Position numbers and translations under genes: made by a program
DNA from: a virus
Lineage: Duplodnaviria; Caudoviricetes
Virus record (IMG/VR): IMGVR_UViG_3300028888_000119
Span: 8,732 to 72,731 of that record
Reading direction: 5' to 3' (one strand)
DNA length: 64,000 nucleotides
The notes under the pieces: model-generated
Told to the model about the DNA's origin: nothing
Databases searched by the model: none
The model's input: only the letters and a program-made list of their open reading frames with translations
Part shown: positions 1 to 64,000 of the stretch, one piece after another
Numbering within the stretch: position 1 is the stretch's first letter
How the letters are laid out: each line of letters begins with the position of its first letter

Positions 1-399
1 CGCTTCTTTGGCTGATGTCTGCGATTTAAACGCCTCGAAAGCGTCCTGAACCGGCTTAACTGCAGCGGCGACTGCGTCAGCAATAATCTTGGCGATGTCC
101 TGCTTCTGCGGGTCGGGGTCTTGGTTAGGATCCGGGTCTGGATCTTTTTCGGGATGTTTTGCCTTGTAGTCGTCGTGTTCGCGCTGCAGGTCGGTTCTCT
201 TTTGAATCTCCCCGTCGCGCATCCTCTGCAACTCCTTGGCGATTAAGTCCATCGTTGCGACATCTGAAATGCTCGCCTCAATGTCCTCCTCTTTGGTGAC
301 TGTCTCTTCTTTTGCTGAGGCGATCCGGTCCCAAGCCTCGTTGCTCAATCCAAAGTGTTTAAACTTCGTCTTGAGCGCTTCTGCAATTTTCTTTTTCAT
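1..399 (-). CDS. putative head scaffold protein (partial, runs off left edge)
   Basis: Translated by hand, not in ORF track: ATG at 399, MKKKIAEALKTKFKHFGLSNEAWDRIA... with a DPDPDPNQDPDPQ linker and helical tail; directly downstream of portal. Confidence 0.65.
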   Translation of the reverse strand, partial: MKKKIAEALKTKFKHFGLSNEAWDRIASAKEETVTKEEDIEASISDVATMDLIAKELQRMRDGEIQKRTDLQREHDDYKAKHPEKDPDPDPNQDPDPQKQDIAKIIADAVAAAVKPVQDAFEAFKSQTSAKEA

Positions 400-430
400 A
401 TATATATCGGTTAGAATTTAATTCTTGCCA

Positions 431-460
431 CAAAAATAACAAAAAAGTTTTATTTACAAA
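431..460 (-). promoter_or_regulatory. Bacteroidota-type sigma-A promoter for scaffold/head genes
   Basis: TATTTTTG at 438-431 with TTTG at 460-457, 18 nt spacer; matches the TAnnTTTG / TTTG consensus. Confidence 0.65.
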
Positions 461-495
461 AGGGCGGCATAAAATTAGCAAATAATACAACCCAT

Positions 496-2082
496 TTATT
501 TACCCAATGGCTGATTTTCTGCTTGGTTCGTTACATTTGGAATGTCCGGATTATTCTCTTCCTCCTTCTCCTTGTATTTTGCGTCAAGCGCTAGCTGCTC
601 TTCCTTCTCCTTCATAATCTGCTCAGCATCGCCAATATGGCTGTTGCCGATATCGGACATCGTTGCCTTGCGAGATTTGACACCCGCGTAATACTGGTCA
701 AGCTCCATCTTTATGCGTTCGGATTCGTTCTGTGGAATCCAGATATTCTGCCCGCAGGATATACGAAGGTCTCCGTACCTTGCTATGTCACCTTCCGCCT
801 TCCCAACAAGCCTTTTAAATACCTCAACGAGCTGACGCACCGGCTTTGCATAGAATTTCCATCTATTTTTGCACCACTGAATATCCGGGGCAAACATGAT
901 CTTGATTGTAGTGCTACTATCTGCACCCTGGCGGATATCTACCGGTTCAACAAGGGCGGAGAGAGAGCCACGGAGAATGTTGTTCCACAGCGTATCTAGA
1001 TTTATCTTTGCAATGTTCGAAGAGTCCGGTGGCGCCAAGAACTTTGCGTCTGCATGTGCAATACTCTCTGTTGTACCCTTAACACCAATAGTTTTTCCGT
1101 TTACCGATGATGGGGGCAGGTTTACAATTTTCTCAGACTTCAAGAATAGAATCGGGAATGCGTCGTTTTTGACCTCTTCCGCAATAAAACTATGCGCCTT
1201 CTCAAACTTTTCTATGCAGTCCTGAACAGGGCCGGTGGCAATATCCGGTACGCGAAAATATATAATTTGGAGCATGTCGTTACCGATTTGAGATGCCTTC
1301 CTAGATATCCTCGTATAACCGTCCTCGCTCACCTCTCGCATTCCGGCACCACCTTTAATTATTCTGAAGACACGGTCAATCCACGCACGACCATCGTCCT
1401 CTTCTGTGTCTACTTTAACCCATGTCTCCTTGTAATTTACCGTGAAGATATCCACGGCCGGTTTTCCGTTTAAAGTGTACGAACGATAAAGCACCGGATT
1501 CCCATTGTCATCGACGCCGGGATAGAGCGTGTCTCCCTTTTCGTATGCAAACACCTCATAATTGAGGCCGGTTCCATCATACCACCAGTATAGGGCTGAA
1601 TCGCATTCTCTTTCGCAATATGACACGGCCTCGCACCACGCATCCCAAAAACCAGCATAATCCATCCAGGATTCAATTTTCTGGAAAGCCTCGTCGTCCT
1701 TTGATTCACTGGCAACCCAAAAGTTATCACCCGTAAGATGAGCGATCTTCTTCCCGACTATAAATTCTTGGATGGCGAGAGCGACAGTCTCCACATCGTC
1801 AAATCCGTCAAGCACCCATTTTTTCTTTCCGGTTTTCGGGTCGACCTCATCGGACTGCCTGTAAATCGGACGCTGGCTTATGAATTTTGAATTAATCTCG
1901 TGCGCAGCAGAATTAATCTCGTTTAGGAACTGATCTTGTGTCAAATTGACATAACCAACGCCGAAACCTCCCGTCTTCGGCTGTCTGTATCCAATCGAAC
2001 TCCCCGCTGGATACATCTTTGCGTTATCCGGTGTTACCCGTCTAACCCAATAATCTTTCTTTAAATGCTCACTAATGTTCAT
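496..2082 (-). CDS. phage portal protein (SPP1 gp6-like)
   Basis: 528 aa between terminase and scaffold; C-terminal WIPQNESE motif and acidic tail typical of SPP1-like portals. Confidence 0.75.
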   Translation of the reverse strand: MNISEHLKKDYWVRRVTPDNAKMYPAGSSIGYRQPKTGGFGVGYVNLTQDQFLNEINSAAHEINSKFISQRPIYRQSDEVDPKTGKKKWVLDGFDDVETVALAIQEFIVGKKIAHLTGDNFWVASESKDDEAFQKIESWMDYAGFWDAWCEAVSYCERECDSALYWWYDGTGLNYEVFAYEKGDTLYPGVDDNGNPVLYRSYTLNGKPAVDIFTVNYKETWVKVDTEEDDGRAWIDRVFRIIKGGAGMREVSEDGYTRISRKASQIGNDMLQIIYFRVPDIATGPVQDCIEKFEKAHSFIAEEVKNDAFPILFLKSEKIVNLPPSSVNGKTIGVKGTTESIAHADAKFLAPPDSSNIAKINLDTLWNNILRGSLSALVEPVDIRQGADSSTTIKIMFAPDIQWCKNRWKFYAKPVRQLVEVFKRLVGKAEGDIARYGDLRISCGQNIWIPQNESERIKMELDQYYAGVKSRKATMSDIGNSHIGDAEQIMKEKEEQLALDAKYKEKEEENNPDIPNVTNQAENQPLGK

Positions 2083-2104
2083 AGGTCAAATCGCGATTTT
2101 TATA

Positions 2105-3850
2105 TTATACCCAAACTACAGACCTAGCGCGTCCGCTACTGTAGTCATTATACAAATCATCATATGCGTCATCCTCAATATTTGGTGCCGCCTTTTTCTT
2201 CGGTCTAGCATCGAGATCCCAAATCATACGAAGATACATGGTGTCGATAATGTTGGGTGATGAGTGAAACTTTGCCCGATACTCGTCCTTGCTTCTATAA
2301 TAAATGCGCTTGTTCTTCTGCAAGGTACGAAATGTATTCGACTCGTCGTATAATACATCTATCAACTGCCGTGTCTCGCCCTTCTTCCCATATGGAATTC
2401 GCATATATAAATCAATCGTGGCAGATATTTTTCCGGTCTTCAAGGCAACCTCAAGTTTGCTCATTAATTGAGACCTAAGATTAAAATACTGCTCGAAAAC
2501 AACTTGGTTTCCCTGTTCGTCGTACTCTTGCATCGCTGTTTTATTGGCCGTAACAGGCCACCCCGACGTATATGCTTTAAGATAATTACCAAGGCCCGTA
2601 GCATCAAAAGCGAAATTTTCCTTCGGGATACCATATTTCCCAAGCATCTGCCATATCCAATCAACCAGCTGCTTCGGATCGCCGCGGAAAAACTCTATGC
2701 CGACGATTGTATGCCCCTTCCAAGCGATAAACGGGTTGTCGTCGGAATCAACATTACCACCGGAGACATCCATCGTCCCATACATCGTCTCATCATCATC
2801 GTACGGATTTGTTGCGATGTCTCTAATCATCTGCTTTGTCACATTTACCTCTTCATTTTCTATCGGACCAAAATACGCCTCGGCCAAAACGGACCGTTGT
2901 TCGCCGCCCACATTATGAAGGTTTGCAATAGACTGTCCCTTGGTGGCGGCGACAAGTTTTCGGTTGCCAGCGGCAGTACCGGTTAGAAGGGTAAAGGATT
3001 TCACCATATCTTCCGCTGTCATCCCTGCCGCAATATCGTCCTTGTTGAGCTTGATGTTCGCAGATTTGACGACCTCTTCTTTTGTGTCTCCCCATACGAC
3101 GGATTGTGGAGTGTTACCTTGGATGTAGAAAAATCGTTCCCTTCCCTCCATTTCCTTTCGAATATACCAAGTCTCCGGGTCAATATAACCGCCGCATAAA
3201 AGAAACTCCGTCGTCCAATGTTCGTGGTCCGGGTTGAATGTGAGCAACATTTGCGGGGTAATACCAGACGAGTCCCTATTACGAGAAAAGATGTAAGTAA
3301 ACATCTTGAATTGCCTAATAGCCGTCGCCTCGTCGATGCCGATAAAACTCGCCTGCTGTTTTTTGATATATTCCACGAAGTCAGCCCATTCTCCCGGGTT
3401 ATCCGCATTGAAGTTCGCATGTATCATCTGGATGGCATTATTCCATTTCGGCCAAGCAAATGTCGGCAACTCCCCGGTAGTAACTTCACAATTTGAAAAT
3501 TGGCCCCAAACCAAAGAGGCATCTCTGAACATGGATGTACCCTTCGCAGAATCCAGTTTCCTAACATTGATTAGACGACCAGTATAATTAGGCACACCGA
3601 TTCCTTGCAATCCCTGCAAAAAGATGCCAAAACTTTTTCCGCTCGTCGCCATGCCACATGCGAAAATCAAGTTTGACTCGCAGACACAAATCGCTTCCTG
3701 CATTCCCTCTTGTGGGATCAAGTCGATACCATCCCGTAGAACATAATCTCCAACCTTATCCCACCCTTTATCCTTTATTGTGGGAAGCTTCCTCTCTACA
3801 TGATCGTAGAGTGGTGGAAATTTTGCATCTTTATTGACGAGTCTAAACAT
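2105..3850 (-). CDS. terL: terminase large subunit
   Basis: Walker A-like GMATSGKS, Walker B IGIDEAT, coupling motif LTFNP, nuclease-domain GTMDVSG and AFDATGLG. Start set at 3850 because the ATG at 3859 lies inside the promoter box. Confidence 0.9.
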   Translation of the reverse strand: MFRLVNKDAKFPPLYDHVERKLPTIKDKGWDKVGDYVLRDGIDLIPQEGMQEAICVCESNLIFACGMATSGKSFGIFLQGLQGIGVPNYTGRLINVRKLDSAKGTSMFRDASLVWGQFSNCEVTTGELPTFAWPKWNNAIQMIHANFNADNPGEWADFVEYIKKQQASFIGIDEATAIRQFKMFTYIFSRNRDSSGITPQMLLTFNPDHEHWTTEFLLCGGYIDPETWYIRKEMEGRERFFYIQGNTPQSVVWGDTKEEVVKSANIKLNKDDIAAGMTAEDMVKSFTLLTGTAAGNRKLVAATKGQSIANLHNVGGEQRSVLAEAYFGPIENEEVNVTKQMIRDIATNPYDDDETMYGTMDVSGGNVDSDDNPFIAWKGHTIVGIEFFRGDPKQLVDWIWQMLGKYGIPKENFAFDATGLGNYLKAYTSGWPVTANKTAMQEYDEQGNQVVFEQYFNLRSQLMSKLEVALKTGKISATIDLYMRIPYGKKGETRQLIDVLYDESNTFRTLQKNKRIYYRSKDEYRAKFHSSPNIIDTMYLRMIWDLDARPKKKAAPNIEDDAYDDLYNDYSSGRARSVVWV

Positions 3851-3856
3851 ATGTCG

Positions 3857-3888
3857 CAAAGTTAAGAAAACTTTGTAATTAATTCAAA
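3857..3888 (-). promoter_or_regulatory. promoter for terL
   Basis: TAACTTTG at 3864-3857, TTTG at 3888-3885, 20 nt spacer. Confidence 0.75.
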
Positions 3889-3889
3889 G

Positions 3890-3922
3890 AAAAATCGGGG
3901 CGCACCTCACGACGAGCCCCGA
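3890..3922 (-). terminator. intrinsic terminator after the DUF3127-like gene
   Basis: TCGGGGC / GCCCCGA 7-bp stem followed by TTTTT on the minus strand. Confidence 0.7.
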
Positions 3923-3982
3923 CTGAACGTAACAACACACATGTTTACTAACCATACACCTCGCAAAGATAATCAATTTTTA

Positions 3983-4276
3983 TCAAAATGGAGCATTAGT
4001 ATTTTGAGATTGGTCAATATTCCAAGACCAGCAATTCAAATCCATATAATAATTTCCGCCGTTATCACGAACAGATCCGTCAAACTTAAAAGTTCCGAAC
4101 TGTCCTACGCTCAAGCGACCAAAGTCTTCCGCTTTTTTCATGTTTGACATGAGCAACTGGTGTTTAAATTCGCCTTCATTATATTCTACAACAATGAAAG
4201 TCTTTTTCCACGGTCCCCTCGAAGAGACACCGCTTTTTGCCATGGGGGTGGCAATGATTTTCCCGCGAATTTCCAT
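3983..4276 (-). CDS. DUF3127-like OB-fold ssDNA-binding protein
   Basis: MEIRGKIIA...SGVSSRGPWKK...YYMDLNCW pattern and a short PF C-terminal tail, as in Bacteroidota DUF3127. Confidence 0.8.
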   Translation of the reverse strand: MEIRGKIIATPMAKSGVSSRGPWKKTFIVVEYNEGEFKHQLLMSNMKKAEDFGRLSVGQFGTFKFDGSVRDNGGNYYMDLNCWSWNIDQSQNTNAPF

Positions 4277-4287
4277 ATTTCTAATAA

Positions 4288-4848
4288 TTATAAAGCGTCA
4301 TTGTTACTATCAAGTTCCGTGCCATCATTTACTATTTCGCAGTTTTCCTCGACAAATTTTCTATATTCGCAGTTTCCACATCGGACGGGTAAATATCTCC
4401 GGGGCTGTTCTTCTGCTATTTCTTCCTGCTCCAACAAACCAACCTTATCTGCGATTTTCAAGACAGCTTCCGGGTCGTCAGCCTTATCGATATCCTCAGC
4501 TAACCGCATTGCAAATTCGGTTAATTTTGTCTTAGCCTTTGCCTTGCGCTCCTCGATGCTTACCGGACCGGATGTCTGCTTCGGCTGGGCTTGAGGGGTA
4601 AGAAGGTCTTCGATGGTCTTCTTATAAGCATCCAAATATTCCTTCACATCTTTCGTTGCAAAGAATTGAGCAACAGCAGCCTTTACTGCAGTTGCTGCCT
4701 TTGAACCGATAAAATCTGGACGAATAAATTTCAAGAATGCCACCTCTCGCTGGCATCCGGAAAGGACATAATAAGACAAACCGTCCATCTCCTCTTGGAG
4801 GAGGTTAAATTTGCCGGATTTCGGCCTTTGTGGAATCAAAGCACCCAT
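4288..4848 (-). CDS. hypothetical protein, possible terminase small subunit
   Basis: 186 aa, mostly helical, near terL, own promoter; C-terminal RYLPVRCGNC. Function inferred from position only. Confidence 0.4.
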   Translation of the reverse strand: MGALIPQRPKSGKFNLLQEEMDGLSYYVLSGCQREVAFLKFIRPDFIGSKAATAVKAAVAQFFATKDVKEYLDAYKKTIEDLLTPQAQPKQTSGPVSIEERKAKAKTKLTEFAMRLAEDIDKADDPEAVLKIADKVGLLEQEEIAEEQPRRYLPVRCGNCEYRKFVEENCEIVNDGTELDSNNDAL

Positions 4849-4852
4849 AACG

Positions 4853-4882
4853 CAAATATACTACTTTTTCTCGTGATTGCAA
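4853..4882 (-). promoter_or_regulatory. promoter 4 nt upstream of ATG 4848
   Basis: TATATTTG at 4860-4853; TTGC at 4882-4879. Confidence 0.65.
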
Positions 4883-4929
4883 GCAAGAACGTATTTTGAT
4901 GACCCGCCTTTTGTTCTTCTATGGTTTAT

Positions 4930-5358
4930 CTAATCAGTCAAATATTCTTTAATGATGGTTTTGAATTGTTCTAAACTACGGCAGATCTCGTAGCGATAAT
5001 TTTGTGCTTCGACAGCCGCTTGCCAAACCCTCTGCGCCGGCTTCTGTTGGCCGTGCTCATCCTTCATCTCGATGCAAAGTCCGTGGTATCCTCCGCGAGG
5101 GATAAGGCAGATTAGGTCGGCCACTCCCGGCCAGACTCCGAGACTCTTACGGATCGCACCCTGAATTGGATTACTGTCCGCCCGGTCGTTTTCGTTCGGT
5201 ACATGGAACAAAAGGCCACGATACTGCGGGAAAGAATTATGGAACCACTGGAAGCACTCTGCCTGTATCCTCCCCTCTGGAGAAGAGTGATGCCGTTTCT
5301 TTGGCTGTGGCGGAGTTTCAATGATCGGCATGGTCCTGCTCTCGTCTTGTTTCTTCAT
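4930..5358 (-). CDS. VRR-NUC domain nuclease (junction resolvase-like)
   Basis: EGRIQAEC...FHVPNE...GVWPGVADL...LCIEMK...QKPAQRVWQ PD-(D/E)xK pattern. Confidence 0.9.
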   Translation of the reverse strand: MKKQDESRTMPIIETPPQPKKRHHSSPEGRIQAECFQWFHNSFPQYRGLLFHVPNENDRADSNPIQGAIRKSLGVWPGVADLICLIPRGGYHGLCIEMKDEHGQQKPAQRVWQAAVEAQNYRYEICRSLEQFKTIIKEYLTD

Positions 5359-5722
5359 TTAGGTACTTATCAAGGACTTCGTAATCATGTATTCCGAGAA
5401 CAATCCATTTGACAAGTTTTGCGACAAGGCCAGATGATTCAATGTCGCCACCGCCGAAATTGAAAGGACCTATTCCGCAATCATTACAAATATCCCACAG
5501 CCTCGACAGAGACCAAGCGGGAATATCCTCAAAACTTGCGAGTGCTATATGCTCACCCTTGTATAAACTCAATATGCTATATTGCTGACCATCAAGAACC
5601 AATTTCCACCAATCGTGCTTTAGCGGCTGAATTATAGTCCACCACATATCCGCACTCCCGGGGTCAAGTCCTGCTTCCAGCAGGCGCTTGCTCTGCTCGA
5701 TTGTTGTTGCTATCTGGCTCAT
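5318..5722 (-). CDS. hypothetical phage protein
   Basis: QIATTIEQSKRLLEAGLDPGSADM and IPAWSLSRL motifs; overlaps neighbours in the operon. Confidence 0.7.
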   Translation of the reverse strand: MSQIATTIEQSKRLLEAGLDPGSADMWWTIIQPLKHDWWKLVLDGQQYSILSLYKGEHIALASFEDIPAWSLSRLWDICNDCGIGPFNFGGGDIESSGLVAKLVKWIVLGIHDYEVLDKYLNEETRREQDHADH

Positions 5723-5910
5723 TCTGCGTAATGGATATAATCACCTTCCTTAATAAGCTCCCTTATCCTTCTAGAGGGAGAATAATCCTGAAATTCCTCA
5801 TATTCCACAAAATGTGGCGTTTGGATGTCGTGTGGGAAATCATACCCAATCCAGATGCCTCGCTCTGGATCAAGTTTACTAAGTCGTTCAATAAGTTCCT
5901 TTACTTTCAT
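5719..5910 (-). CDS. hypothetical phage protein
   Basis: MKVKELIERLSKLDP start; ATGA-type overlap with the next gene. Confidence 0.7.
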   Translation of the reverse strand: MKVKELIERLSKLDPERGIWIGYDFPHDIQTPHFVEYEEFQDYSPSRRIRELIKEGDYIHYAE

Positions 5911-5913
5911 AAC

Positions 5914-6153
5914 CTATATCCTCTCAAAAAATACTGATTTGCCATCCTTTCGCTCGTTCTTCATACAGGCGAACCTTTCACACAAAGAGGGTTTATGCAC
6001 AAAACGGCAAAAACGGCACTTAGAAAGACCCCTGCGTCTATTATAAACGAATATTGGCGCATCAAGATTCTCTCTGCCGGAAACAGCCGCCGTACATACG
6101 TTTACTCCATAAGTGCTTCCAACGTTAAGAAATTTTCTTTTTACGATTTCCAT
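5914..6153 (-). CDS. hypothetical Cys-containing protein
   Basis: Co-oriented ORF filling the operon; CRFC...CERFAC. Confidence 0.5.
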   Translation of the reverse strand: MEIVKRKFLNVGSTYGVNVCTAAVSGRENLDAPIFVYNRRRGLSKCRFCRFVHKPSLCERFACMKNERKDGKSVFFERI

Positions 6154-6297
6154 AAAATAAAGCTTTTTCTATCTTTTTTCGTATTTCATCCAACTCTTTA
6201 AGGTCATCCTTCTTGTTATAAATTCGCCGTTGCAAACGATTTATCCATTTCAAAAGTAACTTTCTCATAGCCGAACATCCCTTCAAATCCCGTGCCA

Positions 6298-7806
6298 CTA
6301 AAACAGTTTCGGCGAGGAGTCCACGCTCTTTTTGACCTTGACCTTGCTCAGGATTTCCTTCTTAAAGAAAAACCAATACTTTGAACTTATATTGGCGCCA
6401 TGTTTCGTCCTAAGCACTTCAATGGCCCTCATGAATGCATCCTTCTGGTTGTCAGCATTTTTTATACACACATTGACAAGAATCCAGTTATTGCTTTTCC
6501 CTTCCAATTTCTTCCTAGCGACATAGGACTCCAGAGACTCCTCATCATCTTTGGCAACTATCTCCTGAAGTTCCGCGTTATAAACTTCTTGTTGTGTCGG
6601 CCAGTGGTATCCACAAAAAGCGCAATCTTTCCAGGAGACTGGCACAAGCTTATGGCATTGAGGGCACTCTTTAACAGGAGCGGGGCCGCCACCAGCACCC
6701 GTGTTGTGCCAAAGGCTGTATGTCCGGTCGTCCTCATATCGGCCTAAGCGCTCGTGATTCCTACCAAAATCAAGACAAATAAACTCTCCGTTCTTACCTG
6801 GTGCGGGACGACTGCAGCGCCCTAAACTTTGTAAATACTTGACAACAGATGTCGTGGAGTACATAAGCATTACAACCTTGATGCTCGGCACATCCAGCCC
6901 TGCGACTCCGATCCCGAGATTCACAAGAACATCAAACTCGCCATTCTCAAAATCTTTTAGCAACTGCTTCCTGTCGTCGCTTAACTCTGCATCTTCGTCG
7001 AAACTGTTTGACAAGAGGTATTTCGCTTTTATGCCGTGGTTGTTAAACTCTTGCGTAAGCCCGATGCATTGCTCGGAACTGCAAGCGAAGACTATCGCCT
7101 TCTCGCCTGGGCATATCCGCTGGTAGTTCTCCACGGCTCCTACATACCTTGCTTTAGACTTGAATTTTTGCGACATTTGGGACAAGTTATAATCTCCTCG
7201 GCCATAATCCCATTCGACATCATCCATCGATGGGGCATCCAGCGAGTACAGCTTACACCGACAAAGATAGCCCATGTTGATGAGGTCCTTCACACTCGGA
7301 CCAGTAACCATCGCATTGTACTCAAGGCCGGCCTGCTTCATACCTCCATACCTTGCCATTGTTGCCGTATATCCAACAACATAGCACTTGTCGGATATGA
7401 TGTCAAAGAGAAACCCATAATTACAGATATGCGCCTCATCAAGGATTAGCATCTGGACGGACTTGACATAATCCAACCATTCCGGTTTCTCAATCCTTCT
7501 CTGGAGTGTTTGAACCATCCCGACGGCAACAAGTCCGGTCGGAACTTTCCGGTGCTTTGGCGATATGATTTGAGGCTCTACGCCGCATTTTATACACTTT
7601 TCGGCATTCTGCTTCATGATTTCCTCGCGGTGCGCTAAAATCAGCGTTCTTGTGCCTTTCTGAGCCGCTAAAGCCGCAGTATATCCGAGCACTAGCGATT
7701 TCCCGGAGCCCGTCGGCATAATGCAGACAACTCGCCTATATCGGGCCAGCGCAGTCCTGATCTCCGAAACGGCCTGTTCTTGGTATTTTCTTAACTCTAA
7801 TGCCAT
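6298..7806 (-). CDS. superfamily II (DEAD/DEAH-like) helicase with Zn ribbon
   Basis: LRKYQ Q-motif, PTGSGKS, LILDEAH, YTAT, YLQSLGRCSR, CPQC...CAFC. Start moved to 7806 (MALELRKYQ) because the in-frame upstream extension crosses a tRNA-like element. Confidence 0.92.
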   Translation of the reverse strand: MALELRKYQEQAVSEIRTALARYRRVVCIMPTGSGKSLVLGYTAALAAQKGTRTLILAHREEIMKQNAEKCIKCGVEPQIISPKHRKVPTGLVAVGMVQTLQRRIEKPEWLDYVKSVQMLILDEAHICNYGFLFDIISDKCYVVGYTATMARYGGMKQAGLEYNAMVTGPSVKDLINMGYLCRCKLYSLDAPSMDDVEWDYGRGDYNLSQMSQKFKSKARYVGAVENYQRICPGEKAIVFACSSEQCIGLTQEFNNHGIKAKYLLSNSFDEDAELSDDRKQLLKDFENGEFDVLVNLGIGVAGLDVPSIKVVMLMYSTTSVVKYLQSLGRCSRPAPGKNGEFICLDFGRNHERLGRYEDDRTYSLWHNTGAGGGPAPVKECPQCHKLVPVSWKDCAFCGYHWPTQQEVYNAELQEIVAKDDEESLESYVARKKLEGKSNNWILVNVCIKNADNQKDAFMRAIEVLRTKHGANISSKYWFFFKKEILSKVKVKKSVDSSPKLF

Positions 7807-7810
7807 ATTG

Positions 7811-7926
7811 CGGACGGAGCAGGACTCGAACCTGCGACTTCGCCCGGCGCCATCTACCAGCATAGCAATCAACCGCTGCATACTCCAGTAGTGCCTGCGA
7901 CCTCTAACCAGCTGAGGTATCCATCC
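7811..7926 (-). ncRNA. tRNA-like RNA 1 with greatly extended anticodon arm (116 nt, no CCA)
   Basis: Acceptor GGATGGA/TCCGTCC, D arm CCTC-AGCTGGTTA-GAGG, T arm GCAGG-TTCGAGT-CCTGC; about 60 nt instead of about 17 in the anticodon region. Confidence 0.8.
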
Positions 7927-7993
7927 GATACGCCGCCGTTAGTGCACTCCTGGGCTCACGCGGCGGCAATCCTACTACAGCCCATTTTTCGGA

Positions 7994-8572
7994 TTACGGC
8001 ACTGGCCTTTCTTCCTCTTGAGGTTTCAAGCGTTTGATATAGACCTTCACCCGATCTCCGACAGCCCATCTCCCACCATCTCCGCGATAGCCTACGATGT
8101 CCTTCCTGTCTGTAAACACGAACTTCTTGAGGTGTTCCGGTCCGTCAATAGCATCAACAATTTCTCCGATACCGATATTCTCGTATTCCTCTCCTATCGC
8201 TTCCGGAGACTTCTTGAGCGCTTCGATGAACTCGTCGGCATACTCTACGGACTTATCATAGTTATGCACGCCTTCTTTAAAGAAATAGTGCTTAGCCAGC
8301 TCATACCGCCTCGCCTCCCACGGGTCAAAGGAGTTCAGTGTGCTTTCAAGCAAAGACGAACCAAAATCGCCGCCAAAGGGACTATCTACCTTGAAATCCC
8401 ACTCAAGCGTCAGACGCTCCATGATGTGTTCGTTACCATGAGAGTCAATGTAAGACACCCAGTCATTCTCGTTGCGAGCGCCTTTCACGGTAGTCTCCCA
8501 CGCGACAATTTCTACCGGCTCATCCGTCTTACGGAGGCGGTACTTCAAAGAAAATAATGAATTGGTTTCCAT
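7994..8572 (-). CDS. hypothetical phage protein
   Basis: 192 aa; contains WEARRYELAK motif; co-oriented in operon. Confidence 0.7.
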   Translation of the reverse strand: METNSLFSLKYRLRKTDEPVEIVAWETTVKGARNENDWVSYIDSHGNEHIMERLTLEWDFKVDSPFGGDFGSSLLESTLNSFDPWEARRYELAKHYFFKEGVHNYDKSVEYADEFIEALKKSPEAIGEEYENIGIGEIVDAIDGPEHLKKFVFTDRKDIVGYRGDGGRWAVGDRVKVYIKRLKPQEEERPVP

Positions 8573-8574
8573 AG

Positions 8575-8946
8575 TTATTCTACGATGATATATATTCCTT
8601 CTTTGCCATCATTAGACCGCAACTTAGCTGTTTTTATTTCCGCCCAACGGAATCCGAAAATAAAATCAGGGACGGCAATTTTTGTCTCATCCCCGAGGCC
8701 GGCGGCGGCCACGGCCTTCTTGAGGTTACCCCAAGTAGGCTCAATAGTGCCGTCATCGAATAGCGTCTTCGGCTCATGCCAAATCTCGTAGAAGCCATGT
8801 GTAAATTCGTCATCCATAGCCTTGTCGCCATCGTAGAGAGTCACTTTGACAGCGGTCGGAGTTATTGCTGTAACCTTAAATTGCCGGCCTGCAAATGGCC
8901 CTTCCTTCGGCGTCACGCCATACTTAAATAAATCTTCTGTTCTCAT
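8575..8946 (-). CDS. hypothetical protein
   Basis: 123 aa, tightly packed in operon. Confidence 0.65.
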   Translation of the reverse strand: MRTEDLFKYGVTPKEGPFAGRQFKVTAITPTAVKVTLYDGDKAMDDEFTHGFYEIWHEPKTLFDDGTIEPTWGNLKKAVAAAGLGDETKIAVPDFIFGFRWAEIKTAKLRSNDGKEGIYIIVE

Positions 8947-9227
8947 ATTTTCGTTAGTTTAATTAAATGCCAAATTCCATCTATTTTCACACCGCGAGAT
9001 ATCCACAATGACTTGACTGCATCAAGTGGGCATCCCCATTCATTCTTACAATAGCCATCAAGTTCCTCATTATAACTGCCGTCAGAGTTATTCCATGTGG
9101 ATATGAACTGAATCGAACATTCGATCCCATCTGCGGTCATGTATTCTTCTGCGTATCCTCCAGAAAACACCATTCTTGGAACGAGCGCTTTATCCGCGTA
9201 CTTAATTGGAATCTGTACCATATACAA
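8943..9227 (-). CDS. hypothetical protein
   Basis: 94 aa, 4-nt overlap with the next gene. Confidence 0.6.
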   Translation of the reverse strand: MYMVQIPIKYADKALVPRMVFSGGYAEEYMTADGIECSIQFISTWNNSDGSYNEELDGYCKNEWGCPLDAVKSLWISRGVKIDGIWHLIKLTKI

Positions 9228-9555
9228 CCCATAAACATTCTTCGTCGCTCACAGCCCTCATTCCGTGCCCCTCCATCTTTGCGTTCGTCTTCCAACGCAT
9301 CAGTGCACCCTTTATCGTTATTCCGTACCGCATCCGGCACAAAATATCAGCATCCGGTGAGCTGATTTTGATTTTTCTAACAGCATAAATAGGATATGCA
9401 GGCCCGTCAAAGAATACAAGCATATCACCCTTTTTCGCGGAAGCAACATCTTGGTTATATGCATAGCCAAGTGGGAGTAATACATAACCGAGGTTGAATT
9501 CTCCCGGCTCTGTATGATTAATCCTCAATCTCTTCACCCTCGTCGTCAGTTGCAT
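9202..9555 (-). CDS. hypothetical protein
   Basis: Start trimmed to MQLTTRV (9555); co-oriented in operon. Confidence 0.55.
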   Translation of the reverse strand: MQLTTRVKRLRINHTEPGEFNLGYVLLPLGYAYNQDVASAKKGDMLVFFDGPAYPIYAVRKIKISSPDADILCRMRYGITIKGALMRWKTNAKMEGHGMRAVSDEECLWVVYGTDSN

Positions 9556-10129
9556 ATACAGGATATTTTTGGTTACACCGCCATAAGGCGCTCGCAAAAT
9601 TGTTATATCGATGAGCCGGCAGGTCGTTCTCTATCGCCTTGTCAACCCGCTCGTAGACGAATTGCTGTACTAGTGAAATGAAATCCGGTGTTGTAATTGT
9701 CACCAGGTGCTGCGGCATCGGCTTCCAATGAATCTTCTTCCTTTGCTTAAACAAGGCAATATTGTTTGGGTTCGGATATTCAAGCCATTCTTCGATCCCC
9801 ATTAAATAAAAACGCATTGCAATCGGCAAAATCGCGAAAACAAAAGTGTTTCGAAACCTGTGAATCTTGTCAATATAAGTATCCGATATAGAGCCTAACC
9901 TTCCATAACGACAATAACGATATAGCGTAAACTGCCACCTCTTCCAATCAAAACCATCTGTCGGCTCATTAAGCACACCATACCCTCCAGTTTCGAGCAT
10001 GTGAGTTAGAAACTCTTTGGCAGAATAGTCGTCTTCCAACTCACATGCATCGATAACCCCCTGCTTGAAACAATAATCAAACAGCCTTATTGCCTGCGGC
10101 CCAGTCGTTCTGTTTAACGGACTCCTCAT
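9518..10129 (-). CDS. hypothetical protein
   Basis: 203 aa, co-oriented; no motif recognised. Confidence 0.7.
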   Translation of the reverse strand: MRSPLNRTTGPQAIRLFDYCFKQGVIDACELEDDYSAKEFLTHMLETGGYGVLNEPTDGFDWKRWQFTLYRYCRYGRLGSISDTYIDKIHRFRNTFVFAILPIAMRFYLMGIEEWLEYPNPNNIALFKQRKKIHWKPMPQHLVTITTPDFISLVQQFVYERVDKAIENDLPAHRYNNFASALWRCNQKYPVYATDDEGEEIED

Positions 10130-10314
10130 CTTGCGTCCACACCAAGATCATTCAAATAAGAAAGAATATAAAAATACATACCAAGACCGCATGCTGGCTC
10201 TCGTACAACACGGACAATTCTGCCCTCCTCGTATAACGTGGCCAACGGAATTCCGCGCTCGTCCTTAATTACGCACCCATTCAAATTCAGCAAGTCTATC
10301 GCGTCCCAGCTCAT
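10126..10314 (-). CDS. hypothetical protein
   Basis: 62 aa, ATGA overlaps at both ends. Confidence 0.6.
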   Translation of the reverse strand: MSWDAIDLLNLNGCVIKDERGIPLATLYEEGRIVRVVREPACGLGMYFYILSYLNDLGVDAR

Positions 10315-11051
10315 CTTTTATAAAGTTTTCCGTTTTCATCTAAAAGCCATTCACCCTTCTTAAAATTTGACGGGTTTATGTCGGAGTCAATCATCGCGTC
10401 AAAGATTCGAATTCTATCTTTCATCACCGCAATGGACCCCTCGTAATCTTTTCTATCAAATGTAAACACAATTCCCCTCCAAGTGGCAAGCGGAGAATCG
10501 GTATCCTCCATGATATCGTCATCTTGAAAAATGTACTTAATGAGCAAAATCTTCTCGACAAGCGGATTAGAAATAAACTGCCCAAGAAGCTGGTCGCCAT
10601 GATCTTTAATAACAGCGAGACTTTTCTCTTCGTACGATGTGTAATCATCTCCAAAGAATTCTATTGCCGCGTTGCCGACGAGAGTCTTAAACTCAAGTAC
10701 GGTTTTTTCATCCTTCGTAAACGCATCCGGAGAAGCCCCGAGCGGACAGTCCGGAGCAACCCAAAATGGAATTTCCGGCAAATCTTTGCTATACACGAGG
10801 TCATTTATTCCCAAATTCGCCTCGCTCCATTTCATTATCATCGGTTCTTGTTCGTTTCCGATGTCCATGGCATGCGCATATACCGGATGAGAGAATCCGT
10901 GCTTGCGCTCCCATCTTTTTGCCCGGATATAAGAAAGATTGCTGTCGATAATCTTTCCGGAAGCAGACGTGATCTGACCAAGTTCTGACGCGGTAATCAT
11001 ACCGAGCCGTTTTTTTAACCAAATGTTCTCTTTATTCATAACCTTGTTCAA
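10311..11051 (-). CDS. YqaJ/lambda-exonuclease-like recombination nuclease
   Basis: WLKKRLGMITASE, AMDIGNEQEP, LGASPDA, VLEFKT, QLLGQF motifs. Confidence 0.88.
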   Translation of the reverse strand: MNKVMNKENIWLKKRLGMITASELGQITSASGKIIDSNLSYIRAKRWERKHGFSHPVYAHAMDIGNEQEPMIMKWSEANLGINDLVYSKDLPEIPFWVAPDCPLGASPDAFTKDEKTVLEFKTLVGNAAIEFFGDDYTSYEEKSLAVIKDHGDQLLGQFISNPLVEKILLIKYIFQDDDIMEDTDSPLATWRGIVFTFDRKDYEGSIAVMKDRIRIFDAMIDSDINPSNFKKGEWLLDENGKLYKR

Positions 11052-11053
11052 TA

Positions 11054-11605
11054 CTATGCGGGAAGGTCGGACTGGTCAAGCGCAGAAACAATTGCGTTCT
11101 TAATTTTATCGGACCCAAAATCATACATTTTACCGATGTCGGAAATGGTCTTCCCGTTCTTTATGGCCCAATCAATCACGGATTGCACCTTGTCATCAGT
11201 AATGGTTTTCCTCGCCTTAATCTCTTGATCCGGTGCCGGGTCAAGTTTGCTAATCCGAAGACCCCAAGTCTCTCCTCCGTCTTGTACATCTCTGCACTTT
11301 TCTTTTGTCAGCCTAACAGCCACATTGCTCAGTCTGGCAAGATACCCGTCGCAGTCCGGGAATCGCTTAACAAGTCTTTTCCGGTTCGTGCTGTTCAAAA
11401 TAAAAGGCAAATTTGTGTACGGGTTCGGGGCAAAATGTGCAATCCATACGCCGTTCTCGGTCCGTCCGTTGATCATTTCGCTCTCCTTGTACTCAATACG
11501 AGCAATGATAATTCTCTCGATGTCTTTCCCCTCGGGAAGCATCTCAACCCCTGCATGGGTTAATTTCCCTCCAACTCTGTAGTGAATTGTTCTTTGGTCC
11601 TGCAT
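11054..11605 (-). CDS. hypothetical protein, candidate ssDNA-annealing partner of the exonuclease
   Basis: PFILNSTNRKRL motif; directly upstream of the YqaJ gene; acidic DLPA tail. Function inferred from synteny. Confidence 0.5.
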   Translation of the reverse strand: MQDQRTIHYRVGGKLTHAGVEMLPEGKDIERIIIARIEYKESEMINGRTENGVWIAHFAPNPYTNLPFILNSTNRKRLVKRFPDCDGYLARLSNVAVRLTKEKCRDVQDGGETWGLRISKLDPAPDQEIKARKTITDDKVQSVIDWAIKNGKTISDIGKMYDFGSDKIKNAIVSALDQSDLPA

Positions 11606-11627
11606 ATTATGATTTTTTTGCGTTTTA

Positions 11628-12068
11628 CTACAACTTCTGTGCCATCTTCTTTGTTAAACTTATCTTCCGCTTCGATTCCTCACTATGATGCTTATTATAG
11701 AAGGAATTCTTTTCTCCAAGTTTAACTTCTCTAAATTTTGCCCTTGTAATAGGATTATTTACATTATCTTTGTGTGAAACCCATCTTAAATTACTAGCCA
11801 TATCGTTATCCCTCAACCCATCGATATGATCCACCTCAGGTAAATTATTAGGATTTGGCAGGAATGCAATTGCCACCAGCCGGTAAACTTTCATGCATTT
11901 TCTTTTTCCTTCTCTATAAAGGCAAACATACCTGTAACCTTTTGAATTTTTTGCAGGTGAAAGATAACGACCATAACAACGACGATATAATCCTTTCACT
12001 TTTCCAAAATTGCTGACTTGATAAAAACCCTCATACCCAGGGATATCCTTCCAAATTTCTTGCTCCAT
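11628..12068 (-). CDS. NUMOD4-HNH-NUMOD3 homing endonuclease (free-standing)
   Basis: EIWKDIPGYEGFYQVSNFG, VYRLVAIAF, VDHIDG.RDN..SNLRW, HHSEESKRKIS. Confidence 0.92.
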   Translation of the reverse strand: MEQEIWKDIPGYEGFYQVSNFGKVKGLYRRCYGRYLSPAKNSKGYRYVCLYREGKRKCMKVYRLVAIAFLPNPNNLPEVDHIDGLRDNDMASNLRWVSHKDNVNNPITRAKFREVKLGEKNSFYNKHHSEESKRKISLTKKMAQKL

Positions 12069-12074
12069 ACTCTT

Positions 12075-12200
12075 AAAAAAGTGCCCGAACTTTCAGTGAA
12101 TGGTACGAGCAAACACCTACTTATCCGGGCATCCTATATTTCTTCCGCTATCTCGTACATAGCAAGAGCAAAGATAGCAAATTATTCCGGCAAATACAAG
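12075..12200 (-). promoter_or_regulatory. promoter plus terminator-like structured leader of the HNH gene
   Basis: TATCTTTG at 12176-12169; stem TGCCCGGA (12131-12124) / TTCGGGCA (12089-12082) followed by T6, 6 nt before the ATG. Confidence 0.6.
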
Positions 12201-12241
12201 TCTTCGAAACTAAGCATGTTGAATCTTCTGTTCGTATTCCA

Positions 12242-12715
12242 TCACTGTCTTTTATTAAGATCCTTAACGGCTTTTTTAATTTTTTTATCGGAAGCCTTAC
12301 GAATCTTCTTTTGTTCACGCGGGGAAGCCTCTACATACTTCTGTATTTGCTTAACCTCTTCCATCGCCACGTCCTCGCTTTCTTCCTCTCCATTATCTTC
12401 CAAACGGATACGTTTCTCGTAGTTCTTGATTGCCTTATCGATGTCGTTAACGAACTTCTGGTCGGTAGTAAGCAACGAACCGATCATATACATCCGCTCA
12501 GCGAATCCCTGGGTTTGGTCATCTTGTCCAGCACATAGATATCCATACGGGTGTTCACCAGCGATAAACCTGGCTTTGAAATTTCCGCTCAGTGTGGATA
12601 TATCCAGCCAAAAACGTCTGAAAGACCACTTGAAACCGCCGGCCTCTCCGGTGCGGAGCACCGGATTATTGATGGAAAAAAGCCACCATTTTTGAATTTT
12701 TTTAAAAATATTCAT
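12242..12715 (-). CDS. hypothetical protein
   Basis: 157 aa, co-oriented, charged C-terminal helix. Confidence 0.7.
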   Translation of the reverse strand: MNIFKKIQKWWLFSINNPVLRTGEAGGFKWSFRRFWLDISTLSGNFKARFIAGEHPYGYLCAGQDDQTQGFAERMYMIGSLLTTDQKFVNDIDKAIKNYEKRIRLEDNGEEESEDVAMEEVKQIQKYVEASPREQKKIRKASDKKIKKAVKDLNKRQ

Positions 12716-12729
12716 AACCTTTTTAAAAT

Positions 12730-13077
12730 TTATTTTTTTCGTGTAACATATATGTCATCTAAGACACGATGGACCTCAAAGACGGAGCCAAAATCGTGCT
12801 TGATCTTACTTGCAGCACTTCTGGCACTTTGCCAAGAACGAAGTGGAACGACAACATAATCGCCGACTTCCAGCATCCTCAGTGCTGGATAAACACGTCC
12901 GTTTCTCCGCTTGGCGGTCGGAATCTTGCAAGATGGGCAGAAATGCTGTCCCACAACGCTTGCCCAGCCACGCCGGACAGCAGCGATACTGGCCTCTTCT
13001 GGCGTCTCAAAAGCGACACCCGCAGATTTGCCACAAATGTCGCAAATCGCATCAAATCTTTCAACTGTTTTAATCAT
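12730..13077 (-). CDS. hypothetical protein with Zn-finger-like Cys pairs
   Basis: CDIC...CPSC followed by a short basic domain. Confidence 0.65.
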   Translation of the reverse strand: MIKTVERFDAICDICGKSAGVAFETPEEASIAAVRRGWASVVGQHFCPSCKIPTAKRRNGRVYPALRMLEVGDYVVVPLRSWQSARSAASKIKHDFGSVFEVHRVLDDIYVTRKK

Positions 13078-14006
13078 ATAACTCCCGTTTTTTTGTATAC
13101 AATCATGTCACCGATATCTGCATGGCTTGGAATCTGGTCCAGCGCACACCCCCATTTGTCCCACCATGGCCATACCTCTCCTTTTTCTTCCCATTCCGCC
13201 CTCGCGTCCATGTCTGGAACAAGCATCATATTGGGCTCTATTTCACGCAAATTTGACTTTCCTCCGGTCGCTAAGAATCTTCTTCCGCCATAGTACAATG
13301 ATGCCAAAATTGCGGTCTTTTCCGACTCTACAATAAAAGCCTTCTTACCGTCATCAGGAATGCATGCTCCAAAATAGCACTTGCCGCAGAATCCATCTCC
13401 AACACGGAACTGACGCCCCGGGAAAAACGCCTTGTCTCTATGGCCGTCATCCTTATATGCGATCCTCTTGTCAAACAAAATTCGACCGTCTTGGTCCACA
13501 TACCAATATACCGCATTCCCATGAGAATCTGTAGTTACATTATAACGATTCCAGACATCCCGGACATCTTCCTCTTTGAATATCTTGCACATCCAGCGGA
13601 ACAGCGGGCAGCTTTCAAGAGGATATTCCCTTGCACCATCTAATACATCACTGCCAACATACCGAATACCAGGTGATGATTTTTCTCGCAATGATCTGGT
13701 CCACTGAATGGCTTGGCTTTCTCCATTAATCATCTTCAATGCCTCGTGATAGTCAGCCGCACCGCCAAACTCAATCAGCCACTGAGGAAGTGAAATACAC
13801 CTTCCGCCCTCCTCGTTAACCCATACGGAACCACGGCTGATAAACACCTTCAGTTTGTCTTTCCGGAAAGCATGTCGGTCTCCATTCAAGTAATATCCGC
13901 CCTGGAATCCCCTACCATGCTCTTTCAAATCCATACACATCAACTTCGGTGCATTCCTTAACGCGACCAGTGGGTCATAAGAAAATCTGAATCCGTCTTT
14001 TCCCAT
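13074..14006 (-). CDS. DUF6371-like Toprim/primase-related protein
   Basis: YWYVDQDGR, CYFG, IVESEKTAILAS, FLATGG, VPDMD; adjacent to the D5-like helicase. Start trimmed to 14006. Confidence 0.75.
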   Translation of the reverse strand: MGKDGFRFSYDPLVALRNAPKLMCMDLKEHGRGFQGGYYLNGDRHAFRKDKLKVFISRGSVWVNEEGGRCISLPQWLIEFGGAADYHEALKMINGESQAIQWTRSLREKSSPGIRYVGSDVLDGAREYPLESCPLFRWMCKIFKEEDVRDVWNRYNVTTDSHGNAVYWYVDQDGRILFDKRIAYKDDGHRDKAFFPGRQFRVGDGFCGKCYFGACIPDDGKKAFIVESEKTAILASLYYGGRRFLATGGKSNLREIEPNMMLVPDMDARAEWEEKGEVWPWWDKWGCALDQIPSHADIGDMIVYKKTGVI

Positions 14007-14007
14007 A

Positions 14008-15543
14008 TTAGAAAGGTAAATTAGAATCATCATTCGCAAGACCAAACGCACTCCGGTCTTCAACTGGCAGATCATCGTCGGCGCTCTCTTCCGGCTCCTG
14101 CTTTATACCTATGCAATACCATGTACCACTGCCGCGACGGCTACGCTCGAACCCGAGGTCATCAAATATCTTTGCGACAGACTTTGCCGTCTTCGGGGCT
14201 TCACCGTAATCCTTGCAGTACTGCTGGTAAATCTGCATCCACTCCTTCAAAGACTTCCATCTTGGGTCTTTCATGCTGAAAGGCGTTACCGCGACATAGC
14301 CATACTCGCGAATCCACCTGCGGGCGGAATTAGAGTCAGCCTTCATGTCTGCCTTTAACTCCAAAACCGCATCGGACATGTCAATTTTGCAATCATTGGC
14401 GATTAATTCTTTATACCCTTCCAGCATCCAGTTGAATATGGCGGATCTTACCTTATTCTCCCTTAACTTCGCCTCCAGCTGTGGGTCTCTGTTCTCTTCA
14501 GACACCTTGTTCGGGCAGTTGATAATAAGAAATCGCCTGAAATATCCATCTGAATCATCCGTTGTCGGTGGAATCTTATTCGCACAGCACAACATGATCG
14601 GGACTTTCGTCACATAAGTCATCTCGCGACTGTATGGGCTCCTGCCGGTAAACTCTCCGCCGGACACGAAAGCCTTGAAATCACCACCGGAAAAATCCTT
14701 GTCGGAGACATCGTCGCAATAATTCATTATTTTCCCATTAACCTCCGCCATGTGATAATCCATTTGGTTGCTCTTGAACAATTGCTCCGGAGTAAATGTC
14801 GTCACACATTTTGTAACCTGCCTCCCATCCTCATCCTCGTTCTTAAAAACATTCACTAGAGCCTTGGCAATAATACTCTTACCATTCTGCCCCTCACCGA
14901 CCAAGAAACATATATACTCAAACTTGTGCTCCGACCGGTCTATAAGAAATGCGCCACAAAACTGCTGGTATGCCTTCCTCATGCCGGGGTCCGGAACCGT
15001 CGTAGTAATAACCTTGTCCCACAATCCACTCTTTGCGTCTATGTCGTAACTGAAATTGAAGATAATGTCGGTGCAATACTTGAAATCATGCGGATATATC
15101 CTCAGTGTCTTCATGTCCAAAACGCAGTTCTCAAAGCAAACATAACGCCTATCCGGATTGAACTGGTGCCTCCCGTCTTCAACCAATGACGCAATGCAAT
15201 ACTTGGCAATCCGCTCAGCAGAATCCATCCGGTACACAATACCGACCTCTGTCCTGCGCATGACTTCACGGATGATGCCCGTAAATACGACATCGTTCAT
15301 CATCTCGAAATACTTACCATTGAATACGTGGAGCATTCCCATTGAGTCAACGCGGAAGTAATCGTTGCCAGAATCTCCGACAATTCCACATATATATCTG
15401 CGGAATGACTCGGCAATCCCGGCCTCGGTCCTCTTGTTTACCCGCTCATCATCTTGACCGGAACCTCCTATCGATGCTCCTGCCGTATGACATAAATAGT
15501 CTATTATGTACTCGTATTTCACTGAAAACTTGCGGTTTTTCAA
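14008..15543 (-). CDS. D5-like (SF3) primase-associated replicative helicase
   Basis: FENCVLDMKT D5_N-like stretch, GEGQNGKS Walker A, NYCDD Walker B, CANKIP, FRRFLII. Start codon uncertain (TTG). Confidence 0.88.
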   Translation of the reverse strand: MKNRKFSVKYEYIIDYLCHTAGASIGGSGQDDERVNKRTEAGIAESFRRYICGIVGDSGNDYFRVDSMGMLHVFNGKYFEMMNDVVFTGIIREVMRRTEVGIVYRMDSAERIAKYCIASLVEDGRHQFNPDRRYVCFENCVLDMKTLRIYPHDFKYCTDIIFNFSYDIDAKSGLWDKVITTTVPDPGMRKAYQQFCGAFLIDRSEHKFEYICFLVGEGQNGKSIIAKALVNVFKNEDEDGRQVTKCVTTFTPEQLFKSNQMDYHMAEVNGKIMNYCDDVSDKDFSGGDFKAFVSGGEFTGRSPYSREMTYVTKVPIMLCCANKIPPTTDDSDGYFRRFLIINCPNKVSEENRDPQLEAKLRENKVRSAIFNWMLEGYKELIANDCKIDMSDAVLELKADMKADSNSARRWIREYGYVAVTPFSMKDPRWKSLKEWMQIYQQYCKDYGEAPKTAKSVAKIFDDLGFERSRRGSGTWYCIGIKQEPEESADDDLPVEDRSAFGLANDDSNLPF

Positions 15544-15544
15544 T

Positions 15545-15677
15545 AAAAAGCAAGAACAGACAGGGCCTCTTCGGAAAGAGGTGGGTACTCCCTATCTGCT
15601 CTTGCTGAATCTCTCTGTCGTGCGCCGTACCCCTAAGCGCGGATTGCAAAGATGCAAAAATTATTCCATATATCAAA
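15545..15677 (-). promoter_or_regulatory. promoter-like box plus 17-bp stem leader with U-tract before the helicase gene
   Basis: CATCTTTG (15654-15647; one mismatch to consensus) with TTTG 19 nt upstream; stem 15606-15590 / 15565-15549 enclosing a CCTCTT-TCCG-AAGAGG hairpin, then TTTTT. Confidence 0.6.
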
Positions 15678-16398
15678 AAAGTTTCAACTCGCTCCCGACC
15701 TGTTCCTTACCAAGAATGAAATCACATATGAAATTCCTTGCATAATCCGGACTGATCATACTCCGCTCCTCATTGCACAAACCCGGCATGTGATTCGGCT
15801 CGATCTGGCAGATATTCTTCCCGGCCTTGCGCGGTTGCATAGTATTCCCGTGCGTAGGCTCGCAGTTCACGAACCAGTATGCAGTCGGCTTCACATAATA
15901 ATCCCCTCTCAACAGCCGGTTCTTGTCAATCACCGACGGATTCGTGATGAAGTTCTGCTTCAAGAATGTCTGCTCACTCCACGGATTCTCCATGATCATC
16001 CGCAAACCCCTATCATAACACACCGAATGCATCTTCACAGCAAGCGCGAAGAACCGCTCTCGCTTCGCAGACCGCTCTAAAATTGCTTCCGTTTTCTCCC
16101 GAACACCCAAATTCCTGTAATTCCTGTGCGTCCAGCTGATAAGCATCTGGCTCATGCACGAAAAGTATATGCACGGAAAGAATGCCAGAACCAAATCATC
16201 CTTTTTGACACGGTCCCATACGCTCGATTCGCCATCATACGCCTTCTCTATCTCGGAAAACAAATCAATTTGGAAGTCCGTCTCGCCGAAATTGTCTTGA
16301 ATATCATAGTCAAAAGCAGGAATTCCCAACTTTAGAAACTCGCGCTTGAACGTCCCTGACTGCTCAAAAAAGCAGTGAACACTTCCATTGATCTCCAT
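15673..16398 (-). CDS. DNA cytosine methyltransferase-like protein
   Basis: Variant motif I CFFEQSG, motif IV AFFPC, motif VI IMENP, later KPTAYW. Confidence 0.7.
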   Translation of the reverse strand: MEINGSVHCFFEQSGTFKREFLKLGIPAFDYDIQDNFGETDFQIDLFSEIEKAYDGESSVWDRVKKDDLVLAFFPCIYFSCMSQMLISWTHRNYRNLGVREKTEAILERSAKRERFFALAVKMHSVCYDRGLRMIMENPWSEQTFLKQNFITNPSVIDKNRLLRGDYYVKPTAYWFVNCEPTHGNTMQPRKAGKNICQIEPNHMPGLCNEERSMISPDYARNFICDFILGKEQVGSELKLF

Positions 16399-16399
16399 T

Positions 16400-16708
16400 C
16401 TATTTCAATGTATCAAAATCGCAGTATCTGAGCGCAATCAAGCGCAGCTCATCTCCCATCTTCCGTGCATTCTCCAGCATCTGTTCCCGTGTCAGCCCGA
16501 GCCTGGACCAATAAACAAACGAACGGTCCAAAAGAACATCGCAGAAGATGGTCATTGCATCCTTTATCACACAATCATCATAACACGGCAGATCACCAGG
16601 AAACGATTCCATCCGTTCCAAAATAGCATCGGAAATCTCGGATAAAACCGGCCCCATCTTATCGCCGAATGTCGGCTCGCCTATAATATCTCTAAGTTTT
16701 TTTTCCAT
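16400..16708 (-). CDS. hypothetical protein
   Basis: Start at 16708 (MEKKLRD), 1 nt after tRNA-like RNA 2. Confidence 0.65.
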   Translation of the reverse strand: MEKKLRDIIGEPTFGDKMGPVLSEISDAILERMESFPGDLPCYDDCVIKDAMTIFCDVLLDRSFVYWSRLGLTREQMLENARKMGDELRLIALRYCDFDTLK

Positions 16709-16709
16709 G

Positions 16710-16814
16710 TGGCTGGGAAGGGATTCGAACCCCTGTCTACCGCAGAGCGCTAACACGAAATAAACACTAAACTCAAAAAATCCCGGTCGCTGCTACCAAT
16801 TGCACCACCCAGCC
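16710..16814 (-). ncRNA. tRNA-like RNA 2 with extended U-rich anticodon arm (105 nt, no CCA)
   Basis: Acceptor GGCTGGG/CCCAGCC (perfect 7 bp), D arm TGC-AATTGGTA-GCA, T arm AGGGG-TTCGAAT-CCCTT, ACCG/CGGT closing a 41-nt insert. Confidence 0.8.
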
Positions 16815-16887
16815 ATGTGTGCCGGGTTTCCCCGGCAAAAGCATGATATGTGTAAAAGATTATAATTACGGCGCATCACTGCGACGT

Positions 16888-16976
16888 TGGTGGAGAGGGG
16901 CGGAGTCGAACCGCCTAATGAGTTTTGGGAATGGACAAAACCCTGCTCCCTATCCGATTAGAAGCCTATCCTCTCC
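16888..16976 (-). ncRNA. tRNA-like RNA 3 (89 nt, encoded CCA, non-canonical D and anticodon arms)
   Basis: Acceptor GGAGAGG/CCTCTCC plus ACCA, T arm GGCGG-TTCGACT-CCGCC, 8-bp arm GGGTTTTG/CAAAACTC with 8-nt loop TCCATTCC. Confidence 0.75.
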
Positions 16977-16986
16977 AGCAATCCGG

Positions 16987-17262
16987 TCAACTGAAAAACT
17001 TCCGGTAATACTTCCGGCACTCTTCCTCGCTTCCGAACAGCACATCCGCATCCACGATCCCTTGATGCGAACACAGCTGGCACTGTTCCTTAACGATCAT
17101 CTGACCGGCGTCCAGCTTCTCGCGGATACTCTTGCCGCTGTCCTGCTTCACGCCATCAAGCGCGACCGGAACATACAGCACGCCATACACATCGTCCTCC
17201 TCGACCTTGCAAGAAAGACTGTTGAAGAGATAAACTCTCTGTCCTACTGAAAATTTGCTCAT
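16987..17262 (-). CDS. hypothetical protein
   Basis: Start trimmed to MSKFSVGQRVY (17262); SH3-like start. Confidence 0.65.
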   Translation of the reverse strand: MSKFSVGQRVYLFNSLSCKVEEDDVYGVLYVPVALDGVKQDSGKSIREKLDAGQMIVKEQCQLCSHQGIVDADVLFGSEEECRKYYRKFFS

Positions 17263-17264
17263 GA

Positions 17265-17801
17265 CTATTCTAAAGTTATTAACTCCTTCGCAAAAGGAAG
17301 CGATTCGATCCACATGCAAAACTGATGCCACTCCTGCAAACGGTGACACTTCCTTTGGAAATAAATATTCCTCAAGCACTGATACGAAAAGCAATCAACC
17401 TTTGCCAGCTCCTTGCCCATTGGCATCTCCGCCTTGGCCCGCTGCAGCTCTTCACCGCTCAGTCCCTTGCAGTCGATATGCATCGTAGACGCACTCATCA
17501 GACGCTCGTGACCGGCACGGTAGGTCTCCTCCTCACACCACCAGTAGATCGGGGCCTCGATCCGAGCCCACACAACCACTCCCCTCAACACCTTCGCATG
17601 CTCGTCACCGGCCCTTACAAGCCTTTGAAGCAACTCCATGTCCCTGCCGTCCAGCTTTGCCGTCCACTCAGCCTCCAGCGTTCCGTCATCGTGCATTCCG
17701 GCAGAACACCACAGCTCGCTCCTCTCATCCTTGCCATATGACAACCTGAGCGCCTTCAAGGCGCTTACGAAACCGGCAACCTCCAAGGTCTCTATCTTCA
17801 T
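17265..17801 (-). CDS. ThyX-like (flavin-dependent thymidylate synthase-related) phage protein
   Basis: GDEHAKVLR, APIYWWCEEETYR, SASTMH, YQCLRNIYFQRKCHRLQEWHQFC; adjacent to dUTPase. The canonical RHR motif is absent. Confidence 0.7.
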   Translation of the reverse strand: MKIETLEVAGFVSALKALRLSYGKDERSELWCSAGMHDDGTLEAEWTAKLDGRDMELLQRLVRAGDEHAKVLRGVVVWARIEAPIYWWCEEETYRAGHERLMSASTMHIDCKGLSGEELQRAKAEMPMGKELAKVDCFSYQCLRNIYFQRKCHRLQEWHQFCMWIESLPFAKELITLE

Positions 17802-18241
17802 TCCCCAGTGCTCCCATATCCGCCGGAACCACGGTCCGTCGCATCCAACTCATCAACCTCAACGAACTCCATCGGAACAGTGCTACCCAACTTGATCTGG
17901 CCGATCCGGTCACCGACCTTGTACCTGGGCATATCCGGCATCACGTGATAGAACACCGCAGAAATCTCGCCGGTGTACCCCTCGTCAACCGTACCAACGC
18001 AGTTCGACAGCACCATCCCGGTCTTCCAGACACTGCTCCTGGGACGAAAGTCAATCCCGTACAAAGTGGTGCCGTCCCAGTACTTGCGGTCAATCTGCAG
18101 CGCGAATCCAAGTCCGTACTTCCATACATTCGGAGCAATCTGCTCTTGGCTCACCGCGTACACATCATAGCAGAAATCCCTGCCGTGAGACTTCCGGGGA
18201 ATCTGCGCCCCCGGATCCAGTTTCTTAATCTTCACTAACAT
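17798..18241 (-). CDS. dut: trimeric dUTPase
   Basis: RPRSS, GTVDEGYTGEI, GDRIGQ, DRGSGGYGSTG motifs. Confidence 0.95.
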   Translation of the reverse strand: MLVKIKKLDPGAQIPRKSHGRDFCYDVYAVSQEQIAPNVWKYGLGFALQIDRKYWDGTTLYGIDFRPRSSVWKTGMVLSNCVGTVDEGYTGEISAVFYHVMPDMPRYKVGDRIGQIKLGSTVPMEFVEVDELDATDRGSGGYGSTGE

Positions 18242-18389
18242 ATTTCTCGAAATTTACTTCCTTGCTTGCCAAACCGATTCCCTTCCGCCGCTCGATCTCG
18301 GTCCGAATGGCCACCAGTTCGTCAGTCTTCCGCCTCGCCAGAACCTCAAGGTCCGCAAGGCTCATTACTTTCCATTCGCCATTATTCAT
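18225..18389 (-). CDS. small hypothetical protein (54 aa)
   Basis: Translated by hand: MNNGEWKVMSLADLE...; TAATG overlap with the upstream HNH gene. Confidence 0.5.
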   Translation of the reverse strand: MNNGEWKVMSLADLEVLARRKTDELVAIRTEIERRKGIGLASKEVNFEKYVSED

Positions 18390-18871
18390 TATTCATATCT
18401 CCAAATAAATCCCTTACTCTTCTTGCCAAGTCCGTCCGCGCACCGCTTGATCAAAGCCCGGGACACTCCGGTCCGCTCCGACGCCTCGTGAAGGCTCGCG
18501 AACCGCCCGACACAGATCCCGTCCAGCGTGTACTGCGCCACCCTCCTGCCTGACTCCACCGGCCTTCCGGCCCTTCCCCACTTGCGCTTCTCGCTCCACC
18601 GGAGGTTCTCCACCCGGTTGTTCTCCTTATTCCCGTCCTTGTGCACCACATACGGCCGCCCCTCGGCATTCGCGAGGAACGCCCTCGCCACGAGGTACGC
18701 CACATCCACGCGGTCCATCCTTCCCTTCCAGCACAAATTCACGAACCGGCCCCTTATCAAGGACATCTCGAATCCGCCGCTGTACACCCTGCCGAGATCG
18801 CCAACCTCGTAGCGACCGCCATAGCCGGGCACCGGCTTGCGCCTTTCCTTTCTTTCCGCGACGAATATCAT
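18389..18871 (-). CDS. NUMOD4-HNH-NUMOD1 endonuclease-like protein, possibly degenerate
   Basis: KPVPGYGGRYEVGDLGRV, AYLVARAF, VVHKDGNKENNRVENLRW, VAQYTLDG...FASLHEASERTG. Confidence 0.8.
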   Translation of the reverse strand: MIFVAERKERRKPVPGYGGRYEVGDLGRVYSGGFEMSLIRGRFVNLCWKGRMDRVDVAYLVARAFLANAEGRPYVVHKDGNKENNRVENLRWSEKRKWGRAGRPVESGRRVAQYTLDGICVGRFASLHEASERTGVSRALIKRCADGLGKKSKGFIWRYE

Positions 18872-19215
18872 CTCCTGTCCTCCGCGTCCCAGATTCCGGC
18901 GGTGACGTCCTTCACCCCGGCGGCGTACTGCTCGAGGACGAACCCGTCCCCGTTGACGCTCATGTACTTGTTCCCCGCCTGGTCATACCAGCACAGCCAG
19001 TACTTCCCGTCCCGGTCCTTCACGGCATAGAAGCGCTTCACGTACCCGAGCCGGTACCTGCCGGACATCAGCGATTCACGGCTGATCGCCTTCGACACCG
19101 TCTGGACGCTCATGCCCATGTCGCACGCGGCTCCGGAGCAGGACGCATACAGCCGGGCGGTCCCGGACACGACGTCCCGGACGAGCACGGCCTTATTTCT
19201 CATGGATTCTCTCAT
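18868..19215 (-). CDS. NUMOD1-like DNA-binding domain protein
   Basis: VLVRDVVSGTARLYASCSGAACDMGMSVQTVSKAI helix-turn-helix-like pattern; first gene of the leftward block. Confidence 0.6.
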   Translation of the reverse strand: MRESMRNKAVLVRDVVSGTARLYASCSGAACDMGMSVQTVSKAISRESLMSGRYRLGYVKRFYAVKDRDGKYWLCWYDQAGNKYMSVNGDGFVLEQYAAGVKDVTAGIWDAEDRR

Positions 19216-19222
19216 TTCATGG

Positions 19223-19254
19223 CAAAAATAAGCCGTTTTTCCCGATTTTCCAAA
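19223..19254 (-). promoter_or_regulatory. leftward promoter of the divergent region
   Basis: TATTTTTG at 19230-19223, TTTG at 19254-19251, 20 nt spacer. Confidence 0.8.
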
Positions 19255-19311
19255 CTTTTGTCAACAAAAATCGCAAATTCGCAGCATCACGGTGCCGATT
19301 CTGTCGAATAG

Positions 19312-19741
19312 TGTAGAAAACGTGTAGGAAATGAATGTCTACATACACGATTTCCTACATTGCGTTCTGCGTGCCCGTGGTGCAGATTTTGGCCATTTTT
19401 GCCCGGTCTGCTGTCTAATATGAGTAAATTTTAGTGTAGGAAATTGTCTACAACCAAAATTTCCTTCATCGCTTCTAGGCTTGTCGGAGGCCGATTTTTC
19501 GATTTTAGTGTAGGAAATTGTCTAATATGAATAAAAATCCTCGCGCGCGTAATATGTGCGCGCGTATATGCGCGTACCTATATATATAGCAAACCTATCT
19601 TTTTCCTATTTTTATTTTTATTCTACACTAAATGCAATAAATACATTATAACTACTAATTAACATCAAACCAGTAACTTACACAATGTAGATAATGCTAC
19701 ATATTGGTGCACAATGTAGATAATTTTTACGAACTCCTACA
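19312..19741. repeat. cluster of 12 TGTAG/CTACA boxes including a 23-bp and a 15-bp direct repeat
   Basis: ATTTTAGTGTAGGAAATTGTCTA at 19428-19450 and 19502-19524; CACAATGTAGATAAT at 19681-19695 and 19710-19724. Confidence 0.85.
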
Positions 19742-20014
19742 TTGCACCATGATAACTCATTGACACCACGACAATTAACCAATGCAAAAAAATCACAAAA
19801 CCAGAAAAGTACCTACTACCGAGACCCTCACGCGCGCGCGAACATCAAAATTTTGAAATAAAAAAAATTTCAAAAACCCACCCGGGCATCCCTTTCCGCG
19901 CCTTGATCTGACCCCTCGCACCCCTTTCAAAAAATCGGCCGGCATACGGCTTCCAGCCTCGTATGTTGTTGATTTTCAAGTAGTTACAAATTTTTGACGG
20001 TCGCAAAAGGTCTG

Positions 20015-20038
20015 AAATGTAACATTTTTGTTACATTT
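20015..20038. repeat. perfect 10-bp inverted repeat (operator-like)
   Basis: AAATGTAACA-TTTT-TGTTACATTT. Confidence 0.8.
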
Positions 20039-20055
20039 TAAAATTTTTTGGCAAC

Positions 20056-20138
20056 TGTGGTGTGGTGTGGTGTGGTCCGGCGCCGTTTTTAAATTTTTTT
20101 AATAATGATCCCGTCACTTTTTAAATTTTTTTAATAAT
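20056..20138. repeat. (TGTGG)4 tandem followed by a 21-bp AT-only direct repeat
   Basis: TGTGG x4 at 20056-20075; TTTTTAAATTTTTTTAATAAT at 20086-20106 and 20118-20138. Confidence 0.8.
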
Positions 20139-20367
20139 CGTGTCCGGATCTGCCGGAACTTAGGTTTTTAAAATAATTTAATAAATCGTAATGTGATATT
20201 AAATTTTTTTAGATTTTGTGCCGGCTGGTTATATTTTAAAATTTTTTAAAAAGTGTGATTCGTTTATTAAAATATTTTATGTTCTTATATGCGTGCGCGC
20301 GCTATAAATAAGGTATATTTTGTAACAAAATTGTCATAAAATTGTAATGAAAATGTAACAAAAACAT

Positions 20368-20398
20368 TTTGATATTTGGAAAATAGTACCTACCTTTG
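20368..20398 (+). promoter_or_regulatory. rightward (early) promoter
   Basis: TTTG at 20368-20371, TACCTTTG at 20391-20398, 19 nt spacer. Confidence 0.8.
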
Positions 20399-20459
20399 TA
20401 ATAGCAAAAGGGGAGAAATAAAGCCCTGGAAGATGTTAAATTTTTAAAATTTAGTTATT

Positions 20460-20858
20460 ATGAAAGCGACAATTTACAAAGGTATCGAAAACATGACAAA
20501 AAAGGAAATCATTTGCGCCCGTGCCACGGAAAAGCGGAATGTTTCCGCGGAACTGGCAAATTTTGCCAACTCGTTAGAGTTTGCCGGAAAACAATTAACT
20601 GCAGTAGGGAGTGCAGCAAGAAACGCGGCAAACGCAACAAAGGGAACTTTTAAAACGTGGCTGCAAGTCGTTTCGGCTTGTTACCCTTACCAAACGGAAA
20701 ACGGGGAACTTTGCACGAAATCGAAAGGGGTGTATAAACTTCGCAAATTGTCCGGCCGTGGTGCAGCCGGGGCCGTGGTTGCTGCATCCGTTAAAAATTA
20801 CATCGATTTCAAAACGGGTCGCGTTTCTGAGTTGGTTACTATCGTAGTGCCCGAATAA
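20460..20858 (+). CDS. basic hypothetical protein, first gene of the rightward block
   Basis: 132 aa, Lys/Arg/Ala-rich, directly after the promoter. Confidence 0.7.
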   Translation: MKATIYKGIENMTKKEIICARATEKRNVSAELANFANSLEFAGKQLTAVGSAARNAANATKGTFKTWLQVVSACYPYQTENGELCTKSKGVYKLRKLSGRGAAGAVVAASVKNYIDFKTGRVSELVTIVVPE

Positions 20859-20865
20859 ATAAGTA

Positions 20866-21355
20866 TATGCCCGTGCACGGGTGAAACTTTGCACGGGTGC
20901 GAATAAATCCGGACTTTTTCGGACTGCAGAAACGCACAAAGGGACGGCCGAACGGCCCGAACGGACCTGCACAAAGCACGACGAAACAAGACGGCCCCGT
21001 TACCGCTATGATGGGGAGATAGGTAAATAGCGGACGGAACTATCGAGGAATGGCGAACTATACCTGAACGGGTACAAGCGTCGGACTGAGACCGCACGAA
21101 CGGGGCGAAAAAATCCCAATTAGTGCCATGACATTGTGTAGGTATGCCGGAGCGGTGGGTGACGCGACGAGGGCAGTAAATCCGAACAATGGATATAAAT
21201 AGCCGAACAAGATTTGGAGCGGAGGGTATCGGGATGAAACGATACTATCCGCTTTTCTTATGGGTGTAAAAGGGCGAGACGCTGGCCGACCGAATCGGCC
21301 TGCACCCACTATGATGTTTAACGAGAAGTTGCGCACGACACGAACGAAGTGCGGA
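20866..21355 (+). ncRNA. candidate large structured non-coding RNA
   Basis: About 490 nt with no credible plus-strand ORF inside a gene-dense block; at least 9 local or long-range helices found by eye (see findings). Confidence 0.55.
21218..21259 (+). terminator. terminator-like hairpin inside the RNA candidate
   Basis: AGCGGA..GTATC / GATAC..TCCGCT stem followed by TTTCTT. Confidence 0.5.
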
Positions 21356-21360
21356 AAGAT

Positions 21361-21522
21361 ATGGACGCGATCGACTGGGTTTTTATTGGGCTGGTTGCCT
21401 TGATGGTGGCAGCGATGCTTGCGCCGTTTTTCGGTGCTCCGGTGTGGACGCTGTGGGCGGTTCCGGCATTGCTGTTTGCGGTGTTGGAGGTAGGTTTTAA
21501 CATGGACAAAATAACGGAATAA
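21361..21522 (+). CDS. small membrane protein (53 aa, two hydrophobic segments)
   Basis: Translated by hand: MDAIDWVFIGLVALMVAAMLAPFFGAPVWTLWAVPALLFAVLEVGF... Confidence 0.6.
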   Translation: MDAIDWVFIGLVALMVAAMLAPFFGAPVWTLWAVPALLFAVLEVGFNMDKITE

Positions 21523-21523
21523 A

Positions 21524-21724
21524 ATGAAACTTTGGAAAGAACGAATTGCAGTAAGCGTGTTTTTCACGTTCTGCGTAGTATTGAGCATCACGATGGTGTG
21601 TTGGGGTTTTAATGTTGATAGTTATGCGTTTGCTTGCAAGGCGATTGGCTTTTGTGGGTGCATCGGTTTTCCGGTTTGCTGGCGGAATGCGTGGAACGAT
21701 TTGAGCGAGGAGGAAGAGCGATGA
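21524..21724 (+). CDS. small membrane protein
   Basis: Two hydrophobic stretches; tightly packed. Confidence 0.6.
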   Translation: MKLWKERIAVSVFFTFCVVLSITMVCWGFNVDSYAFACKAIGFCGCIGFPVCWRNAWNDLSEEEER

Positions 21725-21921
21725 ATAGGGGCCAGGCTTGGATTGTGGCGCTCTTGGGCGTGATTGCGCTTGAGGGAGCGGTTACGGCCTACGAGGTCGT
21801 GCGCATTGCGCGGAACGGTTTTGAAGTAAGTTTAACCAAGGAGCAGGCCGACGAGATCGTGGAGGAAGTAGAGGAGGCGAAGGCTGCTGCAATGGAGGAC
21901 ATGAACAATGAGAGCAATTGA
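21721..21921 (+). CDS. small membrane-anchored protein
   Basis: MNRGQAWIVALLGVIALEGAV then an acidic helix; ATGA overlap. Confidence 0.6.
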   Translation: MNRGQAWIVALLGVIALEGAVTAYEVVRIARNGFEVSLTKEQADEIVEEVEEAKAAAMEDMNNESN

Positions 21922-22165
21922 ACGAAAAGCGTTGGCGGCATTCAATGAGTGCAGGCCATTCAAGGAGAGCAACACTGAGGTTGTTGTGACCAAAGAGTCC
22001 GTGTGTGTTTATTTGTTCGGGAACATGATTGTTTGGAAAGACCGGACGACGGGCGAGGTGAGCTACAGCCATTGCGGATGGCACACACCGACGACCGCGT
22101 CCAGGTTGAGGGCGTTCGGAGCAAATGCATACATTAGGAAAGGAACATTAATAATTGAGAAATAG
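21908..22165 (+). CDS. hypothetical phage early protein
   Basis: SNTEV...VYLFGNMI...CGWHTPTTASRL pattern. Confidence 0.7.
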   Translation: MRAIERKALAAFNECRPFKESNTEVVVTKESVCVYLFGNMIVWKDRTTGEVSYSHCGWHTPTTASRLRAFGANAYIRKGTLIIEK

Positions 22166-22167
22166 TT

Positions 22168-22485
22168 ATGAACGAAGTTAAGGTTGGCGACATTCTCGCC
22201 GGAACGTTGGGTTACTCGATGGTAATCCCTTGTTTTTACGTGGTAACGAAGGTGACCGCAAAGGGCATCAAGATGTACGAGGTAGAAAAGAACATCACCG
22301 GACAGCAGGGTTATGAGACTCCGGCCGAACCGATTCGACCGAGATATGGCGAATTAGTTCCCAATGAGGTCTTTGCAAAGCCTTGCAAGGACTGGGATGG
22401 TCACTGGAAGACTGGCGGTCGCTACGACCACCGGTATGTCTCGAAGTGGGACGGACAGCCTGTTTGGGCGGATTACATGGACTAA
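22168..22485 (+). CDS. hypothetical phage early protein
   Basis: KVGDIL...GYSMVIPCFYVVTKVT pattern. Confidence 0.7.
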   Translation: MNEVKVGDILAGTLGYSMVIPCFYVVTKVTAKGIKMYEVEKNITGQQGYETPAEPIRPRYGELVPNEVFAKPCKDWDGHWKTGGRYDHRYVSKWDGQPVWADYMD

Positions 22486-22542
22486 GCGATGTTCTGCGTG
22501 GACGGGAATTATTACTTTATGAGCAAATAGGAGGAACGAAAA

Positions 22543-22851
22543 ATGAAAACGATTGAACAAGTATTGAGCGTGTGTCCGAAGCAGGACAAGGCGTATGTGT
22601 TAATGAACGGAAGATGGCACAGAATTGCCGAGCATGAGGTGCGGGCTATTCAGGTATCCGTTTGTCTCGGCTGTTTAGAGCCGCCAAGGATAAAATGCAG
22701 CAACGGGGAGGAATTGAGATGGGACAAACAACGCCCAGGGCATTTTCTCGATATTAATACCAATCTATTCCGAGTGAGTACGGAACAAACTCGGAATTTG
22801 ATGAGGGCGGAAATATTAAATGAGGAATTGGGGCGTAATGACAAGAAATAG
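22543..22851 (+). CDS. hypothetical protein
   Basis: Co-oriented; TAGGAGG 8 nt upstream. Confidence 0.65.
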   Translation: MKTIEQVLSVCPKQDKAYVLMNGRWHRIAEHEVRAIQVSVCLGCLEPPRIKCSNGEELRWDKQRPGHFLDINTNLFRVSTEQTRNLMRAEILNEELGRNDKK

Positions 22852-22857
22852 ATAGTT

Positions 22858-23052
22858 ATGAAACTCAGAGAATTGAAGCAGGGCGATAAGTTCCAGTACG
22901 CCCAGTATCCGAGCGGAGCGCCCTATGTGAAGGGCAGCAAGATTCAAGGGAGCGTGGATTTGTACTACGTGCACTCAAAATTAATCGGCTATGTATATAT
23001 GGCCGATGGTGGCGATGATGTTATCAAGATTGGAAATATTAACGAGGAATAG
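22858..23052 (+). CDS. hypothetical protein
   Basis: MKLRELKQGDKF start; tightly packed. Confidence 0.65.
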   Translation: MKLRELKQGDKFQYAQYPSGAPYVKGSKIQGSVDLYYVHSKLIGYVYMADGGDDVIKIGNINEE

Positions 23053-23054
23053 TT

Positions 23055-23351
23055 ATGGAAAAGTACAGCAACAACAAGAAATTGAACGGAGTCCTCAATG
23101 AAATCCGAGAAGACTTGTTAAGTATCCACGACACCGAGGACGAGAGCCGGAGGGAGATTGAGCACTACAAGCGCGAGTTCCCGAAGGAGATTGACTTCAA
23201 TCTGGTTCAGTATGGCAACATGCTGATTTACTACGACGACGTGAGGGCCATGTACGCCAGGCACGGATACAAGAGCATGGACCGCATGAGCGATGCCCAG
23301 GTATGGGAGACCTATAAGAGACAAGTAGGATATGTAGCAAGAACAATATAG
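23055..23351 (+). CDS. hypothetical phage protein
   Basis: QYGNMLIYYDDVR...WETYKRQVGYVAR pattern. Confidence 0.7.
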   Translation: MEKYSNNKKLNGVLNEIREDLLSIHDTEDESRREIEHYKREFPKEIDFNLVQYGNMLIYYDDVRAMYARHGYKSMDRMSDAQVWETYKRQVGYVARTI

Positions 23352-23353
23352 TT

Positions 23354-23605
23354 ATGAAAGCAACAATCAACCACGGCAAGCGGGGGACAGACATCGACAA
23401 GCTGGTTAAGGAGTATGACTTTGACTGTCCGAGAGAATACTACGGATACATTGTTGATTCGTATGTGAACGGTCATAACGATCAAGTTATCGAACTATTC
23501 AACCGGATGAAGGGAGATTTGCAAAAGAGTTTCCTCTTGAATATCGAATTCATGCAGCCGGTGTATGGAGAGAAGATTCATGATTTAATCATTAAGAGCT
23601 TATGA
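23354..23605 (+). CDS. hypothetical protein
   Basis: YIVDSYVNGH; tightly packed. Confidence 0.65.
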   Translation: MKATINHGKRGTDIDKLVKEYDFDCPREYYGYIVDSYVNGHNDQVIELFNRMKGDLQKSFLLNIEFMQPVYGEKIHDLIIKSL

Positions 23606-23835
23606 ACAAGAAAGAGATTGCCGCCTATGTGCGGAACAATGTGGAGGACTACGAGGAGCGCCTGCAGTTGGCGCTGAAGCGAATGGACCGGATGCGCTGC
23701 CCTTTGAGGATGGCGGACAACGGTTTGTATGACGAGATGTGCGATGCGGTGGAGGATTGGTGCTTTGACAACGACGTGGATTTCTACGAGATTGATCTGG
23801 AGGAGTTGATTGATGAAATCATTTGGGAGGAATGA
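23602..23835 (+). CDS. acidic hypothetical protein
   Basis: 77 aa, very acidic C-terminal half; ATGA overlap. Confidence 0.65.
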   Translation: MNKKEIAAYVRNNVEDYEERLQLALKRMDRMRCPLRMADNGLYDEMCDAVEDWCFDNDVDFYEIDLEELIDEIIWEE

Positions 23836-23971
23836 TTACGGCATTTGGCAGACCGGTTCCTCAGTTTGTGATTGACGAGCTGGTAGCGGACGGTATTCCG
23901 CTTGAAGAAATAACCACTGAGTTTATTGAAACATCCTTCGAGTATGAGCGAAGGGATAACGAGGAATAAAT

Positions 23972-24163
23972 ATGGCACAGCGAGTAACATTGCGCCAGGC
24001 TGTGGAATTGTTGAAGCAGCAGGGCATTGATGTCGAATGGAATGATTTGACGCTGGAGGACTTCTTCATTTATTTCGACCATCATTACAAGGCTGACTGC
24101 GAGAACGGCACGTTCCCGAGGGTCAGTTTCTTTTTCACTGACATCTTAGAGATTTTTAGGTAA
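23972..24163 (+). CDS. hypothetical protein
   Basis: 63 aa, abuts the next gene. Confidence 0.6.
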   Translation: MAQRVTLRQAVELLKQQGIDVEWNDLTLEDFFIYFDHHYKADCENGTFPRVSFFFTDILEIFR

Positions 24164-24670
24164 ATGAGACGAGTAAAAGTGGTATTGGTCTGCGACGAGG
24201 GATTCGTGGCGGACAGTCTGCGGGACTTTGCGACCGCATATGAGGACAACTTCGGCGACTGGCACGAGGTCGAGCATGGCAGTGGATTCCTTGAATTCAT
24301 CGAGGAGCCGGATCCTGAGCCGAGCTTGGCGGAAGTGTTCGACAAGAAGAGGGAGTCTGTTATGGACGAGAGAGAGAGGCGACGCAGGGAATTAGAAAGG
24401 ATGGATGAAGAGGAGAGGGCGTGGATTATGGAGATGGCCGAGAAACTCGCCTTCCTGCGGGAGCGTGGTTTTGAGGTCAAGACACATTTCGGAGGAATCG
24501 TGAACGGATGGCCGTACAACTACGTTCACATCGGTCGTGGACGCTGGGTGGATATTGAGGGGAGTTCTGTCCGCAGGAAAGACGGAACGCTTGACCAGTG
24601 TTCTCCGTACATCGAAAATTACAACAACCCGACGATGGAGGCTCTTCTCGAAGAGATTGCGACATGGTAG
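24164..24670 (+). CDS. hypothetical protein
   Basis: 168 aa with a central E/R-rich coiled segment. Confidence 0.65.
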   Translation: MRRVKVVLVCDEGFVADSLRDFATAYEDNFGDWHEVEHGSGFLEFIEEPDPEPSLAEVFDKKRESVMDERERRRRELERMDEEERAWIMEMAEKLAFLRERGFEVKTHFGGIVNGWPYNYVHIGRGRWVDIEGSSVRRKDGTLDQCSPYIENYNNPTMEALLEEIATW

Positions 24671-24909
24671 GCAACGCAATCTACCTGCTTTTCTGCAAGC
24701 ATCTGAGCGACGGCCAGGGCGGTCACGAGATACTGCAGACACCGCACGCGACTTTTGACGGAGCGTACGAGCACATGCAAGCAATTAAGGAACACTTTGA
24801 AAGCAAGGATTTCGAAGTGAAGGAAGTACCGGACGGGTCGTTCTATGTGACCGGGCCGTTCGGGTTCAAGAGACTTTATTATGTAGTAACAAGTACAATA
24901 GAGAAATAA
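24664..24909 (+). CDS. hypothetical protein
   Basis: Start trimmed to MVGNAIYLL (24664). Confidence 0.55.
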   Translation: MVGNAIYLLFCKHLSDGQGGHEILQTPHATFDGAYEHMQAIKEHFESKDFEVKEVPDGSFYVTGPFGFKRLYYVVTSTIEK

Positions 24910-24911
24910 TC

Positions 24912-25640
24912 ATGGCAAAGACAGAATTTAAGCACTCCTACAAGGAGTTTGGAGCGGAAGCAATCTGCACGAGGGTCCAGCAGATGCTGGCATTCAGGGA
25001 CGAAGTGGATGTGCCCGAGTCTCATGTAAAATTCAGCTACGACAATCGGAAGACTGGCGCGCTTGTTCCGTCGGTCAGTTTGATTCCGGTGGCCGACTGC
25101 GGGAACTGCGCGGTTTGCGCGAAGGGATGCTATGACGTGCGTAACGTCTGCTTCCAGAAGACAGTGCAGAAGAGCCGTGCCAACAACAGCGCGATTCTGC
25201 AGAATGACCCTGGCAAGTACTGGAGGGAGATTGAGCAGCGAATCAGCTGCCTGCGGTTCTTCCGATTCCATGTGGGCGGAGACATCAAGGACTACAGTTA
25301 CTTCGTTAACATGGTCGGTATTGCGATGAGGAATCCTCACTGCGAGATCCTGGCATTCACGAAGATGTACGACATCGTCAATGAATTCATCAGCTACGCT
25401 GGTGGGGTTGATGCGATGCCGAAGAACTTGCACATCATCTTCTCGGATTGGCGCGGGGCCGAGTTTGAGAATCCGTACAACTTGCCGGTTAGCAGCCCGA
25501 TTTGGCCGGACGGTACGAAGGGCCCGCACTGCACAGACAAGGTGTATATGTGTGAGGGTGACTGCAGTGCGTGTGCTGAGACGCGCAATGGTTGCTGGGC
25601 GGCGAAGAGAGGTGAAACAATTTTATTTGAAGCGCACTGA
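24912..25640 (+). CDS. GP88-like Cys-rich protein
   Basis: DNRKTG..VPSVSL..VADCGNCAVCAKGCY, FRFHVGGDI, AFTK, IIFS, C-terminal CEGDCSAC..GCW. Confidence 0.8.
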   Translation: MAKTEFKHSYKEFGAEAICTRVQQMLAFRDEVDVPESHVKFSYDNRKTGALVPSVSLIPVADCGNCAVCAKGCYDVRNVCFQKTVQKSRANNSAILQNDPGKYWREIEQRISCLRFFRFHVGGDIKDYSYFVNMVGIAMRNPHCEILAFTKMYDIVNEFISYAGGVDAMPKNLHIIFSDWRGAEFENPYNLPVSSPIWPDGTKGPHCTDKVYMCEGDCSACAETRNGCWAAKRGETILFEAH

Positions 25641-25672
25641 TATATGGCACAATTATTGTAGGCACGTATATT

Positions 25673-25969
25673 ATGGAAGCAATAGAAATTATAAAAGCGA
25701 TGGCGTACGATAGTGCGCTCGCAGAGAACAGCAATGTGTGGTATTTCGATTCGTCTGACGCTCAGAAGAGGGTATCTTATGTGTTCGGCGATTTTGAAAT
25801 CACCGACGGGCAGTTTGATTCCGGCTACTACTTGGCGGTATGGTCGGTAGATGCCGATAGCATTTGTCCGTTCCAAGAAGACAATAAACCGGATGTTACT
25901 CTAACAAGGGTCCACAAAGAGGACTATGACGAAGATGACAACCAAATTTATTTATGGAGGATAGATTAA
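25673..25969 (+). CDS. acidic hypothetical protein
   Basis: 98 aa, Asp-rich. Confidence 0.65.
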   Translation: MEAIEIIKAMAYDSALAENSNVWYFDSSDAQKRVSYVFGDFEITDGQFDSGYYLAVWSVDADSICPFQEDNKPDVTLTRVHKEDYDEDDNQIYLWRID

Positions 25970-25970
25970 T

Positions 25971-26198
25971 ATGAATGCGAAACGAAAAAAGGAAATCGAG
26001 AAGGTTATAAGCCGTCTCGAAGAAATCAAGGAGGAACTCGAATACATCCTTGAAGAAGAGCAGGAGGCGTATGATAATACGCCGGAAAGCTTATGGGAAA
26101 CAGATCGTTACACCGAGTCGGAGGAGGCTATCAGCGCAATGGAGGAAAGCGCAGATAACATCGGAGACGCGATTGATAATCTCAGCGACATATGTTAG
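25971..26198 (+). CDS. acidic coiled-coil phage protein
   Basis: MNAKRKKEI...EEQEAYDNTPESLWETDRY pattern. Confidence 0.75.
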   Translation: MNAKRKKEIEKVISRLEEIKEELEYILEEEQEAYDNTPESLWETDRYTESEEAISAMEESADNIGDAIDNLSDIC

Positions 26199-26327
26199 CA
26201 TGTCTTACATACGAAGGCTACACGCTGTACGGGAGGGATCTTGGAGGGTACCGCTCGTATATTGATGGCGAGTCCGTCAACTTCGATACGGTATCACAGT
26301 GGGTTCAATTTATAAATTATTTGGAAA

Positions 26328-26558
26328 ATGGCAAACGTAAGGAGACCGCTGATCGCGGTAAATGAGGAAACCGGAGAGAGAGTACGGTTCGATAGGGTCG
26401 CGGACTGCACGGATTATTTTGGTGTAAAGCGGGCCTCAGTGCTACATGCCGTAGCGATGGGGTCGTACATCAAGGGGTGGAGAATATATGACACCCCCGA
26501 AAAACTCAGAGAGAAGATCGAAGAAATAAAGAAAATCATTAAAAAGCTAGAAAAATGA
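26328..26558 (+). CDS. NUMOD1-like DNA-binding protein
   Basis: LIAVNEETGERVRFDRVADCTDYFGV...GWRI. Confidence 0.6.
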   Translation: MANVRRPLIAVNEETGERVRFDRVADCTDYFGVKRASVLHAVAMGSYIKGWRIYDTPEKLREKIEEIKKIIKKLEK

Positions 26559-26746
26559 GGGAAATAAAAAGCGCAGCTGAAATCTGCAAGAGTAGCGGGT
26601 ATGAAACCGAGTACGAATATGCATATGCTTGCGGAACATTACGCAGTATGTTAGAGTGCATCATTACTTGGATGTACGATTATGAGGATCCGAAAATGAT
26701 CCGTAACATGATTGAGAGCGTAGTCTCAAATGTAGTAGTTAAATAA
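26555..26746 (+). CDS. hypothetical protein
   Basis: 63 aa; ATGA overlap. Confidence 0.6.
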   Translation: MREIKSAAEICKSSGYETEYEYAYACGTLRSMLECIITWMYDYEDPKMIRNMIESVVSNVVVK

Positions 26747-26765
26747 TTTATAAAAACACACACAC

Positions 26766-27068
26766 ATGAAAACAAAAGAAAACCTCGTAAAACTCGGTCT
26801 CACGGAGATGCAGGCCGATGACGTGATGCTCCTGGAGAGCAAGATGCTTGAGACCGCAGTGCGGTTCCAGTTCAAGAAGAAGGACGGGTCGCTGAGAGAA
26901 GCGGTCGGAACGCTCCGCAGGGAGAAGATGGTGCAGGAGGACGGAAGCGTATGGGAGCCGGTTGGTGTAGAGAAGCCGGAGGTGCCCACATTGGTTAAGT
27001 ACTGGGATCTTACGGTCCAGGGCTGGCGGTGCTTCAATGTGTTCAACCTTGTGGCGGTGGAGGGGTAG
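26766..27068 (+). CDS. DUF2693 / WYL-like SH3 beta-barrel protein
   Basis: VRFQFKKKDGSLREAVGTL...VKYWDLTVQGWRCF. Confidence 0.85.
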   Translation: MKTKENLVKLGLTEMQADDVMLLESKMLETAVRFQFKKKDGSLREAVGTLRREKMVQEDGSVWEPVGVEKPEVPTLVKYWDLTVQGWRCFNVFNLVAVEG

Positions 27069-27090
27069 GAAATCGAAAACAAATAAAGAT

Positions 27091-27294
27091 ATGACACAGA
27101 AAGAATTAGACAAGTGGTTCAACAGTCTGGACTCCTTTGAGATCGCTGAAATCTTCCCCAGCCTTTATGAAGAGGTGATGGCATCCGCTGATCCCACAGT
27201 CAACATCAACACCTTTGTCAAGGAGGCAAAGTCTGACTGGAAGGGAATGACCAAGGAACAGAAGGAAGAATATTACCATCTGGTGGAGGGCTAA
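27091..27294 (+). CDS. hypothetical protein
   Basis: Start trimmed to MTQKELDKWF (27091). Confidence 0.6.
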   Translation: MTQKELDKWFNSLDSFEIAEIFPSLYEEVMASADPTVNINTFVKEAKSDWKGMTKEQKEEYYHLVEG

Positions 27295-27297
27295 GTT

Positions 27298-27684
27298 ATG
27301 GCACTCAATGTAAGTTATGTAAACCGCATCGGTTACTACACGAAGACCGAGAAATGGCCGGATGAGCCGGACAGGAAATTTAAGAACTGGATGTGTCACG
27401 CCAATGTAGACTTGTGGGCTGACATGTACTTCTACAAGGTATCTGAGGACCACGAGGAGTTCGGGAAGAAGCTCAAGAAAGGCGAAAAGCGTGTGCAGCT
27501 CATCGGGTTCTGGTGCGACCTTGGTCATCTCAAGCGCGCCATGAAGGATGACTGCTACCGTGGATCTGATGACTTCCACTTCTTCGCAGACCAAATGGAC
27601 GCGGACATCTGGAAGGCTGTCAAGGTCCTGGTGGAGGCTGGCAAGAAGGTAACGATAGTTAAATCACAAAAGAAAGCGAAATGA
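27298..27684 (+). CDS. hypothetical protein
   Basis: 128 aa, tightly packed. Confidence 0.65.
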   Translation: MALNVSYVNRIGYYTKTEKWPDEPDRKFKNWMCHANVDLWADMYFYKVSEDHEEFGKKLKKGEKRVQLIGFWCDLGHLKRAMKDDCYRGSDDFHFFADQMDADIWKAVKVLVEAGKKVTIVKSQKKAK

Positions 27685-27908
27685 AAATCTACGTAGGAAG
27701 ATGGGACTTGCTCCCAGAAGATATTGAAGGATACAATAGACTTTCCGAAATGGACCATTGGGATGCTTCCGAGGAGGTTGCCCGCGAGAAACGACACTCG
27801 GACGACACGTTCATCGGTGAGTATTCTGGTGAAGAATTCGAAGATACTTTCAACCAGAGTTTCACTCATTTTATCGATTCGAAAGATTACTGGATTAAAA
27901 TTTTCTAG
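27681..27908 (+). CDS. hypothetical protein
   Basis: 75 aa; ATGA overlap. Confidence 0.65.
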   Translation: MKIYVGRWDLLPEDIEGYNRLSEMDHWDASEEVAREKRHSDDTFIGEYSGEEFEDTFNQSFTHFIDSKDYWIKIF

Positions 27909-27910
27909 AC

Positions 27911-28294
27911 ATGGGACAGACTTATGATGTCAACCTCCGCGTGAGGTTCAAGGATGAGAAGGGCGCAAAGAATGCCCTTCTCGCAAAGATTGGTCGCGCC
28001 CAAGAAGAGCGCGTACTATACGACATGCAGGGCCTCCGCATGAAAGGCTTCGACTTTGATAATATTTTGGACTTGATGTCCGTTTTCTTCTGCGGATGGG
28101 GACAAAGGCTGAAGGTGGCAGACAAGAGCTGGCTATACTCCTGCTTCGATGCGAGTTACGGATGGGAGAACGTCATGATGGACGCGTTCGATAAGATTGC
28201 GCCATTCTTGGAAGATGACTCCGAGATTAAGATTTATCCCGATTCCGGTCGGGATTATGGTTATGTTGAAAACGGACAAGTAATTTGGCAGTAA
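27911..28294 (+). CDS. hypothetical protein
   Basis: FDASYGWENVMMDAF motif; tightly packed. Confidence 0.65.
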   Translation: MGQTYDVNLRVRFKDEKGAKNALLAKIGRAQEERVLYDMQGLRMKGFDFDNILDLMSVFFCGWGQRLKVADKSWLYSCFDASYGWENVMMDAFDKIAPFLEDDSEIKIYPDSGRDYGYVENGQVIWQ

Positions 28295-28295
28295 T

Positions 28296-28499
28296 ATGGC
28301 ACAAAGAGTATTATTTAGGACAAAGGCTGATGCTTACGCTGCAGCGAAGAGATCCGGCGAGCCTTTCTACACATCGAAATGTGTCTGCGATAGGCTTTCC
28401 CAAATCGCAGACGCAAAACTGGCAAGCGAGGGATGTACCGGTGAGACCGGCTGCTTTCGTGGGCCGAATGGTGCAATCTATGCATGGTGGGAGGAATAA
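28296..28499 (+). CDS. hypothetical protein
   Basis: 67 aa, tightly packed. Confidence 0.55.
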   Translation: MAQRVLFRTKADAYAAAKRSGEPFYTSKCVCDRLSQIADAKLASEGCTGETGCFRGPNGAIYAWWEE

Positions 28500-28501
28500 T
28501 T

Positions 28502-28930
28502 ATGAGAATCGACGAAGACAAACTTGAGGTCTTGCTGGAGCACATTTTCAGCCTGCACGAAGCAGAAGCCATCCTTGAGATGCTTGACGAGGACTGCGAA
28601 GAGTTTTCCGGAGAAGACATTTGCCAGTACATCGAATGGTGTCACAAGCGCTACGAGTCCGGAGAGGATACGGAGTTCGACTCTTGGCTTGAAGACCGGA
28701 AGCATCGTGTTCACATTGAAATTTTCGCCACCGAATGCGGATGCCTAATCCACGAGAAACTCGAATTCCCCAAGCGCGGTGAGGATATGGACCACGGCAC
28801 TGAGTATGAGTGGTACTACTCCCTTCGCGAAGTTACCGATGAAATCCTAGCTCTTCCGATCGGTGGGTCTATGAACTTTAAAATCCGTGACGACGTAAAT
28901 AGCCACGGAGTAATTGTTAGAACCGCATAA
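28502..28930 (+). CDS. acidic hypothetical protein
   Basis: Start trimmed to MRIDEDKL (28502); GGAGG upstream. Confidence 0.65.
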   Translation: MRIDEDKLEVLLEHIFSLHEAEAILEMLDEDCEEFSGEDICQYIEWCHKRYESGEDTEFDSWLEDRKHRVHIEIFATECGCLIHEKLEFPKRGEDMDHGTEYEWYYSLREVTDEILALPIGGSMNFKIRDDVNSHGVIVRTA

Positions 28931-28945
28931 GCAAAATTAATTTAT

Positions 28946-29176
28946 ATGACACACATTCACCAGGTGGCCGTGAAGCAGGTCACACAGCAACTAATCAACA
29001 TGCTTCAAAATAACATTATCGAGGACAATGGAACAGAGTCTTTTGAGTCTTGGTGCGAAAGTGGTGCGGTATTTGCAGAGCACCCGTCCTATGAAGCTGA
29101 GTGCATCGATCTAATGGAGAAGGTCGCACCGCTCATCGATGAATTAACTTTTACATATCTTAACTTCGGATACTAA
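28946..29176 (+). CDS. hypothetical protein
   Basis: 76 aa, co-oriented. Confidence 0.6.
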   Translation: MTHIHQVAVKQVTQQLINMLQNNIIEDNGTESFESWCESGAVFAEHPSYEAECIDLMEKVAPLIDELTFTYLNFGY

Positions 29177-29314
29177 TGTTTATTCTAATATATTTGCTCT
29201 GCGGATTGGCATTCATTCCGGAGTTGTTTAACGAAAAACGGTAGCGCACAGAGTATGTTTTTCATGATAATGCTGCTGGCTTATTTAGATGATTTGCTAG
29301 CAAGGAGGTAGCCT

Positions 29315-30085
29315 ATGGCAAAGAAGAAACAAGAGATAAAGGTCATTCAAGAGGCCCGTCCATACGTCTTGTGGCGACGCGTATCGACAACCAGCCAAGG
29401 TTCAGATGGTTTGGGTATCGCAGCACAACTTACTATAGCCACAATGTTTATGGGAAAAGACCCTGTTGAGGTTTTTACGGATGTGTATTCTGGAACGAAA
29501 CTAAAGCAGTGTGTTGGATTATGGCAGGCCATTGATTATTGTAAGCAGAACGGAGCCGTTCTCGTAGTGGCAAAGGTGGATAGATTCCGTAATGTGAATG
29601 AGGCCCTTGACGTATTGGATTGCATCGGTGAAAGAAACATCATTTTTTGCGATTGCCCAAGTTCAGACCGCTTCGTCCTCACGGTATTGTTTGCTATGAA
29701 TGAGCGCACTGCTATCATAGGTAGAATTAATACTAAGATCGCACTTGCAGAGCGCAAGAGACAAATCAAGGAAGACGGTTGCTTCATCTCTAAATCCGGA
29801 CGGATGTGCGACCATCTCGGTAGGCAGAAGGGCGACAAGAATCCCAATGGTGTTGCTGCCATGAATGAAGCCGTTACAGCTAGCGCACAAGATTGGCGTA
29901 GGACATCCGGTTTGTATACCTGGGTAACGATTCAAGTCTTGCGTGGAAGACCAAGAAAAGACATATTGGCTGAGGCGGAGCAAATGTACGAGGACAATCC
30001 GAGCGTATACTGCACCCGTGAAGGGAAACCGCTGGTCCCTGGCACCTTGTCAAGATGGTCAAGGGAAATATTGAAGAAGGGTTAA
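29315..30085 (+). CDS. small serine recombinase (resolvase/invertase family)
   Basis: YVLWRRVST catalytic Ser motif, FTDVYSG, LVVAKVDR, helix-E RTAIIGRINTKIALAERK; 256 aa, so no large-integrase C-terminal domains. Confidence 0.9.
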   Translation: MAKKKQEIKVIQEARPYVLWRRVSTTSQGSDGLGIAAQLTIATMFMGKDPVEVFTDVYSGTKLKQCVGLWQAIDYCKQNGAVLVVAKVDRFRNVNEALDVLDCIGERNIIFCDCPSSDRFVLTVLFAMNERTAIIGRINTKIALAERKRQIKEDGCFISKSGRMCDHLGRQKGDKNPNGVAAMNEAVTASAQDWRRTSGLYTWVTIQVLRGRPRKDILAEAEQMYEDNPSVYCTREGKPLVPGTLSRWSREILKKG

Positions 30086-30102
30086 TTTGGTATAAAATTT
30101 GC

Positions 30103-30300
30103 ATGAAAATGAACAAGAAAACGATTCTTAGTATAGTATGCATCGTCTTAATATTATTCGGTCTATACGTAATATGCACCGACGCTATCTATCGGTGGTT
30201 CTCTGCCGGTCAGTATGCGTTTAATATTTGTTATTTTGCCATGTTACCGATCCTTATTGCAGGATCTGGCTGGGTGGAATTTACTGAAAAATTGAGATAG
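30103..30300 (+). CDS. small membrane protein
   Basis: Two hydrophobic segments; start trimmed to 30103. Confidence 0.55.
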   Translation: MKMNKKTILSIVCIVLILFGLYVICTDAIYRWFSAGQYAFNICYFAMLPILIAGSGWVEFTEKLR

Positions 30301-30301
30301 T

Positions 30302-30604
30302 ATGAATTATTATCGTGTTAGGGCAAATTTGTCCGGATATTATTCTTGTGAGGCTCCCAATCTCTATTACGGTATGGGGTCTGGAATAGATGATTATGAG
30401 GTTCCTACAAATTGTGACGCTGACTGTCGCGTTTCTGCAAAATCTGAGGTAGCCGCGAAGAGACTTGTAGAAAGATACCATTTTAAATCCATTGATTTTT
30501 GTCTTGAGTGCATTCAGATAATCGGAGTCGAGAAGATTGGAGAGGATGCTGATGATGATATTAATGAAGAGGTTTACGATATTAGTTACGATGGCAGGGC
30601 GTAA
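30302..30604 (+). CDS. hypothetical protein
   Basis: 100 aa, acidic C-terminus. Confidence 0.6.
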   Translation: MNYYRVRANLSGYYSCEAPNLYYGMGSGIDDYEVPTNCDADCRVSAKSEVAAKRLVERYHFKSIDFCLECIQIIGVEKIGEDADDDINEEVYDISYDGRA

Positions 30605-30627
30605 GTCATAGCGGGTAGGTTAGTCAT

Positions 30628-30652
30628 GGGCGGTTCCTGTCGCCGCCCTTTT
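30628..30652 (+). terminator. intrinsic terminator
   Basis: GGGCGG / CCGCCC stem followed by TTTT. Confidence 0.6.
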
Positions 30653-30737
30653 GAATTACACCCCCGGGAAACAAAAGACAAAATAGAAATTTGACTTCCA
30701 AAAATCCACCTCCGGGGGTTTATTTAAACAATTCACT

Positions 30738-31022
30738 ATGACATTTGAAGAAAAGGTAGAACAAACAATTTGTTTTGCTTTGAAAGACTCAAAGCAGCTG
30801 TATTGCGGCAAGATCGGATTTGTTGCCAAAGATCTAATGAACGGGTATGTCGTCAAGGTGTGGTATCGCACCATCGGAGACGAGAACACCCTCGTAAAGA
30901 AAGAAGTAATTTCAGATGAGCAATACGACTGGGAGAAAGCCGGTTGTTCCAATGCGGAAGAATATCGGGTGTATCTCAACCGGCAGATGTGGGCTGAATT
31001 CTCCGCCGGTTACTGTCTTTAA
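30738..31022 (+). CDS. hypothetical protein
   Basis: 94 aa, co-oriented. Confidence 0.6.
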   Translation: MTFEEKVEQTICFALKDSKQLYCGKIGFVAKDLMNGYVVKVWYRTIGDENTLVKKEVISDEQYDWEKAGCSNAEEYRVYLNRQMWAEFSAGYCL

Positions 31023-31036
31023 AATTTGATTTAGAT

Positions 31037-31348
31037 ATGATATCTTTAATTTTAACAATGGGCTGTATTCTTTTTCTCCTTATAGGAATTGCAATTGCTT
31101 CTTGGGGAGGAATTGATATACAGTGTGAGGGTCCAGACATCAAGAACATAATAATGTTTTTGGTCGGAATAGGAATGATTGCTTTTGGCCTTTTCTCTGT
31201 AGTTAAAGCAAGTGAGTATTATCATGAAAAGGAAAGGCCCGAAACAGAGATTATAGTTTCTGTTCCTGCACAAATTGATACTATTATTACTATAAAAAAT
31301 AGTATACCAGATACTTCTTACGTATACAAATTTAACAGTAAAGAATAA
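31037..31348 (+). CDS. membrane protein (two N-terminal hydrophobic segments)
   Basis: Hydrophobic helices then VPAQIDTIITIKN. Confidence 0.6.
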   Translation: MISLILTMGCILFLLIGIAIASWGGIDIQCEGPDIKNIIMFLVGIGMIAFGLFSVVKASEYYHEKERPETEIIVSVPAQIDTIITIKNSIPDTSYVYKFNSKE

Positions 31349-31350
31349 AT

Positions 31351-32052
31351 ATGAACACAGAAGAAAAGGCCCGAGCCTACGATGAGGCTTTAGAGAGAGC
31401 AAAACAAGTGTTAAGTAATAACTGCACAGAAGTAGAAAAACTCTGCCTTGAATGTGTATTTCCGCAACTTTCTGAGAGCGAGGACGAGAGAATAAGGAAG
31501 TGGCTCATAGAAATGGTTGAAGTATTTAGAAAAGCAAATCCAACCAACGCAGAACATAATGGGGATTGTAGTGAAGCTATTGCCTACCTTGAAAGACAAA
31601 AAGAACCGGCTCCTGTTCCAGACAAATTTAGTGGACTTAAGTCGCTAATGTTACAATATCTCCAATCTGCTGCAAATCGTAAAGACGACGCGGAGATTGA
31701 AGATGATACAGATTTATATGGTCGAAAGATTCTTGACTATGTATGGAAGTATGATGAAAAGCAGAAAGAGCAGAAGCCCGCAGAGTGGAGCGAAGAGGAT
31801 AACAATGCCCTTAAATATATCCACGAACTCATCAGTTTTGGTTATACAGAGAATTTCTTTGATGCGCAAACCGCCGCTGATATGAGGACGTGGTTAAATA
31901 GCCATTTTATTCATTGGAAACCCAGCGAGGAGCAGATGTGGGTGTTCTTAAAGGCGAATCCCGTAAATCTAATGCCTGAAGAATTATCCATATATAAATC
32001 GCTTTGTAATGACCTTCAAAAGCAGAGTGGAGAGATGAAAAGTAAACACTAA
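31351..32052 (+). CDS. mosaic phage protein with KPAEWSEED / WKPSEEQM motifs
   Basis: YDEALERAK, SESEDERIRK, AYLERQKE, KEQKPAEWSEED, WKPSEEQM. Confidence 0.75.
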   Translation: MNTEEKARAYDEALERAKQVLSNNCTEVEKLCLECVFPQLSESEDERIRKWLIEMVEVFRKANPTNAEHNGDCSEAIAYLERQKEPAPVPDKFSGLKSLMLQYLQSAANRKDDAEIEDDTDLYGRKILDYVWKYDEKQKEQKPAEWSEEDNNALKYIHELISFGYTENFFDAQTAADMRTWLNSHFIHWKPSEEQMWVFLKANPVNLMPEELSIYKSLCNDLQKQSGEMKSKH

Positions 32053-32076
32053 TAGGTATGGTAGCACTGTAGTATT

Positions 32077-32289
32077 ATGAAAAGTTTTTGGTATTGGGAA
32101 ATTCACTTTGAGCATCACAAATTCGATATAGTAGTCAAGAAGCCGCACAAGATTCTGCTTGTAAAGGATGAGAATGACATCCTAAAGTATAAGTTTGACT
32201 TGACTAATATGGGCGTCGAGGAATGTGATACCTATGAAAAGTTACAAGAATTATTACCTCCCCCGTATTATGAATATAATAATGTATAG
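32077..32289 (+). CDS. hypothetical protein
   Basis: 70 aa, co-oriented. Confidence 0.55.
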   Translation: MKSFWYWEIHFEHHKFDIVVKKPHKILLVKDENDILKYKFDLTNMGVEECDTYEKLQELLPPPYYEYNNV

Positions 32290-32293
32290 CCTT

Positions 32294-32539
32294 ATGAAAG
32301 CCCCAAATAAAATATATTTACACGGCTATCCAGATAAGCCATTTCTTTGTCAAGATTGGGATGTTGCTCCTACAAAGAGAGTTGTTAGAGGGCAACAAGC
32401 GGAGAATATTGCCTACATTCGCAAGGATATGGTTGTTGATGCAATTAAACTTGCTTATGGAAAAGTAAGTATGAATCCGTTTGACTGTTCCGAGGCATTT
32501 GAAGAACTATTAAACAAGGTTGGATATGAAATACATTGA
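32294..32539 (+). CDS. hypothetical protein (MKxPxKxxLH...YIRKD family)
   Basis: Start trimmed to 32294; shares motifs with 34414-34650. Confidence 0.65.
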   Translation: MKAPNKIYLHGYPDKPFLCQDWDVAPTKRVVRGQQAENIAYIRKDMVVDAIKLAYGKVSMNPFDCSEAFEELLNKVGYEIH

Positions 32540-32690
32540 CGATGACGCAGAATATGCGCAGGAGCAGCAGGAAGGACATACGAGGATAGAGGAACAAAAG
32601 GGTGGATGTTTCTACTGCGTTTACTTTCAAGGGTGCCATACAGCAGTATGGCGCAACGGGCAGACTTGTGACTTGTTTGAAGGAAAATAA
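32526..32690 (+). CDS. 54-aa MKYID-QEQQE cassette protein
   Basis: Translated by hand: MKYIDDDAEYAQEQQEGHTRIEEQKGGCFYC...; shares its first 16 nt with the gene at 32703. Confidence 0.55.
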   Translation: MKYIDDDAEYAQEQQEGHTRIEEQKGGCFYCVYFQGCHTAVWRNGQTCDLFEGK

Positions 32691-32702
32691 TAGATAGGCA
32701 TT

Positions 32703-33266
32703 ATGAAATACATTGACGCAGAAAAACTGAAAATATCGCTTTCTGACTTAGCGGAGCATCATAAATACTATAATGGAAATTTCCACGATGGAGTTGTGTT
32801 TGCAGTTGATGAAATGATAGAAGATATTACTTCTCTCCAGCAGGAGCAGCCGGTTCTACCAGGTATTGAAGAATCAGGCATTCCCGGCAAAGACTTTATC
32901 CCTGTTGAATGGGTAGATGCTTGCGAGCAGTACGGAAAGTGGAAAATTGTGCAGCAGGAGCAGCAGGAGAAATCCAAAAAGGACTGTAATAATTGTCCTC
33001 ATTGTGTTGACAGAAAAGATCAATATGGCTGGCATTTCAAAGGATGTTTTGGTGGCCCATATAAAGGGAAGTTCATCGCTGAAATAGACAAGTGTCCATT
33101 AGAGCAGGAACAGCCGGAGGTGGATTTGGAGAAAGAGATTGATGCAGTTTGGAATCCTCGTTTCAATCTTGGTTGGGACGAAAAGTCACTATTATCAATC
33201 AACCATAGTGCATTTGAAACCATTGCCCGCCACTTCTACAACATTGGACTTAACGCAAGAAAGTAG
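32703..33266 (+). CDS. mosaic phage protein with three QQEQ(P) linkers
   Basis: MKYIDAEKL...LQQEQP...VQQEQQE...LEQEQPEVDLEKEI...ARHFYNIGLNARK. Confidence 0.75.
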   Translation: MKYIDAEKLKISLSDLAEHHKYYNGNFHDGVVFAVDEMIEDITSLQQEQPVLPGIEESGIPGKDFIPVEWVDACEQYGKWKIVQQEQQEKSKKDCNNCPHCVDRKDQYGWHFKGCFGGPYKGKFIAEIDKCPLEQEQPEVDLEKEIDAVWNPRFNLGWDEKSLLSINHSAFETIARHFYNIGLNARK

Positions 33267-33301
33267 GAATACATGTAAATAGAAACACAGGAGGACTGAT
33301 T

Positions 33302-33631
33302 ATGGATATTACGGTTAATTCAAAATGGACATGGGATTGTTGCGGAAAACAAGACCTTGATTTCCCCATTATTGATGCAAATACAAGGTATTGGCCCGAT
33401 TTCTCTGCCGCGTGTGAGATAGAATTTTTGAGTAACTTTTGTGCATCCGCACCAAGTGGCGAAAAATATGTGGAATCTGATTTTAGGCCGATTGTCCTTG
33501 AAAAAAGTGAAATCTTTTTTGGAGAAAGCGAAGAAGATGTAAAACAAAAGGTAAAAGAATGGTATAATGCACATATAGTTGGCGCTATTGAAAAAGCATT
33601 AAAACTCATTCACGATAAACATGAGAATTGA
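33302..33631 (+). CDS. hypothetical protein
   Basis: 109 aa; AGGAGG 7 nt upstream. Confidence 0.65.
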   Translation: MDITVNSKWTWDCCGKQDLDFPIIDANTRYWPDFSAACEIEFLSNFCASAPSGEKYVESDFRPIVLEKSEIFFGESEEDVKQKVKEWYNAHIVGAIEKALKLIHDKHEN

Positions 33632-33672
33632 GCCAGCCATCTCTACGAACTTAGTCTTAAAGCAAGAAAGGT

Positions 33673-33933
33673 ATGATAGTGTTATACATCATAATATCTT
33701 TAGTCAATGTATTTCTGCATATCGTAAGAAGCATATTGGTCATAAAGTCAAGCAAGGCAATAGCATCTCTTGCTAATTGTATTTGCTATACATTCTCTGC
33801 TATCGTAATCAAGTTTATCGCCGAGACTGATTTATGGATTGCAATAACAGTTCAAGCATTAACCAATTTTATTGGCTGCTACTTAGCGATGTGGTTTTGC
33901 GAGTGGTGGCTTAACACAAGAAAGGAGGAATAG
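33673..33933 (+). CDS. three-TM membrane protein (DUF5698/DUF2179-like)
   Basis: SLVNVFLHIVRSILVIK...ASLANCICY...TNFIGCYLAM. Confidence 0.65.
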   Translation: MIVLYIIISLVNVFLHIVRSILVIKSSKAIASLANCICYTFSAIVIKFIAETDLWIAITVQALTNFIGCYLAMWFCEWWLNTRKEE

Positions 33934-33935
33934 GT

Positions 33936-34226
33936 ATGGAACTTACAGAAGGTATCTATGCAATAGCCGAAGGTTATAAAGCATTTACAATTGACAAGGG
34001 GACTAAAGTGCAGATAGTAAAACGCAAAACAAAGCCATACCAAGGCAACCGTTGTCGTGATTGTATCTATTGTGTAAGGGGCAAACATTTATTTAGTCCG
34101 AATCAATGGTGGGAAAGCGAATGTTGCAAGAAGAAGCCAAAGACTGTTGGTGGTCAATCAAAATATTTTTACAGCACAGATACCAATAAGCCAGCTTGCG
34201 AAATGTTTAAGGGAAAGGAGGAATAA
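33936..34226 (+). CDS. Cys-rich hypothetical protein
   Basis: CRDCIYC...CCKK...ACEMF. Confidence 0.65.
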   Translation: MELTEGIYAIAEGYKAFTIDKGTKVQIVKRKTKPYQGNRCRDCIYCVRGKHLFSPNQWWESECCKKKPKTVGGQSKYFYSTDTNKPACEMFKGKEE

Positions 34227-34231
34227 AGTAA

Positions 34232-34417
34232 ATGAAACGCAACAGACAATTTGATGAACTATTAGCAAGAATCCCTGAAGAAACAAAACAAAGAGTGGCC
34301 AAACAAATGTCTTGTAAGTGGTATCGTGGTGGAGATTGTGGCAAAGGATTGCCTGATACTCCTTGCATCCTTAAAGGCTGTGTTGCTTGGGAAGAATATA
34401 AGGAGGAAAGCAAATGA
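34232..34417 (+). CDS. small Cys-rich protein
   Basis: FDELLARIPEE then CKWYRGGDC..GLPDTPC...C. Confidence 0.6.
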   Translation: MKRNRQFDELLARIPEETKQRVAKQMSCKWYRGGDCGKGLPDTPCILKGCVAWEEYKEESK

Positions 34418-34650
34418 AAGTACCAGATAAACTATTCTTACATCCAAACTATAGGGGCGAGGTCGGCGCAAGTTGGCTTACCTTTCCTTTGACCGAAAAA
34501 GATGAGTGCTACATCCGCAAGGACACCCTGCTGGAGTGGGCGAAAGATGTAAAGGCTACACTCGAAAATCAGAACGTCATAAAAGGTGATATTCGTAAAG
34601 GTGCAGTATGGGAACTTAAAGAAATAATTGCAAAAATTGAATCGCTATGA
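34414..34650 (+). CDS. hypothetical protein (MKxPxKxxLH...YIRKD family)
   Basis: MKVPDKLFLH...YIRKDTLLEWAK. Confidence 0.65.
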   Translation: MKVPDKLFLHPNYRGEVGASWLTFPLTEKDECYIRKDTLLEWAKDVKATLENQNVIKGDIRKGAVWELKEIIAKIESL

Positions 34651-35129
34651 CAAAGGAAGAAATCATTTCTGCATTTAAGTTCATTGAGAGTAAATGCGAT
34701 AAAATCATCAATAACAAAAACTATGTTGCCGACGATTTTGTTCAGGATACAGTCGAAGATATCAGCGAGATGTGCAACAGGATTCTTGACGGACAGTTTG
34801 GTGAAATCTTGGAAACCAAACCAGATATATCTTCCAATCTTGACGAAGCAGCGATAAAGTATGGGCACGAGGAACCAATTCTCCCAGAGGGTTATAATGA
34901 TGGAGATATTCCACTTTACGAAAGATGGACAGCAGATGCCTTCAAAGCCGGAGCAGAATGGATGGCGGGACAGGGAGCATCGTTCAAAGTAAATGTTGAA
35001 GAGGTGCCACAGGATCATTGGTATGCTGGTCTTCATCTTGGTAGCTGTGCAGAGGAAGAAGAGAGTGCTTTGAAAAGTATTAGTGCAAAAGATGGAGAAG
35101 AAGTAATAGTTCAAATTAGGAAAAAATAG
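34647..35129 (+). CDS. mosaic phage protein
   Basis: SNLDEAAIKY...FKAGAEWMAGQG...GEEVIVQIRKK. Confidence 0.7.
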   Translation: MTKEEIISAFKFIESKCDKIINNKNYVADDFVQDTVEDISEMCNRILDGQFGEILETKPDISSNLDEAAIKYGHEEPILPEGYNDGDIPLYERWTADAFKAGAEWMAGQGASFKVNVEEVPQDHWYAGLHLGSCAEEEESALKSISAKDGEEVIVQIRKK

Positions 35130-35131
35130 TT

Positions 35132-35284
35132 ATGAAGCAAGAAGAAAAAGATCGTAAAAAAGCCGACATTATAATGGAGCATACTGGTATTGATGATGTT
35201 TACAAGCCAGTAATGAATATAACAGTACTTGAACTTTATGACTTGATAAAATTGGCTGTTAACAGGAAACAACAGGATTACTAA
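35132..35284 (+). CDS. small hypothetical protein (50 aa)
   Basis: Translated by hand; fills the gap between flanking genes. Confidence 0.45.
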   Translation: MKQEEKDRKKADIIMEHTGIDDVYKPVMNITVLELYDLIKLAVNRKQQDY

Positions 35285-35286
35285 TT

Positions 35287-35667
35287 ATGACACAAGAAGA
35301 AAAGCAACTGTTACTTAAAGACCTTAGTACAAGATTACCATATGAAGTTAAACTTGATAATGGTCTTAAATTACGTTCCATAGATGCACTTACACAAATT
35401 GTTAGCTGTTCTGGTTCAGATAGAAAAGTTGATTATGTTAAACCATATCTCCGTCCAATGTCAAGTATGACTGAGGAGGAAAAGGAAGAACTTAGGCAAC
35501 AGTTCTGTTATGAATGGGAAGAAAACATTACAGAACTAATGTACTATTCCATTGAAATAGGAGATGCTGATTGTTTTATTGATTGGCTTAATGCTCATTA
35601 CTTTGACTATCGTGGTTTGATAGAGAAAGGTCTTGCTCTTGAAGCACCGAAGGACATGTATAAATAA
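35287..35667 (+). CDS. hypothetical phage protein
   Basis: EEKQLLLKDLSTRLPY...KPYLRPMSSMTEEE...DWLNAHYFDYRGLIEKGLALEAP. Confidence 0.75.
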   Translation: MTQEEKQLLLKDLSTRLPYEVKLDNGLKLRSIDALTQIVSCSGSDRKVDYVKPYLRPMSSMTEEEKEELRQQFCYEWEENITELMYYSIEIGDADCFIDWLNAHYFDYRGLIEKGLALEAPKDMYK

Positions 35668-35668
35668 A

Positions 35669-35935
35669 ATGATTATGGATAAAGAAAAGGCAAAAGAATT
35701 CATATTTTTTGAACCTCTCGAAGAGATAATTTACATTTCAAAGGATGTCTATAAATTGATTGAACTCAATGAGGGCTCTCTTGCAAACATTTATGCAGTT
35801 GTAGATACTGAAAGTGGTGAAAAAATGTTTGAAATGGATTTTGCCTATTCAGGAGAACCAATCATTATGAGGGTGTTCTTACATAAGGAATTTTTTATGA
35901 AGCATTACTGGAACCGAAAGAAGATTGAATTATGA
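35669..35935 (+). CDS. hypothetical protein
   Basis: Start trimmed to 35669. Confidence 0.55.
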   Translation: MIMDKEKAKEFIFFEPLEEIIYISKDVYKLIELNEGSLANIYAVVDTESGEKMFEMDFAYSGEPIIMRVFLHKEFFMKHYWNRKKIEL

Positions 35936-36318
35936 TTGCCGAAGACTACGTATCATTTGAAACGGCTAAACTCCTTAAAGAAAAGGGGTTTGATTGGGAA
36001 GTGCATAGAAGCTATCTTGTAAATGACAATGTGTTTATTCCAGGAGACATTAACGATGTTCCATTGAGAAAAGATGCAATTCGAATTCCAACACTCCAAA
36101 TGGCAATGAAATGGTTGAGAGAAAACTTTAATATGAACCCGGTTCCTTATGCTCTATCCATTGGATGGGCGTTCGATGTCTTCGATTTGTCGGACAGAGA
36201 TATTACCGGCTGCAAGAAGCTCTATTCTATGGATTTTCCTACAAAGAACGCTTGCTTTGAAACTTATGAACAAGCCTGTGAATCGGCCATTAAGTATTGT
36301 TTAGAAAATTTAATTTAG
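35932..36318 (+). CDS. hypothetical phage protein
   Basis: EDYVSFETAKLLKEKGFD...PTLQMAMKWLRE...TYEQACESAIKYCLENLI. Confidence 0.75.
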   Translation: MIAEDYVSFETAKLLKEKGFDWEVHRSYLVNDNVFIPGDINDVPLRKDAIRIPTLQMAMKWLRENFNMNPVPYALSIGWAFDVFDLSDRDITGCKKLYSMDFPTKNACFETYEQACESAIKYCLENLI

Positions 36319-36320
36319 AT

Positions 36321-36755
36321 ATGAAAAAGTACATCCTCGAACTAACTGAGAAGCAAGCAAGGGTTCTTTCATGGGCTTTAGACACTTTCCCAAGGCTGAT
36401 TCAAGGACAATCTTTCGCGTATCAAGACCTCTTTGAAACTGCTTGGGAAAAGAGATGTAAGAAAGCCACCGGAAATATGATGGATGAGGAGTTTGAAGGT
36501 GGCTGGTGGAAAATGCGAGAAGATGCAGAGGCTTTATGCAAGGAAATCAAGAGAAGATTCTGGAAACTGCCATATATTTCAGAAAACGGTCTGCACTACG
36601 ATGATACCGCAGATATTCTGTGGGACATTCATCAGGTAATTCGCCATGAGCTTTGGAAAAACAATCCAGAACATACACCACTTACAGTAGATGCTTCCCC
36701 AGCTATGCAGGTAGGAAGTGAGCCATTGGCGAAGATACACACAAAGGAGGATTGA
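36321..36755 (+). CDS. hypothetical protein
   Basis: Start trimmed to MKKYILELTEKQ; ADILWDIHQVIRHELW. Confidence 0.65.
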   Translation: MKKYILELTEKQARVLSWALDTFPRLIQGQSFAYQDLFETAWEKRCKKATGNMMDEEFEGGWWKMREDAEALCKEIKRRFWKLPYISENGLHYDDTADILWDIHQVIRHELWKNNPEHTPLTVDASPAMQVGSEPLAKIHTKED

Positions 36756-36757
36756 CT

Positions 36758-36916
36758 ATGAATACAAAACAGGCTATTGCAATACTTAAACAGCAAAGGG
36801 ACTTCTGGTCTTATGATCTTCCAGATGGTATTGACAAACAAACACCCGCAGTTCTTCGGAGAGACCTTGTTGACGCAATGGATTTAGCAATTAGCATTAT
36901 GAAAAAGGAGGGCTGA
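36758..36916 (+). CDS. small hypothetical protein (52 aa)
   Basis: Translated by hand; AAAGGAGG 7 nt upstream. Confidence 0.5.
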   Translation: MNTKQAIAILKQQRDFWSYDLPDGIDKQTPAVLRRDLVDAMDLAISIMKKEG

Positions 36917-36918
36917 TA

Positions 36919-37173
36919 ATGTATTGCTATTTGAAAAGCGGTGTCCGAAATGTACCTCACATGGTAGAGATACCGGACGGGACAAAGGAGATTGCCGGGG
37001 TAATCATCTCCGGAGATGAAATCCTTGTCTACCCTTGTTTTTGCGATCCGGAATATGTAAACAGGATATATGATTTCTTTGATGGGGCATTTTGTCGGGT
37101 GTGGAAGAACGGTGAGTGGGTTGACAAGGATGACTACATGGAAATAGGAACAATGGAGGCTGATGATGAGTAA
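36919..37173 (+). CDS. hypothetical protein
   Basis: 84 aa; AAAGGAGG 7 nt upstream. Confidence 0.6.
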   Translation: MYCYLKSGVRNVPHMVEIPDGTKEIAGVIISGDEILVYPCFCDPEYVNRIYDFFDGAFCRVWKNGEWVDKDDYMEIGTMEADDE

Positions 37174-37317
37174 TCTTCAAAATTATCCCAACGAATCAGC
37201 AGCAGAAGCCCTAATGCATGAAAAGCATACTCTGAGGGAATGGATGATACTGTGTCTGCAACATCCAGAATTAATGGAGGAATTTGATAAACTTGTAAAA
37301 CCAGAACCTATTAAATA

Positions 37318-37614
37318 ATGAAACGTGCAGAGCAAAAATCCATTGAATGGCAAATAGCACATCACCCGATGGCTATTGGTGGAGATGATTTCACTGATTT
37401 AGTTGAATACGTCAATATCAACCCAGCCTATGTTGCTGGCTATGAACAGGCTGAAAAAGATCTCGCACTGACCTGGGAGGATATCGCAAAGATAGATTCG
37501 CTTATCCTCGAAACGAATAATGAATTTGCGGTCGATTATCAAAAAGAAATCTCCAGACGGCAGTTCTACGAAGCTGTGCTACAGAAGTATCTTCATCTAA
37601 ACAACAGGGTTTAA
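37318..37614 (+). CDS. hypothetical phage protein
   Basis: AYVAGYEQAEKDLALTWEDI motif. Confidence 0.65.
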   Translation: MKRAEQKSIEWQIAHHPMAIGGDDFTDLVEYVNINPAYVAGYEQAEKDLALTWEDIAKIDSLILETNNEFAVDYQKEISRRQFYEAVLQKYLHLNNRV

Positions 37615-37651
37615 TTCGGCCATTAGTGGGATTAAGATAAATACAAATAAT

Positions 37652-38074
37652 ATGGAGAACAAGCAAGAAGACAAGTTTTTAAGGCAAGCGGATGTTGAAA
37701 CGAGCACATTGTATATAATGTCGATTGCAATGGATCTAATTATGCGTGATTGTGCATGGCGTATGTCACAAAAAAACGCATCTTGGAAACATGAAAAAAA
37801 GCAGAAATTTTCAAGGTATATTGAATCGGTGCGCCGTGCCTGCCAAATCAACGATGAAATCACCCAAGACATATACGATTCGGATAAAAAGAATAATTAC
37901 AAAAACGTGGATTTGTGGTTGAAGGACGGCAATGAATTGGCGAGACTAATTCTTTTATTCGCAGACAGATCAACTAATACTGGTGTCGTTCGAAATGTGT
38001 TTTTGGGGTTGGAGTCGTCAAATGGGGAAGGTATCATAGATGATGAACTATTGAAAAAATTCTATCTTAAATAA
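37652..38074 (+). CDS. hypothetical protein
   Basis: 140 aa; last gene of the rightward block. Confidence 0.65.
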   Translation: MENKQEDKFLRQADVETSTLYIMSIAMDLIMRDCAWRMSQKNASWKHEKKQKFSRYIESVRRACQINDEITQDIYDSDKKNNYKNVDLWLKDGNELARLILLFADRSTNTGVVRNVFLGLESSNGEGIIDDELLKKFYLK

Positions 38075-38111
38075 AAAGGTCCGACGGGAACCGCAAAACC
38101 CATCGGACCTT
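38073..38111 (-). terminator. terminator at the convergence point
   Basis: AAGGTCCGA / TCGGACCTT 9-bp stem with inner GGG/CCC; U-tract on the minus strand. Confidence 0.75.
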
Positions 38112-38132
38112 ACCGACCGAAAGAAACTTGCC

Positions 38133-38537
38133 TCAATCGTGTCGGCAATGCGGACAAGACAGCTCGCACACAATATCCGAAATCGTACTGGTGATGTCAC
38201 CAGTTAAATATGCAAATTTTTCCGACAACGGGTCAATCCCATCCTCTCCGGCGACATGCTGTGCAATATGTGTAATTTCGTGCGCGGTACTGTTCAAGAA
38301 CTCCGGCCCAGTGCTTGTCATTCCTACTCCAACCACGCTCCGCCTGAGAGAGGGGTTGCTAAAGCAGAACCCCTCGTTCAAGCGACCGGCTTGGACATTC
38401 CGTTCCACTTGGGAAATGATAGAATTCGGAGCGTCGGCCCAGACAAGGGCTTCGTGGATCCGCTCCATATCGTACTGATCGAAAGAGAACAGGAACAGAA
38501 TGGTCCAATACCGAATATGTACTTTTCGGATGAGCAT
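38133..38537 (-). CDS. HExxH zinc metallopeptidase-like protein
   Basis: STAHEITHIAQH plus downstream EKFAYLTG. Start trimmed to 38537 (TAATG coupling). Confidence 0.65.
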   Translation of the reverse strand: MLIRKVHIRYWTILFLFSFDQYDMERIHEALVWADAPNSIISQVERNVQAGRLNEGFCFSNPSLRRSVVGVGMTSTGPEFLNSTAHEITHIAQHVAGEDGIDPLSEKFAYLTGDITSTISDIVCELSCPHCRHD

Positions 38538-38941
38538 TACATGAGGTCTTCCCAAATCAAAGGGATGTCCAGCGCGAGAGTCTTTGCATAAAGCTCGTCA
38601 AACGCCCTCGTCTTGCTTCCGTCCTTATCGTCGCAATAGTCCATGACAAACTTGGCCAGGTGAGCCTCGTCCGTGATGGATGAGCCCATGTAGTCGGCCA
38701 TACCCATTGCCCAGACATATGGCACATCGTAAGCCTTGTCGTTTTTAACCGTAACGCCGTTCGCTTTCAGTTTCTCCAGGACGGCATCTTTTTCCATTGT
38801 CTTTACCTTTCCGCCATCCCTGGTCTCCATCATGCCGACAGCAAGCTCATAGAGCGGCTTGCTGATATGCCGGCCATAATAAGACATATATTCCCTCATG
38901 CCGCGAGGGACCACCTCGTATGCGTCGATTCTTTCTGCCAT
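38537..38941 (-). CDS. conserved phage protein of the Gly-rich/CCC module
   Basis: YMSYYGRHISKPLYELAVGMM...YVWAMGMADY...DYCDDKDG. Confidence 0.75.
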   Translation of the reverse strand: MAERIDAYEVVPRGMREYMSYYGRHISKPLYELAVGMMETRDGGKVKTMEKDAVLEKLKANGVTVKNDKAYDVPYVWAMGMADYMGSSITDEAHLAKFVMDYCDDKDGSKTRAFDELYAKTLALDIPLIWEDLM

Positions 38942-39022
38942 TTCTTTACTTTTTTGTGGAAAATTATTTCATTTTTACGGCCCAAAATATGTAGGGGCGA
39001 GTTTCCCCGCCCCGGAATGATT

Positions 39023-39343
39023 TTACATGAAACGTCCGCGAGAGTCCCGACGACGGCGCTCGCCCATCATCATATCATCGTAGTCCATTTCTTCGCGTTC
39101 TCCGTAGCCACCTCGTCCGCCATAGCCGCCGCGCATTCCGTAGCCGCCTCGACTGCCATAACTGGGCCAGCTCCCGTAAGAACCGCCACGACGTTCACCA
39201 TACAGGTCCGCCATCTCTTCTGCGAGTTCACAAATGCGCTCCATGCCCTCTTTGGCCATGTCCATTGCGTCCTCGAATTCTCGCATATCGGAAGACTTCC
39301 TGCCGTAGCTACCGCCTCTAAGGTTGTATACTGCGTATCCCAT
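39023..39343 (-). CDS. RGG/YG-rich low-complexity protein
   Basis: RGGSYGSWPSYGSRGGYGMRGGYGGRGGYGE and C-terminal RRRRDSRGRFM. Confidence 0.75.
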   Translation of the reverse strand: MGYAVYNLRGGSYGRKSSDMREFEDAMDMAKEGMERICELAEEMADLYGERRGGSYGSWPSYGSRGGYGMRGGYGGRGGYGEREEMDYDDMMMGERRRRDSRGRFM

Positions 39344-39345
39344 TT

Positions 39346-39855
39346 TTATTCCTCCTTTTTCTTGCCCAGCGACTTAGAGAGCATTCCCGTTAGTGCTGCG
39401 ATCTGCTCGCTCATGCCTGAAAGTTGCTCCTTTAGATTGGCTATCTCCTGCGCCTGCTCCTGCTCCTTTTTAAGTTGTGGATTTAGGTCGAAGAGAAGTT
39501 TATCGCAGGATGCAATCACATTTTTGTGCATATCTACTTGCTGGAGCGCCGTAACGCTCGCGCTTTTGATCGCATTAACTTCGTTGATAATCCCGTCTCT
39601 CGTCTCGCTGATGAGCACACCCTTGTCGGGAAACTCTGCTATCGATGAATTGAGAGGAATTCTTTCATAGGTCTCAATCTTTCCGTCTACTTCGATTGCG
39701 ATGTTTACGGCTAAATTGTTCCCTGGTACCAGCGGTTGCTGATATCCGAGGTTTGGATATTGGTTGCTCACTTGAGAAACCTTTGCGACCGCGAATCGCG
39801 GTTCGTTCTTGTAAAGAACATAAACGGGCGTTCCGGCCCTAAGTGCACTGAGCAT
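39346..39855 (-). CDS. conserved phage protein (beta N-terminus, coiled-coil C-terminus)
   Basis: MLSALRAGTPVYVLYK...LNPQLKKEQEQAQEIANLKEQ. Confidence 0.75.
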   Translation of the reverse strand: MLSALRAGTPVYVLYKNEPRFAVAKVSQVSNQYPNLGYQQPLVPGNNLAVNIAIEVDGKIETYERIPLNSSIAEFPDKGVLISETRDGIINEVNAIKSASVTALQQVDMHKNVIASCDKLLFDLNPQLKKEQEQAQEIANLKEQLSGMSEQIAALTGMLSKSLGKKKEE

Positions 39856-39881
39856 AATTTGTAATTTTGAATAATTCTAAT

Positions 39882-40214
39882 TTAGACGATTGGTGAAGTC
39901 GCCTGCAAAATTCCGTTATACCAGTCATAGAAGACTGTGATAATGCCGGTACCGGTAAGGTCTGCGGCAGTGACGGCTACGCCTCCGAATGTGGTCAGTG
40001 CCCTTGTTTGTCCGTTGAGTGTAAGCCGGACTGGCAAAGTACCTGTTGTTCCAGTAGGGATTGCGTCAGCAATGTTGATCGTCAAGTACCCGACGGGTGG
40101 AATTCTCCGGAAACCGAGAGAAAAATCCACGGACTCAGTACCGACCGTAACACTGTTTGTGCGTAGGTAAGGAATCCCAGAGGCGTTTGTAGTAATATTA
40201 ACGCATCCGAACAT
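39882..40214 (-). CDS. small beta-rich protein of the module
   Basis: 110 aa, Thr/Gly/Val-rich; IPTGTTGTLPV. Confidence 0.7.
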   Translation of the reverse strand: MFGCVNITTNASGIPYLRTNSVTVGTESVDFSLGFRRIPPVGYLTINIADAIPTGTTGTLPVRLTLNGQTRALTTFGGVAVTAADLTGTGIITVFYDWYNGILQATSPIV

Positions 40215-40226
40215 AACCTTGCCCTC

Positions 40227-41162
40227 CTAGAATACTACACCGTTACCGAATCCGCCCCAGCCCGGGCCATAGTAACCGCCGCCGAAGCCGCCCTGGTAAT
40301 AACCGCCGCTCACATATGGAGTAGCATTCACCGCGACAAGATTCGGGTACTGTACAGTTGCCGTAGAAGGGAGTTTGCATTTGATGTCGTCAACCTCACG
40401 TGCAAGAGGAGCGATCATGCCGGCGATTGCGTTGGTCTGGCGAGCGTTGTCAGCCTCGTTACGCAGCTGGGTAATAATGTCGCCCTGGCGGGTGATAGTC
40501 TGCTGCATGTCGCGTTTCTCGGCGGCACAGAACTGGTCAATCATCGTGGACTTGAGGTCTGCGATGGCACCGGCAAGAGTCTCGGTCTGACGGAGGGTTG
40601 CGAGCTGGTTCTCGTAGCCCTGGGAGGTGACGAGCTGCTTCATTTCGCAACAGCACGAACATAAGTTTGCAGCGAGGCTAGCGTCACCGGCCTGGATTGC
40701 GTTGATGATCTGCTGTGCGGAGAGGCCGGTCTGGCCAGTCAAAGCAGTGAGTCCGTTCTGCAGGGTTGCGAGGTTGGTCTTCACGGTATTGACATCGCTG
40801 TTGAGGGTTGTGGCCAGGAGGCGCACGTCGCTGTCAGTTCCGTCGATAGCGCGAAGGATAGTGTCGGTGTTGCCGATTGCTGTTGCCTGAGCGCCAAGGG
40901 AAGCCGCAGCAGCGCCGCCGCCATTACCCCAGCTATTCATGCCCCAGTTTCCGAATCCGACGCCGTTCCAGATGAGCCCTCCGAGGAGACCACCAAGGAT
41001 ACCGGCTCCAAAGCCAGATCCGCCGAAAAGACCACCGCCGTAAGGGTAGCCATTATTCCAGCCAAGGCCATTTCCGTTCAGAGCCAGGGCCAGAGGAATC
41101 CCACTGTTCCAACCACTCGACTGGTTGTCCGGCAGGATTATCGTTTTACTTTCATCAGCCAT
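40227..41162 (-). CDS. Gly-rich coiled-coil protein with CCC motif
   Basis: Gly/aromatic N-terminus, heptad middle, LCSCCCEMK, Gly/Tyr C-terminus. Confidence 0.8.
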   Translation of the reverse strand: MADESKTIILPDNQSSGWNSGIPLALALNGNGLGWNNGYPYGGGLFGGSGFGAGILGGLLGGLIWNGVGFGNWGMNSWGNGGGAAAASLGAQATAIGNTDTILRAIDGTDSDVRLLATTLNSDVNTVKTNLATLQNGLTALTGQTGLSAQQIINAIQAGDASLAANLCSCCCEMKQLVTSQGYENQLATLRQTETLAGAIADLKSTMIDQFCAAEKRDMQQTITRQGDIITQLRNEADNARQTNAIAGMIAPLAREVDDIKCKLPSTATVQYPNLVAVNATPYVSGGYYQGGFGGGYYGPGWGGFGNGVVF

Positions 41163-41217
41163 GATAAATAACTTTAAGGTTAAACTTATAGGTTCGATAA
41201 GCGCTTTATCGTTACCG

Positions 41218-41225
41218 CAAAGTTA
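41218..41225 (-). promoter_or_regulatory. promoter (-7 box) for the Gly-rich/CCC module
   Basis: TAACTTTG about 55 nt upstream of ATG 41162; no clear -33 box. Confidence 0.6.
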
Positions 41226-41306
41226 ATTAAAGCAAACCCGCACCGGCAGTCTGCTACAACCTTTAGTTATTTATCTGATTTTAAGGTGATTAGGTTTAAC
41301 TGGAAA

Positions 41307-41597
41307 TTATTTTTGACCTTTCTTCCTCCACTTGTCCGGAATAATTTTCGCGAAACGATGGAATGGATATAGTACTTTCCTTTGCGGCTTTGCAATAAGC
41401 TTCCTGCAAATAGTCGCCCTTACATTTGATTCTGAGACATCATAGAACTTAGCAAAGTCGTCTATCGTGCCATGCACTTCCATGTTATTTTCCAAAGCCT
41501 TTAGAGCATCATTCATTTCGCTCATCTCGCAAAGATTGTTGTCTACCTTGTACTTGTAGTATCCGAGGATTTCGGACAGTAATTTATTTCCTTCCAT
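41307..41597 (-). CDS. putative DNA-binding regulator
   Basis: TIDDFAKFYDVSESNVRATICRK helix-turn-helix-like segment, directly upstream of the module promoter. Confidence 0.55.
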   Translation of the reverse strand: MEGNKLLSEILGYYKYKVDNNLCEMSEMNDALKALENNMEVHGTIDDFAKFYDVSESNVRATICRKLIAKPQRKVLYPFHRFAKIIPDKWRKKGQK

Positions 41598-42000
41598 TTG
41601 AGAAAAATACCTTGTAAGCTGAGAATAAAAGAAGAACGGACATTATAACTGTCAAGGAATTCGTGATATAAGCTTCTGTTTGTGACAGCTCAATAATATA
41701 ATAATCAAAAAGAGATACAATAAGAGGGAATAATGGCAAAACACAAGCCATACGATGCCATTTACATAAGTGAAGGATCTTGGAATATACCAGATGCGTC
41801 ACGACTATTATCGGAGAAATATAGAATAACGTGTCGCATACTTTCATACATGACTCAGACATCGCAGAATACATGGCGAAATCCAAGATGTACAATGAGG
41901 CATAAACGAACGGAACAATTTGTACCGATAGCGTTATAGACCTAAGCGTCTTTATTAAGCGCTTGATTCTACCGATATCTAATTCTTGGCCTTCCACCAC
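41584..42000 (-). CDS. multi-pass membrane protein
   Basis: About four hydrophobic segments. Confidence 0.65.
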   Translation of the reverse strand: MVEGQELDIGRIKRLIKTLRSITLSVQIVPFVYASLYILDFAMYSAMSESCMKVCDTLFYISPIIVVTHLVYSKILHLCKWHRMACVLPLFPLIVSLFDYYIIELSQTEAYITNSLTVIMSVLLLFSAYKVFFSNGRK

Positions 42001-42157
42001 TTGTCATTTTTACATTTACAAGCACTTGTGCCTTGGTTTGGTACATCCGTTCACCACTAGGATGCTGTGTGCGCACAACTGCAACCGGCACTCTTGCAAT
42101 AAGTGTACCGGAATTACCGGATTTTTTCGGTTTAACAGTGACTTTTATTTTTCCCAT
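41969..42157 (-). CDS. small basic protein
   Basis: 62 aa, Lys/Arg-rich. Confidence 0.55.
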   Translation of the reverse strand: MGKIKVTVKPKKSGNSGTLIARVPVAVVRTQHPSGERMYQTKAQVLVNVKMTSGGRPRIRYR

Positions 42158-42549
42158 TTCCTTTTTACTCGTCCAAGTTTATCCGCCCACCTTTCCCACG
42201 GCTGGGTGTAATACCACCTGCACGATTTCTCATACGGCCAGTGCTTGTGGGCTATGGAGTCATAGATGTTGCCGCAAAGAGAGGGAAGTCCGATGACAAA
42301 TAGGTATAACGGCCCGAGATACCTGGACTGTATCGTATGGCCGTATTCGTGGCGCATTCCGTCCTCTTTGTCTTCACGATGCATGATGATGTAGTCGCCG
42401 AGCGAGATTCCGCTACGCATCTCGCTAGTGTAGTAGAAGGTTCTCCCATTAAGTCGATGATACTCCTTCTCCCTCTTGTAAATTAGAAGGAGAAGGAGAC
42501 CAAGGAGATTTTGCGGCAACTGCCATATGTAGAGTAGAACACGGAGCAT
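42145..42549 (-). CDS. membrane-associated HExxH metallopeptidase-like protein
   Basis: WQLPQNLLG, ISLGDYI, RHEYGHTIQSRYLGPLYL, PWERWAD. Confidence 0.75.
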   Translation of the reverse strand: MLRVLLYIWQLPQNLLGLLLLLIYKREKEYHRLNGRTFYYTSEMRSGISLGDYIIMHREDKEDGMRHEYGHTIQSRYLGPLYLFVIGLPSLCGNIYDSIAHKHWPYEKSCRWYYTQPWERWADKLGRVKRKWEK

Positions 42550-45500
42550 TAGGCGGTAGGGATTGTTCCGTCAGGGTTTAGTTCATAAATGATAGATGCA
42601 TATGGAGAAAACCTTGTTTTATACGCATTTAGTATCGTTTGATCCGATGAATACGGAACATATATTTTAAAGCCAGCCGCGACACGAGCGAATGTGTTTA
42701 CATTAATAACCCCACTTGCTGGAGGGGTTTGTCCCATGAATACGGCTGTTTTTAGAGAAGAACAATCAAGGCATACTCCGCCATGGAAATAAGTCAACTC
42801 GCCCTCGAAAACGATTTTTGTAATTTTTGAACATCCTTCAAATGTTGCATTAAACGACGTAACACCATATGGTAATATAATCGTTCCAATTAATCCGCTG
42901 CACCCGCGAAATGCATAAGCTCCAATCGACGTGAGAGAAGACGGTAATGTCACGGACGCCAATGATGTACAATATTGAAATGCATTCTCTCCGATCGACG
43001 TGACAGAGGAAGGAATAGTAACAGAAGTCAAAGCGGAGCACCCCTGGAATGCAGAATTACCGATTGATGTCACGCTATTAGGGATGGTGACTGATTTCAA
43101 GGTATTATTCCTATAAAATGCATTAACATTAACTGCAGTAACCCCGCTCGGAATTACAAGATTTTCAATCAATGTTCCGTTCAAATACAGCCCCCTTGTT
43201 TCGGCGGTTGAATAATGGAACGGATTAGAACTTGCTGCAAACGATATCCCGCAATAGGCCGCAATGTCTGTTATGTTAATCTTCTTTATCGCAGTACATC
43301 TCTGAAACGCATTTATCTGGACGCTTGTTAACGTAGAAGGAAGTGCCACTTCTTCAAGGGAGGCACAATCGAGGAATGGACCAGATCCATTCGTACTGCT
43401 TATTGTTGTTATGCTTCCAAGAGACAATACCCGCTTAATTGCCGTATTTGCAAACACCCGTTGCTGCAAAGTGCCGGTGAGGCTCGGCAAGTTGATGTCT
43501 GATGCGAGAGAAGTACAGTTTTGGAACGCAGCAATACCGACGGAGGTCAACCCATCCATGCCTACAACAGAGTTTAGACTGCTGCATTTGGAGAACGCTT
43601 CTTGACCAATGCTTATAACAGATGAGTGAACCGCGACAGAGGTAATCGTGTTGTTTTTATAAAAAGCAAATGTTCCAATACTTGTAATACTCTGCGGAAT
43701 CACAACATCCGTCAAAAGAGAGCCGTTTATATAATACCCTCTTTGGGGAGCATCTGTATCTGTAGAATAGTAGAATGGGTGCGAAACCCCGCTCGACGAA
43801 AAAACCACTCGTAAGATACCTTCTAAACTCGATGCATGAACTTCGGCAACCTTTGTGCAATTACCGCACAAATAATTTGTTGACGTAAGATTCTCAAAAC
43901 CACTAATACGTACAAGATCTGTACAATTATTGAAGACACTTCCCTGGTAAAATCCCGTCAATGTGGCTGGAAAAGTAATTTCTTTTAAGCTGCTGCAACC
44001 ATCAAAAGCCCTACCAAGCGTGGTTATCCCAAAATACTTGAGCTCATTAAATGTCTCAATCACGGTATTATTATTAAACCAGCTATTGTTAAAACTTGTA
44101 ACCCCTGCTGCATCGCTCATCGTAATACCACTACCATCACCGATGCCATTGGCAAGGAGTACCCGAAGGACCTCGTCATCAGCGAACCGTATATAGACTC
44201 TTGCAGGGTCATAGATGACGTAGAGCGTGCCGAAGACCGAGCAGAGTGCGCGCTTGAGCCCTTCTCCGTAATCTTCCGTCCTGGTTACACCCAAGGTATC
44301 CAGCTCATCCGTATAAATACCGCCGGTCATTTGCATCGTGCCCTCAATGACCGGATTCCCTTCGATATTGCCTTGGGCATTGATTCCGCGGTAGTTGATT
44401 TCCGTTTCGTCGTCCTTCTTCAGACCCTGTGCGATGTTCGACAGCATATGAACATCATCCGTGGTTGCCGGTGCGATATCATTCCAGATGAGACGGATGT
44501 ACTGCAGAATTGCATCATCAGAGTTGTAGCACTCAGACAGCATGTCGAATGCATCTTGATTGACGCAGTTCTCGACTTGCAATGTTCTGATTCCAGCCAT
44601 GTCGGAAGGCATCACAAGATCGGTGAGGAACTTAAGGTTCTTTAGCTGGATGTTGTTCGTGTTTTCTGACAAGTGTAGCGACTCAATCTTAGAGCCATTG
44701 GGCAGCACGACTTGGGTGATGCCCGTTCCTTCGAAGTACGCCCTTAGAAGCCTCGTACATACAGACAAGTCGATAGAGCTGGTAAGGGAAGATGCATTTC
44801 TTGCGTCTATTTCTTCCAAGCACTTCGTGTTGTTGAAGGACAGTGAAGGAACGTTCGTTGTCACGTTTGCTGCGGTCTCATCACCAATCTTGAAAGTGCG
44901 GAGTTTTTCTCCGACGATATCAATGTTATCTGTGTACTGTGCAGCGAGGACAAGGTTCTTCCAGTCTCCGAGGCTCTGCAGGTAGTTCGTCGCTTGGATA
45001 TATAGGTTCGTCTGACCAAGATTACCGAACGGTCCGGTGAACGTATAGGACTGCCCTGCCTGTGTTCTTGCCGTGGTTTCCGGGGACCCCTGGCCCTGCT
45101 CGATGGCAGGATACATCCACATCATAGGTGTCACGGTGAGCGAAGCGAGGCTCTGCGGACGGAAGGTGATCTGCCCAAGAGATGTATCGGAATACTGTGC
45201 AAACGGACCGACCTTGAACAGTGACATCACGTAGATCGCCCGACGGGTGCACCAGAGTTTCTCCGCCTCGAAGTGATTACCGAGCGACTGCGAGAGAGGA
45301 TCGACAGCCTGCCCGTTGGTCAGCCATGCGGTCTCGTATTTCCACGATGAATCCACGTTGTACGCGGACGGTGGAAAGTAGTTCTGGGCATTGTCCCAGA
45401 AGTATTTCTTGAAGAAGTTCACAACCCCTGCAAACGGGTTCGCACCGCCACCAAGAGAAGCCATTGCCCTGACGGTATCCTGCCCGATAGACTCGATGCC

Positions 45501-48500
45501 CTTGGACGTGCCGTAGTCATTGTAGAAGGTCTCGAAGAGCAGGTTCCAGAACACCGAGGTCGAACCGGCGAAGGTGACCGAGCCGTTCTCTGCATCGGTA
45601 AACTCAATATAATACGGCTTACTATCGGCACCACGGTTGTCCGTATCGAAGATGGAGTCCAAGTCGTCTTGTCTCCATTTGAATCGTCCGCCATTGGCAA
45701 GCGTCTTCATCTTGTACGGGTACGAGTTCTTGGCGAAGTTGTCCGTAGCGCCCGTAGTGACACAGTAGACAAGGTGGAAGGCACAGTCTTGGATGTCCCA
45801 GTAGTTCGGTGCCAGCGAGAGGAATCTCGCCCTACGCTGGGTCTTAAACCACTCGTTCTTCTCGTCCAGTGTACTGCCGGAAGGGGAGCCGTTCTGTGTG
45901 ACGAGGTTGATCCCAGCCTCGTACTGTCCGGTCACAAGGTCATAGTGGTAGAGCACGTACTCCCCTTCAATCCAGAACTCCATGTCTGCCCGTCCGAACC
46001 TGGTGTTGTATGCTTGAGAGCGGAAGTTCGTAACATCCGCGTTGATGTTCGCCAGCACTGCAGCCGCGTTCGCTCCGCCGTAGGTAGCATCGCTCAGAGC
46101 GACCGGGAAGATGAGCGTGGAGTTATTCCATGCCACGTCATAGGCTGGCTTGAACTCCGCCTCAAGAACGGACTGAATCGCCGCTTGGTCCGAGGCTTCG
46201 TCCGTGGACAGCCCGTGGCAGTTGCTGACCTCCCATGCGTTGTCGAAGTTGTTGTTGCTGATGACGATATTCAGACACTCGTTGGACGCTCTGTATTCTA
46301 CCTCATTGTTCCACGGATACTGGAACTGTGCGAGCCTGCGGGAGTGGTCGGTGCCTTCAAGAGTAAGGAGCGAGCCCTTGATGTCATCAGAGATATTGTA
46401 ACCAAATGTCGGTTTATCTCCCTTATCAGGACCGATGGTGAACAGACCTATGAATTCGTAGGTCGCAACACCCTGCTGCGAGACTGTGCGGGAGAAGCCA
46501 AATGCGGGATACTGATACACGGCCACCGTTGGGATAGGCTTTCCCGTTTCTTCAGCATATGCTTGCGCTTCGTTATATCCCACGACCGCATCATGCAGGT
46601 CGTTAAATGCCCGCGTTGCTCCAATCTTGTGGGACTGCATGGAGGATGCCATGTTAATCTTCGCCGTAATCCTCATTACTGCTGGGTGGTTCTGGGCAGA
46701 GCCGTTTGCGCCACCATCGAAGTACACCGTCTTGGAATTTGACGACGGCAGGATGTTGAATATCTTTTTGCCATCGAGACCGGTTGTCGGGGAATCGTAG
46801 TATGCTACCGGAATCTGCTTGGAAGAATTTGTCTTATCAATCCTCCAGCGAATGTTCCACCGATAGTAGTCCATCGAGGTAGTACCTTGACCGGAGGTCT
46901 CAACGCCGAATAGCTTGAAGTCCCACTCGGGATGCGCTCCATAGTGCATCTCGAAGTCTGAATATCCCTTCGTGTTCTTGTCCCAATTGTTTGCTCTTGA
47001 AGGTACGGTCGCTCCATCCTTCATCTCCACAACGAAGAAGTTGTAGTTGTATGGGGAGTTCACCACTTGGTCGTAGAGCAGCTCGTGCGTATTACTGTTC
47101 AGCACGGAGTTGAACCAGGCGTATGCAGTCTCACGGTCGGTCAAAGTGCGGAGGGAGTTAATGTAGTTCTGCTCTGCGGCCTTGACGCCAAGAACTTTTC
47201 GATAAACCCTGCACATGTAAATGTAAACGTCTGCGGAAGAAGATCCGATGACCAGGTCTCCATCATTCTCCCAGGCAGTACCATTTGCATAGGAGAACTG
47301 CAGATTCTTGCAACCATTGACGTATGCAGTCACGAGGTTCTTACCGGTGTTTCCGCCAAAGGAATTCTGAATCGTAAAGAGCAAGTGCACCGTCTGCTCG
47401 TCACTGAAGGACTTCCCTCTTGCCGTATCGTTGGACGCGCTTGTGTCCGCGCCCGAATGAATGGTAAAATTTGTTGGCTTAATGCGAATGCCTTGGAATC
47501 CGGCGGCAAGCGGATTCTCGGACACTGTGATTATATTCTCGGAGTAATCCGATACGTTGGAAACTCGGAAGCACAACTCAAAGGTCATGTTTTCTCCCTG
47601 CATTGCCTTGTATGGAATTGTACAAAAAGACCCTGCTGGAATGAGCAGCGCCCTTCTGCCATCCGGATCAGTCGTCCATCCATCGATGCCGTCCACCCAT
47701 GCCATCCGAGTCCATGTGGCTGGAATCTCCGTTGCCGGTGTCGCCGCTTCATTGAGGATGCTGGTCTTGTTCGTGTCGTTGTTTGAGCGGGATGATGCGT
47801 TAAGGTAGAATTCTGCGCCAGACTCTGCAGGATAAATTGCGGAGTTGTCAATCGGGATGGACTGCACCTGCTGGGATGTCCCCATTGTAATCTCGAAGTA
47901 GGCATACAGGCTGATGGTCTCCTCGGTCAGCCACTCAATGGTGTATTCCAGCGTATGTGCTTCGCCAGTCGTCGTTCCGGCATAGTCCGAGTCGACCTTC
48001 GTGGTCGGTGTCGTTCCGGACCACAACTGAATCTTGATGTGCGGGTCGCCGGTCGAGAAGCCGGCGTTGTAGATGGCATAATCGCAAAGAGCTGCCGTGG
48101 AGTAGTTGTACACCTTTTGGGCGACATTGTTAACGCACACCAACTTTGCAGAGGTCTTGTCGGCTGACGCGATGTGCATAAAGTTATAGGACACCGGGAT
48201 TGATGTCAGTGAGCCGGAAACAAGGTACGCTTTGCAGATGTACACGCCGGTCGGAAGAGTGGATAGGTCGAGTCCCTCTGTGTCCGTGAAGTTGTATGGC
48301 GTATCCACATAGGACGAAATACCAATCAGTTTCTCGAAGTGCAGCAGCATAGAACTGCCTTGATAAATCTCGATGTGGAGAGTTTTCGACAGCGAGCCTA
48401 CGATACGGAACCCGCCGAGTTTATAATTAGTTGCTTCCCCTTCTACGATGGCATTGTACCATGTGTTAGAGAGCATCTCAATATACATTTCTGACAAGGT

Positions 48501-49106
48501 TACCGAGTAAACAACGCTTCCAGTTACAGACTCGTCGTCCTCCGATTCAAATGTAACTTTGATTCGGTTAGCTCCCACGGACAGCAGTTCTCTCACGTCC
48601 AGTTGATACGTTGCCCCGGCGACAAGCATTTGTGTGGAATTGGGAATGAGCGTGTAAGATCCTTGTGCGCCAGCATCGATGTACGCCTTGGCGATGGCAC
48701 CCGAGCCCGTGGATGTCCATGTCGTATCCGAGATGGTCTTTGTCTGCACATCGAATCCAAGTGAAAGGACAAGCGCGGTCTGGTTCGTCGCCACCTGGAT
48801 ATCATACGACGGTAGGTTGTTCGTAATGAAAACCCTGAACATGTCTGACGATAGATTCAAAGGAGTCGTGGAGAGAATCAAGTCTGTCCTCGTCGGGTCT
48901 TCAACATATGCGTCCCTATCCTCTACCGTATGGAAGAAGTACAACGTATAGTTGGATTGATTGAAGTATGCTGCGCCTGCGGACTGGTTTATTCCGCTTT
49001 TGATATAGTTTTGAATCGCACTTCCAGGATACGGAAGATTATTTCTTGTGTCTATCGTCCAGTCATCAGATGGACGTATCGCGTTGGGACTAAACTGTTT
49101 TGCCAT
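42549..49106 (-). CDS. 2185-aa virion-associated multidomain protein (LamG-like, CotH-like kinase motifs, LRR, BspA/LRR_5 C-terminus)
   Basis: Repeated xIPxSVTSIGxxAFxxCxxL BspA units; ATDNFAKN and WRQDDLDS motifs; located in the tail-fibre cluster. Confidence 0.75.
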   Translation of the reverse strand: MAKQFSPNAIRPSDDWTIDTRNNLPYPGSAIQNYIKSGINQSAGAAYFNQSNYTLYFFHTVEDRDAYVEDPTRTDLILSTTPLNLSSDMFRVFITNNLPSYDIQVATNQTALVLSLGFDVQTKTISDTTWTSTGSGAIAKAYIDAGAQGSYTLIPNSTQMLVAGATYQLDVRELLSVGANRIKVTFESEDDESVTGSVVYSVTLSEMYIEMLSNTWYNAIVEGEATNYKLGGFRIVGSLSKTLHIEIYQGSSMLLHFEKLIGISSYVDTPYNFTDTEGLDLSTLPTGVYICKAYLVSGSLTSIPVSYNFMHIASADKTSAKLVCVNNVAQKVYNYSTAALCDYAIYNAGFSTGDPHIKIQLWSGTTPTTKVDSDYAGTTTGEAHTLEYTIEWLTEETISLYAYFEITMGTSQQVQSIPIDNSAIYPAESGAEFYLNASSRSNNDTNKTSILNEAATPATEIPATWTRMAWVDGIDGWTTDPDGRRALLIPAGSFCTIPYKAMQGENMTFELCFRVSNVSDYSENIITVSENPLAAGFQGIRIKPTNFTIHSGADTSASNDTARGKSFSDEQTVHLLFTIQNSFGGNTGKNLVTAYVNGCKNLQFSYANGTAWENDGDLVIGSSSADVYIYMCRVYRKVLGVKAAEQNYINSLRTLTDRETAYAWFNSVLNSNTHELLYDQVVNSPYNYNFFVVEMKDGATVPSRANNWDKNTKGYSDFEMHYGAHPEWDFKLFGVETSGQGTTSMDYYRWNIRWRIDKTNSSKQIPVAYYDSPTTGLDGKKIFNILPSSNSKTVYFDGGANGSAQNHPAVMRITAKINMASSMQSHKIGATRAFNDLHDAVVGYNEAQAYAEETGKPIPTVAVYQYPAFGFSRTVSQQGVATYEFIGLFTIGPDKGDKPTFGYNISDDIKGSLLTLEGTDHSRRLAQFQYPWNNEVEYRASNECLNIVISNNNFDNAWEVSNCHGLSTDEASDQAAIQSVLEAEFKPAYDVAWNNSTLIFPVALSDATYGGANAAAVLANINADVTNFRSQAYNTRFGRADMEFWIEGEYVLYHYDLVTGQYEAGINLVTQNGSPSGSTLDEKNEWFKTQRRARFLSLAPNYWDIQDCAFHLVYCVTTGATDNFAKNSYPYKMKTLANGGRFKWRQDDLDSIFDTDNRGADSKPYYIEFTDAENGSVTFAGSTSVFWNLLFETFYNDYGTSKGIESIGQDTVRAMASLGGGANPFAGVVNFFKKYFWDNAQNYFPPSAYNVDSSWKYETAWLTNGQAVDPLSQSLGNHFEAEKLWCTRRAIYVMSLFKVGPFAQYSDTSLGQITFRPQSLASLTVTPMMWMYPAIEQGQGSPETTARTQAGQSYTFTGPFGNLGQTNLYIQATNYLQSLGDWKNLVLAAQYTDNIDIVGEKLRTFKIGDETAANVTTNVPSLSFNNTKCLEEIDARNASSLTSSIDLSVCTRLLRAYFEGTGITQVVLPNGSKIESLHLSENTNNIQLKNLKFLTDLVMPSDMAGIRTLQVENCVNQDAFDMLSECYNSDDAILQYIRLIWNDIAPATTDDVHMLSNIAQGLKKDDETEINYRGINAQGNIEGNPVIEGTMQMTGGIYTDELDTLGVTRTEDYGEGLKRALCSVFGTLYVIYDPARVYIRFADDEVLRVLLANGIGDGSGITMSDAAGVTSFNNSWFNNNTVIETFNELKYFGITTLGRAFDGCSSLKEITFPATLTGFYQGSVFNNCTDLVRISGFENLTSTNYLCGNCTKVAEVHASSLEGILRVVFSSSGVSHPFYYSTDTDAPQRGYYINGSLLTDVVIPQSITSIGTFAFYKNNTITSVAVHSSVISIGQEAFSKCSSLNSVVGMDGLTSVGIAAFQNCTSLASDINLPSLTGTLQQRVFANTAIKRVLSLGSITTISSTNGSGPFLDCASLEEVALPSTLTSVQINAFQRCTAIKKINITDIAAYCGISFAASSNPFHYSTAETRGLYLNGTLIENLVIPSGVTAVNVNAFYRNNTLKSVTIPNSVTSIGNSAFQGCSALTSVTIPSSVTSIGENAFQYCTSLASVTLPSSLTSIGAYAFRGCSGLIGTIILPYGVTSFNATFEGCSKITKIVFEGELTYFHGGVCLDCSSLKTAVFMGQTPPASGVINVNTFARVAAGFKIYVPYSSDQTILNAYKTRFSPYASIIYELNPDGTIPTA

Positions 49107-49108
49107 AT

Positions 49109-49282
49109 CTAATTATTTTTCCATGCTTCTTCGTTGATCCACGGTTTTTCATTTATCCATTGACCGCTGCCGAAACAAGATCGGATTGCCTGCCACACAA
49201 GTTGTGTTCCCTTGTAGATGGCCGCTATTGCTCTCGTGCCGAGACTGACCGCAGTGATCTCTTTTCCGTTCTTGTAAATCAT
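49109..49282 (-). CDS. small tail-fibre-associated protein (57 aa)
   Basis: Translated by hand: MIYKNGKEITAVSLGTRAIAAIYKGTQLVWQAIRSCFGSGQWINEKPWINEEAWKNN. Confidence 0.65.
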   Translation of the reverse strand: MIYKNGKEITAVSLGTRAIAAIYKGTQLVWQAIRSCFGSGQWINEKPWINEEAWKNN

Positions 49283-50412
49283 TATTCGTAGATGTAATAA
49301 TACTTGTCCGGGTCTTTCGTAGCGAGCGCCTCGTAATCCTCTTCTGACAGTGCAGTGTGCAGGGACTCCAATTCCTCAACCTGCTGACGGTAACTCTCTA
49401 TCGTGTTTGCCAGAAGCGTCGCGAGATCGAGTGTCACGACGTCTCCGCTCGTGAAGGTCATGGTGAGGATTCCGTTCTGGTATGATGCCGAGGTCAACAC
49501 CCCGGAGATAGAGAAGTCGTCCGTGCTCAACGATGAGAGCGTCGTGCTCCCGCGCTTGAGCAGGATGGTGTTCGTGTTGGAGTTGAACGTAAGCGAGAGG
49601 CTGTCGGAATAGGTCTTTATGCCGCCACTTGTCACGGGATTCACACTCCCTGCGGTCGGCTCCAAGTCGAATGTCAACTGTGTTTGAAGGGCCATCATGG
49701 ATGAGGACCATTCATCTGTAATATCCAATGTAAGGGTATACACACTATTTCCATCGGTCCTCGAAAACCTGAATGTATCATCACCGAGCTCTGAAGTTTG
49801 CTTAAGAATGTACAAGTATCCGCCAGAGTCAAATGCGATTACATTCTTTCCAGCACTATATGCGTCGTCAACCTCTTGATAAGTCGTTGTTCCATACTCT
49901 GCATAAAAAGTTCCTCCGGCATTTTGTATTGCATCATATACGGCTTTTGCTGAAGGATACTGCGCGTTTGTCGAAGCAGCGGAAATTGAGTTAACCTTAT
50001 GGTCGAGGCTTTCTACATCTTTATACACTGGTCCTGACCATACATCTTGGTCTGACACTCTTACCTCTGCGTGAGAGATGCTTTGGTCGGCGTTTGAATA
50101 CAGCGCGGAAAATGTATGGTAACCATTCTCATACGAGTCGGACGACAGCGTGAAAACAAGATCTTCGGTATCATTGTCATACTTCAGAAGGACAACCTTC
50201 CCGCTTGCGTTGGCTTGGGAGATCTCGGAATACGTCGTGGTCCCATATGTCGCTACGAACACATCGTCTCCTGCCTTCTTGTCGACAGTACCGCTGGAAT
50301 TACCAACATAGATTCCGCCGTCTGTGGCGAAGTAAATCTTCCCTTCGGATGCGGTCGTAAGGGCTTCGAGTTCGGCACGAGTATAGTGCCTGTTGAAATT
50401 CACGTAACTCAT
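49282..50412 (-). CDS. tail fibre/appendage protein with internal repeat
   Basis: Two xxYGTTTYxE..A..xGK units; C-terminal YEALATKDPDKYYYIYE. Confidence 0.7.
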   Translation of the reverse strand: MSYVNFNRHYTRAELEALTTASEGKIYFATDGGIYVGNSSGTVDKKAGDDVFVATYGTTTYSEISQANASGKVVLLKYDNDTEDLVFTLSSDSYENGYHTFSALYSNADQSISHAEVRVSDQDVWSGPVYKDVESLDHKVNSISAASTNAQYPSAKAVYDAIQNAGGTFYAEYGTTTYQEVDDAYSAGKNVIAFDSGGYLYILKQTSELGDDTFRFSRTDGNSVYTLTLDITDEWSSSMMALQTQLTFDLEPTAGSVNPVTSGGIKTYSDSLSLTFNSNTNTILLKRGSTTLSSLSTDDFSISGVLTSASYQNGILTMTFTSGDVVTLDLATLLANTIESYRQQVEELESLHTALSEEDYEALATKDPDKYYYIYE

Positions 50413-50460
50413 AATGTACCTAAAGTATAGAGCGCAGCTCTGTTATGAGTCCAGTAATGC

Positions 50461-51864
50461 TTAGTCTTCCCAAGTGAGGCAACTCACCGCGACGGAGAGG
50501 TTGTTGGCTTGAGTGGACGTCATATAGCCATCGTTGCTTGCAGTTGCTGCAGGGATGGTCTTTGTGTTGCCGCTCAGAGACACCGCATTGGTGCCACCAG
50601 CAAGACTTGCATCATGGACTACCGTCTTCCATGCATCTGCCGCAGAACTCGAGGAACCCACACTTCCGCTACCACCAACGGCGATGCTGACATTCTTCTT
50701 GGTCACGGAAATCACACCTGCCGTGTTTTGGGATATCGTGGCGATAAACTGCGAGGCGTCGCCACTTGCGGTCGGGTCGGTTACGGCGGACTGGACGGCC
50801 TTGAAGTGGAGTTTCTTGCGGGTGACGGAGATCTTCCCATCACTTCCCTGAGTGACAGACTCGACATATGCACCATCGGTAGCGCCGTTAGATGAGGCTG
50901 TCGGAGCACTCACAGTCATGTTCACCGCCTTGGTCTTCCCGTCTGTGCCGTCAGCAACCAGGGCATAGTCGTTCGTGAAGGTGTTAGTACCCTTGTACAA
51001 TGCTCCCGTCACATCCGTAGTGCCGAACTTCTCCCACTTGGTTGCATCTGCCGTAGAGCCGATGTCATCGGTGGCCACCCACTCGCCGTGGTCTGCAGTG
51101 ACCACATACACATCGCCTTTCTTTACGTTAGTAAGGGCCTTCAGCGCTGTTTCTGTTGCAACTGTCCCCTCGAAGTGCATGATGCTACCGAGGTCGGAAA
51201 TGGCATCCGAAATTGCGGAATCCACATCAGCAGGAGACGCGGCGTCGATGTTGGAGCGAATCTGAGTCTTTTCCGCCGCACTGAGAGACTGGGCAGAGGT
51301 GTCCAGCATGGTATAGGAATGAGTGCCGTCTTCCCGCTGGACAGGGTCACTACTCTTGATAACCGTAGGGATGCTCTCATCACCGACTTCCACACAATCA
51401 TCACCGCCGGTGTAATGGCCAATGAGGTTCACGGGAGAGCCGCCAGAACCCGCCACGTCGGAAGTGATGTAAGTGTCGTCGGTCATCACGATACCGCCCG
51501 TCATCTTCCCGCCGGATTTCTTCAAGTATGTGGCATCAATCTGGTCTCCATTTACATCATTAGTGGCTTTATCAGCAGATTCCACACTGAGAATCTTTGT
51601 TAAAGGAGACGCCCCACTGGTAAGGTAGTCGTTAATAAGGTCTGTAATGTCCTTGCCGCTTAAGGTATTCCCGTTGACTTGACCTACCAGTTTAAGGATT
51701 GCCGTGCTTCCACCTTCCGTCGAGCCAACATACACAGCAGTCGCACCAGAGGCTGCAACATACCAAGTACCATCAATTACTGCGGTTCCGTTAATGGATG
51801 CAGTACCCACCGCAGCAGTCAGCTGGGCCTGTGTAAAATGTCTATTAAATGCTACTTTTGCCAT
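50461..51864 (-). CDS. tail fibre-like protein
   Basis: Ser/Thr/Ala-rich; MHFEGTV...KKGDVYVV...WEKFG; ATASNDGYMT fibre motif. Confidence 0.75.
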   Translation of the reverse strand: MAKVAFNRHFTQAQLTAAVGTASINGTAVIDGTWYVAASGATAVYVGSTEGGSTAILKLVGQVNGNTLSGKDITDLINDYLTSGASPLTKILSVESADKATNDVNGDQIDATYLKKSGGKMTGGIVMTDDTYITSDVAGSGGSPVNLIGHYTGGDDCVEVGDESIPTVIKSSDPVQREDGTHSYTMLDTSAQSLSAAEKTQIRSNIDAASPADVDSAISDAISDLGSIMHFEGTVATETALKALTNVKKGDVYVVTADHGEWVATDDIGSTADATKWEKFGTTDVTGALYKGTNTFTNDYALVADGTDGKTKAVNMTVSAPTASSNGATDGAYVESVTQGSDGKISVTRKKLHFKAVQSAVTDPTASGDASQFIATISQNTAGVISVTKKNVSIAVGGSGSVGSSSSAADAWKTVVHDASLAGGTNAVSLSGNTKTIPAATASNDGYMTSTQANNLSVAVSCLTWED

Positions 51865-51883
51865 AGTATCCTATTGTTATTTG

Positions 51884-52630
51884 TTATTCATGCCACTTTA
51901 ATTGCTTATCAACATATTCTTTCGTCGCCGCATCGAAGTCTTGCACGGGAGATGCCAAGTTAAAAATTCGGTTATTGTGCATATCTACATCTCCGAGAAA
52001 ATCAGCGCCGGCATCGAACGTAACATTCCCGGTAAATTCACCATTGTCTTTTGAAACGAAATGATCCTCTACGAATCCCTTGTTTACGGCGTCGTATTCG
52101 TCGGTCGGGTCGCCAAGATTACGTACTTTATTATAGTGCATGTCGGCTTGTCCGCCTTCTACACGGAATCCGGAATCAAATGTGACATTCCCGGAGAATT
52201 CTCCTCCGGATTTTGGCATATACGGCGATTCAGTGATAATCCACTGGCTACTGGCGGTTACGCTGACAACCCACTCTTTCTCGCTTTTGTATCCTCCGAC
52301 GAAATACACTATGTTTGTCGCGTAATTGTTCTCGTAGAAATATTCACCGCCCTTGTTTACAACAACTCTTTTACCGGCGCGATGCCTACTGATTATTTCT
52401 GAGTAAGGTGTCTCACCAAATGTTGCAACAAATATATCTGCGACATCGACATAGATATCTCCGGGACCCAAAATAGGGACCCCGTTTACGGTCTTTATGT
52501 TTTCGCCGCTTACTAGAGTGTCTTGTTTCTTCGACAGACCCTCATCGACATACGTTTTTTCGGCGAGGATTGCGGACCGATCTAATATTTCTTGGACTTC
52601 TTGTCCGGTTTGAGTCAGTTTGGTTGCCAT
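51884..52630 (-). CDS. fibre-like protein with YadA-like repeats
   Basis: KQDTLVSGENIKTVNG; two GNVTF...DMHxNxxxNL..P....DAxxKxxVx repeats. Confidence 0.7.
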   Translation of the reverse strand: MATKLTQTGQEVQEILDRSAILAEKTYVDEGLSKKQDTLVSGENIKTVNGVPILGPGDIYVDVADIFVATFGETPYSEIISRHRAGKRVVVNKGGEYFYENNYATNIVYFVGGYKSEKEWVVSVTASSQWIITESPYMPKSGGEFSGNVTFDSGFRVEGGQADMHYNKVRNLGDPTDEYDAVNKGFVEDHFVSKDNGEFTGNVTFDAGADFLGDVDMHNNRIFNLASPVQDFDAATKEYVDKQLKWHE

Positions 52631-52633
52631 CGG

Positions 52634-52918
52634 CTACCTCCTCTTTTTTACCATTATTTTTCCACCGTCAACCGTAAGAAGTATTCCATCACACGCATAT
52701 AGGAAATCATATTCTCCTATGCTATTCACGCAGACCATCGCAAACGTCGCCCGCATATGATTTACCGGAGTAAATGATGACGACAAATCGCGTATTGGGG
52801 TAAAACTCGAACTAATATCTGTTTGCGGCACGAACTCTGCTTTAACATCGTTTAGTGGTGACGCCTGCAATTCGGTATCACCACCGACCGGGGTAAAGAG
52901 AATCGTTAAGCAGCTCAT
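52634..52918 (-). CDS. hypothetical structural-cluster protein
   Basis: 94 aa; short SFTP repeats. Confidence 0.6.
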   Translation of the reverse strand: MSCLTILFTPVGGDTELQASPLNDVKAEFVPQTDISSSFTPIRDLSSSFTPVNHMRATFAMVCVNSIGEYDFLYACDGILLTVDGGKIMVKKRR

Positions 52919-52919
52919 A

Positions 52920-53237
52920 TTAGACTTTCTTTATTCTCCCCATTATCTGTTTATCAACCTCGTCCCTGGATCCATCATCAAAATCCGCATCCGGGATAGA
53001 GGCATAGGCAATGAGAGATAAATCGCCGTTTCGCAAGTAACTTTTGTCGATGCAAACGTACCAATTACCATCGTCGCCCTTTATGCACTCTTCCTTTGGG
53101 TATGTCTTTACGATTTTGGTTCCAACTTCTACGCCAACGCTCCATTCATCGGAGTCCATATCGAACCCTGATGCTTGAATGTCGACGAGGAACTTTAAGT
53201 CACTCCCGTCCCACCATGAATAGTTTTGTTCTGCCAT
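52920..53237 (-). CDS. hypothetical structural-cluster protein
   Basis: GFDMDSDEW...AYASIPDADFDDGSRDEV. Confidence 0.7.
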   Translation of the reverse strand: MAEQNYSWWDGSDLKFLVDIQASGFDMDSDEWSVGVEVGTKIVKTYPKEECIKGDDGNWYVCIDKSYLRNGDLSLIAYASIPDADFDDGSRDEVDKQIMGRIKKV

Positions 53238-53265
53238 AGTTTTTCGGTTTTGACAAAGTTAGAAA

Positions 53266-53556
53266 TTATTTTATAAATAGCCAAAACAGATTTCCGCATA
53301 AAGCATATCCAATTTTGGCATACCATTTCTGCGGATAATTCAAATCGACATCTTTCGTCTTGTCGCGTAGTATCCCCATAGCGTACAGACCATTGTGCGT
53401 GGCCCACTCCATCCGCATTGAACGTGGACTGCGCTTCCAAATGTCACTGTTAGAATGGATGGCCTTAATAGAGTTTAGCCTTCCCTGAAAATTTTTCTTC
53501 CGGACGAGATATGAATCAAAAATCCGAAGATTGTCTTTGGTTATTGTGTACTTCAT
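53266..53556 (-). CDS. hypothetical protein
   Basis: EWATHNGLY motif and hydrophobic C-terminus. Confidence 0.65.
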   Translation of the reverse strand: MKYTITKDNLRIFDSYLVRKKNFQGRLNSIKAIHSNSDIWKRSPRSMRMEWATHNGLYAMGILRDKTKDVDLNYPQKWYAKIGYALCGNLFWLFIK

Positions 53557-53579
53557 AATCGTTATATATTTGGTTGGAT

Positions 53580-54206
53580 TTATTTTTCAATGGTTATGAA
53601 GTTCGCCCCAAGAACTTTCGTGTGCGGGTTCTTTGAGACGACATCCATCGTTCGGTTTTTGATTCTCTTCGTCTTCCAAAGGAATCCAAGGAATCTTTTG
53701 TATTCGATACTCTCGGCAATTACAATGCTGTCACGGCTTTCCATCTTTCCGGTAAATGACGTCTTTGTAATAACCCCATCGAAATCATACCAAGCGTCTC
53801 CGCAGTGGACTGCACGGGCCTCCTCTTTAATTTCATTACCGACAGTGTCTTTGTATACAATAACGGTGTCCACCGGTACGCTATGAAGTTGATAAATGGT
53901 TTGATTTTGAGACTTAACGACCCTATCTAAGTCCTTTACTTTCGTCTTAAGTGACGCTATCAGTTTCGCATCTTCCGCCATAAATTTCTTATACTCCGAC
54001 ATCTTCAGCTCCAGACCTTGAACCCTGGCGGCATTTAAGGAGTCCTTTGTCTTGTAAGTGTCAATCTCCGAGAGAAGAGCATCGGAGTTTCTGTGATAGC
54101 GGTCTCGTTCTTTGCGGGCATCTTTTAGAGAGAGTCCCATCCAAATTATGGCTCCCACCAAGGCCACTGCGACGGCTGCAGCTGCGATATAGAGATACTT
54201 TTTCAT
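53580..54206 (-). CDS. putative spanin-like lysis protein (DUF6549-like)
   Basis: N-terminal TM, coiled coil, RDSIVI...KRFLGFLW...SKNPHT; follows the endolysin. Confidence 0.65.
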   Translation of the reverse strand: MKKYLYIAAAAVAVALVGAIIWMGLSLKDARKERDRYHRNSDALLSEIDTYKTKDSLNAARVQGLELKMSEYKKFMAEDAKLIASLKTKVKDLDRVVKSQNQTIYQLHSVPVDTVIVYKDTVGNEIKEEARAVHCGDAWYDFDGVITKTSFTGKMESRDSIVIAESIEYKRFLGFLWKTKRIKNRTMDVVSKNPHTKVLGANFITIEK

Positions 54207-54871
54207 ATGTTTGTTTTTTTCTTTAAGTAATCCATCGTTCCAGTTACAAGCACCTCCGCGACGTCGTAGTGGAAGCCGGGTGAGTTGATGTAGTCATAGT
54301 CCTGCTTGTTATCCATAAAAAAGTTTTCACAAAGGATAGCAGGGCAGTTAGTGTTTCTGAGGATGTAGAAGTCGCTTTCGTAGTCGTGGTCCCCGTCGGA
54401 TGTGTCCGATATGGTCTTCAATCCATCCGTACCGTTGTGCCATTTCTCGTTTGCCCTCTGCCATACGCACTCCGCCCACTTATCCGATTCTGTCACGCCG
54501 CGGGTCGTCCAGACGCTCCATCCCCTTGCCTTCATCCATTGCCCGTTGCCCGCCGCATTGAGATGGCAGGAAAGCATAAGCACATGGTCTTTACCGAGGA
54601 CGGAGCACTGGGCATTCACCCTACGGCAACGCTCACCGAGAGAGATGTCCACTGTCTCAGGTACGAGCAACTCGGCATCCATACCGATTCCCCTAAACAA
54701 CGTCACCACCGCCTCGGCAACATCACGGTTAACGTGCCACTCCTTGATGACCATATCAGGAGAGTGCTTGCCAGCGGTGTTATAGCCATGACCGTTGTCC
54801 ACAAGTATGCGGACGCGCCCCAACTTGCTAAGGACCAAACTGGAAAGAGTTTTCAAGTAATTTAGATCCAT
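54203..54871 (-). CDS. endolysin, N-acetylmuramoyl-L-alanine amidase (Amidase_3)
   Basis: ILVDNGHG, IKEW, LSCHLNA, YILRNTNCPAILCENFFMDN. Confidence 0.93.
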   Translation of the reverse strand: MDLNYLKTLSSLVLSKLGRVRILVDNGHGYNTAGKHSPDMVIKEWHVNRDVAEAVVTLFRGIGMDAELLVPETVDISLGERCRRVNAQCSVLGKDHVLMLSCHLNAAGNGQWMKARGWSVWTTRGVTESDKWAECVWQRANEKWHNGTDGLKTISDTSDGDHDYESDFYILRNTNCPAILCENFFMDNKQDYDYINSPGFHYDVAEVLVTGTMDYLKKKTNI

Positions 54872-54876
54872 ATTTT

Positions 54877-57800
54877 TTAAGTGCTAGGTTCAAGGGGAAC
54901 CATTATCCACATCCCAACATTGCTATCGTACACAAAATAGTCAATTCCAGCGAAAGAACTGTGAGTTTGCGAAGAGGATGTCGTAGGTGAGTTCCCTTTT
55001 ATTCTATAAATTTGTTTCCCGTTCCCATTGATAGTAACAGCGTAATATCTAGGGACGATTATCATAAGTGTTTGCCCTTCTTGCGGATTGGATGGAAGGT
55101 TTATGGTTGATGCGGAATTAACGATTACATTATAATCGTATTTGTCCAAATTGACCGTACCGGATATGAGCCTTGTTTTCGGCCTCAATCCGGAAATCAT
55201 TCCATTAGGTACATAAATCGCGCTGTTCGTCCTATTGGCGCCAGTAACGCTGATATACGCACCTATGTTTTCAAGGCCATCTGGCGCGTCTACAGGGTGG
55301 TTCGAATCGATTCTCAAGGACGCTATCCCGGATGATGTCGCGGGCATAACATTTTGTCCAAGAAGGACGGTTGCATCACTGTCGCTAAACCCTAAGACCT
55401 CCCTTGACAAAGTCATGCTGGTGCTCCCGGATGACGAAACCAAATTACTTGAAGATATTTTAAACCCTCCAATTTGTCCACTGCCAGAAGTGATCTTTCC
55501 GCTCACATCGGCATTGTTTGCGATGAGTTTGTTGAGGATGACCGTTCCGTCCTCGTATGCACGATAAGCGGCAGCGTCTGGAGTAACAGTATTGCTTGTT
55601 CCAGAGAAGAATGTAAGTTTACCGTAGTCCGGATCATCCCAGTTATCTGTCGAGTTAATCCCGGCAATCATTTCGCCATCATGCTCAACGCCGATTACTT
55701 TCGACAAAACGGCACCTCCGGCGACCGTTGTCACTCCACCGCTCGTGTCCGTCTGCACCCACGGTAAGATATTGTCCGCACCTTCAGAGCCGGAAAGAAT
55801 CTTGACTTTCGCTTGAATTTCCAGCTCGCCGTTCTCGTACTTCGCGTAGTGATTGCTGTCTCCGACATACCACCTTGGAGACCCCGACTGCGCACCGGAG
55901 AAGTAGTATTCCTCCCCAGTGGAGCTAACGGAATTGAGTCCCCGTAGCATAACCTGCCGTCCGTCTCCGATGGCGTCTCTGATGATAACATTCTGCCTGG
56001 CTGTCGAAACGGTATTCCCATACTGGACCAAGACATCACCAACTGAAGGCTCTCCGTCACCGTCCTTTGTCACTCCGGATAGAATAACATAATTCTGCCC
56101 AGTATCGACAACGAGAGAGCGATAGTATTTTGTCAGAATGTTGTTTGAATCGAACACTTGAGAAAGGGCAATGTCGTTTGTCACGAACATGTTTGCCAGC
56201 GTACCACTTTTAGTGTCGAAATAACACTTAAATGCGACATCGTCGTCTACCGTGACCGGTTCCACATTGGTGATAACAATGCTTGCGGCGGAAAGGATTT
56301 CCCTACCTCCCCGAGCGGATATTTGGTTCACGACAAGGGTGCCGACATTCATCTCTTTCCGGACATTCAGTCTGTCAATTTCCAGCAAAGAGTTCCCCTC
56401 GTCGTCCAGGTCGATTGTCCATCCTTCTCCGCCGACAAGCCCAGTTCTGTAATTTTGAGACCTAAACGAGGTCGCGACATTTGTCGGAGAGTACGTTGTA
56501 TCTTCAAATCCATCCTTTCTCAAATAGACGGCGTCCCCTACTCTTCTAATTTGGCGCTCTAAATTTGAGAATGAATTTACTTTCTCGGAAAGCTCCTTCA
56601 CGTCGCTTGTGATTCGCTGGATGGTAGACAGTGATGTCTCAACCTTATTCGATAGCACAAACTCGACATCGTTCAGCCCAATTCCAGTCTCGGGATTCTC
56701 CCCCCACGAGAACGAAATGGATTTGATAATCATTTGTAATCCAGTATCTGGCGTAAATCTCTTGTCTTTTATCCAGATCTTATCTCCGGGCGTGTAGTTC
56801 TCTGCAATGTTTCCTTCGCCGTATTTGCTCGCCCATATCTTATGAAGTCCAACAACCCATGCCGGGTCGATTTCTTTTGTCTTGCCAAGTTCAGCAGTCT
56901 TGTATTCGTTTAGATATTTTTCTGCGGCAAAAACATAGGCCCACGGCAAATAAATATTTGTGAAGTAAAAAAGGTCTCCCGGGACCGCATTGAAATCCTT
57001 ATAAGGGACATACTTATGTATCGCGTCGGCCTCCGCATCGGACTTGATAAGGGTAAGCCTCCACTCTGAGCGAATTTCGTGCTTGACACCGTTTTCGTCC
57101 TCGATAATAATTGACTTGCTATTGTCGTAGTGGATACCGTCTTTTGCCACCTTAAACTCCCAGTCGCTGTAACTGGAAAGGTTCCCGGTCGCAAACGTGA
57201 CAGTCATTTCTTGAGTCGATATAAGTGGCCCCCATACTCCGGCGACATACAAATCGTCGGTGGAGTAGTCACCGCGGTTTGTGTCGAATACGTTCTTAAT
57301 CCAGATATCGAACGTCGGCCTCCACTCGTCAGAATCAAGGTTGTAATACAAAAATGAAGGGAGCATACTGGCAGTAAACTCTCTGCTGTTCTGGTCGGTC
57401 CCGTTGTTCGTAATCTTAACCTCTACAGTTAATTGATAAGTTCCGGCCGGTATTGACGAATTCTCAATCACCTCGTGCGAGTCCTCATCAATGATTTTTA
57501 CAGTCTTCTCGAACGTCGCGAATTCTTTCGGTGAGAAATTCATCGGCACGTCCACAAATAATGCACCGGATTCTGGTACAGTGAAGGTTGAGCCAACCAA
57601 AGAAATTGTACCGGAAGCTCCCTTGTTAATCGTGATGGACCCGGAAACAGGATTCACGCCGTCCGTGTTTGGTATGATCTCTCCAGCAAATTTATAGAAG
57701 CTACAAACGACATTGATAGAAGTCCGCACTTCTCCTGGAATAAAGTCATAGTAAACTTTTCGATAATTATAACCATCTTGAAGGGTCTCATCCTCTACCG

Positions 57801-59484
57801 TTTTCCTCCAAATCATCGAAATGGATGGCTTAACAACAGCTCGGACATAATAACTTCCTTGTGGAAGATTTGATATGCCCGTAACAACACGGTCGGTATA
57901 AGCATCGTATACTTCGATTGATATTACATTAGCATCGCATTCTTTGGTCAGCGTTTCTGTCACATAGTCAGTGGCACTGTGTGCGTGCTGGTGCTGTCCC
58001 TTATACGCCCACTGGTATGTGTAGTAAGATTGCACAATGTCGGGCGTTACGAGGAAATTTCCCGTATAACCCTCTGGCACTTCGATATTCTCTGTTCTGC
58101 AGGATACCGTGTTCTGTTCGCCGAATTCAACACGAATCAACCTACCAGAATCGAAGTAATATACTCGAGATACCGATAGTGCGGCTGTGCCGATATCAGA
58201 AACAATTTCCTCGTTATAAGAGGAAGTTTCTGTGGATCCGCTCGTCCTTATCTCGTCCGTCGTAACCTCTTCCACATCGACGACCTCATCAACCCTGGTC
58301 TCAACCTCATGCCCGCCATGCGCACTGACCACGCACGGCAGCTCCAGTGTCATCCCCTGCAAAGAAGGGAAAATCTCCTCATTGTTCTCGAGACCTCCTT
58401 GTAGCAGCCCGTATTTCGCAATGGACTCGTCATCTTTGACATACTCTACCGGGTCGAAATACTCATCGTGTGCACCTTTATAGTAAGCCCAATCTTCCTC
58501 ACCCCTTGCCGAATCGTATGGCTCGAGCGTCCCAACCCATCCATCTTCCGTGGACAATTGCCGGTTCGCATTCGTCTTCCAGCCTTGCACATAAGAACGG
58601 AAGTTAGAGTCCCTCAACTCAGTGAATAGAATGTTCTCAAGTTCTGGGATTGCGTCCGGATCCGGGATCCCTATATTCTTATATGCAGAGTCTTCGCTAT
58701 TCGGATGGAACTGCTCGTAGTCCTTAAAGTACATGTACGGAAGGTTCTTACTTCCGCCCCTACCTAAGAGTTCATTCCGAATATCCGCGTCTTGTACTTG
58801 CCGTTCAATCCTGACAAGACCTCCGTTTTCAGCATCGTAGTTGAAGATGTGATTATGCTCTTGGTTGGGATAACCGAACCAAACTGCATAGTTCCCGTCA
58901 TCGTCACGCTTAATAAACCACGGGCAATCGTACAGTTCATATGTCTTTTGTAGAACCTCCCAAATATATGTGTAGCTAATTTCCAGATACTTCCTCTGTG
59001 GATCGTAGTCACTAAAATTGGGATTGATTAGGCTTCCACCCTCATTATGTACATAGATGCTTCCGTCCGGGAAATAATAATTCAAAATGTCATTGAATGC
59101 TGCGGCAAATTCCGGGAGACTGACGCCAAGTGGCACGATGTATTTATCTACCATGGGCGTTCCGGACTGAACATTCGCTAGCGATACGAAGAAGTAACGC
59201 TTCATTTGATATATCGCCCAATGATAGAATGTTAAATCGATAACAGAGCGGATAGACTGATTATCCTTCAATGCTTGAGGCTCAAGCAATGGCTGTATAT
59301 ACCGGTCTCCTTGAAACTCGACTTCCCACATATTACCGTCCGTGCCGACGAATGACGGCCTTACCGCACCGTCAATCTTTACTTGCGCGGTGATTGTTCG
59401 GTCGCCCATCTCTTCGATCGTCGCCGTCGCACTTGCGAGCGTCGCATAATCCGGGAAGTTCTTTTCAATTATATCTGGAATCAT
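54877..59484 (-). CDS. large baseplate hub / central tail protein
   Basis: 1535 aa after the Dit-like gene; LLEIDRLNVRKEM...NQISARGG hub motif; LNLPSNPQEG-like C-terminal fibre module. Confidence 0.75.
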   Translation of the reverse strand: MIPDIIEKNFPDYATLASATATIEEMGDRTITAQVKIDGAVRPSFVGTDGNMWEVEFQGDRYIQPLLEPQALKDNQSIRSVIDLTFYHWAIYQMKRYFFVSLANVQSGTPMVDKYIVPLGVSLPEFAAAFNDILNYYFPDGSIYVHNEGGSLINPNFSDYDPQRKYLEISYTYIWEVLQKTYELYDCPWFIKRDDDGNYAVWFGYPNQEHNHIFNYDAENGGLVRIERQVQDADIRNELLGRGGSKNLPYMYFKDYEQFHPNSEDSAYKNIGIPDPDAIPELENILFTELRDSNFRSYVQGWKTNANRQLSTEDGWVGTLEPYDSARGEEDWAYYKGAHDEYFDPVEYVKDDESIAKYGLLQGGLENNEEIFPSLQGMTLELPCVVSAHGGHEVETRVDEVVDVEEVTTDEIRTSGSTETSSYNEEIVSDIGTAALSVSRVYYFDSGRLIRVEFGEQNTVSCRTENIEVPEGYTGNFLVTPDIVQSYYTYQWAYKGQHQHAHSATDYVTETLTKECDANVISIEVYDAYTDRVVTGISNLPQGSYYVRAVVKPSISMIWRKTVEDETLQDGYNYRKVYYDFIPGEVRTSINVVCSFYKFAGEIIPNTDGVNPVSGSITINKGASGTISLVGSTFTVPESGALFVDVPMNFSPKEFATFEKTVKIIDEDSHEVIENSSIPAGTYQLTVEVKITNNGTDQNSREFTASMLPSFLYYNLDSDEWRPTFDIWIKNVFDTNRGDYSTDDLYVAGVWGPLISTQEMTVTFATGNLSSYSDWEFKVAKDGIHYDNSKSIIIEDENGVKHEIRSEWRLTLIKSDAEADAIHKYVPYKDFNAVPGDLFYFTNIYLPWAYVFAAEKYLNEYKTAELGKTKEIDPAWVVGLHKIWASKYGEGNIAENYTPGDKIWIKDKRFTPDTGLQMIIKSISFSWGENPETGIGLNDVEFVLSNKVETSLSTIQRITSDVKELSEKVNSFSNLERQIRRVGDAVYLRKDGFEDTTYSPTNVATSFRSQNYRTGLVGGEGWTIDLDDEGNSLLEIDRLNVRKEMNVGTLVVNQISARGGREILSAASIVITNVEPVTVDDDVAFKCYFDTKSGTLANMFVTNDIALSQVFDSNNILTKYYRSLVVDTGQNYVILSGVTKDGDGEPSVGDVLVQYGNTVSTARQNVIIRDAIGDGRQVMLRGLNSVSSTGEEYYFSGAQSGSPRWYVGDSNHYAKYENGELEIQAKVKILSGSEGADNILPWVQTDTSGGVTTVAGGAVLSKVIGVEHDGEMIAGINSTDNWDDPDYGKLTFFSGTSNTVTPDAAAYRAYEDGTVILNKLIANNADVSGKITSGSGQIGGFKISSSNLVSSSGSTSMTLSREVLGFSDSDATVLLGQNVMPATSSGIASLRIDSNHPVDAPDGLENIGAYISVTGANRTNSAIYVPNGMISGLRPKTRLISGTVNLDKYDYNVIVNSASTINLPSNPQEGQTLMIIVPRYYAVTINGNGKQIYRIKGNSPTTSSSQTHSSFAGIDYFVYDSNVGMWIMVPLEPST

Positions 59485-59954
59485 TCTGAATAGTTAAAGT
59501 TGCACTCGCTCGGTTTTGTAACGCGAATCTTCCATTCCACCACAACAACATCTTTCACGAGACCGGACGGGTCGCGCCAGAATTCTGTTGCCATATCAAT
59601 AGGAAAAGGATATCCGACGATTTTGTGTCTTTTGTACAAATTGGTAAACTCCACCTTGTGAAAGGTTTTGATGTCAGACCCGGCCTCTTGCTCATAAAGC
59701 TTGTCATTGAACTGTACAATAAGGTCGTTCGCGGTATCTACGCTGCCGGCTTGAACGAAGAATTTTACGGTGTAGTCAAATGGCGCGTCAACGGATTTTG
59801 GAAGGATGTCCTCCCCCTCGCGCTCTGGATAAGACACTGCCTCGTACCCCTTTGTTGGAGCGCCCGTCCTTTTGTCCGAATCGAGGTAGACAAGCCCGTA
59901 CTCAAGCGTGTCTACCTCTGCAAGGTCGCCTATTTTAATTTTTGCTCTCAGCAT
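59481..59954 (-). CDS. distal tail protein-like
   Basis: SYPEREGED...DAPFDYTVKF; downstream of the tape measure. Confidence 0.65.
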   Translation of the reverse strand: MLRAKIKIGDLAEVDTLEYGLVYLDSDKRTGAPTKGYEAVSYPEREGEDILPKSVDAPFDYTVKFFVQAGSVDTANDLIVQFNDKLYEQEAGSDIKTFHKVEFTNLYKRHKIVGYPFPIDMATEFWRDPSGLVKDVVVVEWKIRVTKPSECNFNYSE

Positions 59955-60327
59955 TTTCGTCTAATTTGAATTGGCAAGCATTGCAGACCGGCTCGATTGT
60001 ATCGTCGTTTTTCTCTTCTTCGTTCAAAACCGGACATCCATCACCAGCATTAGTATATTTACACCAATTTGCTTTCCGTATGGCCTTGTTTTTCTTGTCC
60101 AGCTTTGCCTCAAGGCGCTTATTCATGTTCTTCGTCTCAACGATTGTCCCCTGCTGCTCTGCAATATATTCTTTCTGTATCGTGAGTATTTGCTGAACAT
60201 TCGTGAGAATATCTTTCTCTTTTTTTTGCTTGTTCCGCCAAACATTGGCGAACCACCCAATTACTGCTGTGATAATCGGCAGCACTACGCCTTGTAGAAT
60301 TGGCAACAAAATCCCGGTCTCTTCCAT
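59935..60327 (-). CDS. putative holin-like membrane protein
   Basis: Single N-terminal TM, coiled coil, Cys-containing C-terminus (C..TNAGDGCPV). Confidence 0.5.
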   Translation of the reverse strand: MEETGILLPILQGVVLPIITAVIGWFANVWRNKQKKEKDILTNVQQILTIQKEYIAEQQGTIVETKNMNKRLEAKLDKKNKAIRKANWCKYTNAGDGCPVLNEEEKNDDTIEPVCNACQFKLDENAESKN

Positions 60328-60338
60328 GGTCGTTCCCC

Positions 60339-60827
60339 CTATTTTGTATCAAACCTATAGACCTTCCAAGTGACACCCTCGGCATCACGGTCTGGTCTTA
60401 CCTTGTTTTCTCCGAAAACATACAGTGGAACCCTTACGGACAGGCTCGAAACACCGGAATCATCTCCAAGCAATGTCATTTCGCAACCATTCGCAAAATA
60501 CATCATAGGAATGATCTTTTTCCCAATGTTAAGCCCAGTCCGTATTGTTCCTCTGCAATTATGGAAGACATATACCTCGTTTTCGTTGAGCATCTCTCCG
60601 TGGAATTCTTTTTCAACAAACACGCCATATTTTTCACAATCGGAAAAGTGCTTAACAAGAGTATTGTACGACGGATAGCCCTCCTCGAGCGCCCAATCGA
60701 TCGTCTTCTTATACAGCTTGATGGCGTCTTCTTTAGAGTCCACAGAGTCTAGCGCATCGCGATTCTCCTCACACATATGGTGCGAGGAGGCTTCACGACG
60801 CAATATTTTCCACCATTCGGATTTCAT
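60339..60827 (-). CDS. conserved hypothetical phage protein
   Basis: 162 aa; own promoter; no function recognised. Confidence 0.7.
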   Translation of the reverse strand: MKSEWWKILRREASSHHMCEENRDALDSVDSKEDAIKLYKKTIDWALEEGYPSYNTLVKHFSDCEKYGVFVEKEFHGEMLNENEVYVFHNCRGTIRTGLNIGKKIIPMMYFANGCEMTLLGDDSGVSSLSVRVPLYVFGENKVRPDRDAEGVTWKVYRFDTK

Positions 60828-60831
60828 ACCA

Positions 60832-60861
60832 CAAAGATAATTTTTTTTTACTGAATCGCAA
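60832..60861 (-). promoter_or_regulatory. internal promoter at the end of the tape-measure gene
   Basis: TATCTTTG at 60839-60832, TTGC at 60861-60858; ATG 4 nt downstream. Confidence 0.65.
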
Positions 60862-63800
60862 CATAATGAGTTGTAGAATTTGTGCCTTTGGGGTAAACAA
60901 CTTTCCTTAATGTCGATTCGAGACTTTCCACGCGCTCGGCGATCAACATCACATTGGTGTTAATGCTTGACACATGCTCACGCATCGGGTCGTCCATCGC
61001 AAGCGCGCTAAAGGATACCGGAGAGGCTGGCGATGCGCCATTGGCGATAGCATTAACGAGGACCCCCACATTTGCATTAATTTGCGACAAGTAGAAGTTC
61101 TGCGTGTTTACACCGGCAGCAAGACCAAGAATAGACTCCTCGCTGGCCCCTTGTATATCCTTCGCAATTCCTGTCAACCCGGATCCCATCGTACGCATGT
61201 TTAAACCAACGGCACTAAGGGCATTCATAAGGTTCGTCAAGTCTTGATTCATAACATCTCCGGCCACCTTCGCCCGGTTCGCGATGCTTTGGATCTCAGA
61301 CAATGACAACTGGTTACCTTCAGTAGATAGGGAGTCAATCAATTCGAAGATCGGCTTCAGCTGCTTCTCTACCACCTTTGCCGCAAGAGATTCGACAATC
61401 ATGTTTTGAATCATATCTTGGAACTTCTCCTTGATAACATCGGTTGTCGAGCTGAAGGATTTGTATGCGTCTATCCAAGACGATGCGAAGTCTCTTGATG
61501 CAGAGGCCAAGTCAGTTCCAGAGAATTTTTCGGAGAGCTGCGTCTGGAGGTCTGCAATCTCGTTCGCGATGTCTATCGCGCTTTTCTCGTAGTCCTTTGC
61601 TTTCTGCTCGTCTGCGGACTTCCCCTTCTCGCGTTCAAGCGCGGCCTGCTTGCGATACGCCTCTTCTTGTGCCTGCAGTGCAGCAATTCTTTGGTTGTAA
61701 TTCGTAATAATGTCTGCGCCAAATACTTTCTCCTCGGCACTTTGTAACCTGGAATAAGACCGGGAAAGACTGTCGATAAGTTCTTCTTGCTCTTCAATCT
61801 TCTTATTAATCCGCTCTACCTTATCCTCTTGGATGTTACTGAAAACGGAGGCGACTGCAGATGCCAAGTTCATCGTAGCGCCGATAATATCACCAGACTT
61901 GACTTTTTCCCATCCCTCAAAGATATACTTGTTCAAATCAGTAATATACTTCATTCCGCCGGCAAGTTTATTTTCGTCGCTCCTTGTTCGGTTCAACTCA
62001 TTAATGAACTCTTGTACGCCGGTTATTGCACCGTTTACCGCCTTAAAGACGGCATCAACGATCGCCAATGCAAAGGATCCCTTCGTCGCAACAGTCGACA
62101 TCGCAACGCCCATCTCAGAGACGGCATTCCCGGCCTCGGCAATTCCCTTCGTTGTTTTCGGGAACTTATCAAACAGTTCTTGAAGAGAGTTTATTCCGGA
62201 CAAAGCCTCACCTCCGTATTCCTTAGCGAAGCGCCTCAAAATATTGTTTACGTACACCTCTTCACCAGTGTCGAGTTTGATATTCTTGGCAATCTTTTGA
62301 CCGATAACCTGAATATTCAGTCCAAAGTCATCGAAACGCTTGATAATGCCATCTACGCCATCGGACAGATAAGTGGTGAGGTCGGACGAATACTTCGTCA
62401 ATTTACGGAATTGCGTTTCAACAGCCCGTAGATTATGATATAACTCATCCGCAGATATAGTACCGTCTCGGAAAGCCTTGATGTATGCATCTCGAAGCTT
62501 CCCTCGAACAGTGGTCGCCTGCTCCGCAGTCATTACATTCAATTCGGCAAAATACTTGACATAATCTTCCCCAGCCTTAAAGACATCCAAGTCTCGCTGA
62601 CCCTCGATAGCCTTTATCGCTCGTTCTGCTGCGTCATAGATTTCTTTAGCCCGATCAGGGGTCTTTTTCACGGCCATATCAGCCGCAGTAATAATATCGA
62701 GGATGTCTTGGTCTGCCTTGGCTTTTATCGTTGCTATCTTTTGAGTTGCATCTCCGGACTTTGCTACGGCATCAGCGAACTTCTTTTGTAGGCTCGCGTT
62801 GTATTTGTCTACGTCATCAAGGACGGTCTTGAGAACCTTCTTCACGTCATCCGGGAACCTTTCAAGATTGTCTCTGATGACATCGAAGTTCTGATTGACG
62901 AAAGCATCAATAATTTGGTCTTGAGTCTTTTCGTCCAGCCCTTTCGTGTCAATCCCCATGAACGCCTCGTCCAGTTGCCGTTGAATACGGTCCTTGAATT
63001 CGCTCCCAACATCTCCATATACGGCGACAGCCAAGTCGGTAGACAGCTGCTCATCACCGGTTATTCCGAGAATCTCACGATAGAAATTCTGGGCCGCTTC
63101 AGAACGCTTAACTTCCTCTTCCATCTTTTTGAGAGATTCTTCAAGCTTCTTTTCCATTTGATTGGTATCGAAATCCGTCAATCCTTTCCACAATTCTTGC
63201 AGAAGATCTTGGTATTTTTTAATCTTTCGACCATTAAGGTCTTTTGCCAAAATCTCTGTTACGCCAAGACCAGAGAATTGTTTTCCGCCCAATTTTTTGA
63301 TTTGCTTAACGACATCGTCAATTGCCGATTTATACCAACTTCTTAACTCTTCCGGCGTACCAAACAAATCCTCTGTTTTTATACCAACAGAGAGACCTCG
63401 TCCCTTCATTATTTCACGCTCCCTTTCAAGAGAATATGAGTGCTCAAGGAACTTATTCATTTTCTCGACACCCTTCTGAAAGTCTTTCATAAAAGAGAGC
63501 CGATTTTTATAAAGGATAATCCACGGGTCTTCTGCTTGTCTTACACTCTTATTTTGGTCCGGAAGGGTGAAATTATATCGTTCACCAAACAGCTTCCAAA
63601 ACTTTTCCGCTTTATCAAGTGCTCCAAATGTATCAAGAATTGCATTTTTTGCAAGTAGAGCAGAGTTCGCAATTCCCCACTGTGCTTCGAGCCGTTGTAA
63701 TTCGATTGCAAGTGCGGCGCGTTCAGCATATGAGGTACCAAGCATGAACTTATTTAGCTCGTCTTCAGCCTTGGCTCTTTCACTTGCAGTCGTGGCTTGC

Positions 63801-64000
63801 TGAATAGCAAGGTTCAAGCTATCATACTTCGCCTTAGCTTCTGCATAATTCCAGTCTGCGATCTGCGCCCTTGTTTTTTCAATCTCTTCTTCTATTTTTG
63901 CTCTTTCTGCGTCAAGTCTTGCTTGCTCTTCAGCTACCGTCAAATCCGACACGCCGGCATTTGCCATTTTTTCTCTTTCATCGGCAATCGCTTTCATGTT
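60848..64000 (-). CDS. tail tape measure protein (partial, open at right edge)
   Basis: More than 1049 aa, helical and charged; C-terminal TGIAKDIQGASEESILGLAAGVNT; directly upstream of tail genes. Confidence 0.85.
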   Translation of the reverse strand, partial: NMKAIADEREKMANAGVSDLTVAEEQARLDAERAKIEEEIEKTRAQIADWNYAEAKAKYDSLNLAIQQATTASERAKAEDELNKFMLGTSYAERAALAIELQRLEAQWGIANSALLAKNAILDTFGALDKAEKFWKLFGERYNFTLPDQNKSVRQAEDPWIILYKNRLSFMKDFQKGVEKMNKFLEHSYSLEREREIMKGRGLSVGIKTEDLFGTPEELRSWYKSAIDDVVKQIKKLGGKQFSGLGVTEILAKDLNGRKIKKYQDLLQELWKGLTDFDTNQMEKKLEESLKKMEEEVKRSEAAQNFYREILGITGDEQLSTDLAVAVYGDVGSEFKDRIQRQLDEAFMGIDTKGLDEKTQDQIIDAFVNQNFDVIRDNLERFPDDVKKVLKTVLDDVDKYNASLQKKFADAVAKSGDATQKIATIKAKADQDILDIITAADMAVKKTPDRAKEIYDAAERAIKAIEGQRDLDVFKAGEDYVKYFAELNVMTAEQATTVRGKLRDAYIKAFRDGTISADELYHNLRAVETQFRKLTKYSSDLTTYLSDGVDGIIKRFDDFGLNIQVIGQKIAKNIKLDTGEEVYVNNILRRFAKEYGGEALSGINSLQELFDKFPKTTKGIAEAGNAVSEMGVAMSTVATKGSFALAIVDAVFKAVNGAITGVQEFINELNRTRSDENKLAGGMKYITDLNKYIFEGWEKVKSGDIIGATMNLASAVASVFSNIQEDKVERINKKIEEQEELIDSLSRSYSRLQSAEEKVFGADIITNYNQRIAALQAQEEAYRKQAALEREKGKSADEQKAKDYEKSAIDIANEIADLQTQLSEKFSGTDLASASRDFASSWIDAYKSFSSTTDVIKEKFQDMIQNMIVESLAAKVVEKQLKPIFELIDSLSTEGNQLSLSEIQSIANRAKVAGDVMNQDLTNLMNALSAVGLNMRTMGSGLTGIAKDIQGASEESILGLAAGVNTQNFYLSQINANVGVLVNAIANGASPASPVSFSALAMDDPMREHVSSINTNVMLIAERVESLESTLRKVVYPKGTNSTTHYVAIQ

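Follow-up and report, generated by a model that had tools for sequence, protein, structure and literature searches.

A tRNA-like RNA gene with a long hairpin in place of its anticodon arm adjoins the start codon of a phage helicase gene

The DNA analysed here (the window, 64,000 nt) is part of a 72.7-kb IMG/VR virus record. The locus lies within a minus-strand replication and packaging operon that encodes a primase-helicase, a methylase, an exonuclease, a superfamily-2 helicase, a terminase, and a portal protein. Directly upstream of the helicase gene is an element with a canonical tRNA core (Table 1). As the first-pass annotation had described, this element adjoins the helicase start, since its discriminator G7811 is followed by CAAT and then by the ATG at 7806-7804. 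Relatives of the helicase begin at the sequence M(A)LELRKYQ. A longer frame of 527 aa, opening at 7881, runs through the tRNA-like RNA gene, and gene callers made the same extension in the relatives P0122 and P0136. A coding N-terminal extension of the helicase was nevertheless rejected; the ATG at 7881 reads AGG in the related phage L203, which identifies the 527-aa version as an artefact, and related elements with a short arm have no such frame.

Gene leaders in the phage genome are mostly AT-rich (mean GC 0.34), and Shine-Dalgarno-like motifs were found for only 11 of 87 genes. This composition fits a Bacteroidetes host, and one relative of the helicase carries a Bacteroidales label in NCBI. 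For the two genes that abut tRNA-like elements, the GC content of the upstream 20 nt is 0.60. To our knowledge, translation of leaderless mRNAs is not established in Bacteroidetes.

With default settings, ARAGORN reports neither a tRNA nor a tmRNA anywhere in the window. The Rfam tRNA model, on the other hand, matches positions 7926-7811 with 39.6 bits against a gathering cut-off of 29, and its alignment places 55 nt where 13 are expected. All of the core stems are fully paired (acceptor 7/7, D 4/4, and T 5/5), and the dinucleotide TA separates the acceptor 5' strand from the D arm. The element therefore has the 7-bp acceptor, the 4-bp D stem with G18 and G19, the 5-bp T stem with a TTCRA loop, and the variable loop of 4-5 nt that define a tRNA core. 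The D and T arms, previously called textbook, could be read directly at 7917-7901 and 7835-7819. The anticodon arm is another matter; in place of a 5-bp stem and a 7-nt loop with U33 and R37 (17 nt in a normal tRNA), there is an irregular hairpin of 61 nt (7900-7840). The earlier description of a tRNA-like RNA in which a hairpin replaces the anticodon arm is borne out.

Table 1. Features of the helicase locus and other tRNA-like elements in the window
Feature	Positions	Strand	Remarks
Superfamily-2 helicase gene, 502 aa, with ResIII, DEAD, and Helicase_C domains	6298..7806	minus	start ATG 7806-7804
Spacer CAAT, 4 nt, from discriminator to start codon	7807..7810	minus	identical in L158, L203, and L205
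tRNA-like RNA gene, 116 nt, canonical tRNA core with non-canonical arm	7811..7926	minus	Rfam RF00005
Acceptor 3' strand TCCGTCC	7812..7818	minus	discriminator G at 7811; CCA not encoded
T arm GCAGG / TTCGAGT / CCTGC	7819..7835	minus	read directly
Direct repeat GTCGCAGG, 3' copy, 8 nt	7831..7838	minus	variable loop and T-stem 5' strand
Variable loop AGTC	7836-7839	minus	directly 5' of T arm
Irregular 61-nt hairpin in place of the anticodon arm	7840..7900	minus	folds; 95-98% identity in L158, L203, and L205
7-bp helix, 3' strand CTGGTAG	7854..7860	minus	pair 40:69 across copies
7-bp helix, 5' strand CTACTGG	7885..7891	minus	pair 40:69 across copies
Direct repeat GTCGCAGG, 5' copy, 8 nt	7894..7901	minus	within chance expectation
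D arm CCTC / AGCTGGTTA / GAGG with G18 G19	7901..7917	minus	D stem invariant in four copies
Acceptor 5' strand GGATGGA	7920..7926	minus	7/7 pairs with 7812-7818
Stable hairpin GCCGCCG...CGGCGGCG	7931..7967	minus	ends 4 nt before the tRNA-like 5' end
Second anticodon-less tRNA-like gene	16710..16814	minus	Rfam 39.3 bits
Third tRNA-like element, acceptor and T arm, encoded ACCA	16888..16976	minus	no abutting ORF

The window holds two further tRNA-like elements. The second resembles the first in its relation to a gene, as an ORF of 102 aa has its ATG 1 nt after the discriminator. The third element gives a below-threshold match to the Rfam tmRNA model that covers only the model ends. The 7811..7926 element does not combine a tRNA-like domain with the tag frame and pseudoknots of a tmRNA.

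The 61-nt arm is ordered from its base as a closing UCGC/GCGA helix, a GGC/GCC helix, a 7-bp helix, and an apical hairpin. All three helices that had been proposed for it exist. The first two are part of the minimum-energy fold; for the third, ViennaRNA favours a shifted register over CTACTGG/CTGGTAG. The 7-bp register is the only one compatible with all four natural copies of the arm described below. At pair 40:69, the window has U.G and L158 has U-A, and L203 and L205 share C-G; the C30-G84 pair of the UCGC/GCGA helix is broken by one substitution in the same comparison. The comparison with three relatives is suggestive of the 7-bp register; the covariation among the four close copies is not significant, as 140 of 500 shuffles equal it. 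Nor does the arm exceed its own dinucleotide shuffles in stability (z = -0.73 for the whole arm and -1.48 for the inner hairpin), so that thermodynamics gives no structure beyond chance.

Searches with the arm sequence gave nothing elsewhere in IMG/VR, one chance-level match in a Rhodobacterales genome, and nothing useful among cultured phages. An exact search of IMG/VR with the 5' half of the element found no match, and a T-arm pattern search was too unspecific for use. Rfam assigns neither this arm nor those of related elements to a known RNA family. Within the phage genome, the search for antisense targets of the arm returned a single 11-nt match, against ~1.4 expected by chance.

The first-pass annotation had also drawn attention to the direct repeat GTCGCAGG, which flanks the insert, and had read it as either a conformational switch or a duplication scar. 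The coordinates of the repeat are exact (7901-7894 and 7838-7831). Its significance did not survive comparison, since repeats of at least 8 nt arise in 9.5% of element shuffles, and the repeat is broken in L205 and not evident in other family members. A fold in which the 5' copy is made to pair with the 3' strand of the T stem is 3.9 kcal/mol less favourable, the ensemble probability of this pairing is ~0.3%, and on this calculation the window element is probably not a conformational switch. The scar reading fails for a different reason, in that removal of one repeat copy together with the insert would leave a tRNA without any anticodon arm. An 8-bp acceptor formed by C(-1) and G73, likewise suggested before, can indeed pair in the window; base -1 is, however, T in one of the three relatives and G in the other two, and the extra pair is not retained there.

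These results bear on the possibility that the element is a cis-acting translational regulator, in which the tRNA-like fold or the fold offered by the GTCGCAGG repeat gates the helicase start and no cleavage takes place. A structure that ends 4 nt from the ATG must affect ribosome access, and the repeat does provide an alternative partner for the T-stem 3' strand. Given the energetic cost of the alternative fold, the chance-level status of the repeat, and the lack of a match to a ligand-binding or other known family, we regard such regulation as very improbable.

The same locus was also compared in related phages, as had been proposed as a check on the insert. Helicase-based searches led to three further versions of the window element, each directly before the helicase ATG. 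One is in L158, whose helicase protein is 71% identical; a second is in L203 and L204 (helicase 87% identical); and the third is in L205, L206, and L207, which share a 90% cluster and occur in 10 contigs from several samples. Relative to the window, L158, L203, and L205 are 95-98% identical in the arm (7900-7840), 83-100% in the tRNA frame, and 66-83% in helicase DNA; the sequence upstream of the element is unrelated (~38%). No other stretch of the locus is as well conserved as the arm. The substitutions in the L158 acceptor preserve pairing (A7-U66 to G7-C66, and U4.G69 to U4-A69). Based on these identities, the 61-nt arm is under sequence constraint in the sub-lineage of the window. The earlier argument that a structured insert speaks against simple decay is supported in its conclusion, by an arm that is 95-98% identical next to helicase genes that are 66-83% identical; folding energy taken by itself does not support it.

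The same comparison also turned up damaged copies. The L205 copy is chimeric, with its junction within the T arm and a 3' acceptor strand (CACGCCA) that resembles that of a different element; it pairs at only 4/7 acceptor and 4/5 T-stem positions, and nonetheless the lineage persists. The acceptor stem of L208 is imperfect as well. Only a 3' remnant, the last ~20 nt, precedes the helicase in L020, L022, L166, and L170, and the element is entirely missing from close relatives such as L003, which indicates that the element is dispensable for helicase expression. The broken-acceptor and remnant-only lineages argue against an essential role.

Taken at face value, such copies could point to a degenerating tRNA gene that has no RNA function of its own and persists as a spacer and as a recombination "linker" for gene cassettes and tRNA halves. 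In keeping with this, the same ...G-CAAT-ATG junction precedes different genes, upstream sequences are unrelated right up to the 5' end of the element, and the frequent recombination inside the T arm adds weight to a linker or pseudogene. Neutral decay, however, should not spare the stems and the D and T loops, and it is only the arm that varies in the wider family. Furthermore, the short arms found there are neat, stable hairpins and not debris, and the window-type arm is conserved above everything around it. We consider degeneration possible but unlikely.

Orthologous elements were located by pattern and Rfam searches in related phage records, and by these matches the window element belongs to a family found throughout a clade of related rumen phages, whose hosts are probably Bacteroidales. 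Each phage carries several tRNA-like elements, and their helicase proteins are 58-89% identical. The orthologues share an acceptor of the form GGATGG[GA] with [TC]CC[AG]TCC, a discriminator G, a trailer that reads CA..ATG, and a core of the window type. Their arms are mutually unrelated in sequence. The smallest are simple hairpins, such as GGC-AAAA-GCC in L191 and CCGGT-AAA-ACCGG in L185 and L200, while L183 and L189 have a 10-nt loop and the arms of L199 and L197 extend to 52 nt and 66 nt. Homology between the L197 arm and that of the window was considered and is not convincing. Elements with other acceptor stems also stand directly before the helicase in L004, L016, and L154 (19-nt loop) and in L021 (52-nt loop). 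The 52-nt arm of L199 recurs in L026 with ~87% identity despite different acceptor and T stems. Overall, the stretch from the D arm to the T arm spans 16-71 nt in the family, compared with 23 in a normal phage tRNA-Asn.

The remainder of the molecule is far more uniform. Across 11 variants, 166 of 176 stem cells are paired, and many positions are occupied by several pair types: CG, GC, GU, and AU at T2; AU and CG at T3; CG and GC at D1; and AU, GC, and GU at acceptor pair 7. Also kept across these variants are U8, A14, the D-loop GG, the TTCGAG T loop, and an RRGTC-like variable loop, and the tRNA core is retained among phages with only 58-70% helicase protein identity. It should be noted that recombination with real tRNA genes, and not selection, could account for part of this covariation. 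The family frame is nearest to the normal tRNA-Asn(GTT) of phage L196, and the window element was probably derived from a tRNA-Asn-type gene.

The position of the elements relative to genes is also a family trait. Among 11 members that lie close to an ATG, 8 are followed by an ORF of at least 100 aa that begins 1-6 nt past the discriminator. The genes in question differ among phages and include the helicase, Dam-type and cytosine methylases, and others. All of the ATG-proximal members read N73-C-A and not CCA, and the sole element with an encoded ACCA (16976-16888 in the window) is the one without an abutting ORF. Nearly every member has a stable hairpin shortly upstream, often followed by a T run. 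Literature searches turned up no report of a phage in which a tRNA-like gene lacking an anticodon borders a start codon.

A decoding role for these elements was examined in several ways. A canonical anticodon loop is absent from every family member, and ARAGORN returns either nothing, "???", or implausible isotypes such as Phe-AAA. The window element could still be a decoding tRNA with a short intron that is removed by host enzymes, of the kind seen in the Lak phages of Prevotella, whose tRNAs carry conserved inserts (bioRxiv 10.1101/356790). When introns are allowed (-i), ARAGORN does propose an Ile(GAT) tRNA with a 22-nt intron, and a control genome, that of Bacteroides thetaiotaomicron, encodes RtcB. 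The Ile-GAT solution depends, however, on a stem with mismatches, on an intron at 32/33, and on a variable arm as long as 27 nt. An exhaustive scan for single excisions from the loop, which had to leave at least 4/5 stem pairs, seven loop nucleotides including U33 and R37, and a variable loop of 4-5 nt, gave no canonical arm in the window, L158, L203, or L205. If the insert were an intron, orthologues without it would be expected to be normal tRNAs of the same isotype; the short-arm members instead have loops of 3, 4, or 10 nt, and loops of 3-4 nt cannot decode. The phage genome was searched for RtcB, RNA ligase, and splicing endonuclease genes, and none of these kinds was found. As a result, an intron-bearing decoding tRNA is barely plausible.

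Other explanations that involve tRNA function or tRNA fragments were discarded outright. A group I intron would need a core of at least 200 nt, compared with an insert of ~55 nt, and gives no Rfam match at E up to 10. Stop-codon recoding with a suppressor tRNA is not indicated, as reading through TAG, TGA, or TAA merges no ORFs at 20-38 kb. An attP-type tRNA fragment is incompatible with the presence of both tRNA halves.

If the RNA does not decode, it may act in trans as a tRNA mimic or decoy that binds a host factor for the tRNA body, in which case its proximity to a start codon would be incidental. The partner may be a synthetase, a modification enzyme, a tRNA-targeting defence nuclease, or EF-Tu, and an enzyme insensitive to the anticodon may even aminoacylate the RNA. 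Conservation of the elbow, the acceptor stem, and the G73 discriminator would be expected of such a molecule, as would the conserved arm sequence and the multiple elements in each phage. What this explanation leaves unaccounted for is the start codon 1-6 nt downstream in most members. In addition, anticodon nucleases need an anticodon loop, which is absent here, and no partner gene was found, with the RNA-repair and splicing genes named above also missing from the phage genome. On balance, we judge a mimic or decoy to be distinctly unlikely.

Our current hypothesis is that the element is a selected, non-decoding RNA gene of tRNA-Asn-type origin that is excised by host RNase P and RNase Z, and we assign this reading a probability of roughly 0.45. 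What RNase P, RNase Z, and the CCA-adding enzyme recognise in a tRNA is its acceptor stem, D/T elbow, and variable loop. Exactly these parts are retained in the family, without an encoded CCA, and the element lies precisely between two functional RNAs on the same strand, as would suit a non-decoding tRNA-shaped processing signal. The intact elbow and acceptor together with the unencoded CCA are indirect evidence that RNase P might cut at the 5' boundary and RNase Z at the 3' boundary. According to this hypothesis, the element would be transcribed within the replication-gene operon. Cleavage of its 5' end by host RNase P would leave the upstream mRNA terminating in the protective hairpin, and RNase Z, by cutting after G7811, would reduce the GC-rich, structured leader of the helicase mRNA to the four bases CAAU. 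The excised 116-nt RNA could then be stable through its resemblance to tRNA, and the 61-nt arm is probably its payload, carried in what would amount to a natural "tRNA scaffold". A generalization of this scheme to phages of Bacteroidales, in which tRNA cores embedded in mRNAs are excised to yield at once a hairpin 3' end, a near-leaderless mRNA, and a stable RNA whose exchangeable arm acts in trans on a target in the host or in a phage, is possible but unlikely.

Precedents exist for tRNA-like processing signals, among them the mascRNA at the 3' end of MALAT1, the TMERs of murine gammaherpesvirus 68, and mitochondrial "tRNA punctuation". As in these systems, a tRNA-shaped, non-decoding element is found where two functional RNAs meet, a protective structure closes the upstream one just at the predicted RNase P site, and the lack of an encoded CCA would allow RNase Z to cleave behind the discriminator. 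The differences are that those systems are eukaryotic, herpesviral, or organellar, whereas the phage element sits within an mRNA and abuts a start codon; that the phage arm is long and conserved in sequence; and that cleavage of the phage element is a prediction. The architecture itself is identical to that of engineered tRNA scaffolds, which retain the acceptor, D, and T arms and carry a hairpin-closed insert instead of an anticodon stem-loop; such RNAs are processed and stable in E. coli (Ponchon and Dardel; PMC3753655). The tRNA shape gives these man-made molecules precise processing and stability, as it may the phage element, whose natural arm may be a functional payload. By analogy, mascRNA, the TMERs, mitochondrial punctuation, and the engineered scaffold appear to be the best functional parallels.

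Among published cases, the closest to the window element are the "enigmatic" tRNA-gene introns of the Lak megaphages of Prevotella (Devoto et al., bioRxiv 10.1101/356790). In both, phages of (probable) Bacteroidales hosts have over-long tRNA genes with inserts that are nearly identical across samples and that escape standard bacterial tRNA finders. For the Lak tRNAs, however, an isotype and an anticodon are predicted after removal of the insert, whereas no excision restores an anticodon arm in the window element, and its orthologues, unlike the Lak tRNAs, have tiny loops. The tRNA-like domain of tmRNA and the bacterial Y RNA YrlA are likewise anticodon-less mimics with features recognised through the acceptor/T-arm region, a trait shared by the window element. 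Unlike the latter, tmRNA has no true D arm and carries an mRNA module, while YrlA has a closed acceptor end and free ends in the anticodon-side stem; the Rfam models for both give no match to the 7811..7926 element.

Should the tRNA maturation enzymes cut out this element, it would represent tRNA-type punctuation of a bacteriophage operon and a natural counterpart of the laboratory tRNA scaffold. Such processing would also account for genes that begin immediately after a GC-rich structure in hosts whose leaders are AT-rich and poor in Shine-Dalgarno motifs. More broadly, the family points to a class of small phage RNAs that is missed by tRNA finders as well as by gene callers, the latter extending the helicase ORF through the element, and it may be relevant to the unexplained over-long tRNA genes of other Bacteroidales phages.

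In the automatic gene calls, the ORF of the superfamily-2 helicase, which follows the tRNA-like element, is lengthened by 19 to 35 codons through the tRNA-like gene, both in the window and in the helicase proteins P0122 and P0136 of related phages. The calls run through the tRNA-like gene because the reading frame is open there by chance, and the N-terminus of the database proteins P0122 and P0136 is spurious. At the related loci L201, L203, L205, and L208-L211, the tRNA-like element is in some relatives separated from the helicase by inserted Dam-type or N6/N4 methyltransferase cassettes. NUMOD4/HNH homing-endonuclease genes lie 3' of the helicase. The junction looks like a hot spot of cassette exchange.

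On its other side, the tRNA-like gene of the window is preceded by a structured region with a long-range closing helix, GCCGCCG/CGGCGGC, and a possible pseudoknot pairing, GGGCT/AGCCC. A closed structured region was likewise found just 5' of the tRNA-like elements at L189, L191, L199, L200, and L208. In other sub-clades the closing helix is ATCGGTGCGG/CCGCACCGAT, followed by TTTTT. The sequence of this helix changes between sub-clades while its position stays constant. Possible roles for the region are termination and protection of a 3' end; alternatively, it may be an independent RNA element.

Two further anticodon-less tRNA-like genes are present in the window, with GNRA-loop hairpins between them. 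The one with the insert ends with its discriminator 1 nt before the ATG of the next ORF. The plus-strand region at 20000-38000 holds only small ORFs, with a maximum of 256 aa whichever single stop codon is reassigned, and resembles a block of numerous small early genes.

Features of the window and of related phage loci
Feature	Record	Position	Strand	Remark
Helicase ORF as called	window	6298-7881	-	
Upstream structured region	window	7931-7985	-	directly 5' of tRNA-like gene
Anticodon-less tRNA-like gene	window	16710-16814	-	U-rich 41-nt insert
Anticodon-less tRNA-like gene	window	16888-16976	-	acceptor stem and T arm only; encoded ACCA
Small-ORF region	window	20000-38000	+	
tRNA-like element	L026	1501-1618		52-nt arm
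Chimeric tRNA-like element	L205	686-801		also at L206 and L207

Related phage genomes contain additional tRNA-model matches of about normal length (L030, 72 nt; L025, L028, and L031), with anticodon-arm loops of 4, 12, or 17 nt. Among the matches parsed in related records, only one Met(CAT) and one Gln(TTG) gene look canonical.

The tRNA-like elements of L026 and L199 (the latter element starting GGATGGGTTACTAAG) have in common a 52-nt arm (∼87% identity), closed by GCAGA/TCTGT, although the acceptor and T stems of their scaffolds differ. The occurrence of nearly the same arm in differing scaffolds suggests that it is an exchangeable or separately selected module.

At four other loci (L020, L022, L166, and L170), the tRNA-like gene is reduced to its last ∼20 nt, directly 5' of the helicase ATG. 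This remnant comprises the 3' strands of the T stem and the acceptor stem, then G and CA(A), and the stop codon of the upstream ORF lies just 5' of it. The L205-type element is a natural chimera, in which a 5' half and arm of the window type are joined to a 3' acceptor strand from another element, leaving four of seven acceptor pairs. Found on 10 contigs from several samples, the chimera would be a useful natural negative control.

Follow-up and report, generated by a model that had tools for sequence, protein, structure and literature searches.

What kind of element occupies the roughly 490 nt that follow the first rightward gene of this phage genome? The genome is the IMG/VR virus record IMGVR_UViG_3300028888_000119, which has a length of 72,731 bp and was rated complete by CheckV. 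Bases 8732-72731 of the record, i.e., 64,000 nt, were analyzed and are called the window, and all coordinates refer to it unless another locus is named. The original prediction for positions 20866-21355 was a new large ornate RNA or an antitermination element. The first of these two options is supported: the element is conserved, covarying, 400-650 nt long, and does not match any Rfam family even at E<=10. The reading preferred here is that of a discrete, highly structured non-coding RNA on the plus strand, which is released from the first early transcript and belongs to a family absent from Rfam, and a probability of about 0.6 is assigned to it.

A conserved non-coding RNA behind a basic protein gene

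Up to about 19.3 kb the genes of the window are directed leftward, and from 20.4 kb on they are directed rightward. A spacer of 28% G+C lies between the two groups, and the sign of the GC skew switches near 20,000. This divergent spacer (19400-20450) separates the leftward replication genes (helicase, D5-like primase) from the rightward unit, and iteron-like TGTAG boxes had been pointed out at 19312-19741. At the head of the first rightward transcription unit lies the sequence TACCTTTG (20391-20398, plus strand). It fits the motif TAnnTTTG, which we take to be a Bacteroidota-type -7 promoter element, and is thus a candidate promoter box. It is located 69 nt upstream of the ATG of the gene at 20460, and in 12 of 22 loci the homologous gene is also preceded by the motif, at a distance of 60-110 nt. 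It is by this motif alone that a host would be indicated. Further downstream, a small early ORF (21908-22162) matched Pfam Kyano_Gp96 (E 6.7e-11) and phrog_554, both of which are families without assigned function.

The gene at 20460-20858 (plus strand) encodes a conserved basic protein of 132 aa with a pI of 9.7, and homology searches and locus comparison showed that it always precedes the RNA. Its homologues form 120 clusters on contigs of 57-87 kb, and one cluster was seen on 68 contigs, which makes the RNA family an abundant one. Pfam and PHROG searches with the protein did not retrieve a family, and a protein atlas search yielded nothing above chance. The AlphaFold2 model had a pLDDT of 88. 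Foldseek and VIA searches with this model gave no significant fold match (the best Foldseek rows were weak and uS7-like, E 0.5; the best VIA Z was 3.5), and a recognizable RNA-binding fold was absent in both.

About 20 distinct loci were collected from IMG/VR, JGI metagenomes, and public assemblies. In every relative recovered the RNA was found on the plus strand directly after this gene, and, vice versa, wherever the contig permitted the check, the RNA was preceded by the gene. At all fetched loci 450-900 nt without a plus-strand gene follow the 132-aa gene. The similarity between the window and its relatives is limited to the RNA stretch; the genes further downstream are unrelated between lineages, while the gene and the RNA are kept. 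The conserved element ends at about 21261, or at 21308 when its tail is included, and thus does not extend to 21355 as had been assumed. With about 400 nt the RNA of the window is the shortest copy seen, compared to 445-635 nt in the relatives.

A cmscan against Rfam 15 at the gathering score, performed with the whole window and five relatives, did not reveal a match to a large-RNA family. Also at E<=10, the region and two relatives did not match ROOL, GOLLD, OLE, raiA, HEARO, or any other large-RNA family. The phage GenBank collection did not contain a DNA match to the stretch, and the pseudoknot pattern described below did not match any of 185,579 GTDB genomes, so that no prophage copy was found there. 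The RNA represents an uncatalogued family, absent from Rfam, of phages of about 70 kb, which may already sit unnamed in catalogues of viral candidate RNAs (PMC10690425). Several other candidates were rejected. A group I intron disagrees with the end of the 132-aa ORF at a stop codon that is conserved in all relatives, with the unrelated downstream genes, and with the lack of an Rfam match. Readings as tmRNA or RNase P RNA had no model match, and the gene context is against them. Two matches to the pattern of the 3' core (L062 and L063) lie in coding DNA and are due to chance, and a scan for the conserved U-run motif returned mostly chance matches.

With table 11, and equally with the reassignments TAG=Q, TGA=W, or TAA=Q, the sequence from 20858 to about 21349 does not contain a credible ORF, as had been noted before for about 490 nt. 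In 15 of 15 homologues examined stops are present in all six frames, and the longest open run switches its frame between loci. A coding function, either of a minus-strand ORF or of a recoded plus-strand gene, could be suspected from minus-strand ORFs of 99 and 177 aa in the window and from minus-strand products of 142-214 aa that gene callers give for some relatives (ORFs on this strand are listed in L035, L040, L042, and L044). However, these ORFs are not conserved as frames, and there is no homologue with a frame open across the region. The long open runs on the minus strand exist because the plus strand is purine-rich and T-poor (A153 G153 C111 T87), the 177-aa ORF lies antisense to the two genes that come next, and the substitutions are compensatory for base pairs. 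A protein-coding function is thus extremely improbable.

Folding was better than that of shuffled sequences for both strands (z -4.0 for the plus strand, z -3.5 for the minus strand). The good folding of the minus strand, together with the distance of only about 1 kb to the AT-rich divergent region with the GC skew switch, would also agree with an element that acts as DNA, i.e., an origin, a packaging site, or a single-stranded DNA structure. But G.U pairs are strongly asymmetric between the strands. The G.U pair in stem S1 of the pseudoknot is invariant in 16 sequences and would be a C.A mismatch on the minus strand, and therefore the plus strand is the RNA strand. Furthermore, a twister fold, which is specific for RNA, is fused to the element in relatives, and a DNA-level element is very improbable. 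The stretch is a conserved, structured non-coding RNA of the plus strand that is linked to the 132-aa gene.

Architecture of the RNA and its modules

The RNA begins with a stable boundary hairpin, H1, just past the stop codon of the protein gene (20870-20897, plus strand, as all elements described below). The helix 20870-77/20890-97 had been part of the original prediction. Of 15 relatives, 14 have a hairpin at the same position; the folding energies range from -19 to -28 kcal/mol, and five stem sequences occur that are unrelated to each other. The H1 of the window is a simple hairpin, for which neither cmscan with Rfam nor ARAGORN gave a tRNA or tRNA-like match. In two lineages, L046 and L032, a tRNA-like element takes the place of the boundary hairpin. 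In L046 the element (L046:2355-2445) was called by ARAGORN as a tRNA of undetermined type (tRNA-???); it ends exactly where the 5' domain begins, and it shares 45 nt with the 3' end of the protein gene. In L032 the element (L032:2830-2883) matched the mascRNA model with 25.1 bits and E 0.01, under the gathering score.

Elsewhere in the window, tRNA-shaped elements had also been seen at 7811-7926 and 16710-16814 (minus strand). Both gave full-length matches to the Rfam tRNA model (39.6 and 39.3 bits), but they span 116 and 105 nt, i.e., each contains a long insertion. ARAGORN did not report a tRNA anywhere within the window, including these two places. Another observation concerns the first 100 nt of the RNA, which repeat segments of the 132-aa gene in unchanged order, at H1 and at the P2/P3 junction (window 20700-20726 versus 20880-20897; in L003 gene positions 238-300 versus RNA positions 22-95). 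The echoed segments are the codons of an invariant G-E-L-C-T motif and of a K-G-T motif. The matches comprise 9-14 exact nt, and the reversed control gave 0-3 such matches per locus. The echo may be due to a partial duplication or to a common binding site.

The 5' domain (20905-21037) was defined by comparative pairing counts and a covariance model, R1, which gives 133.7 bits in the window. It is closed by the long-range helix P1 (20914-21/20982-90), in which a conserved U-run pairs with 20982-20990; a local helix TCCGGA/TTCGGA, which had been proposed for this U-run, is thereby replaced. Inside P1 comparative pairing revealed the two-part helix P2 (20925-27/20976-78 and 20934-36/20968-70) and the hairpin P3 (20946-49/20954-57), the stem of which has at least five different sequences. 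P1 is followed by an H-type pseudoknot, which had been missed before. It consists of the stems S1 (20995-21000/21011-16) and S2 (21003-09/21027-33) and a third loop of 10 nt, which is conserved in sequence (21017-26). In the alignment of 16 sequences 89.8% of the proposed pairs were formed, compared to 68.6% after shuffling and 36-46% with slid partners, and in 24 of the 32 pairs both sides had changed.

Three of the previously proposed helices, TGC/GCA, GGCC/GGCC (within GGCCG/CGGCC), and CCGCTAT/ATAGCGG, are supported by the comparative pairing. This was not the case for the long-range helix GCCCCGTT/AACGGGGC (20994-21001/21099-21106), which is perfect only in the window and competes with S1. 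In relatives the distal complement to 20994-21001 is scattered, whereas the local partner at 21011-21016 forms 7-8 of 8 pairs in 14 of 15 sequences.

The 3' core (21087-21203) was derived from RNAalifold and pairing counts with 14 sequences. It contains the helices Ha (21094-97/21123-26) and Hb (21102-04/21115-17), and a nested set that comprises Hf (21132-36/21187-91), Hg (21141-42/21182-83), Hd (21145-48/21172-75), and Hh (21152-54/21163-65). Here 86.1% of the pairs were formed, compared to 67.6% after shuffling and 27-35% with slid partners, and 54 cells had changed on both sides, compared to 17 in shuffles. Pairing in the 5' domain and in the 3' core is thus well above both kinds of control, and the covariation on which the original prediction depended is strong.

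The two conserved domains are connected by a short linker domain of 49 nt with one hairpin (21038-21086; hairpin 21061-64/21070-74). In most relatives a middle domain stands at this place, and they have 100-170 nt more between the 5' domain and the 3' core. In eight of them the R1 model detected a second, diverged copy of P2/P3 in the middle domain (model positions 16-80, 19-33 bits), e.g., at L054:2627-2691, L044:3133-3198, L040:3249-3313, and L046:2614-2678. An R1 search did not find a second copy in the window. The family is thus modular, and the window copy, which is devoid of the middle module, may be a reduced one.

Distant homologues of the protein, with 33-43% identity, also precede a large structured stretch, which has a length of 470-860 nt. 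In this distant group 44 of 111 pairs covary, in a set of only four sequences. The R1 model of the 5' domain did not find anything in the distant group. Short motifs are shared with the close group, and L032 has the terminal hairpin and the twister as well; because of these common motifs and the covariation of its own, the distant group is regarded as kin to the close group. Two or three direct copies of the 15-nt motif CCAACGGCAGGCGGU are present in L025, L026, L028, and L030 of the distant group (about 320-470 downstream). The same four loci share an invariant AGAGAACCCAC box, which is also present in L002 of the close group. A near-identical inserted hairpin module was found in L003 of the close group (L003:4877-4925) and in L027 of the distant group (about 517-560 downstream), which suggests that RNA modules are exchanged between lineages. 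A protein-binding array made of repeated CGAAC/AACGG motifs became less likely, as the enrichment after dinucleotide shuffling was modest and uneven, with only 2- to 5-fold for CGAAC.

Probable terminator and candidate twister-type ribozyme at the terminal hairpin

The RNA body is followed by a terminal hairpin (21209-21261; stem 21216-31/21240-55), which was characterized by covariation and folding and is homologous to stem P1 of the twister ribozymes of relatives. A hairpin of 13 bp had been proposed at 21218-21253; the comparison extended it to 16 bp, with 8 covarying pairs and many G.U pairs. All close relatives carry a terminal hairpin of at least 16 bp. In the window the region has a folding energy of -23.5 kcal/mol (z -5.8), and 7 of the 9 letters at 21253-61 are U, so that the hairpin and its U-tract are a probable intrinsic terminator and the 3' end of the RNA. 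A consensus terminator scan did not list 21216-21261, because the stem contains an internal mismatch.

In 11 relatives, i.e., about half, this hairpin corresponds to P1 of a candidate permuted twister ribozyme with near-threshold scores, and a terminator is not present there. In the permuted mapping P1 is formed by the long hairpin, with the U-A site directly 3' of it. The Rfam model Twister-P5 gave 34.5 bits for L022 (E 3.8e-6 in 131 nt) and 31.1 bits for L032, compared to a gathering score of 37.6, and the model twister-P1 gave 32.1 bits for L040, compared to a gathering score of 67.2. All twister matches in relatives are thus below the Rfam gathering scores (clan CL00120; P5 model RF02684). 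The essential stems P1, P2, and P4 are paired to 100%, 100%, and 89% in the 11 relatives, and P2 and P4 covary. In addition, all five pairs proposed for the L4-L1 and L4-L2 pseudoknots are formed in 7 of 7 aligned sequences. Two departures of loop L4 from the Rfam consensus are matched by changes of the partners in L1 and L2, as was read from the Rfam-model alignment against the published pairing scheme (PMC5408937). According to a survey, many imperfections are tolerated in natural twisters, but not in the pseudoknots and the catalytic residues (PMC11662667).

In comparison with type P5 twisters (RF02684; PMC5408937; PMC11662667), the relatives thus share P1, P2, P4, both pseudoknots, a U-A by P1, and most of the conserved loop letters. 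They differ in their scores (31-34.5 bits versus 37.6), in the two compensated core changes, and in that P1 is a closed hairpin of at least 16 bp. The window shares only P1 with this type. It has P1 and a 4-bp P2-like closure but no L4, and instead of the candidate cleavage dinucleotide U-A in UUUAAUG, which is present in the relatives, it has UUUUCUUAU without a U-A site. A twister match was not obtained in the window at E<=10. A model built from the twister sequences of the relatives, R2, scored 45-102 bits in the 11 loci and 22-28 bits in L035 and L036, but only 19.6 bits in the window, and therefore there is no twister in the window.

At the place of the twister core the window has another tail, called type B (21261-21308), which forms a three-way junction with a closing stem (21261-68/21301-08) and two hairpins (21273-76/21280-83 and 21284-89/21295-300). 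This structure is common to the window, L036, L035, L050, and L002, with 18 pairs, of which 5 covary, and its folding energy is -23.7 kcal/mol (z -3.9). The pairings TGGGTGTA/TGCACCCA and GGCCGA/TCGGCC, which had been proposed earlier, turned out to be part of it. In contrast, a CGCAC/GTGCG helix (21332-53) had no counterpart in the relatives read and overlaps the start of the next ORF. Loci with type B tails have good U-tracts after the hairpin, whereas twister loci have only UUU followed by AA. L037 and L003 have other tails again. Up to the tail, the RNAs of L046 and L050 are almost the same, and one has a twister while the other has a type B tail, and therefore the 3' devices are swapped as modules. 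At the terminal hairpin a predicted twister and a predicted terminator thus alternate.

The predicted terminator in the window also raises the possibility that the RNA acts in cis, as a leader that controls the read-through of 21216-21261 into the early operon. It might be an attenuator or a riboswitch-like sensor, or an RNA for processive antitermination, possibly with the 132-aa protein in a role like that of lambda N on nut. The systems of lambda (N/nut) and HK022 (put) have RNA elements of 30-70 nt near the start of the early operon and upstream of a terminator, and a small basic first gene product. The present locus resembles them in the small basic first gene and in the position of the RNA before a predicted terminator, with the RNA placed after the promoter-proximal gene and ahead of the early operon. 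In addition, GGAGCGG occurs upstream, at 21150-56, as a copy similar to the 5' strand of the terminal hairpin. A promoter motif was not seen between 21261 and 21349 in the window, and, if termination at the hairpin is efficient, the downstream early genes therefore need read-through or an unseen promoter.

However, the mutually exclusive pairings from which antitermination had been proposed, e.g., the alternative partner GTGGGTG at 21155, are specific for the window and not conserved. In 11 relatives a ribozyme core is present instead of a U-tract, so that termination control cannot be a function common to the family. A read-through leader also fits poorly because the ribozyme-bearing relatives do not have a terminator to regulate. 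Furthermore, known put or nut elements are much smaller than this RNA with its 400-650 nt and duplicated modules, and homology to these systems was not found. Together, all variants of a cis-acting leader are unlikely. Two interchangeable devices for 3' end formation at the same nucleotide, combined with a structured 5' boundary, fit a discrete released RNA, while they fit a cis antiterminator poorly.

The boundary hairpins, tRNA-like elements, and ribozymes are all processing devices, and the stretch might thus be a cassette that separates, insulates, and stabilizes the mRNAs of the first gene and of the operon, with an RNA body that has no function of its own. But a pseudoknotted domain of 130 nt and a core of 115 nt, which are not needed for processing, have been kept by compensatory changes across about 20 lineages, and the RNA of the distant group is equally structured. 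A mere processing cassette is thus quite improbable.

Proposed release of the RNA and comparison with known RNAs

According to the preferred reading of a discrete released RNA, it would be co-transcribed with the conserved gene of the basic 132-aa protein from the first rightward promoter. A stable hairpin, with a tRNA-like form in some lineages, would bound its 5' end, and the long hairpin its 3' end. In relatives with a twister the transcript would be cut right after this hairpin (UUU^AAUG), and in the window the hairpin with its U-tract would act as an intrinsic terminator. The body would consist of the pseudoknotted 5' domain and the multi-helix 3' core, with inserted or duplicated modules that are specific for certain lineages. 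The released RNA would presumably accumulate early in infection and act in trans.

The leading guess for its action, and the weakest step of the proposal, is that the RNA and the co-encoded basic protein form a ribonucleoprotein. The guess is based on the obligatory linkage to the basic protein, which reaches to the distant homologues, and on the analogy to OLE RNA and the Oap proteins (PMC9723947). An assembly of RNA only, as in ROOL or GOLLD, would be an equally plausible form (PMC12286853). It is conceivable, albeit doubtful, that the RNA and the 132-aa protein, which stay paired down to about 35% protein identity, are a new phage ribonucleoprotein that is made first to take over or disarm a host function, or that the RNA assembles with itself into a higher-order particle like ROOL or GOLLD. 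If one of the two forms were true, it would follow from the exchange of twister, terminator, and other tails in nature that self-cleaving ribozymes in phages have the task of releasing such RNAs. The RNA also offers several handles for its study, i.e., the fixed position at the head of the early operon, the obligatory neighbor protein as candidate partner, and the predicted twister or terminator at the 3' end.

Few bacterial or phage RNAs of such size and complexity are known, and, to our knowledge, ROOL, GOLLD, OLE, and raiA do not have a settled function. With a length of 400-800 nt and numerous helices, multistem junctions, and pseudoknots, ROOL and GOLLD resemble the present RNA, and they do so also in that they are phage-borne, are located near tRNAs or tRNA-like elements, and have no established function (Weinberg et al. 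2017, PMC5737381; cryo-EM PMC12286853). ROOL was first found in rumen data, and both are often carried by phages or prophages (PMC5737381). Nevertheless, the window and two relatives did not share a sequence or structure match with them (cmscan, E<=10), and the present RNA has a fixed position at the head of the early operon, a strict linkage to one protein gene, and, at its 3' end, a predicted ribozyme or terminator.

OLE resembles the present family in its size of about 600 nt, its ornate structure, and a neighboring gene for a small protein, in its case a partner protein, and it works as a ribonucleoprotein in Gram-positive extremophiles and anaerobes (PMC9723947). In contrast to the phage RNA it is a cellular RNA, and binding of the 132-aa protein is suggested only by linkage and charge. 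With regard to the 3' end, a parallel is found in the theta (HDV-like) ribozymes by phage tRNAs, in which, as is predicted for the twister-bearing relatives, a small self-cleaving ribozyme ends a phage non-coding RNA within a longer transcript (Kienbeck et al. 2024, PMC10879173). If the twister releases the RNA, freeing a non-coding RNA from a polycistronic phage transcript would be a concrete biological job for twister ribozymes. The theta ribozymes belong to another ribozyme class, and the RNA that they release is a tRNA and not a large ornate RNA.
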